A stretch of DNA of 64,000 nucleotides from Armatimonadota bacterium (GTDB taxonomy: Bacteria > Armatimonadota > Zipacnadia > Zipacnadales > UBA5352). The stretch lies in assembly GCA_034722055.1 (NCBI GenBank), contig JAYENL010000243.1, forward strand, positions 3,059 through 67,058, read 5' to 3'. Under the pieces are notes generated by a model, which was given only the letters and a program-made list of their open reading frames with translations, was not told the origin of the DNA and did no database searches. This document shows, piece by piece, positions 1 to 64,000 of this stretch (positions are counted from its first letter, which is position 1; each line of letters begins with the position of its first letter). The translations under genes and the position numbers were made by a program.

Positions 1-1330
1 ACTGGTAATAGTACTGCTTCAGGTCCTCCCAGCCGAAGTCGCGACCGCGATACCAGGCGTCAACCAGCAGGCTCGACATCGAGAAGACGTTGGGCAGCGA
101 GATGCGCGTGGGCAGCGTGAAGTCCCACACCCGCACGCGCACGGGCACGCTCAGCTCATCCAGGCCGTCCGGACGGAGATGCACTGTGGAGGTGTACTGC
201 CCGGCGGGGGCGTCCTCCGGGATTGCCACAGTCAGCCAGATGGGCTGCACCTGGCCGCGCGGCAGGTCGAAGGGCGCCATGGGGCTGATGCCATCGGGCC
301 ACAGGCCCACGTGATGCGTCAGGTAGGGCGCGTCCCGGGTGCGGACGTAGCAGACGAGGCCCAGCTCCACGGCGTCCGCCAGCGTGATCGGACCTCGCAG
401 CGGATCGCAGGTCACCTCCACGTGCGTCAGGTCGTCATCGACCGCCGCCAGCAGTACCTGGCCGGACTCCCGCTCATTGCCCGCGCACTGCAGGCGGAGC
501 GGTCCCGCCGCCTCCGCCGGCCAGATGTCACGGAAGACCTTCGCCATCGCGCCCACCGCGCCAACAGCGGCGGGTCCCTCCGTGTCGCGCCGCAGTCGCG
601 CGAAACTCAGCCGGGCCTCGGCCTCGTAGGCCCGCTCCTGCAGATCGCGGAACTGCGCCTCCATGCGACGCCACTGGCCCTCCGTGACCTCAGCCTCGCC
701 GGCCAGCAGCTCGTTGAAGCGCGTCGTCTGCTCCGCGGCGGAGCGCAGTGCCGCCGGGATGATGGCGCCCGCCTCACCTGTCGCCTCGGCGAGCTGCTGC
801 AGGCGCCGCGACAGCCACCCGTACCGCTCCCGGTTCGCCTCCACCAGCCTCGGGATGCGACTCGTCCCGTAGAGGCTGAAGCGGTTGACGACCGTCCACT
901 GGTAGTTGTGCAGGCTCAGCACTTCCATGCGCACGTAGCGGGCCTGGACCGGCTCCTCGAGGATGCGGAACCAGTACCTCCCCTGCCCGCCGATGTCCCG
1001 CACCTGCAGGGTCGTCGTCCACCGGCCGGGCTGCAGCCCGAAGCTGAGGTCGAAGTCATCGGCGGACTTGTCGTGGTAGCGCCAGTCGATCTCGACGGCC
1101 CGGATGGAGCGGACCTGGCCCAGGTCCAGCTCGAACCAGTTGGGCAGCGCACCCGGATACGAGAGATGGCTGCCGTCGCCGATGGCGGCGCGAACGTCGT
1201 AGGGCGGCGGGTTGACGCCCTCGGAGACGTCGTGCACCGTGGTGCCGCTGTCCACGTGCGCGAAGTCCACAGGCGGCTCATCGGGATCCGCACACGCCAT
1301 CACCGCTAGGCCGCCCAGCAGCAGCGGCAT
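1..1330 (-). CDS. Secreted F5/8 type C (discoidin) domain protein; 3' end truncated by the window edge
   Basis: The reverse-strand frame is open from the ATG at 1330 to position 1 and is not in the ORF track because it runs off the edge. N-terminal signal peptide MPLLLGGLAVMACADP. Discoidin-like segment NPPPYDVRAAIGDGSHLSYPGALPNWFELDLGQVRSIRAVEIDWRY. The overlapping +376 aa ORF (179..1309) is an antisense shadow. Confidence 0.7.
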   Translation of the reverse strand, partial: MPLLLGGLAVMACADPDEPPVDFAHVDSGTTVHDVSEGVNPPPYDVRAAIGDGSHLSYPGALPNWFELDLGQVRSIRAVEIDWRYHDKSADDFDLSFGLQPGRWTTTLQVRDIGGQGRYWFRILEEPVQARYVRMEVLSLHNYQWTVVNRFSLYGTSRIPRLVEANRERYGWLSRRLQQLAEATGEAGAIIPAALRSAAEQTTRFNELLAGEAEVTEGQWRRMEAQFRDLQERAYEAEARLSFARLRRDTEGPAAVGAVGAMAKVFRDIWPAEAAGPLRLQCAGNERESGQVLLAAVDDDLTHVEVTCDPLRGPITLADAVELGLVCYVRTRDAPYLTHHVGLWPDGISPMAPFDLPRGQVQPIWLTVAIPEDAPAGQYTSTVHLRPDGLDELSVPVRVRVWDFTLPTRISLPNVFSMSSLLVDAWYRGRDFGWEDLKQYYYQ

Positions 1331-1516
1331 GAGCGCTCGCGCCAGGGGTCGCGACAGCTTCTCCCAGCATAGTGCGGGGATCACCGACCGCTCGCCTCCG
1401 CACGTATCGTCGGTCCGCATGTGGGTGGATTCGAGGACGTTGCGCCAACACCTGCACGCAGCCAGCCCTGGCCCGCGCGTTCGGCTGACGCCGTGGCCTC
1501 CCTGTCTGCATGGCGC

Positions 1517-2536
1517 TCACATCAGCTCGATGGGGTAGGTCCCGTAGCGGCGCCCGGCCTCGCTCATAGTCATGATGTTCTCGAGCGTGCAGTAGTGCGC
1601 CAGGCTGTTGCCGCTGGTGAGGATGTAGCCGCCGCCCGGCGCCACGTCGCGGATCAGGCCCCGCACCTCCGCCTCGACCTCCTCGGGGCTACCCAGCATC
1701 AGCAGGTTCAGATCCAGGTTCCCCAGCAGGCACAGACGGTCGCCATGCTCTCGCTTCATCCACCGGATGTCCATGGCGCCCTTCTCGTTGGGGTGCAGCC
1801 CGTCGATGCCCAGAGGCAGCAGGTCGTCGAGCAGGGGCACCACGTTCCCGTCGCTGTGCAGCACCCAGGGCCTGCTGACGCCCTCGGCGATGGCCTGGAA
1901 GCGCGGAGTGACCAGCTCGTGGAACAGCTCCGGGGAGATGAGCGGGCCGCTCTTGCCCGCGAGGTCGTCGGTGGAGCAGATCACGTCGATGTCCAGCTCG
2001 CAGGCGCGCCTCATGACCTCCGCCGCCCAGTCGCAGTAGATGTCGAGCACCGTCTCGACGAAGCCCCGGCGCTCGTAGAGCGCGATGCAGAAGCGCTCCA
2101 TCCCCATGCTCAGCATAGCCGGGAAGAGCCCCTGGCGGGTGATCATCCACAGCGACAGGTCGCCCTTGTTCGCGGCCCACTCCGCCAGCGGCTCGTAGAG
2201 ACGATCGTCCTGGGGGTCGGGCAGGTCGATGATGTCGAGGTCCGCCTCCGAGCGGATCAAACCCTCGGTGTAGAACGGGGAGCCCCCGCCGGCCCGGGCG
2301 CGCCTGGTGTACACAGGCGCCCGGAGCACGTAGCAGATGTTGTCCTTGCGCAGCCGCTCGGCCAGCTCGATCTCGTCCTGCAGCCCGCGGGGGTTGGTCT
2401 CCAGGTCGGGCATCCGGGGGAACTCGCGGCCCAGCACCTGCTCGGCGATCTCCTGATCGACGCCGATCTCGCAGAAGGGAACTCGATCCGGCTCGCGCCC
2501 CGACAGGGCGGTGGCGACACGCTCGCGTGAGGTCAT
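1517..2536 (-). CDS. Uroporphyrinogen decarboxylase (URO-D) family protein (MtaA/CmuA-like methyltransferase or decarboxylase family)
   Basis: Translation from internal M (MTSRERVATALSGREPDRVPF...) shows the URO-D family N-terminal (E.PDRVP) and C-terminal (HSDGNV..LGIDGLHP) signatures. SD-like AGGAGAG just upstream. The first 21 codons of the track ORF are an unsupported extension. Confidence 0.75.
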   Translation of the reverse strand: MTSRERVATALSGREPDRVPFCEIGVDQEIAEQVLGREFPRMPDLETNPRGLQDEIELAERLRKDNICYVLRAPVYTRRARAGGGSPFYTEGLIRSEADLDIIDLPDPQDDRLYEPLAEWAANKGDLSLWMITRQGLFPAMLSMGMERFCIALYERRGFVETVLDIYCDWAAEVMRRACELDIDVICSTDDLAGKSGPLISPELFHELVTPRFQAIAEGVSRPWVLHSDGNVVPLLDDLLPLGIDGLHPNEKGAMDIRWMKREHGDRLCLLGNLDLNLLMLGSPEEVEAEVRGLIRDVAPGGGYILTSGNSLAHYCTLENIMTMSEAGRRYGTYPIELM

Positions 2537-2788
2537 TGCGCTCTCTCCTGTTCGGACGCAGCACGATGCGGCGTTCTCCCATGTCCCGGCCGGCCACACC
2601 CAGCCGGACCAGTCCTCGACCTATTCCCGCCCTCGCACGCTCCCCCCTGCCGCCCGGAGGCGCTCCCCTGCGTCTCCCCGCGCAGCCGGCATCAGAAGGT
2701 GGCGGGGGCCATTGCGGCAAACCTGCTTGTGGTGGCGCGAGCCTGGCGCGGCAGGCTCAACGACGCAGCTCTCGTGAGGGTTCTCGAC

Positions 2789-5700
2789 ATGAGGAGCGTC
2801 CTGACTGCAGTTGCACTCTTGGCGCTCGCCACAGGCGTGAGCGCTCAGCCGACGGTCTTCTGGGCATCCGACCCGGTGCGCCCGAATGAGACCGTCATGG
2901 TGTGCGGCGACGGATTCACCGACGGCCCCGCCGTGCGCCTGGCGAGGCTGCCGGACGAGGAGCCGGGCCGGCCGGGAACGGCCCTGCAGTGGCCGGCAGA
3001 GGCTGCTGAAGTTCAGGCCCTGCAGGCGGATGATCAGTCCCTGAAGTTCGTGCTCCCGGCGGACACGGCGCCCGGCGCCTGCGTGTTCCGCGTCGAGACC
3101 GCCGAGGGAGCCTCGGAGCCGGTGCGACTCAACTGCCCCACGCCCTACTGGTCGCAAGGGGATGTGGGCGTGACCGCCTCGCCAGGCGGATGGCTCCGCG
3201 TCTTCGGGCGCTGCGTGGGCAGCGAGGACGCGGATGCCACCATCCTGCTGCGCCCTGCGGGCGGCGGCGAGGACGTGCGGCTGTCGGCCACGGAGGCGGA
3301 CACCTGGTCGGTGACCGCTGAGGTTCCCGAGGACATTGCTGAGGCGAAGTACCGCGTCTTCGTGCACAACGGCCATGGCGGCCCGTACGGATGGACCGAG
3401 GCGCGGGCTATCGAGGTGGCTGCTCGGGAGCCGTGGCCCCGGGACGTCTTCGACGTGACGGAGTTCGGCGCCACCCGCCGGGGCCAGGTCCTGGACGGTG
3501 AGGCCATCCGCGCGGCGCTGGCCGAGGCGGCGGAGAACGGCGGCGGCATCGTCTACCTGCCGCGAGGCTACTACCAGGTACAGGGGACGCTGGAGATCCC
3601 GCAGCGGACGGTGCTGCGCGGGGAGGGCACGCAGCTCGTCAGCCTCTTCTGGCCGGACACCGAGGACCCCTACACGCTCATCGAGGGTACCAACAGCTTC
3701 GGCATCGAGGACCTCACCATCTACTGCACCAACTACCGGCACTGCATCGCGGCCGAGGTGGGGCAGCCGGACTCGGGCGACACCTTCCTGCGGCGGGTCC
3801 GCGTGCGCGCCGACATGTACCGCGGGCATCTGACCTTCGAGGAGATCGACGCCCGCTTTCGGACCCACAAGCAGCTCTCCAGCGGCGGCGGCGACTCCGT
3901 CCGCATGGGCGGCAGAAACGTGCAGATACTCGACTGCGACCTCTACGGCTCCGGCCGGTCCATGTACCTGCTGCGCGTCAGGGGCGGGAGGATCGCGGGC
4001 AACACCATCTACAACGGGCGGTGGGGCTGGTACTGCATCGACGGCTCCGACGGGCTGATACTGGAGAACAACCGCATCATCGGCGCGGACCTGATGTCCA
4101 CCGGCGGCAGCCTCAACTGCTACTCCAGCGCCTCCTCGCAGAACGTCTACTACGCCCACAATCACCTTCGGCTCATGCACGGCTGGGACCGGGAGGCCAT
4201 GACCAGCGACGCCGGCTACGGTGCCTGGTTCGGCACGCCGGTCGAGGTCGGCCCCCAGAGCCTCGTGCTGGGCGGAGATGAGCCCAACTGGGCGCGGAAG
4301 GCCGACTGGACCGGCGCCGGGGTCTTCGTCCTGGGCGGCAAGGGCATGGGCCAGTACCGGCTGGTCGCGGACTATGACGGCCGCAACGTAAGGCTCGACC
4401 GGCCGTGGGATGTCATGCCCGATGAGAGCTCACCCATCACCATCACCATGATGCAGCGCCAGTATCTCTTCATCGGCAACGACTTCGAGGACGTGGGCAT
4501 CGGCCTCCAGTACTACGGGACCTCCATCGACCACGTCGCCGCGGGCAATCGCGTCACGCGCGGCGGGGGCTTCTACAACTCCGGCCGCTGGTACCGCCAC
4601 TTCCAGCCAAGCTGGTACTGCCAGTTCCTGGGCAATGAGGTGCTGGAGGGCAACAGCTACCGCTACGGGCCCAACAACGCCACGGCCGCGGGCACCTCCT
4701 ACATCGGCAGCTTCGGCCTGCAATCGCACGACGGCGTCTCGCCGCTGGCGCTGTGCTCGGTGCACCGCCGCAACCATCTGCACAACAACGCGGAGATCCG
4801 GCTCATCGGGGTCAGCAAGCAGCATCCGGGGCTGCGGGACGCCGTCGCGGAGCACAACGTAATCGAGAACGCCGACCGGGGTATCTACGTCGATGACGGC
4901 TGCGTCGGCGTCCTGCTGCGCGAGAACCAGTTCGTGAACGTGATTGATGAGATGGTGGACGAGGAGAAGCTGCGGGCGGAGCGACAGCGGCGCCGCCAGG
5001 CGCTGCTCGACGAGGAGGGGCCCGTGGCCTACTGGGCCTTCGACGAGCGCAGCGGGCGGAACGTCCCGGACCTGTCGGGTCATGAACTCTGGGCGGTGCC
5101 CACCGGCGATATCGACTACGAGCAGAGCCTCTCGGGCACGGCGCCGCACCTTGACGGGTCGGCCTACTACGTCGTGGCCGGAGGCGAGGTGCTGGAGCTG
5201 CCCCGCATCACCATCAGCGCCTGGATCATGCCGGAGATGACCAGGGGCCGCTGGGGCGTGGTCGCCAAGCGCAATCGCGGGACGGCCTGCCCCTACGTGC
5301 TGGCCATCCGCCAGGGGGGAATCACCTTCGAGGCCACGGACGTGACCGGCGAGTGGTCCTACAACTTCACCACCGAGCCGGTCATCGAGGAAGGCGCCTG
5401 GAACCACATCGTGGCGGTGTGCGAGGAGGGCGTGGGGGCGAAGGTCTACTGCAACGGACAGCTCGTCGGACAGAAGCAGGCCACGGAGAGGCTGGTGAGT
5501 ACCGAAAACGCCCTGACGATCGGCTACGAGAACTGGGGCGGGGTCGAGGCGAAGGCCGGCGAGTCCGGGAACTTCCGGGGGCTTATCGACGAGGTCAAGA
5601 TGTGGTCGCGGCTGCTCTCGGATGAGGAGATTGCTGCCGAGTATGAGCGGCTGCGCGAGGACGCTGAGGCCGATGTGCGCCGGCGCGAGGAGGAGGCGGC

Positions 5701-6268
5701 CGCCCAGCAGGCCCTCATGGAGCGCTACGCCCGGGAGATCGTGGCTGGCGGCGGCGCCGAATGGCAGCCGGTGATCGCGGATAGCTTCGAGCGCGAGGAG
5801 CTGGGCGCCGACTGGCTGACGCTGCGCGGGAGGTGGGAGATCCGCGATGGCACGCTCCGCTGCAGCGAGACGAGCTTCCTGGCCTGGGCGCAGGAGGTGC
5901 CGACGCCGGTGCGCATCGAGTTCGACGCCCGCTCCGAGCGCCCTGGTGACCTGACGGCCTTCTGGGGCACCAAGGACGCCGCCTACAAGGGCGGGTACTT
6001 CATCGGCTTCGCCTCCAACTCCAACACCGCGTGCAAGATCCTGCGCCTCGGCGAGCAGGTCATGATCCGGGACGAGCCCCTGGCCACGCCCGGCCAATGG
6101 CATCACGTCATCGGGCAGGTCATCGGCGAGCGGGTGCAGCTTATCGTGGACGGGGAGCTGGCGATGGAGTACGTGGATGAGAAGCCACTGGAGGGCAAGC
6201 GGCTGCCGGGGATCATCGCCTGGTCGGAGGGCGAGTTCGACAACGTGCGCATCTTCACTGCGGACTGA
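2789..6268 (+). CDS. Secreted multidomain protein: pectate-lyase-like right-handed beta-helix + LamG (concanavalin-A-like) + C-terminal DUF1080/3-keto-disaccharide-hydrolase-like jelly roll
   Basis: Signal peptide MRSVLTAVALLALATGVSAQP. Beta-helix N-terminus (TEFGATRRGQVLDGEAIRAALAEAAENGGGIVYLPRGYYQVQGTLEIP). LamG-like block (WAFDERSG...ITISAWIMPE...WNHIVAVCEEGVGAKVYCNGQLVG). DUF1080-like C-terminus (WEIRDGTLRC...GIIAWSEGEFDNVRIFTAD). SD GAGGG 9 nt upstream. Confidence 0.8.
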   Translation: MRSVLTAVALLALATGVSAQPTVFWASDPVRPNETVMVCGDGFTDGPAVRLARLPDEEPGRPGTALQWPAEAAEVQALQADDQSLKFVLPADTAPGACVFRVETAEGASEPVRLNCPTPYWSQGDVGVTASPGGWLRVFGRCVGSEDADATILLRPAGGGEDVRLSATEADTWSVTAEVPEDIAEAKYRVFVHNGHGGPYGWTEARAIEVAAREPWPRDVFDVTEFGATRRGQVLDGEAIRAALAEAAENGGGIVYLPRGYYQVQGTLEIPQRTVLRGEGTQLVSLFWPDTEDPYTLIEGTNSFGIEDLTIYCTNYRHCIAAEVGQPDSGDTFLRRVRVRADMYRGHLTFEEIDARFRTHKQLSSGGGDSVRMGGRNVQILDCDLYGSGRSMYLLRVRGGRIAGNTIYNGRWGWYCIDGSDGLILENNRIIGADLMSTGGSLNCYSSASSQNVYYAHNHLRLMHGWDREAMTSDAGYGAWFGTPVEVGPQSLVLGGDEPNWARKADWTGAGVFVLGGKGMGQYRLVADYDGRNVRLDRPWDVMPDESSPITITMMQRQYLFIGNDFEDVGIGLQYYGTSIDHVAAGNRVTRGGGFYNSGRWYRHFQPSWYCQFLGNEVLEGNSYRYGPNNATAAGTSYIGSFGLQSHDGVSPLALCSVHRRNHLHNNAEIRLIGVSKQHPGLRDAVAEHNVIENADRGIYVDDGCVGVLLRENQFVNVIDEMVDEEKLRAERQRRRQALLDEEGPVAYWAFDERSGRNVPDLSGHELWAVPTGDIDYEQSLSGTAPHLDGSAYYVVAGGEVLELPRITISAWIMPEMTRGRWGVVAKRNRGTACPYVLAIRQGGITFEATDVTGEWSYNFTTEPVIEEGAWNHIVAVCEEGVGAKVYCNGQLVGQKQATERLVSTENALTIGYENWGGVEAKAGESGNFRGLIDEVKMWSRLLSDEEIAAEYERLREDAEADVRRREEEAAAQQALMERYAREIVAGGGAEWQPVIADSFEREELGADWLTLRGRWEIRDGTLRCSETSFLAWAQEVPTPVRIEFDARSERPGDLTAFWGTKDAAYKGGYFIGFASNSNTACKILRLGEQVMIRDEPLATPGQWHHVIGQVIGERVQLIVDGELAMEYVDEKPLEGKRLPGIIAWSEGEFDNVRIFTAD

Positions 6269-6300
6269 TCGCGACGCTACTGGGAACGTGCGCAACTCGG

Positions 6301-6440
6301 CGTATCCTGACGAAGAGGACGCTCGCGGCTCGGTTGTGTTGAAGATGCGCGCGGCGTGCTCCGTGGAGGGGCCGCCGGGCGCGTAGCGCCCGGGGAGGCC
6401 TGTGAGCGCAGCGAACGGGCCGAAGGTTCCACCCCGGCCC
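6301..6440 (+). repeat. Copy A of a ~140-nt conserved intergenic repeat (candidate structured ncRNA or REP-like element)
   Basis: Near-identical to 36541..36680 (+) and to the reverse complement of 54069..54205. Shared core ggaggggccgccgggcgcg(y)agcgcccgg(k)gaggcctgtgag...ggccgaaggttccaccccggccc. Contains an 8-bp GC hairpin ccgggcgc-gya-gcgcccgg. Lies 33 nt after the stop of the upstream + gene. Confidence 0.6.
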
Positions 6441-6533
6441 GGGACGTAGCTCTACCCAGGGCCCAAACGGCGCGTCATGCAGCCTCAGCCGGCAGACCAC
6501 CGTGACGGCGCATAATATGCAAGCTTCTGCCGC

Positions 6534-8936
6534 TCATTGCCATTGCCCGCTGTGCGAAGCCGAGGTCCCCGGGTGGGTGCGGATGCCGTAGAAGGGGAAG
6601 TAGCCCGCGCCCTGCAGTCCCTCCTCGCGGGCGGCCTGCAGTTGCTGGTCGATCACCGCGTCAGCCAGCGGGTAGCTCGGCCAGGCGCCCTGGATGTAGG
6701 TGACGCCGAGCAGCGGGAAGATGCGTGAGGTGTCGCCACCCAACTCCCGGTCGGCGATGGTCTTGAGCGTGTGGCACTCGCCCCGGAACAGCGGTGTGCT
6801 GGGCGTGTACTGCCCCACGCACACCCAGTCCATGATCCCCTCATTCAGCCAGCGGGGCCAGTCCTGCCCGGCGCGATCGGCGTCCGGGGCCAGCCGCGAC
6901 CACACGTAACCACTCAGCTTGGCGTCAGGCCGCGCCTGCCGGATCGCCTCGCGCAGCTCTCGCATGTAGTCCGTGATGCTCTCGCGCTGGAACTCGCGCC
7001 ACTCGGGGTCATAGTGACCGACGCCCTCCAGCGGCCGCCCGTAGCGCTGCTGGAACAGCCGCGCGCAGAGCTGGCAGTGGCAGCCGGGTCCGGGGCGGCA
7101 GGCGTCGAGGGCCACGCCCGCCACGTCGTAGTTGCGCACGATCTCGGCCACCAGCGAGGCGTGGAATGCCCGCACCTCGGGGTTGTTGTAGCAGTACCAG
7201 GTGCCGGGCGTGCCGTCGCTGCCGATCATCGCCCAGTCCGGGTGAGCCTCCAGATCGACCTCCTGCGCCCAGCCCAGCGCATAGCCCGCGTAGATGTCCA
7301 CGCCCTGCCGCCGGCCCTCCGCCACGGCCAGCGCAAGCTGATCGTACTCCGGCCTCTCGCCCCGCGAGATCTCGCTCATGTAGCGGTCGCCGTCGGTGCC
7401 ACGCGCCCCCACCACCAGCCGGCTCACGCCGGCGGCCCTGGCGTCCGCGATCAGCCGCCTGATGCTCTCCGGGCCCTCGCTTTGGTCCGGCGAGACACTG
7501 TAGTGCCCCGAGCCCCAGCCCAGCAGCTCCAGCGGGGGCGGCGACGCCGGCTGCACCGGCGCGGCACCGACGGCCACCGTCGCATCGATGCCCTCCTCGA
7601 CCAGGCCATCGGGAGTGGCCAGGCGCACGGTCCCGGTGACCTGCACCGACTGCGGAGCATCGCCCTCCGTCCGCCAGAGGTAGTGGCCCGTCGGCACGCC
7701 ATCAGGCCCCAGCTCCTCCTGCACCGCGGCCTCCCGGCCCCCGGCTCGGACGGTCAGTGTCAGGTCGTGCAGGGGCACACGCTTGCCGCCTGCATCACGC
7801 AGCATCGGCCTGACGCGCACGCCTCCATCGGTGGTTTCCGCGCTCATCTGCAGCTCGTACTCGCGCAGATCGCCAAGCGAGAACGCCGCCGTGACGCCCG
7901 ATGGTCCCAGCACGCGGCTGAGCGGGTCCAGCTTCACCGAGTCCCAGAAGCTGAAGGTCTCCCCGGTGCGCGCGTCCTCGTAGGGCTCTCCCTCGGGCTT
8001 CTCGGTGCTGTAGATGAGGAAGCTCTTGAAGCGATCCGTGACGAACACCCAGCCTCCCGGCGCCAGGTCGCCGGCGTTGGTGTGGATCGCCCCGGACATC
8101 CTCACCGGCACCGTCTGCGCGCCGGGCTCGGACAGGTCAAGGCGCTCGTCGGTGTAGATCTCGGCCAGCTCGCGGCGGTCGGTGGAGTACAGCGTCCAGT
8201 ACTGGCTGCCCCACGCCGAGGTCAGGTAGATCGGCGCGGTGCGCGTGACATCGATGTCGCAGCTCAGCTCCAGGTTCGTCTGGTCCGGGCCGTCGCACTG
8301 GAAGACGTGCGCGATGGGCCGAAAGCGCGTGATCTCGAACCGCGGCCAGTCGGTGAAGCGGCCGTGGATCCCCGTAACCGACACCGGGATCGTGGTGCGC
8401 TCGACGACGGGCAGGTCGGTGACGGGGCCCAGGTAGATGTCGTCGAGGTAGACAGAGCCCTCGAAGCCCCTCATGTAGACGTAGGGGCGGATTCGTGCGA
8501 TCGGCGCTCTGGGCGTCCAGCGTGCCTCATGGTACACCCAGCTCCCGCTCTCCTCCGGGCTGAACTCGAAGGGCCCGTACCACGCCAGCATGGTCCCGTC
8601 GCGAAAGTCCACGTGGAAGGTCACGCCGCCGCGGATGTTGCCGGTCTGCGCCGCCGCCTCCGGGCGCAGCCAGAACGCCGCCAGGATCGGCGCCGCCTCG
8701 GTCTGGCTCACGTCCACCCCATCCCCGTAGGGCGCGCTGAAACTCGTCTCGCCCTGGGGCATGTCCACGCGCAGCGCGCCCCGCCCGGCGTGCACCACCT
8801 CGTGGTCGATGACGCCGCCCTCCCACAGCGCCGGCTCCTCGGCCTCGAAGTGGGCGTTGTCGATCCAGTTGCGGGCCTGCGCGTGGGCGATGGTGAGCGA
8901 TACTCCCAGAAACGCCGCCGTCAGGGCAATGCGCAT
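6534..8936 (-). CDS. Secreted protein with N-terminal CBM4/9-like domain and C-terminal GHL10-like (glycoside-hydrolase-like TIM barrel) domain
   Basis: Start chosen at the internal signal peptide MRIALTAAFLGVSLTIAHAQA; the upstream 142 codons of the track ORF are Arg/Pro-rich and non-protein-like. C-terminal region with YCYNNPEVRAFHASLVAEIVRNYDVAGVALDACRPGPGCHCQLCARLF resembles the GHL10 family. Confidence 0.65.
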   Translation of the reverse strand: MRIALTAAFLGVSLTIAHAQARNWIDNAHFEAEEPALWEGGVIDHEVVHAGRGALRVDMPQGETSFSAPYGDGVDVSQTEAAPILAAFWLRPEAAAQTGNIRGGVTFHVDFRDGTMLAWYGPFEFSPEESGSWVYHEARWTPRAPIARIRPYVYMRGFEGSVYLDDIYLGPVTDLPVVERTTIPVSVTGIHGRFTDWPRFEITRFRPIAHVFQCDGPDQTNLELSCDIDVTRTAPIYLTSAWGSQYWTLYSTDRRELAEIYTDERLDLSEPGAQTVPVRMSGAIHTNAGDLAPGGWVFVTDRFKSFLIYSTEKPEGEPYEDARTGETFSFWDSVKLDPLSRVLGPSGVTAAFSLGDLREYELQMSAETTDGGVRVRPMLRDAGGKRVPLHDLTLTVRAGGREAAVQEELGPDGVPTGHYLWRTEGDAPQSVQVTGTVRLATPDGLVEEGIDATVAVGAAPVQPASPPPLELLGWGSGHYSVSPDQSEGPESIRRLIADARAAGVSRLVVGARGTDGDRYMSEISRGERPEYDQLALAVAEGRRQGVDIYAGYALGWAQEVDLEAHPDWAMIGSDGTPGTWYCYNNPEVRAFHASLVAEIVRNYDVAGVALDACRPGPGCHCQLCARLFQQRYGRPLEGVGHYDPEWREFQRESITDYMRELREAIRQARPDAKLSGYVWSRLAPDADRAGQDWPRWLNEGIMDWVCVGQYTPSTPLFRGECHTLKTIADRELGGDTSRIFPLLGVTYIQGAWPSYPLADAVIDQQLQAAREEGLQGAGYFPFYGIRTHPGTSASHSGQWQ

Positions 8937-9150
8937 GTCGAGCTCCCTCAGGGCGTGATTGGCACACTGCTCTGGTGCTTCGTCCCAGATCCCGCGCCCA
9001 CCTGCGCCCCCGACGCTTCCCCACCGCAATGCAGCCGGCGCAGGCAGGGGAAGCGGCGCCCGCCGGGGAAGCCATACTGCGTCGGCGACCCGAGGCACGG
9101 CACTCGGCGACCGACCATGCACATCGAAGCCATCCCGAGGTGGGATCCCC
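8937..9150. promoter_or_regulatory. Divergent intergenic region between the GHL10-like gene (-) and the LamG giant gene (+), with short repeats
   Basis: 214-bp divergent spacer. Direct repeat GGGGAAGC..(10 nt)..GGGGAAGC. An inverted CTTCCCC / GGGGAAG pair flanks a ~24-nt spacer. No recognisable sigma-70 boxes. Confidence 0.2.
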
Positions 9151-12100
9151 ATGACGCGCGCGTACGCGATCCGCCGGATTGCAGCACTGATCCTCATCGC
9201 AGCCGCAGCCTCGGGCCGCCCGTGCCTGGCGCAGCAAAAGGAGGGGCTGGTCGGATGGTGGCGGTTCGACGACCCCGGCGGCTTCGTGGCTGAGGACGCC
9301 TCCGGCCAGGCCAACGACGCCGACATCTGGGGCGCGAAGTGGGCGCAGGGACCGTTCGGCACCGCCCTGTGGTTCGACGGCGAGAGCTCCTACCTGTCCG
9401 TCCCCCAGCTTCCCGGCCTGGACGGCTCCGAGGAGCTGACGGTCACCGCGTGGGTCTACTGGGAGGAGGGCGGCCGCTACCCCAACATCATCACCGGCGG
9501 CACGTGGAGCCCGGGGGGCTTCCTGATCTTCGTCTCCGACCGCACCTGCAGGTTCCGCATGGGCCGGCCGGGCCACCGGGCCCATGACCCGCAGTCCCAG
9601 TGGCGCGAGCAGGGCGTCACCCTCATCTCCGGCTTCGAGCTTGATCGCTGGTACCACCTGGCGGCCACCTTCAAGCGCCCCGAGATCACCACGTACGTCA
9701 ACGGCGAGAAGGTCGCGTCCGCGCAGTGGGACTACCCGGTCGGGTACTCGGGCGAGTTACTGATCGGCCGGTGGGGAGAGGGCCGGGCGCACCACAAGGG
9801 ACTCATCGACGATGTGCGCATCTACACTCGCGCGCTGAGGCCCGAGGAGGTCGCCGCGGTGCATCAGGCAGGCTCGGAGGGACGCGTGGCCGCGGGCGGC
9901 GATGAGGACCCGTACGAGATCATGCCCGATCAGGAGCAGGTGGCCCCCATCATGGCTACGCTGGGGACCGATGACTTCGAGCTTGCGCTCAGCGAGCGCG
10001 GACGGGCCGTGTCGCTCACCGAAAGGCGAACCGGCCGCGATCTGCTGGACGCGCCCACGCCCATCGCCTGGGCCCGCGTCGATGACAGAATCCTCCGCCG
10101 GGTGCGCTGCTCGTGGGAGCCTCAGAGCGGGCGGCTGAACCTGACCTTCGGCGCCGATGAGGTGAGGGCGGTCATCGGCGTGCGCGACATGGGCGGCTAT
10201 CTGGCCCTCGAGGTGCTGGAGGCCGATGCGCAGATCGAGCAGCTCGGGCTGCTGCAGCTTCGGCTCCAGTCGCTGCCGCTGCGCAACCCGATGTCGGGCG
10301 TGGTGGCGGATGATGAGGTGGGAGTCTGCATGCGGGCGCTGAATATCGACACCCACGTGCTGCTGGGGGGCGACCCGCCCACACTCTCGGCGCGGGCCTA
10401 CAGTGACTACGGGCTCGTGGGGGCGCGGGCGGGCCTGGTGGCCTGCCCGACCTCCGAGCTCCGGTCCAGGCTGAAGGAGCTGGTGCGTCGCGAGGAGGTG
10501 CCCATGTCCAGCCTCGGCGGCCCGTGGTCGCTGGACGCCGAGACCAATCGTGGCTCGTACCTGTTCGCACGCGTGTCCGAGAGCAACGTGGAGGAGTGGA
10601 TCGCGCTCGCGAAGCGGGGCGGCTTCACCCACGTGCACTTCAGCGGATGGTGGCAGACGCGGGGGCACTACGAGCCCAGCGAGAGTCTCTTTCCCAGCGG
10701 CCTGGAGGGAATGAGGGAGTGCGTGCGGCGCATCCACGCGGCCGGGCTGAAGGCCGGCATGCACACCCTCACCGGCTGCATCCAGCCCTCCGACCCGTGG
10801 GTGACGCCCGTGCCCGATCCGCGCCTCGCCGCCGACGCCACATATACACTCGCGCGACCCATGGACGAGGACTCCGACGCCATCTACACCGTCGAGAAGC
10901 CCGGCGATCACGACACCATCTGGAGCTACTCCGGCTCCGGGAACGTCATCCGCATCGGCGAGGAGCTGATCCACTACGCGGCGATCTCGCGCGAGGAGCC
11001 GTACGGCTTCCTCGAGTGCACCCGCGGGGCCTTCGGGACCAGCGTCTCGGAGCACCCCGAGGGGGCCACAGCCGATCATCTGCGCCAGCGCTACCTGGCC
11101 TTCTACCCCGACGAGAGCAGCACCCTGGTGGGCGAGGTGGCCGACAGAATCGCGCGCGTCTACAACCAGTGCGAGTTCGACCAGATCTACATGGACGGTG
11201 CCGAGGGCATAGGGAGCCGGCACGCTATCGACACCATGCGCACCGCCATCTACGAGCGGCTCAACCGCCCAGCCCTGGTCGAGGCGTCGAGCTGGGGGCA
11301 CTGGAACTGGTACTACCACTCCCGCGTGGGAGCCTGGGACCACCCCAAGTGGGCGCTCAAGCAGTTCACCGACATGCACTGTGAGCAGCTCCCCTATTAC
11401 CGCCAGGCGGGGCTGCTGCAGGCGCAACTGGGGTGGTGGGTGGTGCTGGGGCCAGGCTCCTACTACGACGCCGAGACGCCCGACGAGATGGAGTACTTCT
11501 GCGCCAAGATCCTGGCCAATGACGCCCCGATGTCCGTCCAGGGCGTGGGGGCGATCGGCAGGCCCGCCAACGCCCGCATGAGGGAGTACCTCACCATGAC
11601 CGGCCAGTACGAGCGCCTCCGGCTGGCCGGATACTTCGACGAGGCCGTGCTGCGCAGACTCCGCAGGCCGGGCCGCGACCATCACCTGCACCAGGCCAGC
11701 GAGGGGGAGTGGGAGCTGATCCCGCGCGACTTCCACTCTCATACCGTTACCGGCCTCGACGACGGCAGCGACGCCTGGATCGTTCCCATCGCGGAGGCCG
11801 ACCAGCCGGCGCGCCTGCGCATCAAGGCCCTCTACGACGTGGCGGACTTCGATGCCGAGGGCGGAGTGCTCGTGGCCGATTTCAGTGACCTGGACCGCTT
11901 CGACGTCCGCGCCAGCGCCCAGGACGTCAGGCAGCAGCTCGCGGCGCCGGACGATGCGGCAGGCCAGCGAGCGGCCGTGACGCTGGCCGCCGCCAATGAG
12001 GGCGAGTCCCGCCGCGGGGCGTGGACGAAGGTCGGCAGGCGCTTCGAGCCGCACCTGGACATGAAGGGCTGCGACGCGCTGGGAGTGTGGGTGCATGGCG

Positions 12101-13638
12101 ACGGCAGGGGCGAGCTGCTGAACATCCAGCTCGCCAACCCACGCGAGTACTCCCGCGCACTCGCCGACAACTTCGTGGTGGTGGACTTCGAGGGCTGGCG
12201 CTATGTCGAGCTTCCCCTGCGCGAGCGCGACCCCAGGCTCTACCGCCAGCACGTGTGGCCCTACCGTGGACAGCATCCCATCTTCCGCAACCGGCTGGTC
12301 CGCAACCACGTCAGCGAGCTCAGCATCTACCTCAACAACGTGCCGCCCGGCGAGACGGCGAGCGTCCACCTGGGGCCGATCCGGGCGCTCCCCACCGCCG
12401 CGGTCTCGCTCGACCAGCCGCGCCTGACGATCAACGGCGAGGACGTGACGCTGCCCGTCTCGCTGCACAGCGAATCCTACGTGGAGGTGGACCCCGACGG
12501 CGCATGGCGACTGTATGACCGCCGCTGCGACCTCCAGCAGCGCGGCCGGCTCGACGGTCCCACGCCAGCGTCACGCACCGGCCTGAACTCGCTGGCGTTC
12601 TCATCGGCCACCGAGGCCGCGCGCGCCGAGGTCACGGTCATCGCCGACGGTCAGCCTCTGCGCGGAAAGGCCGCTGACGGGGAGATCGACTGGAGCGCCC
12701 TGCGCTACGAGTACGTCCCCCCGCGCATCGTCACAGCGCTGGACGGCAGGCAGAACACATGGGACGTGGTCTGCCGACAGGGCTTGCGGGCGAGGCTGGG
12801 AGCCGAGATCATCGTGGAGCAGTCCGGCGGCTCGCCCGCCGCCTACGAGGACCCTTCGGCGCTCACCGTTGAGAGCTTCGACGAGCTTAGCTTCTTCGCC
12901 GATAGCCCGGAGAACGAGTTCACCAAGTACGTCCACGATGCCGAGCACAGCGGCATCGCCACCAAGCCCGGCGTGACGCAGCAGTTCGAGCGCAGCACGG
13001 ACATCGTCAAGGTCGGTGAGGCCAGCGCCCGCTACACCGCCACCAGCACGCGCACTGACAGCGCCGGCTGGTCGGCGCGGGGCAGGCGCTTCGCCGAGAC
13101 CCTGGACCTCACGGGATACCGCGGGGTCGGCATGTGGGTGCACGGGGACGCGGGAGGCCACAGCATCAAGTTCCAGCTCCGCGACACCGAGGGCCGCTGG
13201 CACGACATGGTGCGGCGCGTGGACTTCACAGGCTGGCGCTACCTGGAGTTCGACCTGGCCGGAGCCGATCTCGACCTGTCGGCCATCGAGTACCTCATCA
13301 TCTACTACAACGCTATCCCCGCCGGTCAGACGGTCACCTGCTACGTGGACGACGTCCGAGCGCTGCCGGTCGTGGAGGCGGTCCGCAACCCGTCGCTGAG
13401 CATCGGCGACCAGCGTGTGACCTTCCCGGTCAGCCTGGCCGCAGGGGATCGCCTGCGGTGGGACGGCGGGCGGCGCTGCGTGGTGCGGCGCTCTGTCGGA
13501 GGCCGCTACGAGAGTGTACCCGCGGAGGGGAGCCTTCTCAGCTTGCGGCCGGGCGTCACGCCGGCGGCCTTCGATGTCGAGGAGGCCGGCGAGGGCTTCC
13601 GCGTGGAGGTGGCGCTGGTGAAGGACTACGGGGGGTGA
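9151..13638 (+). CDS. Giant (1496 aa) secreted LamG-domain protein with central TIM-barrel-like region and tandem C-terminal jelly-roll (CBM-like) repeats
   Basis: Signal peptide MTRAYAIRRIAALILIAAAASGRPCLAQQ. LamG-like N-terminus (LVGWWRFDD...ALWFDGESSYLSVPQLPG...LTVTAWVYWE). Two repeated C-terminal modules (…GVWVHGDGRGELLNIQLANP…FEGWRYVELPL / …GMWVHGDAGGHSIKFQLRDT…FTGWRYLEFDL). Confidence 0.75.
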   Translation: MTRAYAIRRIAALILIAAAASGRPCLAQQKEGLVGWWRFDDPGGFVAEDASGQANDADIWGAKWAQGPFGTALWFDGESSYLSVPQLPGLDGSEELTVTAWVYWEEGGRYPNIITGGTWSPGGFLIFVSDRTCRFRMGRPGHRAHDPQSQWREQGVTLISGFELDRWYHLAATFKRPEITTYVNGEKVASAQWDYPVGYSGELLIGRWGEGRAHHKGLIDDVRIYTRALRPEEVAAVHQAGSEGRVAAGGDEDPYEIMPDQEQVAPIMATLGTDDFELALSERGRAVSLTERRTGRDLLDAPTPIAWARVDDRILRRVRCSWEPQSGRLNLTFGADEVRAVIGVRDMGGYLALEVLEADAQIEQLGLLQLRLQSLPLRNPMSGVVADDEVGVCMRALNIDTHVLLGGDPPTLSARAYSDYGLVGARAGLVACPTSELRSRLKELVRREEVPMSSLGGPWSLDAETNRGSYLFARVSESNVEEWIALAKRGGFTHVHFSGWWQTRGHYEPSESLFPSGLEGMRECVRRIHAAGLKAGMHTLTGCIQPSDPWVTPVPDPRLAADATYTLARPMDEDSDAIYTVEKPGDHDTIWSYSGSGNVIRIGEELIHYAAISREEPYGFLECTRGAFGTSVSEHPEGATADHLRQRYLAFYPDESSTLVGEVADRIARVYNQCEFDQIYMDGAEGIGSRHAIDTMRTAIYERLNRPALVEASSWGHWNWYYHSRVGAWDHPKWALKQFTDMHCEQLPYYRQAGLLQAQLGWWVVLGPGSYYDAETPDEMEYFCAKILANDAPMSVQGVGAIGRPANARMREYLTMTGQYERLRLAGYFDEAVLRRLRRPGRDHHLHQASEGEWELIPRDFHSHTVTGLDDGSDAWIVPIAEADQPARLRIKALYDVADFDAEGGVLVADFSDLDRFDVRASAQDVRQQLAAPDDAAGQRAAVTLAAANEGESRRGAWTKVGRRFEPHLDMKGCDALGVWVHGDGRGELLNIQLANPREYSRALADNFVVVDFEGWRYVELPLRERDPRLYRQHVWPYRGQHPIFRNRLVRNHVSELSIYLNNVPPGETASVHLGPIRALPTAAVSLDQPRLTINGEDVTLPVSLHSESYVEVDPDGAWRLYDRRCDLQQRGRLDGPTPASRTGLNSLAFSSATEAARAEVTVIADGQPLRGKAADGEIDWSALRYEYVPPRIVTALDGRQNTWDVVCRQGLRARLGAEIIVEQSGGSPAAYEDPSALTVESFDELSFFADSPENEFTKYVHDAEHSGIATKPGVTQQFERSTDIVKVGEASARYTATSTRTDSAGWSARGRRFAETLDLTGYRGVGMWVHGDAGGHSIKFQLRDTEGRWHDMVRRVDFTGWRYLEFDLAGADLDLSAIEYLIIYYNAIPAGQTVTCYVDDVRALPVVEAVRNPSLSIGDQRVTFPVSLAAGDRLRWDGGRRCVVRRSVGGRYESVPAEGSLLSLRPGVTPAAFDVEEAGEGFRVEVALVKDYGG

Positions 13639-13784
13639 CGCCGCGCCTGCCTGTCGCTCTCGCCCGACGCAAGGGCGGGCGAGGGCGCCCGGAGGCGCGT
13701 GCGCGCCTCTCCCCACGGCCACAACCCCGCCCGCCCCCAGATTCCGAAGGACAGGAGCACCGGGTCGTTGCCCAGCCGTCTGGA

Positions 13785-13821
13785 GGGGCCGGTCTCCGTC
13801 CCGGCCCCGGTCGTTTCTTGT
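13785..13821 (+). terminator. Candidate intrinsic terminator downstream of the LamG giant gene
   Basis: Perfect 8-bp GC stem GGGGCCGG-tctccgtc-CCGGCCCC followed by a T-rich tract GGTCGTTTCTTGT. Confidence 0.4.
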
Positions 13822-13852
13822 ACCCCGCCCGCGCCACTGCCGTTGCTCTCAT

Positions 13853-15910
13853 TCATGCGAACCACAGCAGGTAGCGCTTGGCGACCTCCTCATTGAAGGC
13901 CCCGACGATGCCCCAGATGCCGCCGGCGATCAGGAAGTGGCCGATCGCAAGGCCCAGGAAGACCGGCGTCAGGTTCCGGTAGGTCTGGGCGCCGCCCAGC
14001 CGCAGGATCATGGATTTGGCAAGCCACGCCAGGAAGATCGGGAACCAGATGGGGTGGCCGAAGGTCCCCGCCAGGGCCAGCCCCATCGGGTTCAGCGGAA
14101 AGCGCAGGAAGCGCGACCGCAGCCACAGCATCAGCAGCGACAGCGCCAGACCAGCTCCCCGCGCCATGGTGGTCGCGAGCTTCAGCGGCTCGCCGGTGAA
14201 GACGCGCGTCTCCAGCCTGGAGTACTGCCAGAGGGCCTGGCGCGTGCGATAGCCGCCCTGGGTGGTGCCGCCGTCGAGGATGTTCCAGCCGAAGTTGTAG
14301 GCATCCACGAGGTGGACGACGTAGCCCGCGACCAGCCCCCCGAGCAGCCCCAGGGCGATGGCGACCAGCAGGTGCCAGCGACGGATCCTGGCGCGCCTGG
14401 CGATGCGGATGCCCTCCAGCTCGTAGGCCCCGAGCTGCCCGAAGGTCATCCGCGCCAGCACCCGGAAGACCGCGAAGACGCTCTCGCTGCGAATGGCGGC
14501 CAGCGAAAGGCTGCCGCCGGTCGGCTGGACCGCCAGGATCGCGTCGAACATCTCCTCCCGCGGCACGCCGTAGGTGATGGGCAGGCCGGTCTGCGCCCGG
14601 ATGCGGGCGTAGACCAGCGAGCACACGTAGATGATGAGCACGTAGCTCAGCGCGGTGCCCGCCGACATCCCCGCCACGACCATCAGCGCAGTGATCCCCA
14701 CAACGCCCACGACCACGCCCCAGACCGCGATGCCGGGAGGGATGGCCTCATCGCCGCTGACCGCCGTCCCGTCGCCGATCGCCGCGCGCAGCGCCCCGCG
14801 CAGATGGCCTCGCGCAGCATAGATGACAAACAGCACCAGGGCGATGTAGGCCCCCAGGCCCTGCGGCCGATCGTAGGGGAAGCCGGCCGCGGAATAGCCG
14901 AAGAGCACCGCCACGAAGTTCTCGAAGCGCAGCAGCAGGTAGAACACCCACACGGACAGCAGCACATCGGTGGGCACGAGATAGCCCAGGCCGATGATCT
15001 CCGGGCGGAAGGTGAGATTCAGCGGCCGCAGGCCCGACCACGGTCGCTCGCTGAACAGCGGGCTGAGATTGTAGCTCTGGCCGATGGCGGCGATGCCGGG
15101 AAAGAAGGCATGGGCGATGTTGGAGCCGTCGTAGAGCGCGGCCAGCCCGAAGCCGATCCAGAAGAGCCAGGTATGCAAAAGCTGCGGCTGATCGGGCCGG
15201 TCGGGCGGATCGGGAGCGAGCCGCAGAGCCAGCTCCGCCAGCGGGAACGTCAGGTGCTCCCGCTCCGCCCAGGGCTCGCGGAACAGCGACACCAGGCAGC
15301 CCAGCGACAGCGTCAGCAGCATGAAGACGCCGCCCCAGGCCACCAGCACCGGCAGCCACGCCCGCCAGGGGACGGCGCCTCCCTCCACTCCCTCGTAGAA
15401 GCCGCGGATGAGCTGCTCGTCGGCGGGCATCAGCCACGTGGGGATGTGCGGCGCCAGGGCGGCGTACTCATTGCCCGTGGCGGCGAAGTAGCGCAGGCTG
15501 GTGATGGTGGCCAGGAGCTGGCGCACCCCGTTGGCGTCGATGGTCATGAAGGCGCAGGTGAGCAGGATGTAGACCACCAGCGCCTCCCGCCGCCAGCGGC
15601 GCGTGGCCGTAAGGCGTACCGACACCAGCCCGACCGCCGTCATCAGCACCAGGGCCGTCAGTGCCGGTATCGGCGGCGTGCCCTCCCCGACCAGGATCGT
15701 GAAGGCAATCAGGGAGGCCTTGCGGATCCACAGCGCCCCGATCGCCAGGAACGCCGCGGCCAGCAGCAGCGACCTCACTGAGAGCGCACGGCCCTCTGAC
15801 TGCGGCTGCACTGCGGGCCTCCCTTCTGTGGCGTTCGCGGCACGTGAGCAATACGGGCGTCTGTTGGGCCTGGCGCCACGCCACCCTCCATTCCCATCCC
15901 CCGGCGGCAT
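13853..15910 (-). CDS. Large polytopic integral membrane protein (about 14 predicted transmembrane helices), function unknown
   Basis: Continuous hydrophobic-helix-rich translation. Start chosen at MPPGDG (SD AGGAAGGG adjacent); the start is uncertain and could be 15970 or an internal M. Confidence 0.6.
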   Translation of the reverse strand: MPPGDGNGGWRGARPNRRPYCSRAANATEGRPAVQPQSEGRALSVRSLLLAAAFLAIGALWIRKASLIAFTILVGEGTPPIPALTALVLMTAVGLVSVRLTATRRWRREALVVYILLTCAFMTIDANGVRQLLATITSLRYFAATGNEYAALAPHIPTWLMPADEQLIRGFYEGVEGGAVPWRAWLPVLVAWGGVFMLLTLSLGCLVSLFREPWAEREHLTFPLAELALRLAPDPPDRPDQPQLLHTWLFWIGFGLAALYDGSNIAHAFFPGIAAIGQSYNLSPLFSERPWSGLRPLNLTFRPEIIGLGYLVPTDVLLSVWVFYLLLRFENFVAVLFGYSAAGFPYDRPQGLGAYIALVLFVIYAARGHLRGALRAAIGDGTAVSGDEAIPPGIAVWGVVVGVVGITALMVVAGMSAGTALSYVLIIYVCSLVYARIRAQTGLPITYGVPREEMFDAILAVQPTGGSLSLAAIRSESVFAVFRVLARMTFGQLGAYELEGIRIARRARIRRWHLLVAIALGLLGGLVAGYVVHLVDAYNFGWNILDGGTTQGGYRTRQALWQYSRLETRVFTGEPLKLATTMARGAGLALSLLMLWLRSRFLRFPLNPMGLALAGTFGHPIWFPIFLAWLAKSMILRLGGAQTYRNLTPVFLGLAIGHFLIAGGIWGIVGAFNEEVAKRYLLWFA

Positions 15911-16041
15911 CCCTTCCTGACGGGCCGTGAAGGCGCAGCCGCTGCCGCCGGAGAAGGCCCCTCCCGCCACGGGCAGACCGCTGAGCGTACGAGCGAGGCA
16001 GCGCCAGGCCGAGCGGCTGGCTCGCCGACCCGGGAGGGACG

Positions 16042-18594
16042 ATGGCAGTGGAGATCACGCTGACCCTGAGCTCTGTTCCCATATGTGTGATGCTGACGGC
16101 GTGCCTGATGGCCAGTGCGGTCTCCTGCCAGGCCGCGGAGCGCTTCGTGTCCACGGAGGGCAATGACGCCTGGTCAGGGACGCTGCCGGCGCCCAACGCG
16201 GATGGCACGGACGGGCCCTTCGCCACCCTCTCGCGCGCCCGGGAGGCCGTGCGGGAGCTCAGGGCCGCCGCTCCGGACGAGCCCGTGACCGTCACGGTGC
16301 GCGGCGGCACCTACTACCTGGGCGAGCCCCTGGTGCTCTCGGGCGCGGATTCGGGCGCTTCCGGCGCCCCCGTGCGCTGGCAGGCGCATCCCGACGAGAC
16401 AGTCGTGCTCAGCGGCGGGCGGCCCATCACCGGCCCATGGCAGCCCGGGGAGGGCGAGACCTTCGTCACCCGCGTGCCGGAGGTGGCTGACGGGGAGTGG
16501 TACTTCCGCCTGCTGCGGGTGGGCGAGGAGTGGGCGATCCGGGCCCGCTACCCGAACTACGACCCGGAGCATCCCTACACCGGCGGCTGGCTCTTCGTGA
16601 AGCCCTCCTCGCGCATCGAGGGGCAGTTCGGCAAGGCCGTCGGCAACATCCACAACCGCGGCGACATGATGCAGTGGACCGTCGAGATACCGGCGACCGG
16701 AGACTACAACGTCTTCCACTACTACGCGGCCGAGAACGAGCCCTGGGGGCGGACGGACATGGGCGGCCGCGTCGCCTTCACCGTGGACGACGGGGAGCCG
16801 GTCGTGCTGCAGAACCTGCAGGACACGGGGAGCTTCCGGACCTTCAGGTGGTCCGATGTGAACGCCACCGTCCGCCTGGAGGAGGGCACGCACACCATCC
16901 GGTGGGTCAATCAGCAGGGCGGGGGCATCAACTACGACGCCTTCGCCCTCTGCGACGATCCCGACTGGCGGCCGCAGGGCACGCTCCCACAGCCGCCGGA
17001 GCACGGGCACCTGGTGGTGGTGCACGCGGAGACCTTCGAGGAGTCCCGGGGCGAGGAGCTCTCGGTCAGCCTGCCTGCCAGCAGGCGCCACTTCGGCTTC
17101 GACCCCGACGAGATCCCCATGTGGGAGGCCGCCGAGGAGATCGAGATGCACGTCTTCCCGGCCTGGGGCTGGGTCAGCTCCATCGAGCCCGTCGCGGAGC
17201 TTGACCACGAGACGGGCCTGGGCACGCTCGCTGGGCGCGAGGCCAACCAGGAGCTGCGGGTGGGCAACCGCTACTACCTCGAGAACATCCTGGAGGAGCT
17301 GGACATGCCGGGGGAGTGGTACCTGGAGCGCGACACGGGCCTGCTGCACTACTGGCCGCGGGAGGAGGACTTCGCGCAGCGCGAGATCGTGGCACCGGTC
17401 CACGACCGCATCATCCACATCCGCCCCGACGAGCAGGGCCCGGCGCAGCATATCGAGATCGCTGGCTTCACCTTCATGGACACCGGCTATACGCCGCGCA
17501 TCGAGACTCCCTACTATCCGCCCGACGCCGCCATCTGGATCGAGGACTCCCATCAGTGCCTGGTGGAGGGCTGCCGCTTCACTCGCCTGGGCGGCAGCGC
17601 GCTGAATCTGGTGGGCGACGCCCACCACAACCGCTTCCTGGAGTGCACCGTCGAGCATGTCGGCCAGAACGGCGTCTTCATGAGGCCCACCGAGGACAGC
17701 GCACCGACCCAGAACACCGTGGCCGGCTGCCACATGCACCATCTGGGACTGATCTACAAGCACGTGGCCGGGGTCTACATCGGCTCCCGGCCGCCGGCGA
17801 TGGCGCAGGAGCCGGGGAACCTGATCGCCCGCAACCTCATCACCGACGTCCCCCGCTACGCCATCGGCATCAAGATGAACCAGGGCAATAACGTGGTGGA
17901 GTACAACCGGATCCATCGCACGAACCTGGAGACCAATGACACCGGGGGCATCGAGAGCTGCGTGCGCAACCGCGAGGCCGCCGGCAACACCATCCGCTAC
18001 AACCTCGTCATGGACACCATCGGCCTCAAGACCACTACGGACGGGCAGATCCTCACCCCCTACTACACCTGGGGCATCTACCTGGACGACCACTCCAGCC
18101 ACGCGCACGTGGTGGGCAACATCTGCGTCCGTAACTGGCGCGGCGGCGTGGTAGTGCATGGCGGGCAGCGGAACGTTATCGAGAACAACATCCTCGTCGG
18201 CTCTGAGCTGGGGCAGGCGGAGTTCAACAACATTCGGGGGCAGATGGTGCAGAATGTCTTCCGCCGCAACGTCTGCTGCCGCCTCGGCGAGGGCGGTGCC
18301 ATGCTCCGCTCCAACGGCTTCAACGAGGACGTGCTCGCTGAGTGTGACGGCAACCTCTACTGGAGCACCGCCGACCCGCCGGAGGCCCTGACCTTCGTCG
18401 GCAAGTCGCTTGAGCAGTGGCGAGAGCTGGGCTACGACGAGCACTCGGTGGTCGCCGAGCCGGGGTTCGCGGATCCGGAGGCCGACGACTTCACGCTGGC
18501 GGCCGATTCGCCGGCCTTCGAGCTGGGCTTCCAGGCCATCCCGGTGGAGCGGATCGGACTCGCCGGCTACGACCGGGAGAGCTACGCACCGTAG
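16042..18594 (+). CDS. Secreted right-handed parallel beta-helix protein with an inserted CBM6/35-like beta-sandwich
   Basis: N-terminal signal-like hydrophobic segment. Beta-helix family N-terminal signature (GTDGPFATLSRAREAVREL...VTVRGGTYYLGEPLVLSGADSG...VLSGG). CBM-like insert (GDYNVFHYYAAENEPWGRTDMGGRVAFTVDDGE...INYDAFAL). Paralog of 36948..39710. SD GGGAGGGA. Confidence 0.75.
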   Translation: MAVEITLTLSSVPICVMLTACLMASAVSCQAAERFVSTEGNDAWSGTLPAPNADGTDGPFATLSRAREAVRELRAAAPDEPVTVTVRGGTYYLGEPLVLSGADSGASGAPVRWQAHPDETVVLSGGRPITGPWQPGEGETFVTRVPEVADGEWYFRLLRVGEEWAIRARYPNYDPEHPYTGGWLFVKPSSRIEGQFGKAVGNIHNRGDMMQWTVEIPATGDYNVFHYYAAENEPWGRTDMGGRVAFTVDDGEPVVLQNLQDTGSFRTFRWSDVNATVRLEEGTHTIRWVNQQGGGINYDAFALCDDPDWRPQGTLPQPPEHGHLVVVHAETFEESRGEELSVSLPASRRHFGFDPDEIPMWEAAEEIEMHVFPAWGWVSSIEPVAELDHETGLGTLAGREANQELRVGNRYYLENILEELDMPGEWYLERDTGLLHYWPREEDFAQREIVAPVHDRIIHIRPDEQGPAQHIEIAGFTFMDTGYTPRIETPYYPPDAAIWIEDSHQCLVEGCRFTRLGGSALNLVGDAHHNRFLECTVEHVGQNGVFMRPTEDSAPTQNTVAGCHMHHLGLIYKHVAGVYIGSRPPAMAQEPGNLIARNLITDVPRYAIGIKMNQGNNVVEYNRIHRTNLETNDTGGIESCVRNREAAGNTIRYNLVMDTIGLKTTTDGQILTPYYTWGIYLDDHSSHAHVVGNICVRNWRGGVVVHGGQRNVIENNILVGSELGQAEFNNIRGQMVQNVFRRNVCCRLGEGGAMLRSNGFNEDVLAECDGNLYWSTADPPEALTFVGKSLEQWRELGYDEHSVVAEPGFADPEADDFTLAADSPAFELGFQAIPVERIGLAGYDRESYAP

Positions 18595-18819
18595 GGGCAT
18601 CCCCGCCAGACGGACCCACAGGCACTGCCCCGTCTTGCCTCAGGGGAGACGCACCACAGGTCAGCCACCCGGCATCGCCCATCCCGACTGTCCTGAGCTT
18701 CCTCACCGTCTGCGTGCACGGTCACGCGGAACTAGACAGCGGCGCAAGCGTTTAGTAGCCCACGGAGCGGTGCGCCGCCGGACGCAGAGCACCGGGGGCT
18801 CGAAAGGACACGGTGTAGC

Positions 18820-21519
18820 ATGACATCGAGGATGCGTTCAGACCTCGCGAAGTGCATGCCATCGGCCTGCGCCATCGCATTGCTGCTGCTCATGCCGGCC
18901 CCTCGCACAGCGGCCCAGGGCAACACCGAAGCGGAGAAGGAGTTCGCCTTTGCCGAGGGCCTCTACGGGCAGGAGAACTACGAGCTGGCGCTGGAGAAGT
19001 ACGAGGCCTTCATCGAGGCCCACCCGGAGCACGCCAACGCCTCTCTGGCGGTGTTCCGGGCGGGGGAGTGCAACTTCCGGCTGGAGCGGTTCGGGGAGGC
19101 CGCGGGCTGGTTCGAGCGGGTGACCGAGCAGTTCACCGGCAGCGATGAGGAGGAGCCCGCGTGGCTGTGGCTGGGCGACGCCCGCTTCAAGGCCGGAGAC
19201 TACGAGGAGGCTGCGGCGGCGTATGAGAGGCTCATGGAGAAGTTCCCCAACAGCGATCACGCCGCCGCTGCGGCCTACTGGCGGGCGGAGAGCTACTACT
19301 ACCTGAAGCGGTTCGAGGACGCCATCGCCGCCTACCAGATGGCTCTGCAGCGGGGCCTGGGCGAGCACGAGGCGCCCTACGCCCGCTACTCCATCGGCCT
19401 GGCGTATCTGCAACTGGAGCAGCCCGCCGAGGCCGTTGAGCACCTCTCGCGCGCGGTCCAGGACTACCCCGACAGCCCGGTGGTCGCTGAGTGCCAGTAT
19501 CTGTTGGGCAACGCCTACCGGAGTCAGTCGGACTTCGCGGAGGCCGAGAAGGCCTATCGGGCCGTGCTGGAGCGCCATGCCAACTCCCCCCTGGCGGCAG
19601 ACGCCCAGTTCGGCCTCGCGGTCTGCCACTTCAGGCAGAAGCAGTTCGAGGCCGCGCGTGAGGCGTACCAGGCGGTCATTGCGAACCACCCGGACAGCGA
19701 CGTGGCGGCCGAGGCTCGCCTGCGGGTCGCCGACTGCCTGTTCCACCTGAAGCGGTGGGACGAGGCCGCCCAGGCCTATCAGGCCGTTGTTCAGGCCGGC
19801 GGCACGTGGGCGCCGGAGGCCCTCTTCTGGCTGGGCGTGACGCAGCACCGAAAGGGCGACGCCGCGGAGGCCATCGCCACCCTCCAGGGCCTGGTGCAGA
19901 GCTATCCCGACAGCGAGCGCGTCGGGGATGCGTGGCTCCGCATCGCCGACATCAAGGCCTCCCAGGGCGACCACGAGGGCGCCATGGCGGCCTACTCGAC
20001 GGCCACGGAGTCCATCCAGGATCCCCAGCGGCGGCAGGAGGCGCTCGTGGCCCTGCAGTGGGCCCGCTTCCAGCAGAGCCAGTCGCCCGACGCGCTGGCG
20101 GAGCTGGAGAAGCTGGTGCGCGATGAGCCGGACTCCGAGCTGGCCGCGGAGCTTGCCTACCGCATCGGCCGCGTGCATTTCGAGGCCGGTGGCTACGAGA
20201 GGGCCATCGAGATGCTCACGCTGCTGACAGAGCATCACGCTGAGAGCCCGCGCTCCGCGGATGCCACCTACCTGCTGGCCGCCTCCCACGACCGCGCCGG
20301 CAATGCCGAGGCGGCACAGCGCCTCTACCAGCAGATTCTGGACGAGGCCGGGGAGGGGGAGGGAGGCGGCTACGCGGCCGCGGCCCTGGTGGGGATCCAC
20401 GCCGAGCGGGGCGACATCGACCAGGCCAGGCGGCTCATCTCCGAGATGGAGGATGGCGGCGCGGACGGCGCCAGCCTGGGCTTCGCCCTCTATCGCGTGG
20501 CGGAGGCGCTTCGCGAGGCGGAGAAGTACGACGAGGCGCTGCCGCTTTACGAGAAGGCCCTGCGCGTGGCGCCGGAGGCCGAGAGTGCGCCCTACGCCCG
20601 TGTTGGGGCCGGCTGGTGCCGGCTTGAGCCCGACCCGTCCGCGGCTCTGGAGGCCTTCAGGGCGGTGGTGGCGGACAGCCCCGAGTCCAGCGCCGTGCCG
20701 GGGGCCCTCACCGGGATGACCGCCGCGGCCCAGAAGCTCTTCGAGGCCGAGGACTACGCCGCTGCCGCGCAGGTCTATGACCAGATCATCCAGGACTTCC
20801 CAGAGTCCGAGATCGTGGGCCAGGCACAGTACGGGCGGGCGTGGGCGCTGCTGCGGCAGGAGAGGGAGGAGGAGGCGCTGCCACTGTTCCGCGCCGCGGC
20901 GGAGTCGGCGGCATCCCCGGCCGTCGTGGGCGACGCCCGTTACCAGGCCGCGCGCCTGCTGTTCGACCAGGAGAAGTACGATGAGGCCGTGAGCCTCCTG
21001 GAGCCGCTGCGAGGAGCTGAGGGGGACGCCGAGAGGCTGCCGTGGGCCCTGGCCCTGCTGGGGCGCAGCCACCTGCAGGCCGGCAGCGCAGAGCAGGCGG
21101 CGGAGGTCCTGCAGGAGGTGCTGGCGCGCTGGCCCGAACACCAGGCCAGCGCCGGCGCGAGCCTCGATCTGGGTCGCGCATACCGGAGCCTACAGCGCTA
21201 TGACGAGGCCGTGGAGCCCCTGCAACGGGCGGCGGAGGCAGACAACGCCGCAATCGCCGCGCAGGCCCAGCGCGAGCTGGCGGCCACCGCTCGCGACAGC
21301 GGCGACATCGCCAAGGCGGCGGAGGAGTTCCTGCGCGTCGCGATCCTGTATCCCGACAGCGAGTGGGCGCCGGCGGCGCAGTTCGCGGCGGGGCAGTGCT
21401 ACGAGCAGCTCGGCCAGACGGACAACGCCATCAACAGCTACAACGTCATCCTGCGCCAGTACGCCGACCAGGAGGAGTGGGCGCGGAAGGCGCAGGACCG
21501 CATCGATCAACTGCAGTAG
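18820..21519 (+). CDS. Large (899 aa) tetratricopeptide-repeat protein (CpoB/YbgF-like repeats), first gene of the ExbB-ExbD operon
   Basis: Signal peptide CMPSACAIALLLLMPAPRTAAQG followed by more than 15 TPR-like ~34-aa repeats (…AEAEKAYRAVLERHANSPLAADAQFGLAVCHFRQKQFEAAREAYQAVI…). SD AAGGA upstream. Confidence 0.8.
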   Translation: MTSRMRSDLAKCMPSACAIALLLLMPAPRTAAQGNTEAEKEFAFAEGLYGQENYELALEKYEAFIEAHPEHANASLAVFRAGECNFRLERFGEAAGWFERVTEQFTGSDEEEPAWLWLGDARFKAGDYEEAAAAYERLMEKFPNSDHAAAAAYWRAESYYYLKRFEDAIAAYQMALQRGLGEHEAPYARYSIGLAYLQLEQPAEAVEHLSRAVQDYPDSPVVAECQYLLGNAYRSQSDFAEAEKAYRAVLERHANSPLAADAQFGLAVCHFRQKQFEAAREAYQAVIANHPDSDVAAEARLRVADCLFHLKRWDEAAQAYQAVVQAGGTWAPEALFWLGVTQHRKGDAAEAIATLQGLVQSYPDSERVGDAWLRIADIKASQGDHEGAMAAYSTATESIQDPQRRQEALVALQWARFQQSQSPDALAELEKLVRDEPDSELAAELAYRIGRVHFEAGGYERAIEMLTLLTEHHAESPRSADATYLLAASHDRAGNAEAAQRLYQQILDEAGEGEGGGYAAAALVGIHAERGDIDQARRLISEMEDGGADGASLGFALYRVAEALREAEKYDEALPLYEKALRVAPEAESAPYARVGAGWCRLEPDPSAALEAFRAVVADSPESSAVPGALTGMTAAAQKLFEAEDYAAAAQVYDQIIQDFPESEIVGQAQYGRAWALLRQEREEEALPLFRAAAESAASPAVVGDARYQAARLLFDQEKYDEAVSLLEPLRGAEGDAERLPWALALLGRSHLQAGSAEQAAEVLQEVLARWPEHQASAGASLDLGRAYRSLQRYDEAVEPLQRAAEADNAAIAAQAQRELAATARDSGDIAKAAEEFLRVAILYPDSEWAPAAQFAAGQCYEQLGQTDNAINSYNVILRQYADQEEWARKAQDRIDQLQ

Positions 21520-21570
21520 TGGCTCCCTTGCTGGAGGGCTGCCATTCAGTGACACTGCGTCGGAGGGAAG

Positions 21571-22230
21571 ATGCCGATGGGAAGCATTGCTGCCCGGTCC
21601 GCTCTGCTCGACTACTTCGTGCGGGGCGGCTCCTGGATGTGGGTGCTGCTGGCATGCTCTATCATTGCGCTGGCCGTCATCATCTACAAGCTGATCGGCC
21701 TGTGGGTGGCCAGCCGCGGCGCGAGCAACCTCGTCTCCGAGGTCATCAGCCTGATGGAGGCCGGCGAGCGGGATCAGGCGCTTGAGCGCGCCGCTGAGTC
21801 CTCGGCGGCGATCGGGAACGTCCTGCACTCGATCCTGGCGACCACAGATGAGGAGAACCATCAGGCCCCTCTGGAGGCTGCGGAGGCCGCCGGGGCCGCC
21901 GAAGTGGCCTCGCTCGAATCCGGCCTGCCGGTGCTCTCAACGATCGCCAACGTGGCCCCCCTGATCGGCTTCCTGGGCACGGTCAGCGGGATGATTCGGG
22001 CCTTCACGGCCATCGCCGAGTACGGGCTCGGGGAGCCGGGCGTGGTGGCGGCGGGCATTGGCGAGGCGCTGATCACCACCGCCTCCGGCCTGATTGTGGC
22101 CATCCCCTGCTTCGTGGCCTACGGCTTCTTCATCTCGCGGGTCAACCGCCTGGCGCTGGGCATCGAGATGGCGGGCACGCAAATGGCGAACCTGCTGTCA
22201 CGGGAGGGAGCCGACGTCGATGAAGCTTAA
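21571..22230 (+). CDS. exbB: MotA/TolQ/ExbB family proton-channel protein
   Basis: Three transmembrane helices and the family motif LIGFLGTVSGMIRAF...ALITTASGLIVAIPCFVAYGFF. SD GGAGGGAAG 4 nt upstream. Confidence 0.85.
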   Translation: MPMGSIAARSALLDYFVRGGSWMWVLLACSIIALAVIIYKLIGLWVASRGASNLVSEVISLMEAGERDQALERAAESSAAIGNVLHSILATTDEENHQAPLEAAEAAGAAEVASLESGLPVLSTIANVAPLIGFLGTVSGMIRAFTAIAEYGLGEPGVVAAGIGEALITTASGLIVAIPCFVAYGFFISRVNRLALGIEMAGTQMANLLSREGADVDEA

Positions 22231-22648
22231 ATCACGCCTCCCACCACTCAATCCCCTGCCCATGACCACCATGGCCGATGTGGCCTTTCTGCTGATCATC
22301 TTCTTCATGCTGACCAGCACCTTCGCCCGGGACACGGGGCTGGACATCACGCTGCCGAAGGCCATAACATCGGAGAAGCTGCCCAAGCGGGAGATCACCA
22401 TCTGGGTGAACCGCCACGGGCAGGTGAGGGTCAATGAGAACTGGATTGAGCCGAAGCAGCTCATGGGGGTGCTGCGCGCGGAGTTCGCGAAGGCGGACGT
22501 GACGGGCGTCACGATTCGCGGCGATGAGCGCGTTCCCTACGGCACGATCGTGACGGTGATGGACACCGCCAAGCTGCTCGGCGCGAACATCACGCTCGCG
22601 GCCGAGGTCGAGGAGGGCCACCCGGGCGCCGTCGTCGAAGAGCCGTAG
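22220..22648 (+). CDS. exbD: ExbD/TolR biopolymer transport protein
   Basis: MKLKSRLPPLNPLPMTTMADVAFLLIIFFMLTSTF... is the ExbD/TolR signature. Overlaps the exbB stop by 11 nt (translational coupling). SD GGGAGGGAG. Confidence 0.85.
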   Translation: MKLKSRLPPLNPLPMTTMADVAFLLIIFFMLTSTFARDTGLDITLPKAITSEKLPKREITIWVNRHGQVRVNENWIEPKQLMGVLRAEFAKADVTGVTIRGDERVPYGTIVTVMDTAKLLGANITLAAEVEEGHPGAVVEEP

Positions 22649-22672
22649 CCAGGAGGACGGGCGGGAGCTGCC

Positions 22673-25537
22673 ATGACGAGAGGTCCGAGCTTCAAGTGGG
22701 CGTTGTTCTGCTCGGTGATGATTCACATCATTCTCTTCCTCACCGTGCCGATGGGCGGGACCATCGGCGAGGTGCGGGACCACGCCGTGCGGCGGGTGAC
22801 CGAGACCGCGGTGGAGTTCGTGACCTTCGTCAAGCCCAAGCCCCCGCCGCCCGAACCGAAGGTCACCAGGCAGCCGCGGCGCGTGGTGCGGCGTGTGGTG
22901 CGGCGCCCTCGCACGCCGAGGCGCCGCGCGCGTCCTGAGCCGAAGCCCGCGGCGGAGGAGGAGCCCGCCGAGGAGGAGCCTGCGCCTGAGGAGGCGCCCG
23001 AGCCCGAGGCCCCGCCCGAGTCCGCACCAGAGCCAGAGCCGGAGCCCACTCCGGAGCTGGCCGTCATGGCTCCCGAGCCGGTCGAGCCCGAGCCTGCTCC
23101 AGAGGCTGAGCCCGAGCCCGAGCCGGTGCTCCTGCATCCCGCCCCTGAGGCCCTTGGCGGCCTTGAAGCTGGGCCGGAGAGCCCCCAGGCCGGAGGCGGC
23201 GTCGAGGTCGCGAAGGCCGCCCCCGAGTTGGGTTCAGCCGCACCTGCGCCTATGCCCGCAGGCGTCGAAGACACCCCCGCAGGCGGCGCGGCGCCGGTGG
23301 CCGTGGTGCCACCGGGCTCAGGCGGCGGGGCCGCTCCCGGACCTCCTACGCCAGGCCCGGTCATCGCGTTCGGACCGTCTCCTGAGGACGCCCCCGACAC
23401 CCCGGGTCTCGCGGCAGGCCCCGGGGAACAGGGCTTGCCCAAGGCTGCGCCGGAGCTGAGGAGTCCCGGGGCCGGGCCAGCCGGCGCCGGCAGCGGAGCT
23501 GCAGGCGCTCCCGGTCAGGGCCCCGGAGCTCCGGGCCTCGGCCCGGTTGTCGCCACTCGCACGCGGGCTCCTGCCGGCCCTGGCCGCGGCCCGAAGCCTC
23601 CCGGCACGGCACCAGGCCCGGCCGGTGGCGGCGCTCCCGTCGGGCCCGGCACGGGTGACGCCCCTCCAGGGCCCGAGGGCGGCGGCACCGGCGGTTCGGA
23701 GCCGAAGCCCGCGCCAACGCGCATGGCGGCGGCCCCCGGTCCCGCGCCCGCGGGAGGCGGCGGCACCGCCGGCGCCCCGGGTGGTGGCTCGGGCGGCGAG
23801 GGCCAGCAGGCCGCCGGCCCGGCCATGATCGCCGCCAACCCCCGCGGGGATCGGCCCATCTACATCGGCGCGGGCTCGGGTGAGGGCCTCGGCCGCGGCC
23901 AGGGCGAGGGTTCTCCCGGCGGCGGGCCCTCCGGAGGCGCCGGCGAGGGCACCGGCGCCGGCACACTCGCCGGAGTCCCGAAGGCGACGCCCGGGATGGG
24001 CAGCGGAGGATCGGGAGGAGGGGGCTCCGGAGCGCCGGCGCTCAGAGGCGGCGGTGGTGGCGGAGCTGGCGGCACCGGCGGCGGCAGGGGCCGTGGCAGC
24101 TCAGGCGGTGGTACCGGGGGCGGCGGCACGGGCGGCGGCGGACCTGGTACCCCGGTAATGGCAGCCGGGGGCGGCGGAGGGAGCGGCGGCTCCGGCGGCG
24201 TCGGTGAGGGGCCCGGCCTGCCTGGCGGCCTCGGCTCCGGCGAAGGAGAGGGATACGGCCTTGCGGGCACAGGCACCGGCCTGGGCCTCGCTGGCCCGGG
24301 GCCCGGCTCCGGCGGCACCGGCTATCTGCTGGCCAAGGCCATGCCCGCAGGAGGCGGGGGCGGCGGCGCGCTGCCCGGCATCGGTGGTGAGGGCCCTGGC
24401 GGAGGCCAGGGCGGTCAGGGCGGCATCGGTACCGGCACCGGCGGCGGCATCGGCCACGGCACCGGTCCGGGTATCGGCCCGCTGGGGCCGAAGGCCGTGG
24501 GGATGGGCCCCGGCGAGGCGGTGCCCGGCGAGCGGCCTCAGATCATCCCAGGCTCCCTCCTGGCGGCGCTGTCAGGCCCGCTGGGGTTCGGCGGTGGGCC
24601 TGGCTCGGGGCTCGGCGCCGGCACGGGAGGGCTGCCCGGCAAGTCCGGACCCGGCATGACGCCCGGCGGCGCGGGGCTGGTGGCCCCAGTCGGTCGCGGC
24701 CTCGGCTTCGGTGGCGGTCTCGGCGGCGCTGGCGGAGGCACCGGCCTGGGCGCCGGCGGCGGACCGGTGGGCTTCGGCCTGCCGACGGCCGGAGGCACCG
24801 GCGGCGCGGGCCTCCCGCCGCTGCCAGGCCAGGGACCTTTGCTGCTCGCCAGCTCAGCCGGGCTCGCCCCCGGAATGGGTGGCATCGGCACCGGCATGCC
24901 TGGCGGGAAGAGCGGCCCCGGCGGCGGCCTCTACACCGGCGTGAGCGGCAGCTTCGACATGCCTATGGGCGTGACCACCGGCGACTACCAGGCGGACGCC
25001 CCCGGCATGCTGCACCTGCTCGGCCAGGTGCGTCAGCGCACGAACATCCACGTCACCGTGCACGAGCGCTACGTGCCGCTGACGCTGGAGAACATCAAGG
25101 ACTCTCCGGTCCTGCACCTGCGCGGGCACCGAGCTTTCAGCCTCACCGAGGAGGAGCGGGAGGTGCTGCGGCAGTACGTGGCACAGGGCGGGACGATCTT
25201 CGGCGAGGACTCCCACGGGCCCTTCGGGGAGTGCTTCCGGCGCGAGATGAAGAAGACCTTCGGCGAGAGCCTCACGGATCTGCCTGACAACCACGACCTC
25301 TACCGCGCATACTACGTCCTGGATCGCGTGCCGGCGGGGGACATGGGCGAGCGCTACCCCCTGCAGGGCATTGAGGCGGGGGATCGCCTGGGCGTGATCT
25401 TCTCGCGCAACGACTACGGGGACTGCTGGGAGGGGACCGGCGAGTGGGTGCGCCCGGAGGCCCGGGAGCCGGCCTTCCGCATGGGCGTGAACATCTTCAC
25501 CTACATCGTGGCCCAGTGGAAGGAGTACAGCAAGTAG
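22673..25537 (+). CDS. TolA/TonB-like envelope protein: N-terminal TM anchor, Pro/Glu-rich spacer, glycine-rich low-complexity region of roughly 350 aa, C-terminal DUF4159 domain
   Basis: N-terminus MTRGPSFKWALFCSVMIHIILFLTVPMGG (TonB/TolA-like anchor). (EP)n spacer. Extreme Gly composition across about aa 400-760. C-terminus HLRGHRAFSLTEEEREVLRQYVAQGGTIFGEDSHGPFGECFRREMKKTFG...GDCWEG...AFRMGVNIFTYIV matches my memory of DUF4159. SD AGGAGGA. Confidence 0.75.
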   Translation: MTRGPSFKWALFCSVMIHIILFLTVPMGGTIGEVRDHAVRRVTETAVEFVTFVKPKPPPPEPKVTRQPRRVVRRVVRRPRTPRRRARPEPKPAAEEEPAEEEPAPEEAPEPEAPPESAPEPEPEPTPELAVMAPEPVEPEPAPEAEPEPEPVLLHPAPEALGGLEAGPESPQAGGGVEVAKAAPELGSAAPAPMPAGVEDTPAGGAAPVAVVPPGSGGGAAPGPPTPGPVIAFGPSPEDAPDTPGLAAGPGEQGLPKAAPELRSPGAGPAGAGSGAAGAPGQGPGAPGLGPVVATRTRAPAGPGRGPKPPGTAPGPAGGGAPVGPGTGDAPPGPEGGGTGGSEPKPAPTRMAAAPGPAPAGGGGTAGAPGGGSGGEGQQAAGPAMIAANPRGDRPIYIGAGSGEGLGRGQGEGSPGGGPSGGAGEGTGAGTLAGVPKATPGMGSGGSGGGGSGAPALRGGGGGGAGGTGGGRGRGSSGGGTGGGGTGGGGPGTPVMAAGGGGGSGGSGGVGEGPGLPGGLGSGEGEGYGLAGTGTGLGLAGPGPGSGGTGYLLAKAMPAGGGGGGALPGIGGEGPGGGQGGQGGIGTGTGGGIGHGTGPGIGPLGPKAVGMGPGEAVPGERPQIIPGSLLAALSGPLGFGGGPGSGLGAGTGGLPGKSGPGMTPGGAGLVAPVGRGLGFGGGLGGAGGGTGLGAGGGPVGFGLPTAGGTGGAGLPPLPGQGPLLLASSAGLAPGMGGIGTGMPGGKSGPGGGLYTGVSGSFDMPMGVTTGDYQADAPGMLHLLGQVRQRTNIHVTVHERYVPLTLENIKDSPVLHLRGHRAFSLTEEEREVLRQYVAQGGTIFGEDSHGPFGECFRREMKKTFGESLTDLPDNHDLYRAYYVLDRVPAGDMGERYPLQGIEAGDRLGVIFSRNDYGDCWEGTGEWVRPEAREPAFRMGVNIFTYIVAQWKEYSK

Positions 25538-25543
25538 CGGCCG

Positions 25544-26572
25544 TCACGGCCGGGGGCGCCACGAGTACGGCATGTCCCTGACCGGCCCCCCGCTCACCTC
25601 GACCACCTGCGAGCCGTCGGCGTTCGCCACGTAGAGTCGCTTCTCTCCAGTTCGGTCCGACAGGAAGGCGATCTTGGACCCGTCCGGCGACCACTGTGGA
25701 GCCCACTCGTTGGTGGCGGTGTCGGTGATGTTCGTCTTCTCCCCGCTCGCCAGGTCGGCGATGACGATCTCCCTGTTGCCCGCAGGCGATGAGGCGTAGG
25801 CCAGCTTAGTCCCGTCCGGCGACCACGCTGGCTCCTCGTTCCACACGGTGTTGGCGCTGACGTTGGTCACCGCGCCCGTGGCGAGCTCGCAGACGTATAC
25901 GGCAATGTTGCCGTCCCGGTGAGTCCGAAAGGCCAGCCGCGTGCCGTCCGGCGAGAAGGCCGGATCGCCGTCCCAGGCCTGGTGGGTGGCGATAACCCGC
26001 ACGTCGCTGCCGTCCGTCCGACTGATCAGCACATCCTGGTTGCCGCCGCGGTCGGCGACCCACGCGATCAAGTCCCCCGCGGGCGACCAGACGGGAGCGG
26101 TGTCCCAGCCCGGGAAGTGCGTCACATTGCGCACGGCTGAGCCATCGGCGCCACATGTGTAGACCTCGGCGTCCCCGGTGCGGTCGCTGCTGAAGATCAG
26201 CCGCCGGCTGTCCGGCGACCAGTTCGGGGCATCGTCGAAGCCGTCCGAGTTCGCGATCACGCGCAGGCTCCCCCCGCGGGGGTCCATGAGGTAGATATCC
26301 TGGTCGCCCCCGCGGTCGGATACGAAGGCGATGTGCTTTCCGTCCGGCGACCACACGGGCCTCAGGTCCTCCGCCTCGTTCCGAGTGAGGCGCCGCAGCT
26401 TCGAGCCGTCCGCGGCCACCACGTAGATCTCAGGGTTCCCGTCGCGCGCGGATACGAAGGCCAGCTCATCGGCGACCGCTGATGATCCCCCTGCCAACAT
26501 CATCAGTAGGGCGATCGCCAGCGTGACATGCAGCGCGCCGTCTCGTGTGCAAGCCGCCACCGAACATCCCAC
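25544..26572 (-). CDS. TolB-like periplasmic beta-propeller (PD40/WD40-like repeats), propeller only; GTG start
   Basis: Signal peptide then repeated PD40-like units ([23 protein letters not shown] / [20 protein letters not shown] / [19 protein letters not shown] / [22 protein letters not shown]). Convergent with, and 6 nt from, the TolA-like gene. Confidence 0.75.
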
Positions 26573-26697
26573 CCTGACTGCACGGCTCTTTGCGGCTGAG
26601 TCAGGATGTGCAAACGCTGGCCCCCCGGCCGAGGTTCCGTAGCTCCTCGCCGGGGAGCCAGATCATCCGCAGGTCAGGTCATGCAGGCACGTGCCGC

Positions 26698-27153
26698 TTA
26701 CCGGCCCTGGCCTCGGCCACCACCGCGTGGTCCGCCGCGGCCTCCGAACATCCCGGTGGACAGCAGCTCCTGCAGCTTCGTCCACTGCTGGTCGCTGAGC
26801 ACCTCCTGCAGCTTCTCCTCAAGGGCGCTCCTGCAGTTGACCATCGCTTCCCTCACGCCCTGGAAGTCCTGGGCCTCCATGGCGGCCTGGATGCCCTCGT
26901 TCCGGAGCTGAAGCTGCTGCCGGTAGGTCGGCCTGAGCTGCTCGAGCTGCTCGCTCGTGCATTCGAGCTGGAAGGACACGGCCGTCCACGTGCGCTCCAG
27001 GTACATCATGTCGCCCCTCATGCCCCACTGCCCAGCGCCCTGCCGGCCGGCGCGACGGCCCTGTCCCTGCTGGCCGAAGGCGACTGTCAATCCCGCGACG
27101 ATCAGCGCCACCGCCACCACCGCAGTCCCGACCCACATCACTCTGCGACTCAT
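26698..27153 (-). CDS. Small periplasmic Spy/CpxP-like (LTXXQ-motif) protein with RGG-rich tail
   Basis: Start at MSRRVMW with strong SD GGAGGAG. TM/signal segment. Motifs LECTSEQLEQLRP and LSDQQWTKLQEL. Confidence 0.5.
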   Translation of the reverse strand: MSRRVMWVGTAVVAVALIVAGLTVAFGQQGQGRRAGRQGAGQWGMRGDMMYLERTWTAVSFQLECTSEQLEQLRPTYRQQLQLRNEGIQAAMEAQDFQGVREAMVNCRSALEEKLQEVLSDQQWTKLQELLSTGMFGGRGGPRGGGRGQGR

Positions 27154-27416
27154 GACATCTCCTCCTCGTGCACCGTCCGTCATCTCTTCGATTCTCGCTC
27201 CTGGCGGCCTCTGATCCGGCCGCCGAAGCCGGTGCTGTCCCAACGGGTGAGATACTCACTGATTCAGACGCATCGGCAGCGGGTCCGATTCCACCAATTC
27301 CGCATGCGCTACCGCAGGATGAGCAGAGGCGTCTCGCCCAGCTCCCTCTGCACGTCGAGGCGCTCTCCTCCAGTTGCCACCGTCTCGCCTGTGAGACATG
27401 CCCGCGGCGACCGCGG

Positions 27417-29036
27417 TCAGTCAGCCGCCAGCAGCTCCACGGGCTTCCAGATCCCGCCTGCCAGCACGCGGTCGAGGACTCGCACGGCCACCACGTTCTC
27501 GCCCTCCCGCAGCGCATCGGTGACGTCCACCGCAAACGGCCTGTCCCACCCCGCCTCGCCGATGTCGTGCTGCCCCGCGAGCTGGCCGTTCACGTATACC
27601 CACGCGGACTCATCGACAGCGCCGAATGAGAGGAGGAGCGTGACGTTTTGGGGCAGCTCCTGCGCGGTGAAGCGCACGCGATACCAGGCCACGCCATCGT
27701 AGTCCACGCCCTGCTCCTCCCACGCCCGATCCACGCTCAGAGTCCGCCATTCGGAGTCGTCGAAGTCCGGTCGGAAGTAGCCGGCGCTCAGGCCGGCGTT
27801 GTCGGGATCGGTGATGAAGCGCCACTCGAGGGGGAGCCGCACAAGCACGCGAGCATCATCCGGGGGTGCGCTTGCCTGAACGGCCGACGCGCCGGCGGTG
27901 GCCGCGATGGTCGCCTCCCGGTAGGCCTCCGGGTAGGTGTCGCCGTACCATCGCTTTGCGCGCTCCGCCCATACCCAGACGTAGCGGTCAGCGAGGCCCA
28001 GGGCCGCGGTGAGCGTCTGCTGCAGCGACTGGGGCGAGTGGTAGTTGGCGGAGAAGTCCTCGGTGGACCACTCCTTGCTGCGGTGGTCCAGCCACACCCC
28101 GAAGCCGGCCTCGATGCCCGCGTCATACAGCCGGGGCACGCTCGAGAGCCGCCGCCCGACGTCCCTGATGGTGTGATACGCCGACAGGAAGTCCCGCTCG
28201 CTCCTGTAGGGGTACGAGAACTCGAAGCCGTCCACGATGCGCGCCGCGTCCGTCTTCCCCTCCAGCATACCGTCCACGAAGGCCGGCAGCAGCCCGTATC
28301 CGGTCTCCTGCAGGGCCGTGCCCCCGGACATGTAGTGGACGCTGGAGCTGTTGCACCACACGCACAACAACGTGATCTCGGGGAACGCCTCGCAGGCGGC
28401 AGCCATCCACTCTCGCCCGCGGTCTCGGGCGTGCTGCTGATACTCCTCGAAGCTGCGCTGGTCAGCGTGCGGGCGGTCCGGGTAGTAGAACAGGCTCAGG
28501 CCGGAGTAGCTCTCCACATCGAAGAAAAGCCCCGTGAGGCCGGCCTCGCGGGCGATGGTCGCCATCACCCCGATGTTGTGCACCGCGGCATGAAAGTCCG
28601 CGTCACAAAAGTCCACCTGCGCGGGGATTGCGTGCACCAGCAGGAAGTTGTCCGTCAGGTTCCGGAACGCGCACTGCTGCAGGTCGTCGATCACCCAGCG
28701 CCAGTCCTCAAGCTCCAGGCGCTGCGGCACGAAGACCCGGTCGGCGAGCCGGAACCGCTCCTCCCCGCGCCGAGTGTCAACCCGGTTGGGCAGCCTCGGA
28801 TCATGGCAGACGTTGATGACCACGCCCTGATAGCCGCTGCGCTCGAACACCTCCAGGTTCTCGCGCAGATACAGCGTGTTGGGGCTGTCCCAGCCGAAGG
28901 CGATGAGCCTCTTGCCATGCAGAGGATGCAGCTCCGCAGGCGAGATGGCCTCCGCCCGGACGGGAAGCGTCGCGGCCAGCAGTACGAGCGCCACCAATGC
29001 CATTCTGAGCGCCGTTCCGTCGAGGATTCGTTGCAT
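27417..29036 (-). CDS. Secreted hypothetical protein with C-terminal galactose-binding-like (GH2 N-terminal sugar-binding-like) domain
   Basis: Signal peptide MQRILDGTALRMALVALVLLAATLPVRAEA. C-terminus WRTLSVDRAWEEQGVDYDGVAWYRVRF...SAWVYVNGQLAGQHD...VVAVRVLD. Confidence 0.65.
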   Translation of the reverse strand: MQRILDGTALRMALVALVLLAATLPVRAEAISPAELHPLHGKRLIAFGWDSPNTLYLRENLEVFERSGYQGVVINVCHDPRLPNRVDTRRGEERFRLADRVFVPQRLELEDWRWVIDDLQQCAFRNLTDNFLLVHAIPAQVDFCDADFHAAVHNIGVMATIAREAGLTGLFFDVESYSGLSLFYYPDRPHADQRSFEEYQQHARDRGREWMAAACEAFPEITLLCVWCNSSSVHYMSGGTALQETGYGLLPAFVDGMLEGKTDAARIVDGFEFSYPYRSERDFLSAYHTIRDVGRRLSSVPRLYDAGIEAGFGVWLDHRSKEWSTEDFSANYHSPQSLQQTLTAALGLADRYVWVWAERAKRWYGDTYPEAYREATIAATAGASAVQASAPPDDARVLVRLPLEWRFITDPDNAGLSAGYFRPDFDDSEWRTLSVDRAWEEQGVDYDGVAWYRVRFTAQELPQNVTLLLSFGAVDESAWVYVNGQLAGQHDIGEAGWDRPFAVDVTDALREGENVVAVRVLDRVLAGGIWKPVELLAAD

Positions 29037-29293
29037 GGCGGGCCTCCTTCAGCGTGGGAGTGATCCGCGCCGCCGTGACGAGTGTCGTCTTCGCCACGAT
29101 AGCGCGCATTCCTGCCAGTGGCGGCTCGCAGGTCGGCCTCACGCAGCCGCCGCGGGCCGTCCACCGGAAGAGGTGCCCGGCCGCGCAGGTCTCGACCTGC
29201 TGCCGGCGAAGCCACCCACGGCAGCGGCTGCACGTCGCCGTTGCGTCTCGACAGAGCCTGTCACATGTCGCCGCACGTGAGGTGAGTCATCAG

Positions 29294-30349
29294 ATGGAGC
29301 CGGTGAAGATGGGCGTCATTGGCTGCGGAGTCATCGGCAGCCGCAATCTGCAGGACGCGCAGGCCAGCGAGCTTATCGACGTGGTCGCCGCCGCTGACCT
29401 GCGCGTGGAGCGCCGGGAGTGGGCCGCCGAGCAGGGCGTGCCTCGCATCTACGAGGACGGCCGCGATCTCCTGGACGAGGATGAGGAGGTGGAGGCTGTC
29501 ATCATCGCCTTCCCCGCGGCGGCCCGCACCGCCATGGCGCTGCGGGCCTTCGCGCGCGCCAGGCACGTGCTCGTCGAGAAGCCCGTGGCCATGAACGCCG
29601 CCGAGGTGGAGACCATGATCGAGGCCAAGGGCAACCTCGTGGCCGGCTGCTTCTCCGGGCGCTACCGGGCCTACGACTCCGCCGACGTGGCGACGCAGTT
29701 CGTGAGCGCCGGCAACCTGGGGGAGCTGCGGGAGCTGCATATCCGGGCGCTGATGGCCGCGGGGCCGCGCACCGACAGGGTGCCCCCGCCGTGGCGGGAG
29801 TCCTTCTGCATGAACGCGGGGGGCATCCTGACCAACTGGAGCTGCTACGACATGGACTACATCCTGGGCGTGGCGGGCTGGAGCTTCCGGCCACGCATGG
29901 TCCTGGCCCAGACGTGGCCCTGCGCGGAGCAGTTCCGACACCACGTGGCGCCCGAGTCCGACGCCGACGCGCACTTCTCCGCCTTCGTCCGCGGCGACGC
30001 CGGCGCCGTCCTGACGGTCGAGCGCGCTGAGTTCGCGGCGGCGGCCACGCAGCAGGCCTGGCAGATCGTGGGCACCGACGGGGCGCTGCGGCTGGAGATG
30101 CTCGCCACCGGGGAGCGGGAGATCATCCACGACGAGGGCCGCGGCGAGGAGGGCGTCGTCTCGAACACCCTCTGGAAGGGCGACGATCGCGAGGGCGGGG
30201 GCAATCCCCGGCTGATCGAGCGCTTCGCCCGCGCCGTCCGCGGCGATGGGAAGCCCGTGACCACCCTGGAGCAGTCGCTGGTGATCGCGCAGATCAGCGA
30301 CGCCATCTACCAGTCCGCCGCCAGCGGTGAGGCCGTGGAGATCCTGTAG
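29294..30349 (+). CDS. Gfo/Idh/MocA family NAD(P)-dependent oxidoreductase
   Basis: MEPVKMGVIGCGVIGSRN (Rossmann GxGxxG), EKP motif (HVLVEKPVA). SD GAGGTGAG upstream. The upstream 80 codons of the track ORF are discarded. Confidence 0.8.
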   Translation: MEPVKMGVIGCGVIGSRNLQDAQASELIDVVAAADLRVERREWAAEQGVPRIYEDGRDLLDEDEEVEAVIIAFPAAARTAMALRAFARARHVLVEKPVAMNAAEVETMIEAKGNLVAGCFSGRYRAYDSADVATQFVSAGNLGELRELHIRALMAAGPRTDRVPPPWRESFCMNAGGILTNWSCYDMDYILGVAGWSFRPRMVLAQTWPCAEQFRHHVAPESDADAHFSAFVRGDAGAVLTVERAEFAAAATQQAWQIVGTDGALRLEMLATGEREIIHDEGRGEEGVVSNTLWKGDDREGGGNPRLIERFARAVRGDGKPVTTLEQSLVIAQISDAIYQSAASGEAVEIL

Positions 30350-30568
30350 CAAACCCGTCGGCAAGGGCCGGATGTGACCGCGGGGCGCCGTCGCCGGCGG
30401 TGGTCCCCTGCCCCGAGGGACGTCACCGGCATCACTTCCGAGATTCGTCGTCAAGAGGGGTTGCGCGCAGCGCTGGAGTACGCTATAATCGTTGCAATAT
30501 CAACTATTCTGCCGAGCCCTGGCTGGCGGCTGACGCACCCGTGCTGGTTCTGCAAGGAGGCCCGCCTC

Positions 30569-32491
30569 ATGCGAGGCATGGGACCGGAGAGAAGCATCGG
30601 GGGCATGGGCCGCACCTTCGGCCTCCACAGGCACATGTCTGACGGCTCCGAACACCCGCCGGTGCGGGTGACACGGGCGCGCCTGGGCCGGGTCTTGCGG
30701 TATTTCAGTCCGTATTGGCCGCAGTGGATCGCCATCCTGCTGTGCATCGCGGTCACCTCGGGACTGGGCGTGGTCCCGCCGCTGCTGGTCGCTCAGATCC
30801 TCGACGACGCCATACCCGACAAGAGCATGAGGCTGCTCTACACGCTCGTCGGCGGCATCGTCGGGGTGACCGTTGTATCCGGGCTGCTTAACGTGTTGCA
30901 GAGCTGGCTGGCCGCGCGGCTGGGGCAGGGCATCATGCACGACCTGCGCAACCACCTCTACCGCCATTTGCAGAACCAGTCGCTGGGCTTCTACACCACC
31001 GAGCGCGCCGGGGAGATCGTCTCGCGCGTGAACAACGACGTGGGCGCGGTGCAGCACGTCGCCACCTCCACGGTCGTGGACATCGCCAGGAATCTCATGA
31101 CGCTTGTCGCCACGCTGATTGCCATGTTCTCGCTCAGCCCCTGGCTGGCGGCTCTGGCAATCACCGTGGTGCCCCTGTTCTCCTTTCCCACCCGATTGGT
31201 CGGGCGCATCCGCCACCGCCTCTCGCGCCAGACACAGGAGCAGTATGCCGAGCTGGTCGCGTTCATGGAGGAGCGGCTGAACATCGGCGGCATGGTGCTG
31301 GCGAAGATATTCGGCCAGGTGGACACTGACGCCGACCAGTTCGCCCAGCGCAGCCTGGGAGTCGCGGATCTGAACGTCAAGCAGGCGATGGCCGGCCGGT
31401 GGCTGTTCATGGTCCTGTCGGTCTTCAGCGTAGCCGGGCCGGCGCTGATCTACCTCTACGGCGGATACCAGGTGATCACCGGCTCCCTGTCAGTCGGCAT
31501 CCTCATTGCATTCGTGGCCTTGCTGACCAACCTCTACCGGCCCGTCGGCCAGCTCGCCAACGTCTACGTCAACCTCCAGGCCTCCCTGGCCGTGTTCGAG
31601 CGCATCTTCGAGTACCTCGACCGCCGCCCGGAGGTGGTTGACAGCCCGGACGCGGTGAAGCTGACGCACGTGCGCGGCGACATCCGCCTGGAGCACGTCA
31701 GCTTCGAGTATCCCCGGCCGTCGTATCTCGCACGCGCCGGAGACGGCGCCGGCGACGAGGTCGCGGATGATAGCCGCAGGGCCCTGCACGACATCTCCTT
31801 CGAGATCGAGGCTGGCCAGCGGGTCGCGCTGGTGGGGCCCAGCGGCGCGGGCAAGACCACCATCACCTACCTGCTTCCGCGCTTCTACGACCCGACCGAG
31901 GGCCGCATCCTCCTGGACGGACACGACCTGCGCGAGATCACCCAGGAGAGCCTGCGCCGGCACATCGGCGTCGTCACCCAGGACACCTTCCTGTTCCACA
32001 CCAGCGTGCGCGAGAATCTGCTCTACGCCCGGCCGGATGCGACAGGGGAGGAGATGTTCGCGGCGACCCGGTCGGCGAACATCCACGAGTTCATCACCGC
32101 GCTGCCGGAGGGCTACGGCACCATGGTAGGCGAGCGGGGCTTCCGGCTCTCCGGCGGGGAGAAGCAGCGGCTGGCCATCGCGCGGGCGCTGCTGAAGGCC
32201 CCCAGGATCCTGATCCTCGACGAGGCCACCAGCCACCTGGACGCCACGTCCGAGCACCTCATCCAGCAGGCGCTGGAGGTCCTCCTGGAGGGCCGCACGA
32301 GCGTGATCATCGCCCACCGGCTCTCCACCATCCTCAACGCCGACAGGATCGTGGTGCTCGACAAGGGGCACCTGGTCGGGGTCGGCTCACACGCCGAGCT
32401 GCTGCGCAACGGGGGGCTCTACGCCGACCTGTTCGACCGCCAGTTCGGCAGCGCCATCGCGCAGGCCAACGCGGCGTCGGGGGAGGCCTGA
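30569..32491 (+). CDS. ABC transporter fused permease/ATP-binding protein (MsbA-like exporter)
   Basis: Six-TM N-terminal domain. Walker A GPSGAGKTT, ABC signature LSGGEKQRLAIARAL, Walker B ILILDEATSHLD. Start chosen at the ATG 8 nt after SD AAGGAGG. Confidence 0.85.
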   Translation: MRGMGPERSIGGMGRTFGLHRHMSDGSEHPPVRVTRARLGRVLRYFSPYWPQWIAILLCIAVTSGLGVVPPLLVAQILDDAIPDKSMRLLYTLVGGIVGVTVVSGLLNVLQSWLAARLGQGIMHDLRNHLYRHLQNQSLGFYTTERAGEIVSRVNNDVGAVQHVATSTVVDIARNLMTLVATLIAMFSLSPWLAALAITVVPLFSFPTRLVGRIRHRLSRQTQEQYAELVAFMEERLNIGGMVLAKIFGQVDTDADQFAQRSLGVADLNVKQAMAGRWLFMVLSVFSVAGPALIYLYGGYQVITGSLSVGILIAFVALLTNLYRPVGQLANVYVNLQASLAVFERIFEYLDRRPEVVDSPDAVKLTHVRGDIRLEHVSFEYPRPSYLARAGDGAGDEVADDSRRALHDISFEIEAGQRVALVGPSGAGKTTITYLLPRFYDPTEGRILLDGHDLREITQESLRRHIGVVTQDTFLFHTSVRENLLYARPDATGEEMFAATRSANIHEFITALPEGYGTMVGERGFRLSGGEKQRLAIARALLKAPRILILDEATSHLDATSEHLIQQALEVLLEGRTSVIIAHRLSTILNADRIVVLDKGHLVGVGSHAELLRNGGLYADLFDRQFGSAIAQANAASGEA

Positions 32492-32559
32492 GCTCCCGAC
32501 CGCTGCTGGCCACGGTCACAAGGGGGGCAGACGCCTCCGACGCGGACCCCTGTCGCTGA

Positions 32560-34590
32560 TCACTGCTCACCGCTCAGGCGCAGCACCCGCACTCGCTGCG
32601 GGAGCGCTGGGACCTCCAGAAGGGCGACGCCATCGCTGACGGGCGCCTCCGCCTCCCAGCCGCGCAGGAGGTCCTCCGCCAGGAGACGCTCGCCATCCAG
32701 CCCCAGGCGCGCGGCCTCTATCCTCAACTGCACCGGCCGCAGCTCTCGTGTGGAGTTGTAGGCGGTCAGGTAGACGCGTCCCTCACTGTCAGGCCCCCAC
32801 CGCTCCAGCCAGATGGCGGGATCGCCGCTCTCCGCCCGGGTCACCGGCTCCCACCCGGCGGCGTTGATGGTGCGGAGGATGGGCACGAAGCGGCGGTTGA
32901 GGTCCGCCACCTGCTCGAAGCAGCTCATCCAGGGGTAGATGCCGTAGAGCGTGCACAGGTTGTAGTAGGCCCGCATCTTCGCCGGCTCCCCCGAAACCCT
33001 GTAGATCAGCAGCAGGAAGGGCTTCCGGTAGGCCATGACGCGCTTCTGCTCCAGGAAGCGATGGCCCTCCACGCCCAGCACGTCCGTGGCGAAGCAATGG
33101 AAGCGGCGGGCGGGCCGCAGGCCGTTGCCGAAGACCAGCTTCCCCTGCTGGTGCGTGCGCTCCCGCAGCGCCCACAGGAACTCCAGCAGCGCGAAGCGGT
33201 TGTGGATGGCCGGCCGCCCCGTGTTGGGGTCGAAGGTCAACGGGACCTGCGCGTAGGCGAAGTGCTCGCGGCGGAAGTTGAGGTACGAGCCCCAGCTTGC
33301 CAGCGAGTCCACGTAGGTGCCGTCCAGCGACGGCTCCCGCCGGTGCATCTCATCCACCTGGTCGAGCAGCTCCTTCGCGATCGTGGGCCGGTCGCTGTCC
33401 TCGAAGAGCCGGGGATTGGTGTTCATCGGGAAGGTCACGCAGTTACCGCCCCACGCGGTCTCCCGCAGGCGCACCTGCGGCAGACCCTCGGGGTCGTGGA
33501 GCATGCAACTGCGGATGATCTCCTTGACCCGCGCGCCCGGCAGCCGCCGCAGCTCCATGGTTGTGTGGATCTCGTCAGGCGGCTCCCAGCTCTGGAACAC
33601 CTCCCAGGCCTCCTGCTTGCTCTCCGGCAGGTCGGCCAGACCGGTGATCTCCCGCTGGCCGGGCAGGATGTAGGGGCAGGTGGCGATGCCGTGACGGTCA
33701 TCCCACTGCGCCTCATCGAGGCTCTGCACCGCCTCGTGGAAGGCGTAGCTCTCCGGGTCCGGGATCTCGTCCGTTCGCCCCCGCCGCACGACCCACAGGC
33801 CCTCTCGCTCCGGGCGGCTCTCGAAGGCCCACGGGTAGAGCGCATAGTAGCGTCGCGCCGCGTCCCGCAGGCCCCAGCGGCCGTCGCAGCGGTAGATCAC
33901 GAAGCGGAAGGGCGCGCGACTTCTCAACTCACGGCTTGCCGCAGGCGAGAGGCCGAAGCGGAAGCGCACCGCGAAGCCTCGCTCGGCGTCATGCCGGAAC
34001 CAGCAGAAGCACGGGGAGTCCGCCGGCACCGCCAGCGCCAGCCCCGCGCCCGTCGCCGGATCGCTCAGGCTGCAGAAGGTGGTCTGTGACTACTCCACGG
34101 GCTCGGCGCCCAGCGGCACCTCCTCCCGGATACTCTTCCCCCAACGCCATCCCTCGCCGCCGGCCGGCAGGCTGAAGCCCACCTCCACGCCCCGGTCCTC
34201 CCCCGTCAGGTCCTCGATCTGGCCCTCGCAGGCGAGGGTGCCGCCCAGCGGCCGGTAGGTCGCCTCCACCCTCAGCCCCAGGCCTTCGTAGTGGCGGCTC
34301 TGCCTGACAGCGCCGTCCTCGGCCGCCAGTGTTCCCGCCACGGGGATGAAGTCGCCCCCGTAGGGGCGTATCCACAGCCCCGACATCGCCTCACTCAGGG
34401 CCACGGAGCGCCCGTCGAGAGCGACGCGCGCGACCTCGCCACCATCATTCAGCGCGACAGTCAGGCCGTCGTCCGTGGTGAGCGCCATCGGACCTTCCTC
34501 ATCGCCATCCGCCGCTCCCGCCATGTGCAGGCAAGCACTCAGCACGAGCGAGATGGCCGCGAGTGTCAGCCCGCGCACGAGCATGTCCAT
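32560..34590 (-). pseudogene. Secreted hypothetical protein interrupted by a single in-frame TAG (34090..34092): N-terminal 166-codon piece with signal peptide plus in-frame 489-codon C-terminal piece
   Basis: ORFs 34090..34590 and 32560..34029 are in the same frame, 60 nt apart, separated by one TAG. The upstream piece has the signal peptide MDMLVRGLTLAAISLVLSACLHMAGA. The downstream piece has only a GTG start and no SD. The translation reads continuously across the stop (…GAEPVE*SQTTFCSLSDPATGAGLALAVPADSP…). Confidence 0.5.
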
Positions 34591-34899
34591 GAGGCTCTCT
34601 CCCTGTCGGAATGAAGCTCTTCTGCGCCGGAGGTGTTCGTCATGAGGGGGTTCGGCCCCTCGCCAGGATGCCTGGCGCGTAGTACTCGCGTAGGTCGGCC
34701 CGCGCCTGACGGCGGCCGTCAGGTGCGGGTGAGAGCGCCCGGGCGCGCGCTCTCAGCTTCCAGCCCGACCCCTATTCTCCGGGCTGAGACCCCGATGCCT
34801 ACTGAGGGTAGCGGGCGGCAGGGAGGACTGCACCGGGGCAGGTCGGAAGTCTCCATGCGGCGAGAGAACCCACGTGTCGGGCGGCGGGAGGACGTGACC

Positions 34900-36396
34900 A
34901 TGACCGGATACATGGAGCTGGCGTGCCTGGGGGTCCTTACCCTGATGGTGAGCGTGAGCGCGGCCAGGAGCGAGCCGGTTGAGATCGGATCGCGCCTGGA
35001 GCTGCTGGTGGACGAGCACCTGATCGAGCGTATGACCGGCGACGCGCGCCTGCGGCTGCATCACCCCGTGCCGCGGGAGGTGGTGCAGCTCCGCGACAGG
35101 CCGTGGGAGGGCAACTCCAGCGGCTACACCACAGTCTTCCAGGACGGCGACATCTACCGGATGTACTATCGCGGATCGCACATCATCTACAGGGAGGGCT
35201 CCATCGAGACGCCACACCGCGAGCTGGTCTGCTACGCCGAGAGCGAGGACGGCATCGCATGGACGCGCCCCGAGCTGGGCCTCGTGGAGTTCGAGGGCTC
35301 CTCTGCCAACAACATCATCCACGACGGCCTCGGCTCGCACAACTTCACTCCCTTCAAGGACACGAACCCCGACTGCACGCCCGAGGCGGCCTACAAGGCC
35401 CTGGCGTGGGGACGCGGCGAGGGCACCGAGAAGGGTCTCTACGCCTTCCGGTCCGCCGACGCGATCCACTGGTCGCTGATGAGCGATGACCCCGTTATCA
35501 CCACCGGCGCCTTCGACTCCCAGAACCTGGCCTTCTGGGACAGCGAGCGCGGCGAGTACCGGGAGTATCACCGCGCGGGCCGCAAAGGGCGCGACATCAT
35601 GACCGGCACCTCCGACGACTTCCTGCACTGGAGCGAGCCCCGCTTCCTGGACTACTCCCCGGGCCGCGTCAGCGAGCTCTACACCAACCAGGTGATGCCC
35701 TACTACCGCGCCCCGCACATCCTGCTGGGCTTCCCCACGCGCTACGTGGACTACGCCTGGGCGGAGTCCACCAGGAGGCTGCCCCAGCAGGAGTACCGGC
35801 ACATGGTGGCCAGCTCCTCCCGGCGGTCGGGCACTGCCATCACCGACGGGATGTTCATGACCAGCCGGGACCGCGTGAGCTTCCGGGTGTGGCCGGAGTC
35901 CTTCATCCGCCCCGGCATCCAGCGCCCCCGGAGCTGGTTCTACGGCGATAACTATCAGGCCTGGGGGCTGGTGGAGACGCGGCCCACGCTGCAGGGCGCG
36001 CCGAACGAGCTGTCGATCTACGTCAGCGAGGGCGGACGCCAGCCCGACGGCGTCAGCATCCGGCGCTACACGCTGCGCATCGACGGCTTCGTCTCGGTGG
36101 AGGTGCCTCTCAGCGGGGGCGAGCTGCTCACCAGGCCCGTGGTCTTCGAGGGCGAGGAGCTGATCATCAACGTCTCCACCTCCGCCGCCGGCAGCGTGCG
36201 CGTGGAGCTGCAGGATGAGCTCGGCATGGCTATCCCGGCGTTCGCGCTCGACGACTGCCCCAGGATCTTCGGCGACGAGATCGAGCGCCCGGTGCAGTGG
36301 GGCGAGGAGGCGAACCTGGCGGAGCTGGCCGGCACGCCCGTGCGCCTGCGCTTCGAGCTGGCGGACGCCGATCTCTACTCGTTCAGGTTCCGCTGA
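34900..36396 (+). CDS. Secreted putative glycoside hydrolase, beta-propeller fold (GH43/GH32/GH130-superfamily-like)
   Basis: Signal peptide MTGYMELACLGVLTLMVSVSAARS. SD GGGAGGA 7 nt upstream. Repeated D/E-containing blade-like motifs (YTTVFQDGDIYRMYY, ESEDGIAWTRPELG, RSADAIHWS). The family assignment is tentative. Confidence 0.6.
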   Translation: MTGYMELACLGVLTLMVSVSAARSEPVEIGSRLELLVDEHLIERMTGDARLRLHHPVPREVVQLRDRPWEGNSSGYTTVFQDGDIYRMYYRGSHIIYREGSIETPHRELVCYAESEDGIAWTRPELGLVEFEGSSANNIIHDGLGSHNFTPFKDTNPDCTPEAAYKALAWGRGEGTEKGLYAFRSADAIHWSLMSDDPVITTGAFDSQNLAFWDSERGEYREYHRAGRKGRDIMTGTSDDFLHWSEPRFLDYSPGRVSELYTNQVMPYYRAPHILLGFPTRYVDYAWAESTRRLPQQEYRHMVASSSRRSGTAITDGMFMTSRDRVSFRVWPESFIRPGIQRPRSWFYGDNYQAWGLVETRPTLQGAPNELSIYVSEGGRQPDGVSIRRYTLRIDGFVSVEVPLSGGELLTRPVVFEGEELIINVSTSAAGSVRVELQDELGMAIPAFALDDCPRIFGDEIERPVQWGEEANLAELAGTPVRLRFELADADLYSFRFR

Positions 36397-36540
36397 GTCC
36401 TTGGCCGGAGATGGCCGCAGGTCCCGCGGCTGCCCTGGCGAACTGACCACGTACTCGCCGAGGCCGCGAAAGCCTCCTCAGGACACGCTCACGCGGACGG
36501 AGGACAGCAGACAGGAACCCTTGTGAGTCGCGGAAGTCAG

Positions 36541-36680
36541 CGGATGTTGACGACGAGCGCGGTCGCGGGGCCTGGTGCTCGTGAAGATGTGCGAGAACTC
36601 GTTGGAGGGGCCGCCGGGCGCGCAGCGCCCGGTGAGGCCTGTGAGCGGAGCGAAGAGGCCGAAGGTTCCACCCCGGCCCA
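36541..36680 (+). repeat. Copy B of the ~140-nt conserved intergenic repeat
   Basis: Aligns end to end with 6301..6440. Lies 145 nt after the stop of the upstream + gene. 14-nt inverted partner (ggccggggtggcac) about 70 nt downstream at ~36747..36760. Confidence 0.6.
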
Positions 36681-36947
36681 TGATGCGCAGGTCTGCGGAC
36701 GGGCAAAATGGCGTGCAGGCGAGGGCGCCTGCACTACTTAGCGTGTAGGCCGGGGTGGCACCTGAGCGGCGCGTTCGGAGACCGCGCTGCTCACGCAGGC
36801 GCATACGCGCCTCTTCTCGCCTCGACAATTCGCCCGCTTGCTACGCTCGCGGCGACCTCTCCATGGCGGCAGCAAGCGTGTTACTGTGAGGCAGGATAAC
36901 ACCCGGACTTCTGCTACAGATTCGGTCATCAGGCAGGGGATATAGCC

Positions 36948-39710
36948 ATGGAGGTCCAGGCATTGCACGCAACGACCATGAAGGCGTTCGGCATCGCGAT
37001 CTGCATTGGGGTGGTCGTAATGCTCGCGCCGCGATCTGGTGCTCAGCCGGCGGCCGAGGGCGTGGAGCTTCACGTGGCGGCGAAGGGGAGCGATGAGGCG
37101 CCTGGCACGCGCGCGCAGCCCTTCGCCACGCTGGAGCGCGCTCGTGACGCCATCCGGGAGATGAAGGCCGCTGAGGGCCTCCCGGACGGCGGCGTCACCG
37201 TGTGGCTGCGCGGCGGCCTGCACCGGCTGGAGGGTCCCTTCGAGCTGACGGAGGAGGACAGCGGGACGGAGGGCGCACCCATCGTCTACCGCGCCCGCCC
37301 CGGTGAGAGCACCATCCTCAGCGGCGGCGTGCGGGTGCCGCCATCAGCGTTCGGACCCGTCACGGACACCGCGGTGCTGGGCCGGCTGCCGCGGGCGGCG
37401 CAGAACAACGTGCTGCGGGCGGACCTGAAGGCGCTGGGCGTGGAGGACTACGGCTCAGCCGCGGGCGGCGGGCTGGAGGTGTTCTTCGGGGAGGAGCGCA
37501 TGACGCTGGCGCGGTGGCCGAACGAGGGCTTCGTGCGAATCGCGGATATCCTCGGCATCGAGCCGCGCGACGTCCGCGGCACCAAGGGCGACTCGGTAGG
37601 CAAGTTCGTCTACGAGGGCGACCGCCCCGAGCGCTGGGTCGGCGAGAGGGACCTGTGGCTGCACGGCTACTGGTTCTGGGACTGGGCCGACCAGCGCCAG
37701 CCGGTCAAGGAGATCGACCCGGAGGAGCGCACCATCGAGCTGGAGGAGCCCTATCACCACTACGGCTACCGCAAGGGCCAGTGGTACTACGCCTACAACG
37801 CCCTCGCGGAGCTGGACCGGCCGGGCGAGTGGTACCTCGGCCGTGAAGATGGCATCCTCTACTTCTGGCCCCCGGGCGACCTGGACGCCCGGACGCTTAC
37901 CGTCTCCGTCGTCGATAACCTGATCACCGTAGAGGATGCCTCATACCTGACCTTCCGCGGGCTGACGCTGGAGGCCCCGCGCGACACCGGGATTCGCATC
38001 AGCGGCGGCTCGCACAACAGCATCATTGGCTGCACCTTCCGCGACACCGGCGGTTTCGCCGCGCGCCTGTCCGGTACGAACCACCGCGTCGCTCACTGCG
38101 ACGCCTACCACATGGGTCAGGGCGGCTTCACCATCTCCGGCGGCGACCGCAAGACCCTCACGCCCGCGCACAACCTGGTCGAGAACTGCCACATCCACCA
38201 CTTCGGCGAGTGGAAGCGCATGTACGTGCCCGGCGTCTCCGTCCACGGCGTCGGCAATCGCGTGGCCCACAATCTCATCCACACCGCCCCCCACCAGGCC
38301 ATCTCCTTCGGCGGCAACGACCACATCATCGAGCTGAATGAGTTCCACAGCGTCTGCTACGAGTCCAACGACGCGGGCGCCATCTACTCCGGCCGCAACT
38401 GGACGATGCGCGGCACCGTGATCCGCCACAACTACATGCACCACGTCAACGGCCGCGGCGGACACGGCTGCGTGGGCGTCTACCTCGACGACATGTACTG
38501 CGGCACCGAGATCTCCGGCAATGTCTTCTACCGCGTCTACCGCGCTGCGTTCATCGGCGGCGGGCGCGACAACTCCATCCTCAACAACCTCTTCGTGGAG
38601 TGCCCGAGGGCCATCCACATCGACGCCCGCGCCATGGGCTGGGCCGCCGGCAGCGTGGACACCACCATGACCGACCGGCTCAACGAGATGCCCTACCAGA
38701 GCGACCTGTGGCGGGAGCGCTACCCGAAGCTGATAAACATCCTCGACGACGAGCCCGCCGCGCCGAAGGGCAACCTCGTGGCGCGCAACATCATCATCGG
38801 GCCATACCCGTGGAGGGACATCCAGAGCACCGCCGACCCCTTCCAGACGCTTGAGGACAACGTGGTGCTCGAGGACGTGGGTGAGGCGGACTTCGTGGAG
38901 GCAACCGAGACCAAGCTGCGGCTGCTGGACAGCTCTCCAGACGTGGGGATCGACTTCGAGCCGGTGCCCTTTGCGGAGATGGGCCTGTACGAGCACGAGG
39001 ACCGGCCGACCTGGCCGGTCCGGCACCAGGTGAAGCAGAGCGTCCTGCAGACGTGGCGGGAGCGGCAGGAGGCCGGCCTGCGGCGGCAGCAGGAGCGCGA
39101 GCGTGCGCGCGGCCCCCGCCCGGAGCACGCCATCGTGCCCTGCGCGGCCGAGATTACCATCGACGGGCGGCTCCGCAAGCACGAGTGGATGGGGCTGCGC
39201 CGCGAAGCGGGTATCGCCATCAAGGAGGGCATCTACGGCGAGCCCACCTCGCCGCCCAGCTTCGCGTGGCTCTGCCACGATGGCGACAGCCTGAAGGTGG
39301 CCATCGACAACCGGGTGGACGCCTCCAAGCCCCTGCGGACCGGCGATGACTGGGGATCCGACGACGCGGTGGAGATCGCCTTGCGCCATCCTGCCGGGCA
39401 CATCATCGTGCTGCGCGGCTATCCCTCGGGGCACTTCGAGAGCAGCGACGAGGCGGGAGCCCCGCAGGAGGCCGTCTCTCGCGCGGGGCAGGGCGTGCAG
39501 TACGCGGCTGCGGTCGTCTCCGAGGGCCGCTGGACCTGCGAGTGGGAGATCCCCTTCGCGTCCCTGGGCATCGAGCCCGAGCCGGAGCTGCGCCTTAACT
39601 TCAACATCAGCGTCCGGAAGTCGGCCCAGCCGCTGTGGCAGATGTGGCGCGGCACCGGCGCGCACACCTGGGACGTGGACACGGGCGGAATCGTCCGCTT
39701 TGTGCCCTGA
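36948..39710 (+). CDS. Secreted right-handed beta-helix protein (paralog of 16042..18594) with C-terminal CBM9/DOMON-like domain
   Basis: Signal peptide MKAFGIAICIGVVVMLAPRSGAQP. Conserved N-terminus (PFATLERARDAIREM...VTVWLRGGLHRLEGPFELTEEDSG...ILSGG). Beta-helix repeats. C-terminal beta-sandwich (AEITIDGRLRKHEWMGL…WTCEWEIPFASLGI). Confidence 0.75.
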   Translation: MEVQALHATTMKAFGIAICIGVVVMLAPRSGAQPAAEGVELHVAAKGSDEAPGTRAQPFATLERARDAIREMKAAEGLPDGGVTVWLRGGLHRLEGPFELTEEDSGTEGAPIVYRARPGESTILSGGVRVPPSAFGPVTDTAVLGRLPRAAQNNVLRADLKALGVEDYGSAAGGGLEVFFGEERMTLARWPNEGFVRIADILGIEPRDVRGTKGDSVGKFVYEGDRPERWVGERDLWLHGYWFWDWADQRQPVKEIDPEERTIELEEPYHHYGYRKGQWYYAYNALAELDRPGEWYLGREDGILYFWPPGDLDARTLTVSVVDNLITVEDASYLTFRGLTLEAPRDTGIRISGGSHNSIIGCTFRDTGGFAARLSGTNHRVAHCDAYHMGQGGFTISGGDRKTLTPAHNLVENCHIHHFGEWKRMYVPGVSVHGVGNRVAHNLIHTAPHQAISFGGNDHIIELNEFHSVCYESNDAGAIYSGRNWTMRGTVIRHNYMHHVNGRGGHGCVGVYLDDMYCGTEISGNVFYRVYRAAFIGGGRDNSILNNLFVECPRAIHIDARAMGWAAGSVDTTMTDRLNEMPYQSDLWRERYPKLINILDDEPAAPKGNLVARNIIIGPYPWRDIQSTADPFQTLEDNVVLEDVGEADFVEATETKLRLLDSSPDVGIDFEPVPFAEMGLYEHEDRPTWPVRHQVKQSVLQTWRERQEAGLRRQQERERARGPRPEHAIVPCAAEITIDGRLRKHEWMGLRREAGIAIKEGIYGEPTSPPSFAWLCHDGDSLKVAIDNRVDASKPLRTGDDWGSDDAVEIALRHPAGHIIVLRGYPSGHFESSDEAGAPQEAVSRAGQGVQYAAAVVSEGRWTCEWEIPFASLGIEPEPELRLNFNISVRKSAQPLWQMWRGTGAHTWDVDTGGIVRFVP

Positions 39711-39724
39711 GGCGCTGCGGCCCT

Positions 39725-42700
39725 TCAGTGCGCCTCGAAGCTGACCGTCGGCGAGAGCACCGCCCGCCAGGTGCCGTCATCGGCCCGGCGCAGGAGAGCC
39801 CACGTCGCGATGGCGAGGCGGTCGCCGGCACCGTACTCACAGAGCCGGAAGCCCGCGCTGCCGTCTCCATTCGCATCCACCAGCGCTTTGTCCAGCAACT
39901 CGGCGTTGACTTGCGGCCCGGGCACGAGGCTGATGCGCGTGCCGCTCGGCGCGCTGTGCCAGCCGCCCGCGGCGTCGCGCACTGTCCAGGACCGGGTGCC
40001 ATCTTCGTTCACGAGCCGCGTCCCTGCCAGGAAGGTCCCAAGCGCCCAGGGGCTGGGCGCCCCGTCCCGGACGCTTGCCTGCCCCACGCCCGCCACCCAG
40101 CCCTCATGCCGCAGCGCCGACGTGCTGAGCTGCAGCCGCGTGCCGTCGCGTCCCTGTGCAACCTCCACAATGCGGTGCATGGTGCTGTGCAGGTCGTTGA
40201 AGATACGCACGTGCTGCCCCACCAAACGCTCGTCGGCGGGGAGACCCGGAGCCGTGACGGTCTGCTCGGCGTAGTCACAGGCGGCGATCTCCCCCTCGAT
40301 TGCGAGCGCGTCGGCACGCAGGGAGAAGCCCGGCCCATCCAGGTGTGAGAACTCATAGGCTGTGACCGCCACCGGCTCCCCTCCGGCGAAGCGAACCAGC
40401 GCCGCTCTCCCGCGGAACTCGACTCCGGCTCCGCTGATCTCCCGCCCAGCCTCCGGCAACAGCAGCAGGAGGTCCGCGCCGCGGTCGTGGCTGATGCGAA
40501 GCGCCTGCGGCTCGCCGAACTCCCGCCCCGCCAGCCGGCTGCACTGGCTGAGCGCCGGCTGTCGCAGGTATGGCTCCACGACCGTCAGATAGCGGCCCCG
40601 GAGCGGCGCCTCACCGGCTCGCGTCAGCAGGCTGTAGCGCACCCGGTAGGCATCCGGCTGCGATGGCGGCCGTCCGGTGGCCAGCGCCAGTGACGCGCCA
40701 GCCTCGGGGAACTGATGCAGTCGCACGTGCGTATCGGCCTCGTCGCCGAGAGCATAGTCGATGATAAAGCGCTCGGCTGGCTCGCCCCGCTGCACCTGGG
40801 TCATGTGCGCCAGCGGCGTGTGCCGCTCTTCGCCGTCTGACTGCACGGCCTCGCCGTAGCCCACGTCCGGCCCGGCGACGGTTCCCGTCTCCTGAGCCTC
40901 CAGCTCCACGCCCTCGACCCTGACCTCGGCCTGCGGACCGTGGTAGCTGAGCACGTGCTCGCTCCCGGCGCGGACGTCGAAGAGGTCCACCGCGTAGAAG
41001 TCGTCCTCGTCGATGTCCACCAGGGCCAGCATTCGGCGCGCGACGTCGGCCTCGCCGGTGAGGTCGCCCGTCTCCGTCTGGGCGAACTGCAGAAGGGGCG
41101 TCCCATCGAGGATCGCGTCAGGCGGGACCGTCCCCAGCGCCCGCAGCCGGCCCCGTTGCTTCCCGGGCGGGAACTTGCCGCCATCCACCGTGATGGTGTT
41201 ATGCGTCAGCGAGTGCGACTCCCAGCGTCCAGCGTGCTCCCAGGACTTGGGGTATCCCAGGTCCGGCAGCAGGTCCAGCCCGCGGCCGGCCAGGCCGCAC
41301 AGGAGGCTGTCGCTGTGCGCGTGCGACAGGAGCTGCCCGTACCAGGCCCACAGCACCCGGCGGCTCTCGCCCTCTCCGCTGCGCAGGAACGCCAGGCCGT
41401 AGTCGTCCTGCACCTGCGTTCGGCGTGGCAGCATATCCGGAGCCGCCTCCCGGGCCTTCGCCAGCTCCTCGAGGGGCAGGTCGCTCCACAGCGACGGCTC
41501 TGGCGGCCGGTCCTCGAGCCCGTACGCCACCCGCGCCAGCTTCGCCGCGAGCGGCAGGTTGCGGTACCGCTCCCAGGCCTGCGCAGCGCGGTCGCGGCCC
41601 ACCACGCTCAGGCGCTGTGGCTCGGTGTGCTCGGGGATTACTGTATTGCCGCCGACATCCCCGATCGTGGGCAGCCAGCGGTCCAGGAGCAGATAGTCCG
41701 TGTAGTAGTCGAACTGCGCCGCGAAGCGGGGGTCGTCCCACAGGCTGGGGTAGCGGTCGCGGGGCAGCCCCGGCGCCTGCTCTGCGAAGTAGCGCTCCAG
41801 CACATCCAGCGCCTCCACCATGTTCAGCCGCGAGGCGTTATAGCCGGTGCTCTCGAAGGAGCTGCCATCGCTGGCGATGAGGTTCGCGAAGTAGCGCAGG
41901 GCGCCGTAGATGCGGTAGTAGAGGAAGTCCAGCAGGTCCCGGCAGTTCGGGAAGCGCTCCGAGTCCGGGTCATCGAGGGCCAGCAGCAGCCACGCGATCC
42001 CTCGATGATGGTACCCGGCGTTGCCCTGGATGGCCGTATCGCAGTATTGCTGGCCGATCCGCCGCAGGAGGCTCTCCTCGATGTACAGCCGCAGGTCCTC
42101 GTGGGTCTGGATCTGCGGGATCTCCTCGCGCGCCAGCGCCAGAAGCTCGTCATCGTCATCGAGGAACGGGAAGACCGCGTCGTAGGCCCAGCCGTAGTTG
42201 CGCCCCTCGTAGCTCGACCAGATGCGGTCGGTGATGGCACCCGCCCTGTGGCCCACCCGCTGCTCGAAGGAGCGCTGGTAGCGGTCCTCGGAGTTCGACC
42301 ACTGCTGCGCCCCCCGCAGGAGCATGACGCTGAGCTTGTGCGCCAGCTCCCGGTCATCGGTCAGCGCCACGGCCTGCGCCAGCGTGCGCAGGTAGGGGCT
42401 GAAGTAGGTGCGATAGACCCAGTGCGTGTACTCGCCCAGGAAGTAGTAGGTCTCCCCGTCGATGGTGCAGCCGGTGCCGTCGTCGGGGTACTCACCGCCG
42501 GTCATCTCCCCGGCCGCGAAGTCGTTGGTCGGAAAGCGCCGCTTGCACACCGGGCACTGCATCTTGTAGGGGTGCTCGAACGGCTCCAGGATCCAGGGGT
42601 GGAATGCAGAGACCTCCTTGATCTTCAGCCCGCAGATGGGGCAGCCGGCGTTCTGATTCACATAGTAGGTGCGGCGGATCGTGCTCGGCGCCAGCAGCTC

Positions 42701-43816
42701 CCACAGCTCCCGGTCGCTGTGCGATGCGATCTCGCGCGCCTCCGCAATGATGTTCTCTGCGGCCTCGCGGACGCTCGGATGCTGCTGCATCCTCTGGCGG
42801 ACGCCGGCCATGTACCGCTCGGTGTAGATGGTGCGCTCGTCCTTCACCGGCCTGGCGTCAACCGGCAGATACTGGCGCGAGGGGTCCAGCCCGGCACAGG
42901 CCTCCGTGGAGAGATCGTTGGTAACGTAGAGCGCGTCCACGATGGCGTAGTCATCGATCCTCTGCACGATCTCCAGGGCCAGCCGGCTCACCGGCTGTGC
43001 AACCTCCACCACGCCGATCTCGTTCCAGCCGCTCCGCAGCGGCGTGAACTGCATTGACGCCTCGCCCAGCCGGACTCGCCCGATCCAGAACGTGTTCCCG
43101 GCGCGGGCGAACAGCTTGTAGCTCCCCGGCGGTAGCGGAGGGTCCACCTGCGTCCAGATCTCGCCCTCTCCACTGGTGTTGACCGCCGCCCGCAGCCTGG
43201 AGTGGGTGACCCGGGAGTACCACATCCAGCCATCGGCCAGCGACAGGTCCTCTCCCCGCCCGTCCATCCCCTCGAAGTCCTCGCACTCGTAGACGCGATG
43301 CACCTCTCCGGGCTTGAGCCTGCGCTGCGGCGGATTCGGCGGACGCTCCGGCAGCGGCGGGATGATCTCGATCTCCCCCAGCACGGTTGAGAGGTTGCTG
43401 CCCTCCTCGTCCACGTAGCGGACGTGCACCCACTGGCCTTCCCGCTTGTCGTAGTGGTCCACCGTCACGCGATAGGTGCCGGGCGCCGCGTCCTCGGGGA
43501 TCGGAACGCGGTAGAGCGCCCTCTTGGTCACCCCGAGCTCGTCCGCCGGCCCGAACAGCGCCCCCACAGGCCCATGGGTGATGCGACGGCCCTCGCCTGC
43601 CGGCGTGAGGTCTACGCCCACCCGCCAGCCATCGCGCAAAGGCTCCACCACCGAGAACCGGGCGGCGATAGGCACCGTCGCGCCTGCAGGCGCCCGCTCG
43701 GGGAGCAGGACCTCCTCCACACGTAGCACGTCGGCGGCGTGAGCCGCCGGAAGTGAGCATATCGCGGCCACCATCAGCGCGGGCGTCAGTCGTGGAGTGC
43801 TGCCGAGACTTGGCAT
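39725..43816 (-). CDS. Large (1363 aa) secreted heparinase II/III-like / alginate-lyase-family polysaccharide lyase with Cys4 zinc-ribbon-like insert
   Basis: Start at the internal signal peptide MPSLGSTPRLTPALMVAAICSLPAAHAADV; the first 321 codons of the track ORF are Arg-rich antisense shadow. Heparinase II/III motif SHAHSDSLLCGLAGRGLDLLPDLGYPKSWEHAGRWESHSLTHNTITVDGG. Cys motif CPICGLKIKEVSAFHPWILEPFEHPYKMQCPVCKRRF. Confidence 0.7.
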   Translation of the reverse strand: MPSLGSTPRLTPALMVAAICSLPAAHAADVLRVEEVLLPERAPAGATVPIAARFSVVEPLRDGWRVGVDLTPAGEGRRITHGPVGALFGPADELGVTKRALYRVPIPEDAAPGTYRVTVDHYDKREGQWVHVRYVDEEGSNLSTVLGEIEIIPPLPERPPNPPQRRLKPGEVHRVYECEDFEGMDGRGEDLSLADGWMWYSRVTHSRLRAAVNTSGEGEIWTQVDPPLPPGSYKLFARAGNTFWIGRVRLGEASMQFTPLRSGWNEIGVVEVAQPVSRLALEIVQRIDDYAIVDALYVTNDLSTEACAGLDPSRQYLPVDARPVKDERTIYTERYMAGVRQRMQQHPSVREAAENIIAEAREIASHSDRELWELLAPSTIRRTYYVNQNAGCPICGLKIKEVSAFHPWILEPFEHPYKMQCPVCKRRFPTNDFAAGEMTGGEYPDDGTGCTIDGETYYFLGEYTHWVYRTYFSPYLRTLAQAVALTDDRELAHKLSVMLLRGAQQWSNSEDRYQRSFEQRVGHRAGAITDRIWSSYEGRNYGWAYDAVFPFLDDDDELLALAREEIPQIQTHEDLRLYIEESLLRRIGQQYCDTAIQGNAGYHHRGIAWLLLALDDPDSERFPNCRDLLDFLYYRIYGALRYFANLIASDGSSFESTGYNASRLNMVEALDVLERYFAEQAPGLPRDRYPSLWDDPRFAAQFDYYTDYLLLDRWLPTIGDVGGNTVIPEHTEPQRLSVVGRDRAAQAWERYRNLPLAAKLARVAYGLEDRPPEPSLWSDLPLEELAKAREAAPDMLPRRTQVQDDYGLAFLRSGEGESRRVLWAWYGQLLSHAHSDSLLCGLAGRGLDLLPDLGYPKSWEHAGRWESHSLTHNTITVDGGKFPPGKQRGRLRALGTVPPDAILDGTPLLQFAQTETGDLTGEADVARRMLALVDIDEDDFYAVDLFDVRAGSEHVLSYHGPQAEVRVEGVELEAQETGTVAGPDVGYGEAVQSDGEERHTPLAHMTQVQRGEPAERFIIDYALGDEADTHVRLHQFPEAGASLALATGRPPSQPDAYRVRYSLLTRAGEAPLRGRYLTVVEPYLRQPALSQCSRLAGREFGEPQALRISHDRGADLLLLLPEAGREISGAGVEFRGRAALVRFAGGEPVAVTAYEFSHLDGPGFSLRADALAIEGEIAACDYAEQTVTAPGLPADERLVGQHVRIFNDLHSTMHRIVEVAQGRDGTRLQLSTSALRHEGWVAGVGQASVRDGAPSPWALGTFLAGTRLVNEDGTRSWTVRDAAGGWHSAPSGTRISLVPGPQVNAELLDKALVDANGDGSAGFRLCEYGAGDRLAIATWALLRRADDGTWRAVLSPTVSFEAH

Positions 43817-44260
43817 GGCGCCGTCGGGTTTCGCGCTGGTATCGCGCCTGACCTCTGAGGGCCCTGCGCCCTGCCTCATGCACCGCCTGCCGCTGCCGAA
43901 GCCGCAACCGCTCATGACCGACTGCCGGACCGACAGGGAACCGCGCCCTGCCGTACGGCCTGGCGGTAAGGCCGTGGAGGCGGAGTGGCCCGCACACGAA
44001 TGGCGTACGACAAACGGCCCGCCGGCTGGGCGCCCTCCCGTCCTCCTCGTCATGGGAGGCGGGCGCCCTCGCCCGCCTGCGGGCCGAAGGCCCGCTCTGA
44101 CGCGGCGGCGCGGCGAGAACGACTGGCGACACACGGCCGGCGGGTCTAAAGACGCCGCCGCTCCGGACGACAACGGCAGCGACTCGCAGGTGCGTGGACG
44201 GGTCCGGCGAAGGCACTGCAAGCGCGCCCAGAGGCATGATCGCAGGGAGAGCCGCGAACG

Positions 44261-45253
44261 ATGCCTGGGAACTGGGACTTCGCCGAGTTGGATGCGGAGA
44301 TCGCCGCGGACCTGAAGGGCTTCCTGCCGCCGCAACTGTTCGATGCTCACGCGCACCTGTATCGCATCGAGGACCTGCCGGAGGTCCCGCCGCTGATGCA
44401 GGAGGGCCCCGGCGACGCCACGCCCGATACCTGGCGAACGCACCTGGGCCGGCAGGTCGGAGAGGAGCGCATTACGGGCGCGCTCTTCATGCCCTTCCCG
44501 CTGCCCGGCGCTGACGTCGCGGCCCTCAATCGGCGGCTGATGGAGGACCTGGAGCGTGCCCCGGAGAGCCGCGGCGCGGTGCTGATCCCGCCCGACGGTG
44601 GCCCTGAGGCGCTGCAGGAGCCCCTCGAGCACCCCCGCGCGGTGGGCCTCAAGCCCTACCACAGCCTCATCGCACGCGAGAGTACCTTCGAGGCCGCGCT
44701 GGGGGAGTACCTGCCGCCGTGGGCGTGGCAGTTGGCGGATGAGCGTGGTCTGGTGATCGTCCTTCACCTGGTACGGCACGGAGCGCTCTCGGACCCGAGC
44801 AACCAGGAGCAGCTTCTCGCGATGTGCCGGCAGTTACCCGGCGCGCGTGTGCTGCTGGCCCATGCCGCCCGCGGCTTCCACGCCCCCAACACGGTCCGTG
44901 GGGTGGAGGCGATCGCGTCGCTGGAGAACGTCTGGTTCGACAGCTCGGGCATCTGCGAGGCCGCGCCGCTGGTGGCCGTGCTACAGACCTTCGGGCCGGA
45001 GCGGCTGTTGTGGGGCAGTGACTTCCCGGTCACCCAGATCCGGGGCCGCTGCGTCACCGTGGGCGACGGCTTCGCGTGGCTCGACCAGACGTCGGTGGAC
45101 TGGTCGGTCCTGAAGCCGCCGTGCAGGCCGACGCTGGTGGGGCTGGAGTCCCTCCGGGCCCTGCGCGAGGCCGTGCAGATCACTGGGCTGAGCAGCAGTC
45201 AGGTGCAGGACATCTTCCACGGCAATGCACGGCGGCTGTTCGAGCTTCCGTGA
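44261..45253 (+). CDS. Amidohydrolase-2 family TIM-barrel metal-dependent hydrolase
   Basis: LFDAHAHLY near the N-terminus, LLWGSDFPV near the C-terminus. SD GGGAGA 10 nt upstream. Confidence 0.7.
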   Translation: MPGNWDFAELDAEIAADLKGFLPPQLFDAHAHLYRIEDLPEVPPLMQEGPGDATPDTWRTHLGRQVGEERITGALFMPFPLPGADVAALNRRLMEDLERAPESRGAVLIPPDGGPEALQEPLEHPRAVGLKPYHSLIARESTFEAALGEYLPPWAWQLADERGLVIVLHLVRHGALSDPSNQEQLLAMCRQLPGARVLLAHAARGFHAPNTVRGVEAIASLENVWFDSSGICEAAPLVAVLQTFGPERLLWGSDFPVTQIRGRCVTVGDGFAWLDQTSVDWSVLKPPCRPTLVGLESLRALREAVQITGLSSSQVQDIFHGNARRLFELP

Positions 45254-45346
45254 CCCAACCTGCACGAAGCGGGCGACGCCGGTCGGCGCCGCCCTGAAAT
45301 CTGACACAACTGCCCGTGAGCGCCCACGCCCGGGCTGGTTCGGCAG

Positions 45347-45784
45347 CTACGGCACGGTCTCCTCGTCCACGTCGCACTCCTCGTCGGCCACGTCCTCGGT
45401 ACGCGTGTGCATCATGAACTTCTCGCGGGCGTCCTGGGCCAGCTCGAACTCACGCGAGAAGCTGATGGAGCCCTTGTGGCAGGAGTGCGCGCACTGCCCA
45501 CAGAATATACACCGATCCATCTCGAACTCCAGATGCCCCGTCAGCTCCTTGGTGCCGTCCTCCCTCTCAACACGCTTGCGCACGACCTTGATGACGTCGG
45601 CCGGGCAGTCCCGCTGGCACAGCCCGCACAGCGTGCACTCGCTGGAGTCGTACTGCAGCCGGCCCCGAAAGCGCTCCGGGGGCTCCAGGCGCTCCGCCGG
45701 ATACAGCACGGTCGCCCGCTTGCGCACCAGCAGGCTCTCCATCAGCTCCATGGCCATGGCCGCTATGCCGAATCGTCGAGGCAT
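45347..45784 (-). CDS. 2x[4Fe-4S] ferredoxin subunit (NuoI/MbhN-like) of the complex-I-like hydrogenase module
   Basis: Two CxxCxxCxxxCP motifs (CTLCGLCQRDCP; CIFCGQCAHSCH). Confidence 0.85.
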   Translation of the reverse strand: MPRRFGIAAMAMELMESLLVRKRATVLYPAERLEPPERFRGRLQYDSSECTLCGLCQRDCPADVIKVVRKRVEREDGTKELTGHLEFEMDRCIFCGQCAHSCHKGSISFSREFELAQDAREKFMMHTRTEDVADEECDVDEETVP

Positions 45785-45787
45785 TGT

Positions 45788-46768
45788 CTACACTCCCAGT
45801 TGGTGGACCATTACAGCGATGGCGCCGATGTTGATCAGGGCCGGAATGCCCAGCCACAGAAGGCACCACTGCACCATCTGCTCGATGCGCAGGCGGGCCA
45901 TGGCTGCCTGGGCCAGTGACAGGAAGAAGACGATCAGCAGGATCTTGACGCCCAGCACGATCATGCCGACGAGCCCCCCCACCCAGGGCCCCATGGCCTG
46001 GTAGGAGATACCCCAGAAGTCCGGGCCGCCCAGGAACAACGCTGCGATCAGGGCCGAGCCCACGATGGTCTCAGTCAGGAAGGTCAGCTTCCACACCGCC
46101 AGCCGCCGTCCGGTGTACTCCACCTCCGGACCCGAGACGATCTCCGTATTTGCCTGCGGGATGTCGAAGGGAACGCGCTCGAGCTTGCCGATCAGCGCGA
46201 CCATCGCCACGATGAAGCTCAGCGGGGCGAGGGCGATCAGCCAGTGACCTCCGAACTGCGCCAAGGTGACGTCACTGATCGACCAGCTTCCCGCCGCGAT
46301 GGCCGGTCCCAGGCAGGCCAGGAAGAAGGGCACCTCATAGCCGAAGAGCTGTGAGAGCACGCGCGTGGAGCCGATGGTGGCGAAGGGATTCGTGGAGTAC
46401 CAGCCGCCCAGGAAGAGCGCGAAGGCCGGCAGCGTCAGCAGATAGACGACCACGATCAGATCGCCCTGGAAGGACTCCACGGCCTCCGGGGCCCACACCG
46501 GGATGTAGACGATGGAGGCGATGACTCCCGCCAGCGCGATCAGCGGCGCCACCACGAACATCGTGCGGTTGGCGTGCTCGGGAACGATGTCCTCCTTGGC
46601 CAGCAGCTTGATCAGATCGGCAAGGGGCTGCAGGATGGGAGGGCCAACGCGGTTCTGGAACTTCGCGATCAGCTTGCGGTCCACCCAGGACGCGAAGAGC
46701 CCGAAGGCCACCAGGAACAGGAACCCCGGGAAGACCATGATGTGAAACAGCGGCCGCAGAACCTGCAT
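45788..46768 (-). CDS. Membrane subunit NuoH/MbhM-like
   Basis: Eight-TM protein with the NuoH signature …FQNRVGPPILQPLADLIKLLAKED…. Confidence 0.85.
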   Translation of the reverse strand: MQVLRPLFHIMVFPGFLFLVAFGLFASWVDRKLIAKFQNRVGPPILQPLADLIKLLAKEDIVPEHANRTMFVVAPLIALAGVIASIVYIPVWAPEAVESFQGDLIVVVYLLTLPAFALFLGGWYSTNPFATIGSTRVLSQLFGYEVPFFLACLGPAIAAGSWSISDVTLAQFGGHWLIALAPLSFIVAMVALIGKLERVPFDIPQANTEIVSGPEVEYTGRRLAVWKLTFLTETIVGSALIAALFLGGPDFWGISYQAMGPWVGGLVGMIVLGVKILLIVFFLSLAQAAMARLRIEQMVQWCLLWLGIPALINIGAIAVMVHQLGV

Positions 46769-46843
46769 TGCCGGTCCTCTCGTCTCCCGTAGACCCCGGG
46801 CGGCGCACGAGTAGGCTCTCGCGGCCCACCCGAGGGTGATGGC

Positions 46844-48007
46844 TTACTGCTGCCGGCCCAGCCTGACCAGCTCCGGCCAGGTCATGGTGCGGCTCTCGCC
46901 GGAGCCGACGTCATCGAGCACCACCATGCGATCGGTGCAGGAGAAGCATGGGTCGATCGACATGAAGGCGATGGGGATGTCGGCGACGTAGCCGCCGGTG
47001 ACCATCTCCATCGCCGCCGGAAGGTTGGCGAGGGTCGGCGTGCGGATCTTTACGCGCACCGGCACGTCGGAGCCGTCACTGCGCACGTAGTAGATCAGCT
47101 CCCCGCGCTGCGCCTCCACCCGCGCGGTGGCCTCTCCCTCCGGGACTCTCCTGGGGAACCTGGCCTGGATCTCGCCGTCCGGCATCTGGTCGAGGGCCTG
47201 CAAGCTAATATCGCAGGCCTCGACGACCTCCTGCACGCGCACCAGCGTCCGGCCCAGAACGTCGCACAGCTCCGAGGTGTAAACCTGCCAGTCCACCTGG
47301 TCGTACTGCAGATACGGGAACTCCGTGCGGATGTCGAAGCTGATTCCCGATGCCCGCAGCGTCGGCCCGGCCGCGCCCAGCTCCCGGCAGCGGTCGCCGG
47401 AGATCGTGCCCACATCTCTGACACGCTTGAGGAAGGTGGCCTCGGTGGTGCAGATGTCGGCGTAGTACTCCGCACGCTCCCGCAGAATCTGCAGGCCCTC
47501 GCGGATGCGGGCCTCCATCTCCGGGGTGATGTCATAGCGCACCCCGCCGAGGGTGGTCATGGCGTAGTGCCCCCGATTGCCCGAGACCATCTCCAGGATG
47601 TCCTGGATGATCTCCCGATCCCGCCACACGTACATCAACAGGGACTCGAAGCCGACCTCGTAGCCCGACACCCCCAGCCACAGCAGATGGCTGTGGATGC
47701 GCTCGAACTCGTGCACTATCATTCGGATGTACTGGGCGCGCACAGGCACCTCCACCTCGGTCAGCTTCTCCACCGCCATGCAGTAGGCCAGGGTATGGGC
47801 GTTGGAGCAGATCCCGCACACGCGCTCACACAGGTAAAGGTCCTGGACGTAGTTGCGCTCCGAACAGCTTCGCTCAATGGAACGGTGCACGTATCCGAGC
47901 CTGATGTCCGCGTCCACCACCAGCTCACCATCGACGCTGAAGCGCAGGTTCTCGGGCTCCTTCAGTGCAGGGTGCTGGGGGCCGACGGGGAACGAGAGCT
48001 TAGCCAT
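46844..48007 (-). CDS. [NiFe]-hydrogenase large subunit, group 4 (NuoD homologue retaining all four Ni-Fe cysteine ligands)
   Basis: L1 motif ERVCGICSNAHTLAY and L2 motif SIDPCFSCTDR, followed by a ~27-aa C-terminal tail. Start MAKLSFPVGPQHP overlaps the upstream stop by 8 nt (ATGGCTAA). SD GGAGGA. Confidence 0.8.
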   Translation of the reverse strand: MAKLSFPVGPQHPALKEPENLRFSVDGELVVDADIRLGYVHRSIERSCSERNYVQDLYLCERVCGICSNAHTLAYCMAVEKLTEVEVPVRAQYIRMIVHEFERIHSHLLWLGVSGYEVGFESLLMYVWRDREIIQDILEMVSGNRGHYAMTTLGGVRYDITPEMEARIREGLQILRERAEYYADICTTEATFLKRVRDVGTISGDRCRELGAAGPTLRASGISFDIRTEFPYLQYDQVDWQVYTSELCDVLGRTLVRVQEVVEACDISLQALDQMPDGEIQARFPRRVPEGEATARVEAQRGELIYYVRSDGSDVPVRVKIRTPTLANLPAAMEMVTGGYVADIPIAFMSIDPCFSCTDRMVVLDDVGSGESRTMTWPELVRLGRQQ

Positions 48008-48473
48008 TGTCCTCCTCGTCCTCACGGTCCGTGGGGCGCTCATCACGCCGCAACGGATAGTCGCCCTCCGGCCAGTCCTCCGGCAGCACCAGCCTGCGAG
48101 GGTCGGGGTGACCGATCATCTCCACTCCCAGCATCTCGGCGACCTCGCGCTCGTACAGCACGGCCGCGGGCACCAGAGGCGTGATGGAGTCGATCTCGTC
48201 AACGCCCTTGTCCACCGCGGCCCGCACGTTCAGGGCCAGCCCGCCGGTGACGAAATGATACAGCACCTCGATCTGCCGGCCGGTGTCAACACCGGTGATG
48301 GTAGACAGGTAAACCGGCGCCCAGGTGTCTATGATGAACCGGGCCATTCCCCGCACGTCCTCGGGCGGCACCCCCACCCACGCATCCACCTCCGAGGTCG
48401 CCTCCGCCTCCGTCAGCTCACCATCGTACTCGGCCTGGATCCGCTCGACCAGCTCGCTGGCAGTCACAGCCAT
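48000..48473 (-). CDS. NuoC/MbhK-like 30-kDa subunit
   Basis: …ITGVDTGRQIEVLYHF…LYEREVAEMLGVEMIGHPDPRRLVLPEDW…. Confidence 0.8.
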   Translation of the reverse strand: MAVTASELVERIQAEYDGELTEAEATSEVDAWVGVPPEDVRGMARFIIDTWAPVYLSTITGVDTGRQIEVLYHFVTGGLALNVRAAVDKGVDEIDSITPLVPAAVLYEREVAEMLGVEMIGHPDPRRLVLPEDWPEGDYPLRRDERPTDREDEEDNG

Positions 48474-48496
48474 CGGTTCTCCTTGCGACGCAGTCC

Positions 48497-49033
48497 CTAG
48501 TGCCCGGCCTCCTCGAGGTGGTCGCGCTGCTGGGCCATCTCCTCCGGCGTGTAGATGAGCCCGGCGGTGTCCCGGGTGGCCTCGATCCTCTCCACCAGCC
48601 TCCGGGCCTGGGGGTCGAGGGCGGCCAGGAGCTTGAGGACCCCGTAGGAGATGGCATCCGGCCGGGCGGGGCAGCCGGGCACGTACATGTCCACGGGGAT
48701 GGCCGCGTCCACGCCGCCCAGCACGTTGTAGCCGGGGTAGTACGGGCTGCCCGAGATGCCGCAGGTGCCCACACAGACTACGAACTTGGGCTCCGCCATC
48801 TGCTCGTAGACCCGCACCACACGGTCCTTGATCTGCCGGGTCACCGGCCCGGTGGCCAGCAGCAGATCGGCGTGTCGGGGACTGCCCTCCAGCAGCACCC
48901 CGAAGCGCTCCAGATCGAATCGGGGCATCAGCGCCGCCACGATCTCTATGTCACAGCCGTTACAGGACCCGCAGTTGAGATGGCAGATCCAGGGGCTCTT
49001 CCCCCGCGCCCATTTCAAGACTCCGCTCCACAT
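48497..49033 (-). CDS. Hydrogenase small subunit / NuoB-like (proximal [4Fe-4S] cluster subunit)
   Basis: CHLNCGSCNGCDIE…VVCVGTCGISGSPYY…YVPGCPARPD (four Cys ligating the N2-type cluster). Confidence 0.85.
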   Translation of the reverse strand: MWSGVLKWARGKSPWICHLNCGSCNGCDIEIVAALMPRFDLERFGVLLEGSPRHADLLLATGPVTRQIKDRVVRVYEQMAEPKFVVCVGTCGISGSPYYPGYNVLGGVDAAIPVDMYVPGCPARPDAISYGVLKLLAALDPQARRLVERIEATRDTAGLIYTPEEMAQQRDHLEEAGH

Positions 49034-49091
49034 GCTGATTATCCTCTGTCCCCGAGGCCGACGGCCGTCGATCCAGCGCGCCCCCTCGCGC

Positions 49092-49433
49092 TTAATCCTT
49101 GAACAGAATCACAATCGCTACCAGGCCCACCACGATGTAGGCGCCAAGCAGCCACAGCAGCGCCGTCCTGGCGACCGTCCCGATGACCAGCGCCACCACG
49201 TCGAGCAGCGTGAAGATGAAGGCCGCGTGGAACAGGTGGTAGGCGGTCGGGAATGCGTCCGCCTCCAGGTGCTCTCCGCAGGCGTAGGTCTCGAGCTTCC
49301 CGCCCACCACCCGCGAGGCGGGAGCCACCGCCCGACCCAGGGCGTACAGCAGCAGCCCGCATACCACGCTCAGCCCGAAGACCGTCACGGGATGATACAG
49401 CACTCCGGATGCCGTCATACGTGCGCCCTCCAT
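49092..49433 (-). CDS. NuoA/MbhI-like small membrane subunit
   Basis: Three TM helices and a KLETYACG motif resembling the NuoA YECG motif. Confidence 0.7.
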   Translation of the reverse strand: MEGARMTASGVLYHPVTVFGLSVVCGLLLYALGRAVAPASRVVGGKLETYACGEHLEADAFPTAYHLFHAAFIFTLLDVVALVIGTVARTALLWLLGAYIVVGLVAIVILFKD

Positions 49434-49512
49434 CCGGCCCCGGCGCCGCCTCTAGGACACCGCCGTCGAAGGTAAAGTTCACCGATATGGTTGAGTTCGC
49501 CTGACGCCATCC

Positions 49513-50997
49513 CTACAACCCCGCAATCATGGCCACGAGCTGCTCGGCAGCCGGGTCCACGAGCTCCAGTCCAATCTGCGGATACACTCCCAGCAGCACC
49601 GAGGCGGCAGCCAGCACCACGATGGGCAAGGCGATCAGGAAGGGCAGGGGGCTGACCGTCCTGCGCTCATCGGGCTCCGGGCCGAAGACGACGGTGTTCA
49701 CCGCGCCAAGGTAGTAGAAGAGCGATATGACGCTGTTGAGGACCAGCATCGCGGCCATGAAGATGCCCCAGCCGCCCACGTCGGCGCCGGCCCTCACCAG
49801 CAGCAGCTTGCTGAAGAAGCCGTTGAACGGCGGCGTGCCCGCCAGCGCCAGCGCGAAGATCAACAGGCACACCGCCACCACGGGGAAGCGGCGGCCGATG
49901 CCCGACAGCTTGCGCATGTCGCGGGTCCCCAGCAGGAACAGGAAGGCGCCCGCACACAGAAAGGCGCCGCCCTTCATAATGGCGTGGTTGAGGATGTGAT
50001 ACAGCGCGCCCCGCATCCCGCTGTAGGCCGCCAGCGTCGGGAAGCCCAGGGCCAGCCCCACGCCCATGAAGATGTAGCCCATCTGGGCCACCGACGAGTA
50101 GGCGAACATGCGCTTGAGGTCGTTCTGCCGCAGCGCCACCAGGTTGCCCACGAACATGGTGAGCAGCGCCAGGATGACCAGCAACATGCCGGTCTGGATG
50201 GCGCTGATGGCGATGAGCACCTTCACCATGGCGATCAGCCCGGCCTCGATGACGATGCCCGAGAGCATCGCGGAGATGCCGCTGGGGGCGGCGGAGTGGG
50301 CGTCGGGCAGCCAGGTGTGCATGGGCACGATGGCCGCCTTCACGCCGAAGCCCGCCAGAATCATGGCCGTCAGGGCCATCATGGGGCTGGTATCCAGGCG
50401 CTCCGCCAGCAGTCCCGGGATCTTCACCAGGTCCAGGCTTCCGCTGTAGGTGAAGATGATGGCGATTGCCAGCAGGGCCAGCAGCGAGCCGGTGGTGCTG
50501 ATGACCAGGTACTTCACACCGGCCTCCACCGGCTCCCACTCGTCGCGCTCGAAGGCCACCAGCACGTAGCTGGCCACGCTCATGACCTCGAAGACCACGT
50601 AGAGCGTGAAGAGGTCCCCAGCGAAGCCGATCCCAACGATCCCGGCGGTCATGATCAGCAGCAGGGCGTAGAACTTGCCGATGTTGCGCCGGTGCATGTA
50701 GCGCATGGAGTAGATGGCCACCAGCGCCGACAGCATCAGCGTGGTCGTGGCCAGGAAGACCCCCAGGTGATTGCCGGTGAGATAGCTCTCGAAGGGATGC
50801 ACCGCCCGGGAGCCCGGCCAGCCGACCGTCATGTCCTGTCCCAGGATGCCCCACACCTGGTAGACGGCGTGCCCCGCGCCCACCACCGCCAGGAAGGCCA
50901 CCAGCCCGGTCAGCATTCGGCTCCGCGACAGCCGCCCCACAACGTAGGCAGACAGGGCGCCGCCGGAGAGAATCACTATGGGAAGCAGCACTTCCAT
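49513..50997 (-). CDS. Antiporter-like subunit (NuoN/NuoM/MrpD family)
   Basis: About 14 TM helices. Proton-antiporter-M signature …TWLPDAHSAAPSGISAMLSGIVIEAGLIAM…. Confidence 0.8.
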   Translation of the reverse strand: MEVLLPIVILSGGALSAYVVGRLSRSRMLTGLVAFLAVVGAGHAVYQVWGILGQDMTVGWPGSRAVHPFESYLTGNHLGVFLATTTLMLSALVAIYSMRYMHRRNIGKFYALLLIMTAGIVGIGFAGDLFTLYVVFEVMSVASYVLVAFERDEWEPVEAGVKYLVISTTGSLLALLAIAIIFTYSGSLDLVKIPGLLAERLDTSPMMALTAMILAGFGVKAAIVPMHTWLPDAHSAAPSGISAMLSGIVIEAGLIAMVKVLIAISAIQTGMLLVILALLTMFVGNLVALRQNDLKRMFAYSSVAQMGYIFMGVGLALGFPTLAAYSGMRGALYHILNHAIMKGGAFLCAGAFLFLLGTRDMRKLSGIGRRFPVVAVCLLIFALALAGTPPFNGFFSKLLLVRAGADVGGWGIFMAAMLVLNSVISLFYYLGAVNTVVFGPEPDERRTVSPLPFLIALPIVVLAAASVLLGVYPQIGLELVDPAAEQLVAMIAGL

Positions 50998-51001
50998 GAC
51001 T

Positions 51002-52732
51002 CTATCCCCAGCCCAGCCACATCAGCAGGACGGCCACGAAGCCGATGGCCAGCCACAGGCTGTTGTAGTTGAGATCGCCGGTCTGGCAGAGGCTGATCAG
51101 GGACGCCACCGCCCGCATCATCACCGCCCAGAAGCCCCAGAACCAGTCGAAGAGGCCCTTGGTGTCGGTCAGCAGGTCCGCCCACATCTGGGGCCCCTCC
51201 GGCACCGGAGGCTGTGTTCGTGACCACCGCACGCCCAGCCACACCAGGATCAGCACCACCACCGCACCCACGGTGATCATTGGGCTTATGAAGGTGTGGC
51301 GGCACAGCTCCCCGAGCCCGATGCGCGGCACGCTGTGGAAGGGAAGCTGCAGACCGAGAGCGCTGGAGTAGCCGCCGACGTAGAGCCACGAGAGCAGCGT
51401 GCCTGCCGCCAGCGCCACCAGCGGGCTTGTCATCTCCCATGGGGACTCATGCGGCTCGGCCTCCCGTCGCGGCTCGGCCTGAAAGGTCAGCCAGTACATG
51501 CGCCAGGAGTAGATCGCGGTCAGGAAGGCGGTGACGATGAGGATGGTAAGCGGGCCGGTAAGCCCCTTCTGTAGCAGGGCCTCGAAGATGGCGTCCTTGG
51601 ACCAGAAGCCGTTGAGCAGCGGCACCCCGGCCAGCGCGAGGGTCCCGATGAGGAATGTCCAGTGCGTGACCGGCATGGAGCGTCTCAGCCCACCCATGCG
51701 GTACATGTTGTTGGTGTGTACCGAATGGATGACCGAGCCGGCGCACAGGAACAGGAGGGCCTTGAAGATGGCGTGGTTGAGCAGATGGAACTGGCTGGCG
51801 AAGACGCTGGCGGCGCCCACGCCGGCCATCATGTAGCCGAGCTGTGAGATGGTGGAGAACGCCAGCACGCGCTTGATGTCCCTCTCCATCAGGGCCAGGA
51901 TGGCCGTGAGCACCGCGCTGATGGCGCCGATCCAGGCCAGCGCCGGCAGCCACCATGCCACGTACTCGAACAGCGGCATGGTGCGGGCAGTCAGATACAC
52001 GCCCGCGTTGACCAGCGTGGCGGCGTGAATCAGGGCGCTGATGGTGGTGGGGGCCTCCATGGCGTCCGGCAGCCACACATGCAGCGGGAACTGCGCCGAC
52101 TTGCCCACCGCCCCGGCGATGAAGCCCGCCCCGGCAATCGCCAGCAGCCCCATGGGGATCTCCCCGCCCGCCGCAGCCGTGATGGTCTCCGTGATGCTAA
52201 AGGGGTTGTCCGAGCCGATCCGGCTCATCGCCGACCACAGCACCACCACGCCTATCAGCAGGCCGATATCGCCGAAGCGGGTGACGATGAAGGCCTTGGT
52301 CCCGGCCCGCCGCGCCCTCTCCCGCCGATACTCGTAGGCGATCAGAGCGAAGGAGCAGAAGCCGATGATCTCCCAGAAGATGTAGAGCACCAGGAAGTTA
52401 TCCGACAGCGCCAGGGCGATCATGGAGCCAACGAACAGCAGCGTCAGGAAGTAGTAGCGCGTGGGCGCGTACTGCTCCTCCAGCGGCTCCATGTATCTGA
52501 TGGAGTAGAGGAGCGCCAGGGCTCCGATGCAGCCCGCGATGGCGGCCACGTAGACGCCGATGCCGGTGAGCTGCAGGGCGATCTGGGCCTTGAGGTCCGG
52601 GATCCACCAGACGCTGGCCGGGGCCTCCTGCCCGCCGGCGGCGAGCACCAGAGCCACCGTCAGGCCGGCGGTCACGAAGCCGACGGCCACGGTGTACCAC
52701 TTCATCAGCCACTCGTTAACGCGTCCCAGCAC
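51002..52732 (-). CDS. Antiporter-like subunit (NuoL/MrpA family)
   Basis: …VWLPDAMEAPTTISALIHAATLVNAGVYL…NHAIFKALLFLCAGSVIH…. The start may be M10 (52705). Confidence 0.8.
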   Translation of the reverse strand: MLGRVNEWLMKWYTVAVGFVTAGLTVALVLAAGGQEAPASVWWIPDLKAQIALQLTGIGVYVAAIAGCIGALALLYSIRYMEPLEEQYAPTRYYFLTLLFVGSMIALALSDNFLVLYIFWEIIGFCSFALIAYEYRRERARRAGTKAFIVTRFGDIGLLIGVVVLWSAMSRIGSDNPFSITETITAAAGGEIPMGLLAIAGAGFIAGAVGKSAQFPLHVWLPDAMEAPTTISALIHAATLVNAGVYLTARTMPLFEYVAWWLPALAWIGAISAVLTAILALMERDIKRVLAFSTISQLGYMMAGVGAASVFASQFHLLNHAIFKALLFLCAGSVIHSVHTNNMYRMGGLRRSMPVTHWTFLIGTLALAGVPLLNGFWSKDAIFEALLQKGLTGPLTILIVTAFLTAIYSWRMYWLTFQAEPRREAEPHESPWEMTSPLVALAAGTLLSWLYVGGYSSALGLQLPFHSVPRIGLGELCRHTFISPMITVGAVVVLILVWLGVRWSRTQPPVPEGPQMWADLLTDTKGLFDWFWGFWAVMMRAVASLISLCQTGDLNYNSLWLAIGFVAVLLMWLGWG

Positions 52733-52804
52733 CGGAACGAGCAGGCAGCCGCCAAGCGGGATGATGACCGTCAGCAGTGCCAGCAGCTCAGTGGACGTAG
52801 CACC

Positions 52805-53101
52805 TCACCCCTTCAGCCGCCTCAGAGCCGTGATGCTCAGGCTCCGGTTGTGGTGATAGGCGGCAACCACCAGGGAGAGTGCGATTGCCACGGTGACGGC
52901 CTCAATGAGGATGCTGGTGATGACTACGGCCTGGGCGGCGGACATGCTCCCGGTCTGGGCGCCGCCGATGATGAACACCAGGGACACGCCCCGGGCCATG
53001 ACCTCCAGGCCGATGACCAGTTGCAGCAGGTTCGTGCGCGTGATGGTGGCGTAGAGGCCGATGACCAGGAGGGCGATGCCGACGGCCGCGTAGGGACTCA
53101 T
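52805..53101 (-). CDS. NuoK/MrpC-like small membrane subunit
   Basis: Start at internal MSPYAAVGIALLVIGLYATITRTNLLQLVIGLEVMARGVS… (NuoK/MnhC signature). Shares one nucleotide with the upstream stop (TGATG). The upstream 66 codons of the track ORF are discarded. Confidence 0.7.
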   Translation of the reverse strand: MSPYAAVGIALLVIGLYATITRTNLLQLVIGLEVMARGVSLVFIIGGAQTGSMSAAQAVVITSILIEAVTVAIALSLVVAAYHHNRSLSITALRRLKG

Positions 53102-53325
53102 CAGCGCTCTATCCTCTCCTTGGTCAACACCAGCACGCCGAAGGTCCCCGCCAGGATCGCCAGCATCTGACCGATGAGGTCCACCGCGCGGTTGCTCCAG
53201 AGCATCTCCCGGAAGGGCGTGGTCGCCTCCCCCAGGCCCCGGAGCGAGGCCACATCGGAGAGGAAGATCACCGTGAGGCCCACCAGTATGGCAACACACA
53301 GCACGAAGCCGCCGAACCTAGTCAC
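53101..53325 (-). CDS. Small 2-TM membrane subunit (MrpB/MrpG/MbhE-like)
   Basis: 74 aa and hydrophobic. Translationally coupled to the flanking genes by overlaps. Confidence 0.5.
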   Translation of the reverse strand: MTRFGGFVLCVAILVGLTVIFLSDVASLRGLGEATTPFREMLWSNRAVDLIGQMLAILAGTFGVLVLTKERIER

Positions 53326-53605
53326 TCTGCTCCCTCGCCTCCGTGAGCGCGATCACCGCCAGGAACAGCACGGTGATGAAGCCCGCGCAGACGCTCAGCT
53401 CGAACATCGCCGCCCACGGCGCGCCAAAGCGGTAGAACAGCGCCGCCAGGATAGCGGACAGCACCGCCAGCGCCAGCGCGCCCTTGAGCAGGTCCCGCAG
53501 ATGAATCGCCAGGACGGCCAGCACCACGACCAGGCCCAGAGCAACCCAGTCGAGAACCTGGATCGCTTCCATTACACGAACCGCCTCACTTGCCTGCGCC
53601 GCCAC
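53318..53605 (-). CDS. Small 3-TM membrane subunit (MrpF/MbhD-like); first gene of the operon
   Basis: 95 aa with three hydrophobic helices. 8-nt overlap with the next gene. Confidence 0.5.
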   Translation of the reverse strand: MAAQASEAVRVMEAIQVLDWVALGLVVVLAVLAIHLRDLLKGALALAVLSAILAALFYRFGAPWAAMFELSVCAGFITVLFLAVIALTEAREQSD

Positions 53606-53957
53606 GGCGGCGCCGAGCCGGAATTGGCGTGGCTGACACGAGAAGTCTCCATGTCCTGCGGCATGGTGTCACCCCTCAGGCACATGGAGAGCAGCATCCC
53701 GCGTCCCGAGATTGAGTGCTGTCTCTGTGACGGACACGCGCCGCGGGCATTCGCCGGCCGCCGCCCGCGCACCTTCCCGCCGCCCGAAACTGCCCGGCGC
53801 TTCCCCGGCCGGACCAGCGCCGAGTCCTCCGCCACTCTCCCACCCTCACCGGAAGGACGGGGCCCATGCTCCGATGCAGCCGCTACTGGGCACCCTCCTG
53901 CCCAGTGGCAGGAGTTTGCGGATTATGCAGCGTCGCGGTGCCTCTGCTGCTGCCATG

Positions 53958-54035
53958 GAGGGGCCGCCGCGAGCGAAGCGAACGGGGCGCGGTCAGGAGC
54001 AGTAGCGACTGACCGCGCAGGTTCCACCCCGGCCC
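53958..54035 (+). repeat. Partial copy (both ends, shortened middle) of the conserved intergenic repeat
   Basis: ggaggggccgcc…gagcgaagcgaacgggg…gcaggttccaccccggccc. Its 3' end faces the 3' end of the full reverse copy at 54069..54205, forming an inverted pair. Confidence 0.5.
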
Positions 54036-54068
54036 ACGTCTCTTGATTGCGTGAAACGGCAGGCGCCC

Positions 54069-54205
54069 GGGCCGGGGTGGAACCTTCGGCCTGCTCGCTA
54101 CCCTCACAGGCCTCACCGGGCGCTGCACGCCCGGCGGCCCCTCCACCAGGCACCCCCTCATTTCCAACGCAACCAAGCCCCGAGTGTGCTCGTCGTTAAC
54201 CATAC
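54069..54205 (-). repeat. Copy C (reverse orientation) of the ~140-nt conserved intergenic repeat
   Basis: Its reverse complement aligns over about 137 nt with copies A and B, including the hairpin ccgggcgtgcagcgcccgg (U-G wobble). Sits immediately 3' of ackA and about 450 nt 5' of the hydrogenase operon. Confidence 0.6.
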
Positions 54206-54220
54206 GCGGAATTGCCCAAG

Positions 54221-55447
54221 TCAGCACTCCTGCGCCGAGAGCACCTCCATGGTGTCTCGGGCGATCATCAGCTCCTCGTCCGTCTGGATGACCAGCAGGT
54301 GCCCGGGGGCGTCATCCATGCCGATGGGGGCGATGCCGTCGTCGTACTGCAGATCGCTGAGGTTCCTGTCGGGGTCCTCTACGATGCCCAGGTGCTCCAG
54401 GCCCTGCACGCACCAGCGGCGCTGGAGGTGATCGTTCTCGCCAATTCCTCCCGTAAGAACCACGCAGTCGAGTCCCTCCAGGACTGCGGCGTAGGCGCCG
54501 ATGTACTTGCGGACCTTGTAGGCGAACAGGTCCAGGGTCAGCCGGGCCCGGTCATTGCCCCCGGCGGCCGCGGACTGGATGTCTCGCATATCGTTGCTCA
54601 CTCCCGACAGCCCCAGCAGGCCGCTGTGCTTCTGCAGCATGTGGTCGATCTCGTCGAGGCTCATCCCCAGATTCTGGGCCATGTAGAGGACGATCGCCGG
54701 GTCGATGTCCCCACAGCGTGTGCCCATCACCAGGCCCTCCAGCGGCGTGTACCCCATGGTGGTGTCGATGCACTCCCCGGCCTTCACCGCCGCCATGGAA
54801 CAGCCGTTGCCGAGATGGCAGGTGACGATCTTGTGGTCCTCGACGGGGATGCCCTGCTCCTGGAGGTACTGCCCGGCGCGCAGCGAGACGTAGCGGTGGG
54901 AGGTGCCGTGGAAGCCGTAGCGCCGGATGCCGTGCTCAGCGTACATCTCCCAGGGCAGCCCGTAGACGAAGGCGTGCGGGGGCATGGTCTGGTGGAAGGC
55001 GGTGTCGAAGACCGCCACGTGCGGGACGTGGGGCAGCAGCTCGCGTGCCGCCTGAATGCCCAGCAGGTTGGGCGGATTGTGCAGCGGCGCCAGCTCGCCG
55101 AAGCGGTCGATGGCAGCCTCGACGTCCTCGTCGATGAGCACGGAGCTGGCGAACTCCTCGCCGCCGTGCACCACGCGGTGGCCGACCGCATCGATCTCCT
55201 CCAGGGAGCCGATCACCCCGTGTTCGTCGTCAGTCATCACGTCCACGGCCTGCCCCAGAGCGACCCTGTGGTCGGGCATCTCCACGTCCTGCTCGAAGGT
55301 CCGGCCATCGTGGGTCTCGTGCTCGATGTTCGCGCCCTCGGTGCCCAGCCGCTCGCAGAGGCCGTTCGCCAGCGACTGCTCCCTTTCCATGTCGTAGAGC
55401 TCGTACTTGAGGGAAGAGCTGCCACAGTTCACGACCAGAACGTTCAC
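54221..55447 (-). CDS. ackA: Acetate kinase
   Basis: GTG start giving (M)NVLVVNCGSSSLKYELY…, preceded by SD GGAGGT 6 nt upstream. Motifs VHGG, GTSHRY, EVAAGTE-like. The first 75 codons of the track ORF are discarded. Confidence 0.85.
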   Translation of the reverse strand: MNVLVVNCGSSSLKYELYDMEREQSLANGLCERLGTEGANIEHETHDGRTFEQDVEMPDHRVALGQAVDVMTDDEHGVIGSLEEIDAVGHRVVHGGEEFASSVLIDEDVEAAIDRFGELAPLHNPPNLLGIQAARELLPHVPHVAVFDTAFHQTMPPHAFVYGLPWEMYAEHGIRRYGFHGTSHRYVSLRAGQYLQEQGIPVEDHKIVTCHLGNGCSMAAVKAGECIDTTMGYTPLEGLVMGTRCGDIDPAIVLYMAQNLGMSLDEIDHMLQKHSGLLGLSGVSNDMRDIQSAAAGGNDRARLTLDLFAYKVRKYIGAYAAVLEGLDCVVLTGGIGENDHLQRRWCVQGLEHLGIVEDPDRNLSDLQYDDGIAPIGMDDAPGHLLVIQTDEELMIARDTMEVLSAQEC

Positions 55448-55536
55448 TGGACTACCTCCGTGTGGGAACCAGGCACAATCGCAGCCGCCCGTGGCCTGCG
55501 CGCCGCGGCGGCTGCACGTGGTCGGATGGAGTCCGG

Positions 55537-56037
55537 CTACGGCTGGTGTAGCTCCGGCTCCTCCGGCTCGCGTTCGGGTTGTTGGGCCAGCAGCATCTTC
55601 TTCGTCTTCTGGACGGTGGCCTGGATGCGGTCGGTGTAGTTCTCCAATCGCTCCACGATCCCGCGGGCCCACGCCTCGGCCTCGGAGCGAATGTGGTCAG
55701 CCTCCACCTCGGCCTCCTCGATGATGTTCTCGGCCTTGGCCTCGGCCTGTTTGACGAGCTCGTCGTTGGAGGTCATGAGCTGGGCCTGCTCGCGGGCGGC
55801 CTCAATGATCTTGGCGCGCTGCTCGTGGGCCTCCTCCAGGATGCGGTCGCGATCGCGGGCGAGCTGGTCGGCCTCCGTCATCTCCCGGGGCAGCGCCTCG
55901 TCAATTGCGTTGACCAAGTCGTAGAGATCATCGGCGTTGATGACGGTCTTCCCCATCAGCGGCGGGAAGTGCGTGTACCACTTCTCGCCGTCGTGAGCCA
56001 TCTCCCTGAGCTCGTCGAGCAGTCGTAAGATCTCCAT
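55537..56037 (-). CDS. Hypothetical coiled-coil protein (Glu/Ala/Arg-rich)
   Basis: 166-aa ORF of protein-like composition with heptad-like EEAHEQRAKIIEAAREQAQLM…AEAKAENIIEEAEVEADHIRSEAEAWARG. No family assigned. Confidence 0.5.
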   Translation of the reverse strand: MEILRLLDELREMAHDGEKWYTHFPPLMGKTVINADDLYDLVNAIDEALPREMTEADQLARDRDRILEEAHEQRAKIIEAAREQAQLMTSNDELVKQAEAKAENIIEEAEVEADHIRSEAEAWARGIVERLENYTDRIQATVQKTKKMLLAQQPEREPEEPELHQP

Positions 56038-56104
56038 CAGGTGACCTCCCTGCGCGCGCAGTCACCGCGATTGGGCCGTGACGCTGTCCGGCGGCCGGGC
56101 CTCA

Positions 56105-56602
56105 TCATTGCTGCGATTGTCGGCGTCTCTGCTGCAGAGCCTCGGCGACCGGCCGGGGCACGAACTCCCCGACATCGCCGCCGAGCGCCCAGATCTCCCT
56201 GACAAGGCTGGAGCTTATGAATTGCACGTGAGGAGAGGTCACGAGCAGGACGGTGTCCACATCCGGCAGCATGCGACGGTTCATCATCGCCATCTGCTGC
56301 TCGTGCTGGAAGTCATCGATCGACCGCAGGCCCTTGACGATTGCCGCCGCGCCGACGCGGCGGCAGTAGTCCACCAGCAGGCCCTCGAAGGTGTCAACCT
56401 CAACGTTATCAAGGTGCGCCACCGCCACCGCGAGCAGCTCCGCCCGCTCCGCAAGCGAAAAGAGCGCGGCCTTCTCCGGACTCGCCGCCACCAGCGCGAC
56501 CACGCGGTCGAACAGCACCGCCGCACGCTCGAACACGTCCATGTGGCCCAGGGTGACCGGATCGAAGGTGCCCGGGCAGACTGCCGTGCGGCGCTCGCTC
56601 AT
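56105..56602 (-). CDS. coaD: Phosphopantetheine adenylyltransferase
   Basis: AVCPGTFDPVTLGHMDVFERA (the nucleotidyltransferase T/HxGH motif), 165 aa. Confidence 0.85.
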   Translation of the reverse strand: MSERRTAVCPGTFDPVTLGHMDVFERAAVLFDRVVALVAASPEKAALFSLAERAELLAVAVAHLDNVEVDTFEGLLVDYCRRVGAAAIVKGLRSIDDFQHEQQMAMMNRRMLPDVDTVLLVTSPHVQFISSSLVREIWALGGDVGEFVPRPVAEALQQRRRQSQQ

Positions 56603-56606
56603 GGCG

Positions 56607-57164
56607 TCATCGACTCTCGCCGGTGGCCTCGAAGAACGACAGCATGCTCTCGCCGAAGTCCTTCACCCGCGACGGCTCCGGCAGCTCCGGCAGAGCGTGA
56701 TGAGAGCTGTGCTGCAGCACCACCACACCCGTCTCAGTCAGCCCCTCCCGCCCAACGATGAGCCGCCGTCCCAGCGCCGCCAGCTCCTGGAGCATGTACG
56801 GCGGGTCGGCGAAGACAATATCAAACGGCCCCCACCGCCGGGCCGCCTGGTCGTACTGCGACATGACGTCGCCGCGGATCACCGCGGCCACATCCCCGAG
56901 GCCGGTGTGCTCCAGGTTGGCCTCAATGGCCTCCACGGCCCGCCGGCTGCGCTCGATGAACACGACGACGCGCGCGCCGCGGCTCCCAGCCTCGATCCCC
57001 ACACTGCCGCAGCCCGCGTACAGGTCACAAAAGGCCGTGCCCGCCACGCCCGGCCCCAGACTGTTAAACAAAGTCTCCCTAATCATATCAGCAGTGGGGC
57101 GAATCTGCAACCCCTGCGGGCACTGCAGGCGCAGTGAGCCCGCGCTGCCGCCAATTACGCGCAT
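56607..57164 (-). CDS. rsmD: 16S rRNA (guanine966-N2)-methyltransferase RsmD
   Basis: MRVIGGSAGSLRL…RPTADMIRETLFNSL…DLYAGCGSVGIEAGSRGA…FADPPY. SD GGAGGT. Classic rsmD-coaD adjacency. Confidence 0.8.
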   Translation of the reverse strand: MRVIGGSAGSLRLQCPQGLQIRPTADMIRETLFNSLGPGVAGTAFCDLYAGCGSVGIEAGSRGARVVVFIERSRRAVEAIEANLEHTGLGDVAAVIRGDVMSQYDQAARRWGPFDIVFADPPYMLQELAALGRRLIVGREGLTETGVVVLQHSSHHALPELPEPSRVKDFGESMLSFFEATGESR

Positions 57165-57261
57165 GTGACGACCTCCGTGGAGCGACAAGCTACAAGCTGC
57201 AAGCCACAAGCGCCGGCAAACGACCCACAGCGCGACTGGAGCTGATGCTGCGGGAGTGCGG

Positions 57262-59964
57262 TCAGTTGATCAGGCCCGCCGACGGCGCCTTCCCGGCGGC
57301 CGGCACATCTGCCTTCGCCACCTCCCCGCCCGCCGCCTCGTACTCCGCGATCGCCTCAGCGCCCGCGCCCTCTGTCCACCAGTCATCGGGCTTGAACGCG
57401 CCGGGCCAGCCCTCCACGTCCAGTATCACCCTCGCCGCGCGGGGCTGGCCGCCGTCCGCCACCAGCGCGGTGCGCAGGTACTCCGCCGGCCACGCGATGC
57501 GCGTGTCCAGCACCGTCACCTGTCCCTCCGCCTCCCGCACCTGCTCCGCCACCTCCCCGCTCCAGGTCAGCAGGACCGTGGCGCCCGAGCGCACATTCGC
57601 GGGGCCATAGTCGAAGGGCTCCTCGGAGACGTCCACACTCACCTGCGAGGACACCCGCGGGCGCTCGAAAGCGAGAGTCTCGCCAGGCTTGAGGGTCGGT
57701 GGCCGCATGCCGAAAGACGCCAACGGGCGCGGTTTTCCCGAGGCCACCATCACCCCGTCTGCTGCCTCCTCGCAGGTCACGCGCCACATCACCTTCTGCT
57801 CTTCACGCTCAACCTCAAGCGTCAGGTTCGCGTCACCAACCCGCAGGTTGCTCACTCTCATTGTCTGCACACCCTCGGGCAGGTTCGGCCTGAAGAATGC
57901 GAGGTCTTCGTGGGCACGCGGCTCGAAGCCGGTCAGGTACTGCAGCACCGCGGAGCCGTTGATGCCCCCCTCCCACGGCCGGATGCGGTGCAGGCCCCAG
58001 ACGTCGCGGGAGGGCGTGTCATCGGGCCGGTTCATCTCCGCGAAGCCGCCCGAGGGCTCCGCCGCCACCAGCAGACCCTCCAGCGCCTGCTCGGCCTCCG
58101 GGTGATCGATGGCGGCCAGCGCGGAGAGCACGTAGCCCGGCGTCATCCCCACGTAGTAGCCGCAGGCGGGGGTGAGCCTGCACGTCCCGGCGTCGGTCCG
58201 ATACAGGTGGCTGAGCGCGCTGAGCACGTTCTGCACCTGCTGGTCCTGGGGCTGCGCATAGCCGATCCACAGCGGCCGCAGGCAGATGTTGGCGAAGGGG
58301 TAGCGGTACAGCTCTCCGGAGACCGCGGACATCGCCGGCGCGTAGTAGCCGCGGTCGTCCTGCCAGTAGAGGCGCTCTGTGGCCTCGCGCACGAAGTCGC
58401 CCGCCTGGCGGTACTGGGCGATCTCCGCATCGTCGCGGCCAAGCGCCTCGCCCATCTCCGCCATCGCCTCGGCCGCGGCCACGTACTCGAAGGCCGAGTC
58501 CGCCGACCGCAGCGTCAGGTGCACGTAGTCCGGGCAGCTTCCCGGCTCCGCCTGGTGCAGCTCGTAGCCGGGGAAGCGATACGTCTCGTCGCCGTGGAAG
58601 GGCAGCCGCCCCGCCTCATCGACGTGGTGCCCCTCGAGGGCTCGCCGCAGGTAGTCCCAGCGCTCCTCGAGCTGCTCGGTCTCGCCGGTGTGCTGCCAGT
58701 ACCAGTAGTTCTGCAGGATCACGAAGCTGGCGATCTCGGCCTTGGGCGTCGGGACCTCGCTCCAGTCGATTCGCGGCGGACTCTCCACGTCCACGTCGAG
58801 GTTCAGCGGGAGGTTGTTGAAGATGCGCTTCTGCAGCGCACAGCCTCCGAAGTGGTAGCTGAGGTCCCGGTCCACGGACTCGAAGTCGCCGCAGTCGAGC
58901 AGGAGCTTGACCGGCCCGTTGCTGTCGCGGATCCACCGCTGGGTGTACTTGTGCATGGGGGAGTAGCCGCCGGCCTCCGCCTGCTGCACGCGGCAGATGT
59001 ACTTGTGGATGGTCATGAACTGGTCGATCTCCTCGCCGGCGCCCTCGACCTGCAGCGTGCGGTCATGCCAGTGTTGCCACCACCTGTGGCTGTCCTCGAA
59101 CAGCTCCCAGCCGGCGCTCTCGATCTCCTCCAGGATCTGCTGCTCGCCCTCCGCGTCGCTGGCGAAGGTGAGGTAGGCCAGCTTGCCCACGGACTCCTCA
59201 GACCGCACGCGCCCCAGCGGGCAGCCCACGGCCACCGCGCCCTCCAGTTCCGTGCCGAAGCTGCCCAGCGGCATGAGACGTTGCTCGATGCCCTCGGGCA
59301 TCTCCGGGATGACGCTCCGCTGCAGCACGCGGGTGTTCGCGCCCGCAAAGCCGGCCATCGCTCGGGCGCCGCCCCGCGTGAAGACCAGACCGTCCGCCGT
59401 CTCCTCGTCGGTGGGCATCGACGACTGCAGCGCCAGCGTCACGTCCACGGCCTCATCGCCCACGTTCGTGACCATGATCAGCGTGAGCACCGCGTCGGTC
59501 TCGGGGGGCACCGTCTGCAGCAGGTCCACCTGCACCGGCTCGCCCTCCCACCGGGAGCGCACCACCCCGCACGGCGCCACCCAGGCGGTGGACTGGCGGG
59601 CCGGCAGGATGGGCTCACCATCCACCAGCACCGCGGGCATCACCGACCCCATCAGCCCCGCCACCTTCTGGTAGGTGGGACCCAGCATGTCCTGTACGGT
59701 GCCCAGCGGGAGGCTGAGGCCGACGATGCCGAAGACGCGGCCGTTGCCGATGGGGTAGGCGCCCAGGTCGGAGTAGGTGGGCGGCCGGCCCTCCAGGTCC
59801 ACCTGCTGGTCCCAGGCCCGGAAGGTCTCCCCGGTCCAGCTTCCGGACGCGAAGACATCCTGGTGCGAGAAGGTGTGCGCGTCGCGGTTGCGCGGCCCGC
59901 CGCAGCCGGACAGCCCAATGAGTGCGCCCAGGACGGCTATGGCCAGAAGGCGTCTGAGAGTCAT
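57262..59964 (-). CDS. Lipoprotein, putative (alpha/alpha)6-type glycosidase-like enzyme (900 aa)
   Basis: Start at the internal lipoprotein signal MTLRRLLAIAVLGALIGLSGC (lipobox LSGC). The first 547 codons of the track ORF are antisense shadow. The remainder is protein-like; family unassigned. Confidence 0.6.
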   Translation of the reverse strand: MTLRRLLAIAVLGALIGLSGCGGPRNRDAHTFSHQDVFASGSWTGETFRAWDQQVDLEGRPPTYSDLGAYPIGNGRVFGIVGLSLPLGTVQDMLGPTYQKVAGLMGSVMPAVLVDGEPILPARQSTAWVAPCGVVRSRWEGEPVQVDLLQTVPPETDAVLTLIMVTNVGDEAVDVTLALQSSMPTDEETADGLVFTRGGARAMAGFAGANTRVLQRSVIPEMPEGIEQRLMPLGSFGTELEGAVAVGCPLGRVRSEESVGKLAYLTFASDAEGEQQILEEIESAGWELFEDSHRWWQHWHDRTLQVEGAGEEIDQFMTIHKYICRVQQAEAGGYSPMHKYTQRWIRDSNGPVKLLLDCGDFESVDRDLSYHFGGCALQKRIFNNLPLNLDVDVESPPRIDWSEVPTPKAEIASFVILQNYWYWQHTGETEQLEERWDYLRRALEGHHVDEAGRLPFHGDETYRFPGYELHQAEPGSCPDYVHLTLRSADSAFEYVAAAEAMAEMGEALGRDDAEIAQYRQAGDFVREATERLYWQDDRGYYAPAMSAVSGELYRYPFANICLRPLWIGYAQPQDQQVQNVLSALSHLYRTDAGTCRLTPACGYYVGMTPGYVLSALAAIDHPEAEQALEGLLVAAEPSGGFAEMNRPDDTPSRDVWGLHRIRPWEGGINGSAVLQYLTGFEPRAHEDLAFFRPNLPEGVQTMRVSNLRVGDANLTLEVEREEQKVMWRVTCEEAADGVMVASGKPRPLASFGMRPPTLKPGETLAFERPRVSSQVSVDVSEEPFDYGPANVRSGATVLLTWSGEVAEQVREAEGQVTVLDTRIAWPAEYLRTALVADGGQPRAARVILDVEGWPGAFKPDDWWTEGAGAEAIAEYEAAGGEVAKADVPAAGKAPSAGLIN

Positions 59965-60255
59965 GATCACTGGTACCTCGTGCGAGATCGAATGATGCTG
60001 TACCGCCGACGCCGTCGGCGGGCCCCGTCGTACGCACGCGATGACCTCGAAGGAGGCCGCCGCCCGGGCGAGGAAGTGCCTGCAGTGGAGGCGGGTGTGC
60101 GAGTCGAACGCACCCGGGGATCGATGCGCTGATCCCCGCCGCGGATTTGCAGTCCACGGGGGACACCGGTCCCGTCCCCGCCCAGTCAAGAAAACGGTTC
60201 GCGACAAAGCGTTGTTCCCCTGTCTGACTCGGCACAGGATTGAGGAGGCATTCCA

Positions 60256-62199
60256 GTGCGCGATAGCACACCAAGCCCTGAGACGGTCGGCACCATCACG
60301 CTCGATCCCGCAGGGCCCTTTGTGGCCGGCAGCCGGCACACGCTCACCCTCACCTATACCGCGGGCGAGTCCGGCATCGAGGTCGGTGGAGGCCTGCGTG
60401 TATTCCCGCCCCACATGGGGCACACCTACTGGGAGCTGGGGAAGGTCACCGCCGAGTGCTCGCGGGAGGGCGCCTGCATGGAGGTGGAGACCTTCAACGA
60501 CCAGCCCTACACCTTCCACCACTCCAACCCGCCCTACATCCGCGTCACCGTCTGGGGCCAGCCGCTGAGCGAGGGCGATACCATCACGATCACCATCGGC
60601 GAGCATGGCGGCTACTCCTCCGGCTACTTCCGCCTGGCACGGGTCGCGACACACGCCTGGCGCGGCTACCGCTTCACCGCGTCCGTGGATGTGCTGGGCA
60701 ACGGCCGGCGGCCGCGGGAGTTCGACCGCCCCGACGCATTCGTGGAGCTTCCCGACGTCCCCACGCTCGACATCATCGCCGATCAGCCCCATACCGCGCA
60801 CGTCGTGGCCAAGCCACCTGGCGAGGCGGACAGCGACCAGTTCGAGCTGGTCATCTCCATCCGCGATCGCTTCGGCAATCTCGCCGAGTACGAGGGCGCG
60901 CTGCGCGTGGAGTGCGATGACCCGGATGCCTCCCTGCCCGACGCTATCAGCGTGAACGAGGGGGCAGGGCCGTACGGCATCCGCTCGGGGCGACGGTCGG
61001 AGGGAGCCGCACGGGTCACCGGCTGCCATACCTCTGCGCCGAGGGCCCGGGTCACCGTCTATGACCCGCGCCAGGAGCTGATCGGCACCTCCAACCCCAT
61101 CGTCCCCGAGTTCGCCGGCGACGAGCGCGTCTACTTCGGCGATCTGCACGTGATGAGCGGGCAGGGCCGGTCGGGCGGCATGATGCTGGCCGGCACCGAG
61201 TACGCCCACCGCTGGGCCCGCGACGTGCAGGGCCTGGACTTCTCCGTGGTGACCAACGGTGGCGGAGAGAAGACCTGGGAGGAGGACCTGCGGCTGGACG
61301 ACGAGTTCGACGAGCCCGGGCGCTTCGTTACCATTCCGGCCATGGAGCGCGGCTTTCGCCGAGGGCACAAGAACCTGTACTTTCGCTCCAGCGCGGGCGT
61401 GCCGTCCATGCCCCGGCTGGAGATCGAGGGGATGTTCGAGTGGCTGGCGGAGCTGGACGTGCCGGCGCTGGCCATCCCGCACCACACCAACTGCCACTCC
61501 GAGACCAGCCGCTACTACGGCTGGGGCCCTCAGGACTTCACCACCTCCGACCCGCGCTTCGAGCGCCTCATCGAGATCACGCAGGACCGCGGCTCCTTCG
61601 AGCATGACGAGGTCGGCGGTGCGGTCTCGCTGGGCGGTAACGGCTCATCGGTGCAGGATGCGCTCGCGATGGGCCTGCGGATGGGCTTCGTCGGCGGCAC
61701 CGATAATCACCGGGCCCAGCCGGGCAGCAAGCGCTCGAATCTCGGTGGCCTGGTCGCTGAGGAGATCATCAACGGCGGCTACACGGCCGTCTTCGCGCCT
61801 GAGCTGACGCGCGAGGCGGTCTTCGACGCCCTCTGGGACCGCTGCTGCTACGCCACCACTAGCGAGCGCATCCTGCTGCGCGTCGCCCTCGGCGAGCACT
61901 TCATGGGCAGCGATCTCTCCGCGGAGGAGGCCGCGGAGTTCGCCGACGAGCGCAACATCCGCATCGAGGCCGTCGGCCGCCGGCATATCGACCGCATCGA
62001 GATCGTGCGCAACAACGAGACGGTGGAGTCGGTGGAGATCGACGAGGAGGAGGCCACGCTCACCTACACCGATCCGATGCCGCTGGCGGAGGTGCCGGCC
62101 GTCTCCGAGGAGGCGCCGGACGTGGTGTTCTACTACGTGCGGCTGATCGAGGCCGACGGCAACCGCGCCTGGTCCAGCCCCATCTGGCTGGGGAGGTAG
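60256..62199 (+). CDS. DUF3604-like protein (PHP-like metal-dependent hydrolase fold candidate)
   Basis: GTG start after SD GAGGAGG. Motif ERVYFGDLHVMSG resembles the DUF3604 'FGDLHxH' region (second His replaced by Met). Confidence 0.6.
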   Translation: MRDSTPSPETVGTITLDPAGPFVAGSRHTLTLTYTAGESGIEVGGGLRVFPPHMGHTYWELGKVTAECSREGACMEVETFNDQPYTFHHSNPPYIRVTVWGQPLSEGDTITITIGEHGGYSSGYFRLARVATHAWRGYRFTASVDVLGNGRRPREFDRPDAFVELPDVPTLDIIADQPHTAHVVAKPPGEADSDQFELVISIRDRFGNLAEYEGALRVECDDPDASLPDAISVNEGAGPYGIRSGRRSEGAARVTGCHTSAPRARVTVYDPRQELIGTSNPIVPEFAGDERVYFGDLHVMSGQGRSGGMMLAGTEYAHRWARDVQGLDFSVVTNGGGEKTWEEDLRLDDEFDEPGRFVTIPAMERGFRRGHKNLYFRSSAGVPSMPRLEIEGMFEWLAELDVPALAIPHHTNCHSETSRYYGWGPQDFTTSDPRFERLIEITQDRGSFEHDEVGGAVSLGGNGSSVQDALAMGLRMGFVGGTDNHRAQPGSKRSNLGGLVAEEIINGGYTAVFAPELTREAVFDALWDRCCYATTSERILLRVALGEHFMGSDLSAEEAAEFADERNIRIEAVGRRHIDRIEIVRNNETVESVEIDEEEATLTYTDPMPLAEVPAVSEEAPDVVFYYVRLIEADGNRAWSSPIWLGR

Positions 62200-62205
62200 C
62201 TGCGA

Positions 62206-62934
62206 GTGGCAAGCGCCCACCAACGGCAGCAGGTGACGCCGCCATGGGTGGCGCTGGCGGCCGCGCTTCTGCTTCATGGTGCGTCCGTGGCGGATGACGA
62301 GGGTGGCCGGAGGCTGGTGCTGATCGTCGCCGAGGGCCCGTCGGCCGCTCAGCGCGCCTCGGACCTGGACCTGCGCGTGACGGGAAAGCGCGGGTCATGG
62401 GCGGGGGACCCGGAGAAGCTCTTCACCGGGGTGCTCATCGGTCTGACGGCGCACGAGTCCGGGCACCTGCTCGCCAACGCGCTCGTTGGCAGCAGCCCGC
62501 ACGGGGTGGAGGTCGAGTTCGCCGGCATTCCCTTCTTCACCATCGAGCCGGGCCACAAGCTCTCCGACCGCGACCACTACATCACGGCGTCGGCCGGCTT
62601 CCACGCCCAGCACCTGGTCAACGAGTGGCTGCTCACCGAGCATCCGGACCTGCGCAACGAGGACGATGCCATGCTCAAGGGGCTGGCGGCCCTCAACTTC
62701 TGGCTCAGCGTGGGCTACGCCGCCTCCGCCATCACCCAGTACGGCCCGCACGAGCGGGACACCAACGGGATGGCGGACTCGCTGGGCTGGGACGAGCCGG
62801 CCGTGGGGCTGCTGATCCTCGCGCCCACGCTGCTGGACCGGTATCGGTACGATCATCCGGACGAGGAGTGGGCCCGCGACGCCTCTCGCGCCGTGAAGGT
62901 GCTGATCGTGGGCCTGGCGTTGGCGGCGGATTGA
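62206..62934 (+). CDS. Small secreted protein with HExxH motif (putative zinc-metallopeptidase-like)
   Basis: GTG start. Signal peptide …WVALAAALLLHGASVA. LTAHESGHLL contains HExxH. Confidence 0.45.
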   Translation: MASAHQRQQVTPPWVALAAALLLHGASVADDEGGRRLVLIVAEGPSAAQRASDLDLRVTGKRGSWAGDPEKLFTGVLIGLTAHESGHLLANALVGSSPHGVEVEFAGIPFFTIEPGHKLSDRDHYITASAGFHAQHLVNEWLLTEHPDLRNEDDAMLKGLAALNFWLSVGYAASAITQYGPHERDTNGMADSLGWDEPAVGLLILAPTLLDRYRYDHPDEEWARDASRAVKVLIVGLALAAD

Positions 62935-62976
62935 GTGGGAAGCGGACGGGGGCGACGCAGGGCCCGACGGAGGGAT

Positions 62977-64000
62977 CATGATGCTCGGTAAGCTGCTGCA
63001 GGCGGTCAGGCCATCGGCTCGCTCGAGCCGCCATCTCGCGTGCGTGGTTCTGCTTATGGTCGGCATTGCGGTCGCCTGGGGGCAGGTGACGCTGCCCGAC
63101 GGCTGGGAGACCACCGGAGAGCTGGCCGAGCGCGATGGCTGGCTGGTCGCGCAGGAGGCCGCTACGGTCAGCGGGCCCATCGAGGCCGGCACCGAGACAT
63201 CAGTGCTGCTGCGGATGGGTGCGCTGGAGCGGCCCGTCACGTGCACGGTCGGGGGCGATGACGGCGAAGGCCTGGAGCTGCGCATGCAGGCGCTCGATGT
63301 GGAGTACCGGGTAGGCCTGATCGGCAAGGAGACGATCCCGCTCCCGGACTCGTGCGTCGAGCTGCGCGTGCCCCGGCCGGGTGGCGGCTGGCTGTTCAGG
63401 AACCAGTACTTCATCAGGCCGCACCCGCACTGGTACCGGGGCGAGGAGCGCGCGGCGGTACTGGAGCGGTGGGATGAGCTCCCGCCGGCGTCCGCGCATC
63501 CCCTGGAGCTGCGGATGGACGCCGGCGACGGGCGCGTGGGCCTCTGGGTCGATGATCGGTACGTCGCCGGTGCCGCCATCGGGGAGGCCCACCGGCTGCA
63601 GCTCACCCTGTCGCCGGGCAATGCCATCTCCGGCATCCAGGTGGCTCAGGCGCCGGAGGAGGAGCGCTACGTGCGGGTCGGCCTGAGGGGCTACGGACGG
63701 CCGGGGTCCTGGGGGGCGGCCGAGCCGTCTCTGCCCCAGGGCCTGGCGCGCGCGGATGCCGTGCCCTTTGACCTCGGATCGCCGGACGACCGGATCGACG
63801 TGGGCCTGTCGCGGTGGCTGGCCGAGGCCGAGGGCCCCGAGGGCTTCACGGAGAACTACTTCACCCGCAGCGCCTTCGACTCCCGCCCGGAGAGCATTCT
63901 GCTGGCCATCCCCACCGACGACTACTGCCACGCCCATCTGCTGTGCGCGGTGGCCCCCGATCCGGCCAAGACGCCCGTGCTCAGCCTGCGCCTGACGCGC
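62977..64000 (+). CDS. Hypothetical membrane-anchored or secreted protein; 3' end truncated by the window edge
   Basis: ATG at 62977, N-terminal hydrophobic segment HLACVVLLMVGIAVAWG. The frame is open to the end of the window. Confidence 0.55.

Follow-up and report, generated by a model that had tools for sequence, protein, structure and literature searches.

RESULTS

Repeat units in the 64-kb window

The window (the whole 64-kb stretch of DNA analyzed here) contains five copies of a repeat, which we call units A to E. Conservation is centered on a ~76-nt core that runs from GGAGGGGCCG to GGTTCCACCCCGGCCC around two variable hairpins. An earlier note on this DNA had reported four copies, and all four are present where it placed them, at 6301-6440 (A, forward strand), 36541-36680 (B, forward), 54205-54069 (C, reverse), and 53958-54035 (D, forward). 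A fifth, degenerate unit, E, had not been listed and was found through near-matches to both terminal motifs. The 17-mer AGGTTCCACCCCGGCCC and the sequence TGGAGGGGCCGCCG each have four exact occurrences in the 64 kb. When up to three mismatches were allowed, AGGTTCCACCCCGGCCC gave 6 matches compared to 0.64 expected, and none of 100 shuffles reached 6. In a repeat search of the window, A and B shared 91% identity across 82 nt, whereas C was recovered as an inverted repeat of both A (88% identity) and B (82% identity).

The core of unit A, which defines what we refer to as the A type, occupies positions 6365 to 6440 of the forward strand (76 nt). Its 5' part consists of GGAG and the P1 strand GGGCCG, followed by hairpin P2 (CCGGGCGC-GTA-GCGCCCGG); its 3' part consists of hairpin P3 (GGCCTGT-GA-GC-GCA-GC-GA-ACGGGCC), followed by GGTTCCACCC and CGGCCC. 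Upstream of the core, on the same strand, lies a leader of about 85 nt (6281 to 6364) that is conserved 5' of A-type units and reads TGACTTGCGCAA..TCCGCGTAT..TGACGACG.. in these. The leader (60 to 85 nt) is common to A, B, C, and loci L003 and L006 of MAG E05-054, and it diverges at L001. The three copies described earlier as full-length elements of 140 nt do align with one another, but the conserved unit is the ~76-nt core, and the start at 6301 falls inside the leader.

Unit B consists of a leader (36521 to 36603) and an A-type core of 76 nt (36604 to 36679), both on the forward strand. It is separated by a 67-nt spacer (36680 to 36746) from unit E (36747 to 36862, reverse strand; 116 nt), which is convergent with B. 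Unit E is a degenerate member of the D type: its interior is enlarged, and its terminal motifs carry two mismatches each. The spacer holds a hairpin, GTGCAGGC-GAGGGC-GCCTGCAC (approximately 36713 to 36734), which is kept in the E05-054 composites. The second doublet begins with the D-type core of unit D (53957 to 54035, forward strand, 79 nt), whose termini are those of the A type and whose hairpins are P2 CCG..GAGCGAAGCGA..CGG and P3 GCGCGGTCAG-GAGCAGTAGCGA-CTGACCGCGC. D had been taken for a shortened copy; its core is complete, carries the hairpin pair of another subfamily, and lacks only the leader. After a 33-nt spacer (54036 to 54068) follows the A-type core of unit C (54069 to 54144, reverse strand, 76 nt), in which, as reported before, a C-to-T change in P2 is kept as a T.G wobble. 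The leader of C (54145 to 54225, reverse strand) starts directly after the stop codon of the acetate kinase gene, ack (54221 to 55447, reverse strand). B/E and D/C are both tail-to-tail (convergent) doublets. The distances of 33, 145, and 16 nt given earlier between A, B, and C and the upstream stop codons were correct. A Sec-like tRNA is also found near units; we saw no link between the two.

Size and distribution of the family

We performed a two-part pattern scan for the terminal motifs and then relaxed the termini within the loci found. The pattern scan detected 22 genome loci, all of them in MAGs labelled Armatimonadota, candidate division WS1, or Ca. Zipacnadia, and 92 loci in metagenomes; in viral contigs, it gave no matches. 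With relaxed termini, 166 units (154 unique) were collected from 114 loci and the window. They measure 63 to 95 nt, and the degenerate unit E measures 116 nt. Many of the contigs, from genomes and metagenomes alike, end at the repeats. The 16-mer GGTTCCACCCCGGCCC can serve as a simple annotation marker for these repeats and accounts for the frequent breaks of this group's MAG contigs at that sequence. The Rfam comparison proposed in the earlier note yielded no match: no unit was overlapped by an Rfam 15 family at the gathering score or at an E value of ≤10. A literature search on the core sequences returned nothing relevant.

The units fold into a three-way junction with covarying arms

We folded 150 unique units of 60 to 125 nt, imposing P1 alone. 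Exactly two interior helices formed in 147 of them, and 77% adopted a perfect three-way junction with 0-nt linkers, compared to 1% when the interiors were dinucleotide shuffled. The mean minimum free energy was -47.7 kcal/mol for the units and -32.7 kcal/mol with shuffled interiors. P1, the closing helix of 6 bp (GGGCCG/CGGCCC), and the unpaired 10-nt strand GGTTCCACCC were essentially invariant, and the 5' tag GGAG was present in about 148 of the 150; this near-invariance of the terminal motifs is partly a matter of ascertainment, as the search pattern fixed the termini. The GGAG tag is also found on the units that flank genes for REP-associated tyrosine transposases (RAYTs); these units were found independently of the pattern.

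The arms P2 and P3, of 15 to 36 nt each, differ wholly in sequence between subfamilies and keep their pairing. As the arms differ in length, pair counts were anchored on the structure and taken from the stem base, with shuffled interiors as controls. At the second pair of P2, we counted 102 CG and 44 TA, and at the third, 69 CG, 57 GC, and 16 TA. The first pair of P3 was TA in 115 units, GC in 24, and CG in 7; the second was GC in 89, CG in 40, TA in 10, and AT in 7; the third was AT in 76, CG in 54, and GC in 11. Noncanonical pairs were very rare at these five positions. Covariation, which the earlier note had predicted, is abundant in the arms. The single-sequence folding z-scores of the five window units ranged from -0.1 to -3.0; such weak values are expected at a G+C content as high as theirs (70%), and the case for the fold rests on the comparison of copies.

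The fold is asymmetric between strands

Under one counting rule applied to both strands, internal G.T(U) pairs numbered 70 in the sense and 25 in the antisense orientation. The apical loops were C-GNA-G triloops (about 104), the C-GCCA-G tetraloop (29), and G-TCGTT-T types (about 45); CGTT occurred in apical loops 41 times and AACG once. On sequence grounds, these asymmetries show that selection acts on one folded single strand. The argument drawn earlier from the wobble in copy C generalizes in this way to the family, but it does not single out RNA: the wobble bias is not proof of RNA because G.T pairs are tolerated in single-stranded DNA too. Tri- and tetraloops closed by G...A (GNA and GNNA) are classic, highly stable DNA mini-hairpins. 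The units probably act in the form of single-stranded DNA. The stable folds that lie 16 to 145 nt past the stop codons of three genes in the window are an example of how RNA-level effects may also arise, but these would be secondary.

Genomic placement of the units

Among unit pairs, 36 were tail to tail, 4 were head to head, and 3 were in tandem. The form seen most frequently among dispersed copies is the tail-to-tail doublet without a gene, with a gap of 20 to 115 nt. Within a doublet, the interiors of the two halves are unrelated, and each folds on its own strand; therefore, the doublet is not one long hairpin. Units are enriched near the 3' ends of genes and depleted in divergent spacers, with 3 of 38 classifiable singletons found there. 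The earlier observation that copies follow the orientation of the upstream gene is true for A, B, and C but fails for the family as a whole, as the unpaired units between codirectional genes comprise 8 in sense and 15 in antisense orientation.

The acetate kinase encoded in the window is 100% identical to a protein from an Armatimonadota MAG. C and D occupy the spacer between its gene, ack, and mbhD. In four relatives that share the synteny and whose Ack proteins are 80 to 83% identical, this spacer is devoid of units. These four empty spacers are too diverged to define exact insertion boundaries. BLAST of the window against all unit loci gave neither a syntenic locus nor an empty site at the nucleotide level. 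The family is overwhelmingly intergenic: the only gene with intragenic copies among approximately 130 loci was hypF of UBA5352 (contig DHPY01000039), which contains a doublet and a unit-plus-stub, both in frame and free of stop codons.

Both flanks of the units carry a (G/C)(T/C)CGT(T) motif. The frequency of the form [GC][TC]CGT was 67% in 5' flanks (background, 7%) and 47% in 3' flanks (background, 12%). The search for target-site duplications suggested in the earlier note gave a negative result, as the longest common substring between the flanks averaged 3.89 within elements and 3.91 in shuffled pairings, and hence no element-specific duplication was detected. Between the widely spaced head-to-head units of loci L063 and L113, we found no autonomous element, only housekeeping genes.

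RAYT transposase genes are bracketed by units

At locus L042, an orphan 3' motif follows an open reading frame of 166 amino acids with the motifs CLMPDHLHILL and SYVLNNPVRVGL. The encoded protein matched the NCBIfam model NF047646 (REP_Tyr_transpos) with 81.4 bits (cutoff, 80), and Pfam Y1_Tnp also matched. Its homologues form a tight clade (58 to 69% identity) from Armatimonadota and WS1 MAGs. Across the clade, the NF047646 scores were 81.4, 91.0, 104.4, 91.7, 87.7, and 90.4 bits, with one member at 78.4 (cutoff, 80). Conversely, the IS200 model NF033573 scored these proteins at 20 to 41 bits, far under its cutoff of 55. The sole match in the PDB was E. coli TnpArep (4ER8; E = 3e-6). The HUH motif (D-H-x-H) and the tyrosine motif (Y-x3-N-P) are invariant in the clade. 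Within the 64-kb window itself, tblastn found no RAYT gene.

We examined seven distinct RAYT genes (L042/L124, L091, L119, L120/121, L122/123, L125, and L126), and all seven were flanked by units. In the six genes with both flanks readable, an upstream unit lies on the strand of the gene, 25 to 55 nt before the ATG. All seven have an inverted unit that overlaps their stop codon; for L091, whose contig stops within the gene, this 3' unit alone is visible. The codons for the RAYT C terminus AGRGGT come from the reverse complement of GGTTCCACCCCGGCCC. A variant RAYT ending in AGRHGS goes with a variant core, GCTTCCATGCCGGCCC. An outgroup RAYT (L127, 28% identity) has a classical GTAG hairpin at its flank and no units. 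The slot ilvN-RAYT-ilvC is found in three lineages (L119, L120/121, and L124) and the slot argJ-RAYT-argB in two (L122/123 and L125).

DISCUSSION

Comparison with known RAYT systems

REP, BIME, and REPIN sequences and their RAYT proteins have been described in E. coli and Pseudomonas (Nunvar 2010, PMC2817692; Bertels and Rainey 2011, PMC3116915), and the structure of TnpArep (PDB 4ER8) is available (Messing 2012, PMC3479197). A hallmark of RAYTs is the presence of abundant 16-mers at the flanks of the gene (PMC5581495). In the REP/REPIN-RAYT arrangement, the gene is flanked by inverted repeats and dissemination takes place as doublets (PMC5581495; PMC3116915). The Armatimonadota system resembles it in several respects. 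The enzyme is a small Y1 HUH RAYT, as judged from the NF047646 and 4ER8 matches, and its gene is bracketed by cognate, inverted repeats. The units are dispersed extragenically as inverted doublets and singletons, with no target-site duplication. At its 5' end, each unit has a conserved tetranucleotide tag ahead of a stem, and a single-strand fold is under selection. However, the tag is GGAG instead of the GT(A/G)G of REPs, and the unit is a three-way junction of 63 to 95 nt, whereas a REP is one imperfect palindrome of 20 to 40 nt. In addition, unlike in REP/REPIN systems, nearly all doublets are tail to tail and their halves have noncomplementary interiors. The host phylum, Armatimonadota, also differs from the described hosts E. 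coli and Pseudomonas.

A further parallel is offered by the elements treated by Di Nocera et al. (2013, PMC3733652). That paper describes RAYT-like genes with either GTAG REPs or long terminal inverted repeats (TIRs) at their flanks, some of the latter double palindromic, with dispersed single or dimeric copies. As in the TIRtrons or TIRYTs of that text, a tyrosine transposase gene lies here between long inverted repeats unrelated to GTAG REPs. The paper also reports that the flanking repeat of TIRtrons may overlap the 3' end of the gene, that some TIRs are double palindromes, and that the families are moderately abundant and consist of singles and dimers, all of which is reminiscent of our units. 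Conversely, the GGGGWSAS motif given for TIRtrons in PMC3733652 is matched here just approximately (GGGGTGGA), and the Armatimonadota protein scores as a RAYT proper in NCBIfam. The GTAG and CGTC repeats that the paper surveys come from nine phyla or superphyla, and Armatimonadota are mentioned nowhere in it. In the parts consulted here, we saw no description of a closed three-way junction in which the core is invariant and the arms can be swapped.

The two in-frame, stop-free insertions in hypF of UBA5352 recall Rickettsia palindromic elements (RPEs) and intragenic REPs. RPEs, which are CGTC-tagged single hairpins with no dedicated transposase (PMC3733652), differ from our family, in which one gene only among approximately 130 loci is affected. 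Features shared with the ends of IS200/IS605 elements and with PATEs are the Y1 HUH chemistry (predicted here), subterminal hairpins on one strand, the lack of target duplication, and short conserved flank motifs that are directly oriented and resemble, in this respect, the left and right cleavage sites. Nevertheless, the left and right hairpins of IS200/IS605 lie on the same strand, whereas the units bracketing the RAYT genes are inverted, and the proteins score 20 to 41 bits against the IS200 cutoff of 55. On these two grounds, we rejected a miniature IS200/IS605 element (PATE).

Alternative explanations

We consider it likely that the repeats are REP/REPIN-like (TIRtron-type) nonautonomous elements cognate to the Armatimonadota clade of RAYT (HUH/Y1) proteins. 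A REP-like repeat was among the options raised in the earlier note, and it is borne out by a dispersed, multicopy family that is absent from the corresponding spacers of four relatives and brackets RAYT genes. The other reading offered there was a structured noncoding RNA, i.e., a 3'-UTR stabilizer, a terminator-like element, or a small RNA, which would make the association with RAYT genes incidental. We regard such a primary function as unlikely. The strong covariation in the arms and the G.U-compatible wobbles favored on the sense strand agree with it, yet the loops, mostly C-GNA-G and C-GCCA-G, are GNA/GNNA mini-loops and not the usual RNA tetraloops, as such loops are generally interpreted. 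The position of A, B, and C, 16 to 145 nt past stop codons on the sense strand, together with the enrichment at gene 3' ends and the depletion of divergent (promoter) spacers, would suit an element acting on transcripts. Across the family, however, orientation does not follow that of the neighboring genes (between codirectional genes, 8 unpaired units are sense and 15 are antisense), the doublet partner is always on the opposite strand, and no σ70-like promoter or intrinsic terminator was detected around B/E. It also speaks for this reading that REPs themselves have been reported to act on mRNA stability (PMC3733652). Against a dedicated RNA stand the lack of an Rfam match at an E value of ≤10, the four orthologous ack-mbhD spacers without a unit, the occurrence of units inside a coding frame (hypF), and, above all, the bracketing of all seven RAYT genes of the clade.

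Two further explanations treat the units as DNA. In one, the doublet would be a MITE derived from a DDE element, with long terminal inverted repeats mobilized by a cut-and-paste transposase. The inverted conserved termini of the doublets (GGAGGGGCCG at both outer ends), their short variable spacers, and the frequent contig breaks at the repeats are what such an element might produce. However, the doublet halves differ in their interiors and fold each on its own strand, the wobble and loop biases are strand specific, and no target-site duplication was found beyond the generic flank motif. Moreover, no DDE transposase was seen beside or between units, widely spaced units enclose housekeeping genes, and the only adjacent transposase found is the Y1 HUH RAYT; we consider a DDE origin extremely improbable. 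In the other, the units would be host-domesticated DNA sites for a nucleoid protein, gyrase, or a termination factor, selected in intergenic positions and merely maintained by the RAYT. Conservation of the core across several MAG lineages speaks for this, as do the syntenic RAYT slots (ilvN-ilvC in three lineages and argJ-argB in two), which fit vertically inherited, domesticated RAYTs (PMC5581495). A role tied to particular loci is disfavored by the presence/absence polymorphism between orthologous sites, and as an explanation in its own right we find domestication very unlikely; it is nevertheless compatible with, and not exclusive of, the REP/RAYT explanation.

Several known structures were also compared with the units and set aside. 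The order of the arms recalls a cloverleaf, and GGTTCCACC resembles a T-loop; ARAGORN called no unit as a tRNA, and the arms are without conserved loops. A hammerhead-like motif (CUGUGAG...CGAA) in the P3 arm of A-type units, which might suggest a ribozyme or riboswitch core, is not conserved in the other subfamilies. Integron attC sites have R''/R' core sites (RYYYAAC ... GTTRRRY) paired at their base and form cassette arrays beside an integrase; the termini GGAGGGGCCG and GGTTCCACCCCGGCCC do not fit this, and the units form convergent pairs and not arrays. For a 3'-UTR SECIS element, neither the termini nor the arrangement fit, and the nearby Sec-like tRNA has no visible link to the units.

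A model for the spread of the units

We propose that the master arrangement is unit-RAYT gene-unit, with both units pointing toward the gene. The common dispersed form corresponds to the tail-to-tail doublet of the master without its gene, and singletons would be remnants or half-elements. By analogy with E. coli TnpArep and IS608 TnpA, the RAYT may bind a folded, single-stranded unit during replication. It would read the conserved core (tag, P1, and unpaired strand) and ignore the arms. Cleavage and rejoining would then take place at nearby flanking motifs, with GCCGT as a candidate site, and the units would be spread or maintained without target-site duplication; such mobility may be current. 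Once inserted 3' of genes, their stable folds may secondarily affect transcripts, as those of REPs do.

A more far-reaching reading, which we put forward tentatively and hold to be somewhat doubtful as a whole, is that the units represent a new class of RAYT substrate: a three-way junction in single-stranded DNA, of which an invariant core of 26 nt is read and the arms are exchanged between copies, with core and transposase having coevolved and the system being conserved throughout a phylum that has received little study. The 26-nt core would comprise the GGAG tag, P1, and the unpaired GGTTCCACCC. As part of the same joint proposal, an enzyme C terminus that is encoded by the repeat and tracks the core variant (AGRGGT or AGRHGS) would be a sign of close coevolution, and the units might also act in RNA. 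If true, the family would lend itself naturally to studying how the shape of DNA is read by HUH enzymes. For the biochemistry of these enzymes, the 154 unique units and the pair of variant core and variant enzyme offer natural variation for dissecting recognition.

Returning to the REP/REPIN-like interpretation, the repeat is best explained as an unusual-looking example of a selfish or domesticated kind already known. A known mechanism accounts for it, and a candidate "new ncRNA" can be struck off. Armatimonadota, including MAGs labelled WS1 and Zipacnadia, join the lineages with a RAYT-repeat system, and repeats cognate to RAYTs can be far more elaborate than the GTAG hairpin, here forming a closed three-way junction whose arms can be swapped around an invariant core.

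Leader and spacer of the repeat units

A leader of about 85 nt lies upstream of A-type units only and is conserved both in the window, at 6281-6364, 36521-36603 and 54225-54145(-), and in the metagenome-assembled genome E05-054, at loci L003 and L006. Unlike these two, a third locus of that genome (L001) diverges in the leader region. The leader reads TGACTTGCGCAA.TCCGCGTAT..TGACGACG...TGGTTGCGTTGGAAATG, within which we found the palindrome TTGCGCAA and the GTCGTC motif in antisense orientation. The spacer between the halves of A-type/D-type composites carries a conserved G+C-rich hairpin, GCGCAGGC-N6-GCCTGCGC, present at 36713-36734 of the window and in the spacers of L001, L003 and L006. This hairpin was absent from the spacer of the window's D/C doublet (54036-54068). 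Miniature forms of the unit with a single hairpin, such as GGAGGG-TCCCGC-GAA-GCGGGA-GGTTCCACCCCGGCCC, also occur; they were located at approximately 3170-3216(-) of L066, at approximately 2990-3050(+) of L095 and at 2297-2270(-) of L042, and at L042 one lies immediately 3' of the stop codon of a RAYT (REP-associated tyrosine transposase) gene.

Repeat insertions in hypF and at contig ends

The hypF gene of Armatimonadetes UBA5352 (contig DHPY01000039; L016, 295-3054, plus strand) contains two repeat insertions, both in frame and free of stop codons. The one at 1524-1685 of L016 is a full doublet, and that at 2607-2710 consists of a unit and a 9-nt stub of its partner. The insertions add the protein sequence '...LEGPPRAQRAVIPPPRAGSGSTPAH...' to HypF, as Rickettsia palindromic elements likewise add residues to proteins. 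Contig ends often lie no more than about 200 nt from a unit or doublet (L001, L002, L006, L010-L012, L018 and many metagenome loci), suggesting that short-read assembly of Armatimonadota MAGs breaks at these repeats.

Other features of the window

A tRNA at 60086-60183(-) was detected by both Rfam and ARAGORN. Rfam assigned it to tRNA-Sec (RF01852; score 59.4 bits, gathering threshold 47) and ARAGORN called a 97-nt tRNA-Cys with anticodon GCA; the tRNA is thus Sec-shaped with a Cys anticodon, recalling the selC*/allo-tRNA class. The long frame that encloses it, 57262..61605(-), is free of stop codons and gave no Pfam match. The long ORF 22649..25537(+) contains, at 22900-25000, many short direct repeats rich in Gly, Pro and Glu (families D1, D2, D4, D5 and D14). 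Its product is a low-complexity repetitive protein with no relation to the repeat units.

Overlap of RAYT genes with the repeat core

At the 3' ends of the RAYT genes of L119-L126, the final five or six codons (AGRGGT*) are the reverse complement of the repeat 3' core. Moreover, a RAYT variant with the C-terminus AGRHGS was found together with the core variant GCTTCCATGCCGGCCC. Since the repeat core encodes the RAYT C-terminus and the variants of the two are paired, enzyme and repeat overlap physically and co-vary. Adjoining the RAYT-distal unit at L120 is the flank motif in a tandem array, GCCGTTGGCCGTCGTTCGCCGTCGTTGGCCGTCGTTCGATGCCGTT (3720-3785). GTCGTT(T), as in this array, is seen again in some P2 and P3 hairpin arms, within their apical loops, and may be the motif that the RAYT cleaves or targets.

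Follow-up and report, generated by a model that had tools for sequence, protein, structure and literature searches.

The region at 18820-26572 of the window (the whole 64,000-nt stretch that was analysed) is best read as encoding a Ton/Tol-type envelope machine powered by the proton motive force, a reading that we consider reasonably probable. A 954-aa protein would be the force transducer of this Tol-like system, which carries no Pal. An output domain of the DUF4159 family had been proposed for such a machine in the first-pass annotation, and domain content, motifs and synteny support the proposal; its coupling to the motor and its function are what we infer.

Organization of the module

Five ORFs comprise the module. 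Four are encoded on the + strand in the order TPR protein (899 aa; 18820-21519), ExbB/TolQ-family proton-channel subunit (219 aa; 21571-22230), ExbD/TolR-family subunit (142 aa; 22220-22648) and TonB/TolA-like fusion protein (954 aa; 22673-25537). The fifth, a PD40 beta-propeller protein (342 aa; 25544-26572), is encoded on the - strand. The four + strand genes had been described as a tight operon, and this description stands: each ORF is present where it had been placed and the gene order is kept at low sequence identity. No larger ORF of the window matched the OmpA/Pal family, in line with the earlier statement that a Pal partner is lacking there. TonB-dependent receptor genes were absent from the window, and MoxR AAA+, DUF58 and vWA (BatA/BatB) genes were absent from the window and from every locus examined, standalone-DUF4159 loci included. 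Anti-phage defence models gave no match. Glycoside-hydrolase and CBM proteins are abundant in the window flanks.

ExbB/ExbD motor

ExbB matched PF01618 (MotA_ExbB) with an E-value of 6.6e-29 and ExbD matched PF02472 with an E-value of 1.3e-24. The nearest NCBIfam models were TolQ for ExbB (95.9 bits, well under the cutoff of 221) and TolR for ExbD (52.5 bits, well under the cutoff of 127); both subunits fall under the equivalog cutoffs of the Tol and Ton models, with ExbB leaning towards TolQ. When PDB sequences were searched, the best solved relative of ExbB was TolQ (E 1e-16), followed by ExbB, and that of the ExbD subunit was ExbD (E 1.4e-6). The Thr motifs GFLGTVSGM and EALITTASGL of ExbB were retained in orthologs, and the transmembrane Asp of ExbD (MADVAFLLIIFF) was kept in every ortholog inspected. 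Judged by these residues, the motor looks competent. The exbD ATG is at 22220 and therefore overlaps the exbB gene by 11 nt, so that both the succession of MotA/TolQ/ExbB and ExbD/TolR and the overlap reported for them were confirmed.

TPR and propeller proteins

The 899-aa protein matched many TPR families, including TPR_16 with an E-value of 1e-80. TIGR02795 (tol_pal_ybgF) scored 310.8 bits against a cutoff of 90.1, spread over 11 repeated stretches; the CpoB equivalog NF008068 scored 164 against a cutoff of 383. The N-terminus is signal-peptide-like. The protein appears to be built of YbgF/CpoB-like TPR modules and is predicted to be periplasmic. The Fervidibacterota locus L037 encodes a 904-aa TPR protein with which it is collinear from end to end (28% identity, E 1e-88), and a TPR gene was found upstream of the motor in 12/12 loci with enough DNA.

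The 342-aa protein contains six PD40 matches (E 2e-60). It scored 285.9 bits with the TolB model TIGR02800 (cutoff 343) and gave no match to TolB_N, the mature protein beginning directly in the propeller. The gene is convergent with that of the 954-aa protein and the two stop codons are 6 nt apart, as expected from the earlier description of a convergent, propeller-only TolB-like gene at this distance. Repeat count, an AF2 model and Foldseek together indicate that the propeller is probably seven-bladed, unlike the six-bladed propeller of TolB. In 17 loci a PD40 gene adjoins the module, lying downstream in convergent orientation or co-directionally upstream of the TPR gene. This adjacency is constant within the Zipacnadia-like clade and the linkage holds only there; L038 has no PD40 gene next to the module, and the only PD40 protein encoded near the module of L037 is a distant, Tricorn-like one.

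Anchor and linker of the 954-aa protein

The 954-aa protein begins with a hydrophobic transmembrane helix of the TonB/TolA type (aa 8-27, KWALFCSVMIHIILFLTVPM; 22694-22753) carrying an S14-x3-H18 motif (CSVMIH). In an alignment of 11 orthologs S14, H18 and P26 were invariant, and S-x3-H was retained also in L032, L037, L038 and P0132-P0208. A beta-strand-like segment after the helix, ETAVEFVTFVK (aa 44-54; 22802-22834), was conserved in the same alignment, with V47 invariant, and similar alternating hydrophobic segments come after the helix in L032, L037 and L038. By analogy of position with the transducers described in PMC12204202, this segment is a candidate motor box; according to that paper, a helix and following strand of this kind define TonB/TolA as well as the vWA-headed transducers.

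The linker (22835-24922), measured over aa 61-749, comprises 689 aa with a composition of G 0.33, P 0.17 and A 0.13. A Pro-rich start is followed by an Arg-rich basic block, an acidic (EP)n block and a disordered Gly/Pro/Ala-rich stretch containing a few short hydrophobic islands; DNA repeats in the region are only short and imperfect. The TonB/TolA-style anchor and (EP)n spacer of the first-pass annotation were thus both recovered, but its glycine-rich segment of roughly 350 aa measured approximately 590 aa (aa ~160-750). Ortholog linkers are 577-769 aa long (G 0.22-0.34). Fervidibacter sacchari has been reported to be diderm with a periplasm of 55.5 nm, which a linker of 580-770 aa fits, and Zipacnadia have been reported to encode LPS synthesis genes.

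Anchor, linker and DUF4159 domain are encoded in one frame of 842-1034 aa in 10 independent orthologous loci, and the arrangement recurs in divergent full-length relatives of 675-870 aa. These sequence comparisons show the 954-aa ORF to be one genuine gene. Databases label the homologs "DUF4159 domain-containing protein" or "hypothetical protein", often in truncated form, and never TonB.

DUF4159 head

The head (aa 751-954; 24923-25534) matched PF13709 (DUF4159) at aa 770-945 with an E-value of 2.4e-32 (112.6 bits, cutoff 25.9). Neither TonB_C nor TolA_C was matched by the 954-aa protein in Pfam, nor was any NCBIfam TonB model, and the C-terminus is accordingly DUF4159, as had been claimed, rather than a diverged TonB_C or TolA_C domain. 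Fold searching returned a DUF4159/GATase1-like alpha/beta fold, matching that of the DUF4159 crystal structure 4I66 (Hoch_4089, Haliangium ochraceum); the head does not have a von Willebrand A fold. Across 40 aligned heads only P62, G68, G89, G90, F105, F113, P137, A184 and N190 were invariant. The Cys-His-Glu triad of class-I glutamine amidotransferases was absent and no Cys, Ser, His or Glu was invariant in this alignment, suggesting a binding rather than an enzymatic head. H69 and H124 were kept in 35/40 sequences, which leaves room for a ligand or metal site. Likeness to non-catalytic GATase1-like modules (IFT52 GIFT, ThuA-like, OST48/WBP1, GH42 middle domain) is remote, at 8-16% identity, and no transfer of function from them is justified.

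A typical PF13709 member is either a secreted protein of ~220 aa or part of a fusion with other extracytoplasmic modules. DUF4159 proteins elsewhere carry signal peptides, are mostly standalone or fused to non-motor modules, and include fusions to envelope modules such as vWA, a BNR propeller and a peptidoglycan-binding domain of the OmpA family. In each of three independent contexts, DUF4159 occurs together with a TPR gene. The nearest standalone relatives of the head (33-41% identity) are from Gemmatimonadota and WOR-3, where DUF4159 is clustered with a transmembrane/coiled-coil protein of ~1000-1270 aa and a TPR protein, and no motor. The Bat/MoxR-vWA setting given earlier as normal for DUF4159 was not that of these relatives. 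One vWA+DUF4159 fusion protein was found.

Conservation of the module

Related loci were collected from approximately 20 Zipacnadia-like Armatimonadota MAGs, one Fervidibacterota MAG (L037) and another Armatimonadota MAG (L038). The order TPR-ExbB-ExbD-fusion was present in 10/10 Zipacnadia-like loci with enough upstream DNA, and additionally in L002 and L017, where an assembly gap splits the gene. The same order was present in L037 and L038, where head identity is only 37-42%; identity of the TPR protein falls to 28% where module synteny persists. This synteny, together with S-x3-H, the ExbD Asp and the ExbB Thr motifs, strengthens the operon reading. In L032 and L033, of a divergent lineage, the TPR and fusion genes are adjacent and no ExbBD is encoded within 10 kb. 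Across 22 loci conservation around the module extends only to these genes and PD40, with flanks that vary by locus, and neither Pal nor any other sixth gene is conserved beside it. The analysis thus shows the architecture, the head fold, conserved motifs and synteny across Armatimonadota classes. By named records the architecture is widespread, though within Armatimonadota only, and it does not go under an existing TonB annotation.

Proposed mechanism and alternatives

ExbB and ExbD would form an inner-membrane motor, with the N-terminal S-x3-H helix of the 954-aa protein docking onto the ExbB ring and the short conserved strand past the helix engaging ExbD. The very long disordered Pro/Gly-rich linker would span the periplasm, and the presumably non-catalytic GATase1-like head may grip a partner in the outer membrane or at the cell wall. 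A periplasmic partner of the machine would be the giant TPR protein, which is CpoB-like, joined in the Zipacnadia-like clade by the PD40 propeller as a second one.

The module resembles Tol-Pal in that, at the family level, it has a TolQ/TolR-type motor, an anchored tether of the TolA/TonB type, a CpoB/YbgF-like TPR protein and a predicted periplasmic propeller with TolB-like PD40 repeats, all tightly clustered. Unlike in Tol-Pal, no Pal/OmpA gene is linked to it, the tether has no TolA domain III, the propeller has no TolB N-terminal domain and probably seven blades, and the TPR protein reaches 3.4 times the size of CpoB. Only in Gracilicutes have curated Tol-Pal systems been reported. On the basis of this Tol-Pal-like gene content without Pal, we favour a role in maintaining the envelope or in division over one in nutrient import.

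Import is nevertheless the alternative that survives best, albeit as an unlikely one. In it the DUF4159 head replaces TonB_C and energizes an outer-membrane importer, e.g. of glycans, in saccharolytic bacteria. With Ton the module shares an ExbB/ExbD family motor, the S-x3-H anchor helix and Pro-rich acidic (EP)n and basic spacer blocks; the flanks of the window are rich in glycoside-hydrolase and CBM proteins, and Ton systems, older than Tol, have been reported in Armatimonadetes. The order of basic and acidic blocks is, however, reversed, the linker is many times longer, and the head, roughly double TonB_C in size, has an unrelated fold. In the 22 loci no gene for a TonB-dependent receptor or another outer-membrane transporter is conserved close to the module, and the conserved partners are CpoB-like and TolB-like rather than transporter-like.

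Slightly less likely again is that the motor acts through its transducer to drive gliding, adhesion or the secretion of a surface structure, in parallel with the Agl-Glt system of Myxococcus. A surface-machine role has been proposed for vWA-headed transducers (PMC12204202). The GATase1-like fold of the head is common to the GIFT domain of IFT52. A GIFT domain is also attributed to GldG, a protein of bacterial gliding. Conserved genes for gliding, adhesins or secretion are absent beside the module, however, and the loci hold no pointer to a surface filament.

The 954-aa protein might instead be a DUF4159 protein, perhaps an enzyme, that is anchored in the membrane, faces the periplasm and lies beside exbBD by chance. 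The lack of nearby exbBD in L032 and L033, the mostly standalone or non-motor occurrence of DUF4159 and the fairly good conservation of H69 and H124 would fit, but we regard this as very improbable. The exbB-exbD-fusion order, with its overlaps or short gaps, persists between lineages whose heads are only 37-42% identical, and the anchor has an invariant S-x3-H; tonB is often unlinked from exbBD, so that L032 does not contradict coupling. An annotation or assembly artefact, in which an accidental reading frame through low-complexity, G+C-rich DNA joins a short TonB-like anchor gene to a 200-350-aa DUF4159 gene, is refuted: close homologs have public calls of 170-350 aa, many alternative-frame ORFs overlap the region and the relative L002 appears split, but the short calls reflect truncated starts or the ends of contigs, the split in L002 falls where an N run and an Illumina adapter remnant lie, there are full-length calls of 675-947 aa, and the frame is uninterrupted from anchor to head in the ten independent loci.

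The concept of the preferred motor-driven, DUF4159-headed transducer is not wholly new, since closely analogous vWA-headed transducers, whose function is unknown, were published in 2025 (Williams-Jones et al., Mol Biol Evol msaf138; PMC12204202). These share a SHLS/His-motif helix, a disordered or Pro-rich linker, a globular head unrelated to TonB_C/TolA_C, a post-helix motor box with ETAVEFVTFVK as its candidate counterpart, and a gene position 3' of tolQ/tolR-like motor genes that are accompanied by a TPR gene. They differ in their vWA head, a heterologous pair in place of one tolR/exbD-like gene, a linker of ~100 aa against ~690 aa, no linked PD40 propeller of the kind seen here in one clade, and their occurrence in PVC, Bacteroidetes and Proteobacteria rather than in Armatimonadota (Terrabacteria). 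If the reading is true, the 954-aa protein would represent a third type of force transducer spanning the periplasm, one not described before, in which DUF4159 replaces the TonB/TolA head.

Organization of the module

The window has a G+C content of approximately 69%. Four co-directional genes followed by one convergent gene were located in the order proposed in the first-pass annotation. Gene 1 (18820-21519, + strand) encodes an 899-aa protein with TPR repeats throughout and a signal-peptide-like N-terminus, to which the tol_pal_ybgF model was matched in 11 stretches (summed score 310.8 bits). Gene 2 (21571-22230, +) encodes a MotA/TolQ/ExbB family protein (E 6.6e-29) and gene 3 (+) an ExbD/TolR family protein (E 1.3e-24). 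The ATG of gene 3 is at 22220, 11 nt inside gene 2, which confirms the overlap noted previously. The nearest solved structures were TolQ for the ExbB protein and ExbD for the ExbD protein, both weak matches. Gene 4 (22673-25537, +) starts 24 nt past gene 3 and encodes a predicted transducer of 954 aa. Gene 5 (25544-26572, - strand) encodes a 342-aa PD40 propeller protein, its stop codon lying 6 nt from that of gene 4.

No OmpA/Pal or TonB_C domain was detected in any of the larger ORFs of the window, in agreement with the previously noted absence of a Pal/OmpA partner. Promoter and terminator scans returned nothing informative. A PADLOC search gave no anti-phage defence match and indicated no relation to a defence system.

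Genes flanking the module

On both sides of the module, at 2-18594 and 27417-44779, lie genes for secreted CAZyme-like proteins of very large size (domains LamG, right-handed beta-helix, CBM6/CBM11, GHL10, GH2_N and GH123_N). A DUF6785/DUF6784 membrane protein is encoded at 13853-15970 (-), and a 1684-aa ORF at 39725-44779 (-) had no Pfam match. None of these flanking genes was conserved beside the module in its relatives. A cluster at 45788-52732 (-) resembles a group-4 [NiFe] hydrogenase/Mrp-type complex, comprising NuoH-like, 49-kDa/NiFeSe large, 20-kDa small and two Proton_antipo_M subunits, and is consistent with published reports of hydrogenases in Zipacnadia. Acetate kinase (54221-55672, -; PF00871, E 4e-148) agrees with the acetogenic/fermentative metabolism proposed for the class.

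Anchor and linker of the predicted transducer

The 954-aa protein begins with a short basic end, predicted to be cytoplasmic, followed by a single hydrophobic helix (KWALFCSVMIHIILFLTVPM). Ser14 and His18 of this helix have the spacing of the SHLS motif of TonB and TolA. After the helix comes a conserved ETAVEFVTFVK segment, strand-like in its alternating hydrophobic residues. Residues S14, H18 and P26 of the anchor helix region and V47 of the following strand were invariant in 11 orthologs. Next are a Pro run, an Arg-rich block (RRVVRRVVRRPRTPRRRARP) and an acidic (EP)n block, then approximately 590 aa of Gly/Pro/Ala-rich low-complexity sequence with a few short hydrophobic islands. The whole linker comprises 689 aa (fractions: G 0.33, P 0.17, A 0.13). 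It leads into a 200-aa globular C-terminal domain, the head, which matched Pfam DUF4159 at 112.6 bits.

In some orthologs (loci L004, 8246-10771, and L019, 6167-8743) the linker contains units of approximately 85 aa, with about three copies in L004. These units hold hydrophobic islands (GLGMAMLVGLPGG ... GGPVVIVLGGG), which could act as short motifs for binding, the TPR protein being one possible partner.

Integrity of the predicted transducer's reading frame

The 954-aa protein was not on record in an exact database look-up. Public gene calls for its closest homologs (head identity 61-86%) were just 170-350 aa, and two separate genes were therefore suspected. A fusion artefact was rejected on the basis of single in-frame ORFs in ten loci: locus L004 has one 842-aa ORF of the same layout, and nine more loci also have a single ORF, the range over all ten being 842-1034 aa. 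The one apparent split is at the paired loci L002/L017, which share a contig (GCA_964639415.1, CAZXDD010000005.1): an Illumina adapter remnant (CTCCACGACGCTCTTCCGATCT, L002 9623-9644) lies beside an N run inside the Gly-rich linker, and for this reason the transducer gene looks split into 589-aa and 294-aa products. Many contigs end within the Gly-rich region. Truncated calls and assembly breaks inside the linker have thus left the architecture largely hidden in public protein sets.

In databases generally and at L001, L004-L006, L011, L015, L016, L018, L020, L022 and L023, gene callers either shortened the transducers to 170-350 aa or, at L004 for instance, passed over most of the ORF.

The DUF4159 head

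An AlphaFold model of the head was built from a 23-sequence alignment (pLDDT 83.7, pTM 0.84). A profile search of PDB sequences with the head gave 4I66 as the sole match (E 1.1e-26). With the Pfam score, this bears out the earlier assignment of the C-terminus to DUF4159, of which it is a true member, and a diverged TonB_C or TolA_C domain was rejected.

A GATase-type enzyme was also considered. Forty heads were aligned (close clade, 11; divergent fused proteins, 19; standalone proteins, 10). P62, G68, G89, G90, F105, F113, P137, A184 and N190 were strictly invariant, and H69 and H124 were each present in 35 of the 40. No Cys, Ser, His or Glu was invariant across the alignment, and the enzyme reading was rejected on this basis. 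Residue conservation suggests that the head serves in binding and is not an enzyme of the amidotransferase type, although it may hold a ligand or metal site. Outside the fused family, the closest relatives (33-41% identity) are secreted and approximately 220 aa long; they come from Gemmatimonadota, WOR-3 and further groups.

Conservation of the module

When genomes were scanned with the head, on an alignment limited to the close clade, 20 loci were returned, all in Armatimonadota MAGs and mostly in 'Candidatus Zipacnadia'. The order TPR (approximately 900 aa)-ExbB-ExbD-fusion was present in every locus with sufficient upstream DNA. When all ORFs were clustered across loci, conservation was limited to those four and the PD40 gene, and the flanks varied.

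More distant relatives were sought with phmmer, the whole 954-aa protein being searched exhaustively against 1.84 billion representative proteins. Further full-length relatives of 675-870 aa were recovered at 33-50% identity. Each runs from an S-x3-H helix through linkers rich in Pro/Arg/Lys and in Gly to DUF4159 at the C-terminus. Those from named sources were annotated as 'DUF4159 domain-containing protein' or 'hypothetical protein'. Locus L037, from a Candidatus Fervidibacterota MAG, encodes a 904-aa TPR protein, ExbB, ExbD and an 827-aa fusion; the corresponding proteins of L038, from an Armatimonadota MAG, are a 982-aa TPR protein, ExbB, ExbD and a 776-aa fusion. The L037 TPR protein is collinear with that of the window over its full length (28% identity, E 1e-88). 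In a fourth lineage (L032/L033) a 794-aa fusion comes immediately after a 1049-aa TPR gene, and no motor gene lies within 10 kb. A protein search with a profile of the distant fused heads gave 6 matches only, the query proteins not being among them, and a metagenome scan for the subfamily resembling the phmmer hit P0143 gave three short contigs, none with an informative gene neighbourhood.

The PD40 propeller protein

The PD40 gene adjoins the module in 17 loci, either convergent just downstream or on the same strand directly upstream of the TPR gene. In the remaining loci of the genome scan, the sequence is cut where the gene would fall. Its product in the window lacks the TolB N-terminal domain and scored 285.9 bits with the TolB model against a cutoff of 343, in agreement with its earlier description as a propeller-only TolB-like protein. 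Six 'WSPDG'-type blades and a partial N-terminal blade were recognized, and a C-terminal 'YSWRP' could close the partial blade. The protein was modelled from a single sequence (pLDDT 73); Foldseek E-values for it favoured TolB, and TM-scores were higher to seven-bladed propellers. Seven blades, versus six in TolB, are tentatively proposed. The protein may be a clade-specific periplasmic partner of the module.

In L037, positions 1-3489 encode an HtrA-type protease and a PD40/Tricorn-like protein of 999 aa, 6-10 kb upstream of the module; the latter may be a distant echo of the Zipacnadia PD40 linkage. In the window, the PD40 gene is preceded by a small ORF (26698-27243, -) whose product has a transmembrane or signal segment, then a helical stretch rich in Gln and Glu and a tail rich in Gly and Arg, with no Pfam match. 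It was shared only with the nearest relative (L005) and was rejected as a module member.

Proposed motor coupling and mechanism

The transmembrane Asp of ExbD (MADVAFLLIIFF) and the ExbB motifs GFLGTVSGM and EALITTASGL were retained in every ortholog examined, L037 and L038 among them. TonB, TolA and their vWA-headed relatives have three hallmarks in common: the SHLS helix, a 'motor box' strand after it, and a domain II that is disordered or Pro-rich (Williams-Jones et al. 2025, PMC12204202). Coupling of the 954-aa protein to ExbBD can thus be inferred on good grounds, whereas the architecture, fold, motifs and synteny are established here.

Proton flow through ExbB5-ExbD2 would be converted to movement. 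The transducer helix would ride the ExbB ring via H18, with the motor-box strand engaging ExbD, and the long linker would transmit the resulting pull through the periplasm as far as the DUF4159 head. The head may hold a partner at either the wall or the outer membrane. LPS synthesis genes are present in Zipacnadia, and Fervidibacter sacchari, a cultured member of the Armatimonadota, is diderm with a periplasm of 55.5 +/- 3.5 nm. By rough estimate, a 690-residue coil has a relaxed end-to-end distance of approximately 24 nm and a contour length of >200 nm, the latter giving ample reach under tension for a gap of approximately 55 nm. In E. coli, domain II of TolA is bound by the TPR domain of CpoB. 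Because the giant TPR protein has YbgF/CpoB-like modules, it may bind along the linker in a similar manner.

DUF4159 in other contexts

In one search the DUF4159 family gave >7,900 matches. Gemmatimonadota and WOR-3 contigs (L025-L031) have a conserved cluster that includes a standalone secreted DUF4159 protein (210-231 aa). The order is DUF4159, a membrane-anchored protein of approximately 1000-1270 aa (N-terminal transmembrane helices, a long coiled coil over much of its length and a weak DUF4175 match), then a TPR protein. The cluster of the Gemmatimonadota loci is bordered by an RsmI-like methylase gene before it and a gene for a protein of approximately 420 aa after it. These clusters contain neither motor genes nor MoxR or vWA genes, and the Bat/MoxR-vWA habitat suggested earlier for DUF4159 was not seen in the contexts inspected.

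Other architectures (P0170, P0211, P0172, P0150/P0155 and P0185/P0217, all from the phmmer search) comprised DUF4159 with CARDB, a BNR/sortilin propeller and an OmpA-family domain; vWA with DUF4159; squalene-cyclase-like repeats with two DUF4159 domains; and tandem DUF4159. Some proteins have an N-terminus that appears anti-sigma-factor-like by eye (no Pfam match) before DUF4159. From the secreted forms, clusters and fused architectures, DUF4159 is considered an extracytoplasmic envelope module that recurs with TPR partners.

Relationship to known systems and significance

The module would work like TonB and TolA, but the defining C-terminal domain of both is absent. It is not a Tol-Pal system, because Pal and a true TolB are lacking. 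The vWA transducers share a common concept, whereas here the head is different, the ExbD-like gene is single and the linker is far longer.

The linked partners are Tol-like (one CpoB-like and one TolB-like protein), no transporter gene is linked to the module, and Tol-Pal proper has been reported from Gracilicutes only. For these reasons a Pal-independent role in envelope maintenance or division is favoured over nutrient import, with moderate confidence. A more specific proposal is offered as a speculative and rather unlikely one: that the module is the Armatimonadota (Terrabacteria) counterpart of Tol-Pal, Pal-independent and PMF-driven, stabilizing or constricting the outer membrane across an unusually wide periplasm, with the DUF4159 head bearing the force where it connects to the wall or outer membrane, and with the long linker carrying the giant TPR protein.

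In the searchable literature DUF4159 appeared in a Pfam database paper only. It is not named in the 2025 force-transducer survey or its supplements ('DUF' is absent from the main text, and the supplements name no Armatimonadetes). No prior description was found in literature on ExbBD with Bat/aerotolerance, and neither Ton nor Tol genes are discussed in the papers on Zipacnadia and Fervidibacter. Head types known previously for ExbBD/TolQR-coupled transducers were the TonB_C/TolA_C fold and, since 2025, vWA. DUF4159 is apparently a third head class for ExbBD-coupled transducers, characteristic of Armatimonadota, kept across classes of the whole phylum and outside Gracilicutes. Its recognition exposes a systematic annotation failure, in which genes are called short (200-350 aa) and assemblies break within the Gly-rich linker.

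The module provides a first functional handle on DUF4159, ties extreme linker length to the 55-nm periplasm of a cultured relative and is experimentally accessible, with Fervidibacter sacchari and other Armatimonadota in culture. If the proposed Tol-Pal counterpart is real, DUF4159 would be a general envelope-connector module, which would also account for the pairing, in other phyla, of secreted DUF4159 proteins by the thousand with TPR proteins and coiled-coil proteins that span the membrane.

Follow-up and report, generated by a model that had tools for sequence, protein, structure and literature searches.

Eleven co-directional genes in a 64,000-nucleotide stretch of Armatimonadota DNA (hereafter the window) encode a complex-I-like assembly without NuoEFG (45347-53605, minus strand). 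The question raised by this locus is whether the assembly is an energy-converting [NiFe]-hydrogenase and, if so, of which type. An earlier note had read it as an Mrp-linked, 4d-like enzyme of group 4. We recovered all eleven genes in the order and positions given there (Table 1), and a Pfam search of all coding-like ORFs in the 64 kb found no NuoE, NuoF or NuoG, so that the NADH-oxidising module is indeed missing. The pattern is not due to chance, because the proteins match their families strongly and the same set of genes is found again in dozens of genomes. The product is probably a group-4 [NiFe]-hydrogenase of the energy-converting, membrane-bound kind, built from 11 subunits, whose host would be an anaerobic, saccharolytic member of the Armatimonadota.

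Table 1. Genes of the operon, in the direction of transcription, and the neighbouring acetate kinase gene.
Feature	Coordinates	Strand	Length (aa)	Basis
MbhD/NuoJ (N-terminal half)-like small membrane subunit 1	53318..53605	-		Pfam MbhD PF13244
Small membrane subunit 2	53101..53325	-	74	conserved; MbhE position
NuoK/MbhG/MrpC-like	52805..53101	-	98	Pfam Oxidored_q2
NuoL/NdhF/Nqo12-type antiporter-like subunit	51002..52732	-		TIGR01974 NDH_I_L
MbhH/MrpD/NuoN-like antiporter-like subunit	49513..50997	-	494	Pfam Proton_antipo_M; PDB 6cfw_H
NuoA/MbhI-like small membrane subunit	49092..49433	-	113	Oxidored_q4 via homologues
NuoB/MbhJ-like hydrogenase small subunit	48497..49033	-		Pfam Oxidored_q6; PDB MbhJ
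NuoC/MbhK-like	48000..48473	-	157	Pfam Complex1_30kDa
[NiFe]-hydrogenase large subunit	46844..48007	-	387	L1/L2 motifs; PDB MbhL
NuoH/MbhM-like membrane anchor	45788..46768	-	326	Pfam NADHdh
NuoI/MbhN-like 2x[4Fe-4S] ferredoxin-type subunit	45347..45784	-	145	Pfam Fer4_7, Fer4, Fer4_9
Acetate kinase (context, outside the complex)	54221..55441	-		Pfam Acetate_kinase, 494 bits

Almost every junction had been said to overlap, indicating translational coupling. Only three of the ten junctions overlap and two more nearly abut, the gaps being, 5' to 3', -8, -1, +72, +4, +79, +58, +23, -8, +75 and +3 nt; the third shrinks to about +18 nt if the NuoL-type gene uses its likely upstream start. The gene for the 74-aa subunit shares its first 8 nt with the end of the preceding gene, the NuoK-like gene starts at a TGATG junction with a 1-nt overlap, and the start of the large subunit overlaps the NuoC-like stop by 8 nt (ATGGCTAA). 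The operon is compact, but translational coupling is not uniform along it. Because neither promoter-like nor terminator-like signals were detected, the transcription unit is drawn from gene spacing alone.

The large subunit, a NuoD homologue, carries RVCGICSNAH (L1) and DPCFSCTDR (L2). In the alignment these match column for column with MbhL (6cfw_L; ERMCGICSFSH and DPCLSCTDR) and HycE (7z0s_E; DRVCGICGFAH and DPCYSCTDR), whereas Thermus Nqo4 has PRMDYLHSFAH and DPVMGDVDR at the same positions. Both CxxC motifs thus align with the MbhL and HycE ligands, which bears out the claim that the four Ni-Fe cysteines are kept. The cysteines were invariant across 83 relatives, with R[IV]CGIC and DPCxxCxxR present in 83/83 examined, and C64, C67, C354 and C357, which would ligate the Ni-Fe site, were invariant in 31 homologues of 50-92% identity. 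PDB matches were to MbhL (292 bits, 43% identity), HycE (249 bits, 36%) and Nqo4 (224 bits, 35%), and the AF2 model (pLDDT 85) superposed on HycE and MbhL with a Foldseek TM of 0.84-0.87. A longer reading of 400 aa from a GTG is probably too long, and we prefer 387 aa. At NCBI the identical sequence, MEA3402782.1, is named "nickel-dependent hydrogenase large subunit". A 27-residue C-terminal extension follows L2 and aligns with the homologous tail of HycE that is cleaved by HycI, whereas the deposited MbhL chain stops at the DR motif.

No hyp or hycI gene was found in the 64 kb by Pfam search of all coding-like ORFs, and HypA, HypB and HycI from relatives had no tblastn match in the window, in agreement with the earlier note. 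In 48 of 80 related loci, the NuoI-like gene is immediately followed by a gene for a HycI protease, confirmed by Pfam, and hypA/hypB stand beside the cluster in about eight, one of them from an Armatimonadota relative. The hypABCDEF genes and hycI are present in the Zipacnadia MAG AB_3033_Bin_184 (column count in the supplementary tables, PMC10290634), which has the same gene order and a large subunit of 74% identity. In the maturation route that we infer, the large subunit would be made as a precursor, Hyp proteins would insert the metal, and a HycI-type protease would then probably remove the 27-residue tail, with the HycI-type and Hyp functions presumably encoded outside the window, elsewhere in the genome.

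These data bear on whether the operon could instead encode a non-hydrogenase complex-I relative (Ehr/Mbx/Fpo-like, or a ferredoxin:quinone oxidoreductase) that has retained the cysteines, or a hydrogenase that is inactive without maturation genes. For several subunits the highest-scoring NCBIfam models are those of NuoL, NuoH, NuoD or NuoB, the window lacks hyp genes, and in the relative L004/L005 the operon also contains a paralogous module without the cysteines, all of which favor such a view. Nonetheless, many phyla show strict conservation of all four ligands, of the R, H and DP...DR residues beside them and of the protease-dependent C-terminal extension, relatives have HycI and HypA/B genes in physical linkage, and the hydrogenase motif replaces the Q-site residues of Nqo4. 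The enzyme to which the large subunit belongs groups apart from the Ehr/Fpo/Nuo proteins that lack these cysteines, and we regard this alternative as extremely improbable.

The small subunit contains GSCNGCDIE, GTCGISG and PGCP, which align with MbhJ, so that the full four-Cys motif set described earlier is present, and MbhJ has exactly the same cluster motif. It matched Pfam Oxidored_q6 with 96 bits and, in the PDB, MbhJ (168 bits), HycG (132 bits) and PSST (115 bits), and is predicted to hold one [4Fe-4S] cluster. The NuoC-like subunit matched Complex1_30kDa with 95.5 bits. The translation of the NuoI-like gene has two CxxCxxCxxxC motifs, CTLCGLCQRDCP and CIFCGQCAHSCH, and this subunit is presumably where ferredoxin docks and electrons enter. 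The NuoH-like anchor matched NADHdh with 253 bits, and its PDB matches to Nqo8 (119.6 bits) and MbhM (118.7 bits) were essentially tied.

In the membrane arm, the first small subunit passed the MbhD model PF13244 (33.9 bits against a cut-off of 27.2) and matched Oxidored_q3 (30.6 bits) as well as the DUF4040/MrpA C-terminal region models of NCBIfam. It is 95 aa long from a GTG, or 84 aa from an ATG at 53572 as in the closest relative, where the homologue (locus L002) has 84 aa and is 91% identical. Small membrane subunit 2 has no Pfam, NCBIfam or PDB sequence match; a counterpart with 37-60% identity occupies the same place in most related loci, and that place suggests an MbhE-like protein corresponding to the C-terminal half of NuoJ. 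The NuoK-like subunit matched Oxidored_q2 (62.1 bits) and the MrpC/NuoK models of NCBIfam. YECG is a motif of NuoA, and the NuoA-like subunit has a similar YACGE loop. This subunit gave no direct Pfam or PDB match; a 75% identical homologue in L002 matched Oxidored_q4 weakly (19.1 bits), and a homologue in another locus (L006) passed it (27.9 bits against 23.3).

Two antiporter-like subunits are encoded. The MbhH-like one matched Proton_antipo_M with 220 bits and was closest to MbhH (6cfw_H, 265 bits), followed by MbsH (187), NdhB (165) and MrpD (164). The NuoL-type subunit resembles complex I more than it does MbhH or MrpA: it passed TIGR01974 (435.7 bits against a cut-off of 407.5), and its PDB matches were NdhF (303 bits), Nqo12 (280), NuoL (261), MrpA (229) and MbhH (only 155). 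A conserved N-terminal helix is encoded 5' of its first ATG/GTG/TTG, and the true start probably lies upstream, near 52786. Foldseek matched the AF2 model (pLDDT 84, pTM 0.87) along its whole length to MrpA and NuoL, and the model places helices at 516-547, with lower confidence (pLDDT of only 50-68 in this segment), and at 554-575 beyond the 14-helix core. The model thus suggests a short lateral helix (HL) of about 32 residues, sufficient for one neighboring subunit, and a C-terminal anchor helix. E121, K211, H236 and K324, the antiporter-like Glu/Lys/His/Lys set, are invariant. Retention of this set, together with the full-length AF2 match to MrpA and NuoL, supports ion translocation.

The neighborhood points to a fermentative, H2-evolving setting, as the earlier note proposed. 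Acetate kinase is the next gene upstream, about 615 nt from the operon. The order rsmD-coaD-x-ackA-hydrogenase is shared with L002/L003, and ackA linkage is kept in a relative at 81% identity, where genes for pyruvate formate-lyase (PFL) and its activase also precede the hydrogenase genes by about 3 kb. Surrounding genes in the window encode polysaccharide-degrading enzymes, many of them glycoside-hydrolase-like. A fermenting host fits because ackA is adjacent, PFL and activase occur in the relative and polysaccharide-degrading genes lie nearby. A tRNA-Sec-like tRNA-Cys(GCA) was also seen at 60086-60183.

Group-4 hydrogenases are reversible in principle, and the same enzyme could oxidize H2 and use the ion gradient to drive ferredoxin reduction, as proposed for Ech/Eha-type enzymes of some methanogens and autotrophs. 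Wood-Ljungdahl genes in some related Armatimonadota (PMC10290634) would suit that direction. We consider it unlikely, given the saccharolytic, acetogenic-fermentative surroundings just described and a window that holds no carbon-fixation gene. The PFL and activating enzyme of the relative, and the formate-coupled group 4b enzymes reported in Armatimonadota, raise another scheme in which a formate dehydrogenase encoded apart from the operon oxidizes PFL-derived formate and so feeds the hydrogenase. The operon and the window lack Fdh, a HycB/HycF-like extra ferredoxin and a HyfE-like subunit, PFL itself is absent from the 64-kb window, and the large subunit is not fused to NuoC and is nearer to MbhL than to HycE; such formate coupling is highly improbable. 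Because no extra electron-input module (Fdh, CODH or NuoEFG) occurs in the operon or window, ferredoxin, the donor for Mbh and Ech, is taken as the default. No PFOR or ferredoxin gene was found in the 64-kb window.

The data show the identities of the subunits, the metal-ligand motifs, the C-terminal extension, conservation and synteny, and the extra L-type subunit with its C-terminal helices. For the favored reading of a ferredoxin-fed, H2-evolving enzyme, we infer the electron donor, the arrangement of the subunits in the membrane and, by analogy, the H2-evolving direction and the ion pumped. Ferredoxin reduced by fermentative oxidation of pyruvate or other oxo-acids would dock on the NuoI-like subunit, and electrons would pass from its two clusters through the single NuoB-like cluster to the NuoD-like Ni-Fe site, where protons would be reduced to H2. 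The free energy would be transmitted via the NuoH-, NuoA-, split NuoJ- and NuoK-like subunits to the MbhH-type and NuoL-type subunits, which may export H+ (possibly Na+). The lateral and terminal anchor helices of the NuoL-type subunit would clamp the adjacent antiporter-like subunit.

Which class does the enzyme belong to? P. furiosus MBH (MbhA-N; 6CFW; HydDB 4d) is the best solved match for the large, small and MbhH-like subunits. Its L1/L2 and small-subunit motifs are those of the present enzyme, its mbhD-E-G-H-I-J-K-L-M-N genes are colinear with the operon, and it takes electrons from ferredoxin without NuoEFG, as proposed here. However, MBH has a putative Na+ module of MbhA/B/C (MrpE/F/G-like) and MbhF, whereas the operon has no MrpE/F/G/B-type genes and carries an extra NuoL/NdhF-type subunit between the G-like and H-like genes, giving two antiporter-like subunits rather than one. 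Thus, the Mbh relationship and group 4 stand, but "Mrp-linked" and 4d are too specific, because the MbhA/B/C/F types are absent and a second, NuoL/NdhF-type antiporter-like subunit is present. The operon is a complex-I-like variant, not a canonical Mrp-Mbh (4d) enzyme. A neighbor-joining tree gave bootstraps of only 24-65% for the position of MbhL relative to this family, and only 31% for an archaeal sister group.

The subunit families are those of complex I and cyanobacterial NDH-1 (11 core subunits, NuoA-D and H-N); the NuoL-type subunit is closest to NdhF, Nqo12 and NuoL and shares their lateral and terminal helices, and NDH-1 has ferredoxin-type electron entry without NuoEFG, as is presumed here. 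In contrast to these complexes, the NuoD homologue has Ni-Fe ligands where quinone-site residues sit, there are two antiporter-like subunits instead of three, NuoJ is split into two small genes, and the lateral helix of about 32 residues would reach a single neighboring subunit. E. coli FHL (Hyc; 7Z0S; 4a) and Ech (4e) have homologous large, small, NuoH-like and ferredoxin-like subunits, but FHL has FdhH, HycB and HycF, all missing here, and a NuoC fused to the large subunit, and Ech has only six subunits with one small antiporter-like protein. Typical 4b clusters contain an Fdh subunit and HyfE/HyfC-like subunits, which the operon lacks.

A complex-I-like architecture of this kind has been described for group-4 [NiFe]-hydrogenases from Asgard archaea (Valentin-Alvarado et al. 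2024, PMC11291895), part of a literature in which groups 4j-4q are proposed (Appler et al. 2024, bioRxiv 10.1101/2024.07.04.601786); a ferredoxin-to-H2, complex-I-like reading has been put forward for these enzymes in both papers. As here, they have a peripheral arm of NuoB/C/D/I only, a NuoD with Ni-Fe cysteines, an L-like subunit with helix HL, two antiporter-like subunits in a membrane arm shorter than that of complex I, and ferredoxin as the proposed donor. Unlike them, the present operon is bacterial, and neither Hdr nor ATP-synthase genes are linked to it. Published relatives have been assigned to 4g or 4b rather than to 4d: both groups are reported in Armatimonadota, AB_3033_Bin_184 is scored with one enzyme of each, and Bathyarchaeia relatives have been described as membrane-linked 4g enzymes that are coupled to ferredoxin and evolve H2. 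The 4g label covers a loosely defined, polyphyletic set, and the 4g clusters in PMC13582414 resemble T. kivui Ech2. Among the papers found, none reports a biochemically characterized member of the 11-subunit subtype.

The family spans at least 594 species-level genomes, and its relatives include a Jordarchaeia locus (L019) at 53% identity. The operon is a genuine but ordinary member of this widespread family, already annotated and described: the NCBI name of the large subunit and the same architecture in Asgard archaea were known beforehand. Taken together, these data indicate that it most likely encodes a ferredoxin-oxidizing, H2-evolving, ion-translocating group-4 [NiFe]-hydrogenase, and that the enzyme most likely disposes of excess fermentation electrons as H2 while pumping ions.

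A filter on GC by codon position, together with the ORF list, gave eleven co-directional genes, and Pfam and NCBIfam searches confirmed the complex-I-like operon that the earlier note had described (see the table). On the strength of these subunit matches, the operon can be written in Mbh nomenclature as mbhD-E-G-[NuoL-type]-H-I-J-K-L-M-N. The sole part of that note to fail was its statement that almost every junction overlaps, as the successive gaps are -8, -1, +72, +4, +79, +58, +23, -8, +75 and +3 nt. The NADH-oxidising module is indeed absent, with no NuoEFG gene within the 64-kb window, and no hyp or hycI gene was found in the window, in line with the reported lack of hyp and endopeptidase genes; no PFOR gene was found within these 64 kb. 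Acetate kinase is, as claimed, the next gene upstream, on the far side of a spacer that measures about 290 nt in the closest relative. A promoter-like match and an Rfam family were looked for in this spacer and neither was found, and a promoter and terminator scan of 45000-54400 gave nothing beyond shuffled expectation. In the closest relatives on long contigs the order is rsmD-coaD-x-ackA-operon, with pyruvate formate-lyase and activase before it. The DNA of the window is high in GC (65-74%), and the gene neighbourhood is saccharolytic. A 954-aa protein, which may be TonB-like or membrane-tethered, contains a very long stretch of low complexity rich in Pro/Ala/Gly; this stretch produces the local GC peak of 0.74.

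Features of the operon and of the rest of the window, with positions and strand
Feature	Position	Strand	Match or description
Operon	45347-53605	minus	eleven genes, complex-I-like
Gene 1		minus	MbhD/NuoJ-like (Pfam, NCBIfam)
Gene 2		minus	74-aa membrane protein, no match (Pfam, NCBIfam)
Gene 3		minus	NuoK/MrpC-like (Pfam, NCBIfam)
Gene 4		minus	576-aa Proton_antipo_M; passes NDH_I_L (TIGR01974), 435.7 bits against a cut-off of 407.5
Gene 5		minus	494-aa Proton_antipo_M; top model is the Pyrococcus-type MrpD/MbhH family
Gene 6		minus	113-aa membrane protein, no match (Pfam, NCBIfam)
Gene 7		minus	NuoB (Pfam, NCBIfam)
Gene 8		minus	NuoC (Pfam, NCBIfam)
Gene 9		minus	large subunit; both Complex1_49kDa and NiFeSe_Hases (Pfam, NCBIfam)
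Gene 10		minus	NuoH (Pfam NADHdh)
Gene 11		minus	2x[4Fe-4S] protein (Pfam, NCBIfam)
Stretch encoding the NuoL-type first helix	52733-52804	minus	5' of the first ATG/GTG/TTG (52732)
CTG codon	near 52786		likely rare start of the NuoL-type gene
Spacer	53606-54220		615 nt from ackA to gene 1 of the operon; no convincing ORF
tRNA	60086-60183	minus	97 nt; Rfam tRNA-Sec, 59.4 bits (gathering score 47); ARAGORN tRNA-Cys, anticodon GCA
954-aa protein	22673-25537	plus	after exbB/exbD-like genes; N-terminal membrane helix, structured C-terminal domain
Very long coding-like ORF	39725-44779	minus	~1,500-1,680 aa; no Pfam match (E <= 1e-4 / 0.01)
Very long coding-like ORF	57262 to ~60000	minus	~900 aa; no Pfam match (E <= 1e-4 / 0.01)
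Elsewhere in the window			GH123-like, GHL10, beta-helix and Laminin_G_3/CBM proteins
Elsewhere in the window			TPR and ExbB/ExbD/TonB-like proteins; ABC exporter; GFO/IDH oxidoreductase
Elsewhere in the window			several proteins without family matches

In the large subunit the two Ni-Fe ligand motifs are ERVCGICSNAH and DPCFSCTDR, and 27 residues come after the second. In phmmer alignments with solved structures, these motifs lie exactly opposite ERMCGICSFSH and DPCLSCTDR of MbhL (P. furiosus MBH) and DRVCGICGFAH and DPCYSCTDR of HycE (E. coli, 7z0s_E), and the residues of Nqo4 from Thermus complex I at the same columns are PRMDYLHSFAH and DPVMGDVDR. The best score was with MbhL (292 bits, 43% identity), followed by HycE (249 bits, 36%) and Nqo4 (224 bits, 35%). 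A fold search with the model of the large subunit gave TM scores of 0.82-0.87 to hydrogenases and to NuoD alike, and therefore it is the ligand motifs, not the fold, that discriminate. The 27-residue tail after DR aligned with the tail of HycE, which is cut off by HycI after Ni insertion. In the small subunit the full four-cysteine set held up on alignment: GSCNGCDIE, GTCG and PGCP line up with MbhJ and HycG (single proximal [4Fe-4S] cluster), and the scores were 168 bits to MbhJ, 132 to HycG and about 115 to PSST. The large subunit is 100% identical to MEA3402782.1 ('MAG: nickel-dependent hydrogenase large subunit [Armatimonadota bacterium]', NCBI); therefore public records already label the feature a hydrogenase.

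Among the membrane subunits, the 494-aa protein scored highest with MbhH (265 bits; MbsH 187, NdhB 165, MrpD 164), and the NuoH-like protein was tied between Nqo8 (119.6 bits) and MbhM (118.7), all against solved structures. Judged by sequence, the 576-aa subunit is unlike the other subunits in kind, being nearest to complex I and NDH-1 proteins (NdhF 303 bits, Nqo12 280, NuoL 261, MrpA 229 and MbhH 155). Its AlphaFold2 model, built on 33 homologues (pLDDT 84, pTM 0.87), has past the antiporter core a 32-residue helix at 516-547, with a pLDDT of only 50-68, and a terminal helix at 554-575. In a Foldseek search the model aligned over the whole chain to MrpA, NuoL, Nqo12 and NdhF, with a lower RMSD to MrpA, which has a short lateral helix (PMC8165549). 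The Glu, Lys, His and Lys residues conserved in antiporter-like subunits are invariant in the 576-aa subunit. The 113-aa and 74-aa proteins had no direct match in a PDB sequence search or in Pfam. For the 113-aa protein, a homologue at 75% identity gives a weak Oxidored_q4 match and a homologue further removed scores above the cut-off; transfer from these homologues, together with position, points to a NuoA-like protein, and the 74-aa protein is putatively identified as MbhE-like by its position.

The first helix of the NuoL-type subunit (LLALLTVIIPLGGCLLVP) is conserved, and in the window the stretch that encodes it lies in frame with the TGA stop of nuoK. Where the window has a CTG, NuoL-type homologues begin with Met; this CTG is the likely, though rare, start codon, and the public NuoL-type gene calls, at 567-576 aa, are probably too short. 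A read-through fusion of NuoK and NuoL was considered and rejected, because the frame relation is lost in the relative L004, homologues have their initial Met there, and a rare start is the simpler explanation.

The window also encodes a tRNA whose anticodon loop is CUGCAAA, whose variable arm is long and whose D-loop has 4 nt; in the ARAGORN register it has a U discriminator and then an encoded CCA. These features fit the hallmarks that Mukai et al. (PMC5389517) describe for 'SelC* tRNA-Cys', a class that they do not list for Armatimonadota; related tRNAs have been reported from Armatimonadota (PMC13582414). Recoding of the active-site UGC codons by this tRNA was rejected: no SECIS-like fold was found downstream of the CGIC codons (z = +1.8 against shuffles), and the tRNA shows no synteny with the operon in the relatives.

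Homologues of the large subunit number in the thousands. When one genome per GTDB species was scanned for the pattern, at least 594 relatives were confirmed, and the loci studied are the best 80 of these. They come from bacteria (Armatimonadota, Chloroflexota, Aminicenantes, Acidobacteriota, Elusimicrobiota, Bacillota, Omnitrophota, Planctomycetota, Spirochaetota and Caldisericota), the cultured Chloroflexota Longilinea arvoryzae and Leptolinea tardivitalis included, and from archaea (Bathyarchaeia, Jordarchaeia and others). When the eleven proteins of the window were mapped onto these best 80 loci, the layout of the window, J-K-L-N-(A)-B-C-D-H-I, was found in 13, Armatimonadota and Anaerolineae among them; a second recurrent layout, with three antiporter-like genes first, was found in 43, and the remainder are partial or split. 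R[IV]CGIC and DPCxxCxxR are kept in all 83 large subunits of relatives, and the C-terminal extension is present in 80 of the 83. A gene for the HycI protease lies directly 3' of the NuoI-like gene in 48 of the 80 loci, including those of Longilinea and Leptolinea, an assignment that was checked with Pfam PF01750 on four examples. The Armatimonadota clade of the window keeps the extension, yet has no HycI gene directly after the NuoI-like gene. HypA and/or HypB genes flank about 8 of the related loci; one case is the Armatimonadota relative L004/L005, in which hypA-hypB lies just downstream of the operon. A Zipacnadia MAG (L008), with a 74%-identical large subunit and the gene order of the window, has hypABCDEF and hycI by column count in the tables of PMC10290634, where it is scored with one 4b and one 4g enzyme.

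The L004/L005 operon also holds a second module, NuoB-NuoC-NuoD'-NuoI', at 6515-9045 of that locus (large subunit 60% identical to that of the window). In D' all four Ni-Fe cysteines are lost (DRLCVLEPLAW..., ...NPCPADMDR), and therefore two modules, one a hydrogenase and the other not (Ehr/Mbx-like), appear to share one set of membrane-arm genes. The true large subunit of L004/L005 has no C-terminal extension.

A bootstrapped NJ tree was made from the 83 relatives, with MbhL, HycE and Nqo4, rebuilt from PDB alignments, as the only references. The Armatimonadota clade was recovered at 94%, and HycE and Nqo4 fell outside. MbhL was placed within or beside the family at only 24-65% bootstrap, and the archaeal sister group had only 31%. 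According to the literature, group 4g is polyphyletic and groups 4b and 4d are paraphyletic, and the Bathyarchaeia relatives have been termed 4g.

Comparison with known systems supports a group-4 hydrogenase that, going by its subunits, would be Mbh-like in its working. The large subunit has both ligand motifs of group-4 [NiFe]-hydrogenases (RxCGxCxxxH and DPCxxCxxH/R), and the operon has a NuoH-like anchor (NADHdh) and, where at least one NuoL/M/N-like antiporter is expected, two Proton_antipo_M genes; with the cysteines of the small subunit, these support the reading as an energy-converting enzyme put forward in the earlier note. Its further label, Mbh/4d-like, stood in part. The top solved structures are 6cfw_L, 6cfw_J and 6cfw_H (MbhL, MbhJ and MbhH), with MbhM tied with Nqo8. 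The operon differs from Mrp-Mbh in that MbhA/B/C/F (MrpE/F/G/B-type), the putative Na+ module of MBH, are absent, with none matched among the eleven genes or the coding-like ORFs of the window, and in that its antiporter-like subunits number two, of which the additional one is NuoL-type with its own C-terminal helices, whereas P. furiosus MBH has a single antiporter-like subunit and a lateral helix on MbhI (PMC8165549). Unlike complex I and NDH-1, the enzyme has hydrogenase motifs in the place of the Nqo4 residues PRMDYLHS and DPVMGDVDR and lacks quinone-site residues. It differs from formate hydrogenlyase (4a/4b), since neither the operon nor the window has genes for a formate dehydrogenase or extra ferredoxin-like subunits, which in typical 4b enzymes accompany the hydrogenase (PMC13582414), and from Ech (4e), which has the six subunits EchA-F as against eleven genes here, two of them for large antiporter-like subunits.

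The complex-I-like hydrogenases of Asgard archaea are alike in having a NuoBCDI peripheral arm without NuoEFG, a Cys-bearing NuoD, two antiporter-like subunits and an L-like subunit with a putative helix HL, which in our model has moderate confidence. That architecture was presented as novel for Asgard archaea in two recent papers, and bioRxiv 2024.07.04.601786 describes NuoBCDI, with NuoEFG missing, and a 'catalytically active [NiFe]-hydrogenase'. Group-IV 'Mbh' enzymes have been recorded in Chloroflexi genomes since 2013 (PMC3971608). Given these Asgard and Chloroflexi precedents, the kind is known, and the operon is another member of it, from a phylum in which group-4 enzymes have already been reported; the finding adds one member and opens no new question.

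The sequence data show which subunits are present, the metal ligands, the C-terminal extension, their conservation and, in relatives, the linkage to maturation genes; for the working of the enzyme we infer donor, direction, ion, stoichiometry and topology. Reduced ferredoxin would pass electrons into the NuoI-like subunit, and these would reach the Ni-Fe site by way of three [4Fe-4S] clusters; the formation of H2 there would drive the export of ions through the NuoH/A/J/K-like and the two antiporter-like subunits. The point at which the peripheral arm joins is not the same in MBH/MBS as in complex I (PMC8165549). We tentatively raise the possibility, while leaning slightly against it, that this 11-subunit enzyme and its 12-13-subunit, three-antiporter relatives are bacterial hydrogenases with true complex-I topology, the arm running H-A/J/K-N-L and being clamped by the lateral helix of L. 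If so, they would be a living intermediate form linking Mbh-type hydrogenases with complex I, widespread in bacteria and not an Asgard speciality, and the cultured Anaerolineae Longilinea arvoryzae and Leptolinea tardivitalis would offer a first biochemical and structural study.

The operon is part of a very large, largely uncharacterised group-4 set with a membrane arm nearer to complex I than to Mbh, FHL or Ech. To our knowledge no member of this set has been purified, and the structure of one would inform the question of how hydrogenases gave rise to complex I. For the organism itself, the operon would mark an anaerobic fermenter that disposes of reducing equivalents as H2 and gains extra ion-motive force, which is relevant to the ecology of Armatimonadota as possible H2 producers supplying syntrophic partners.
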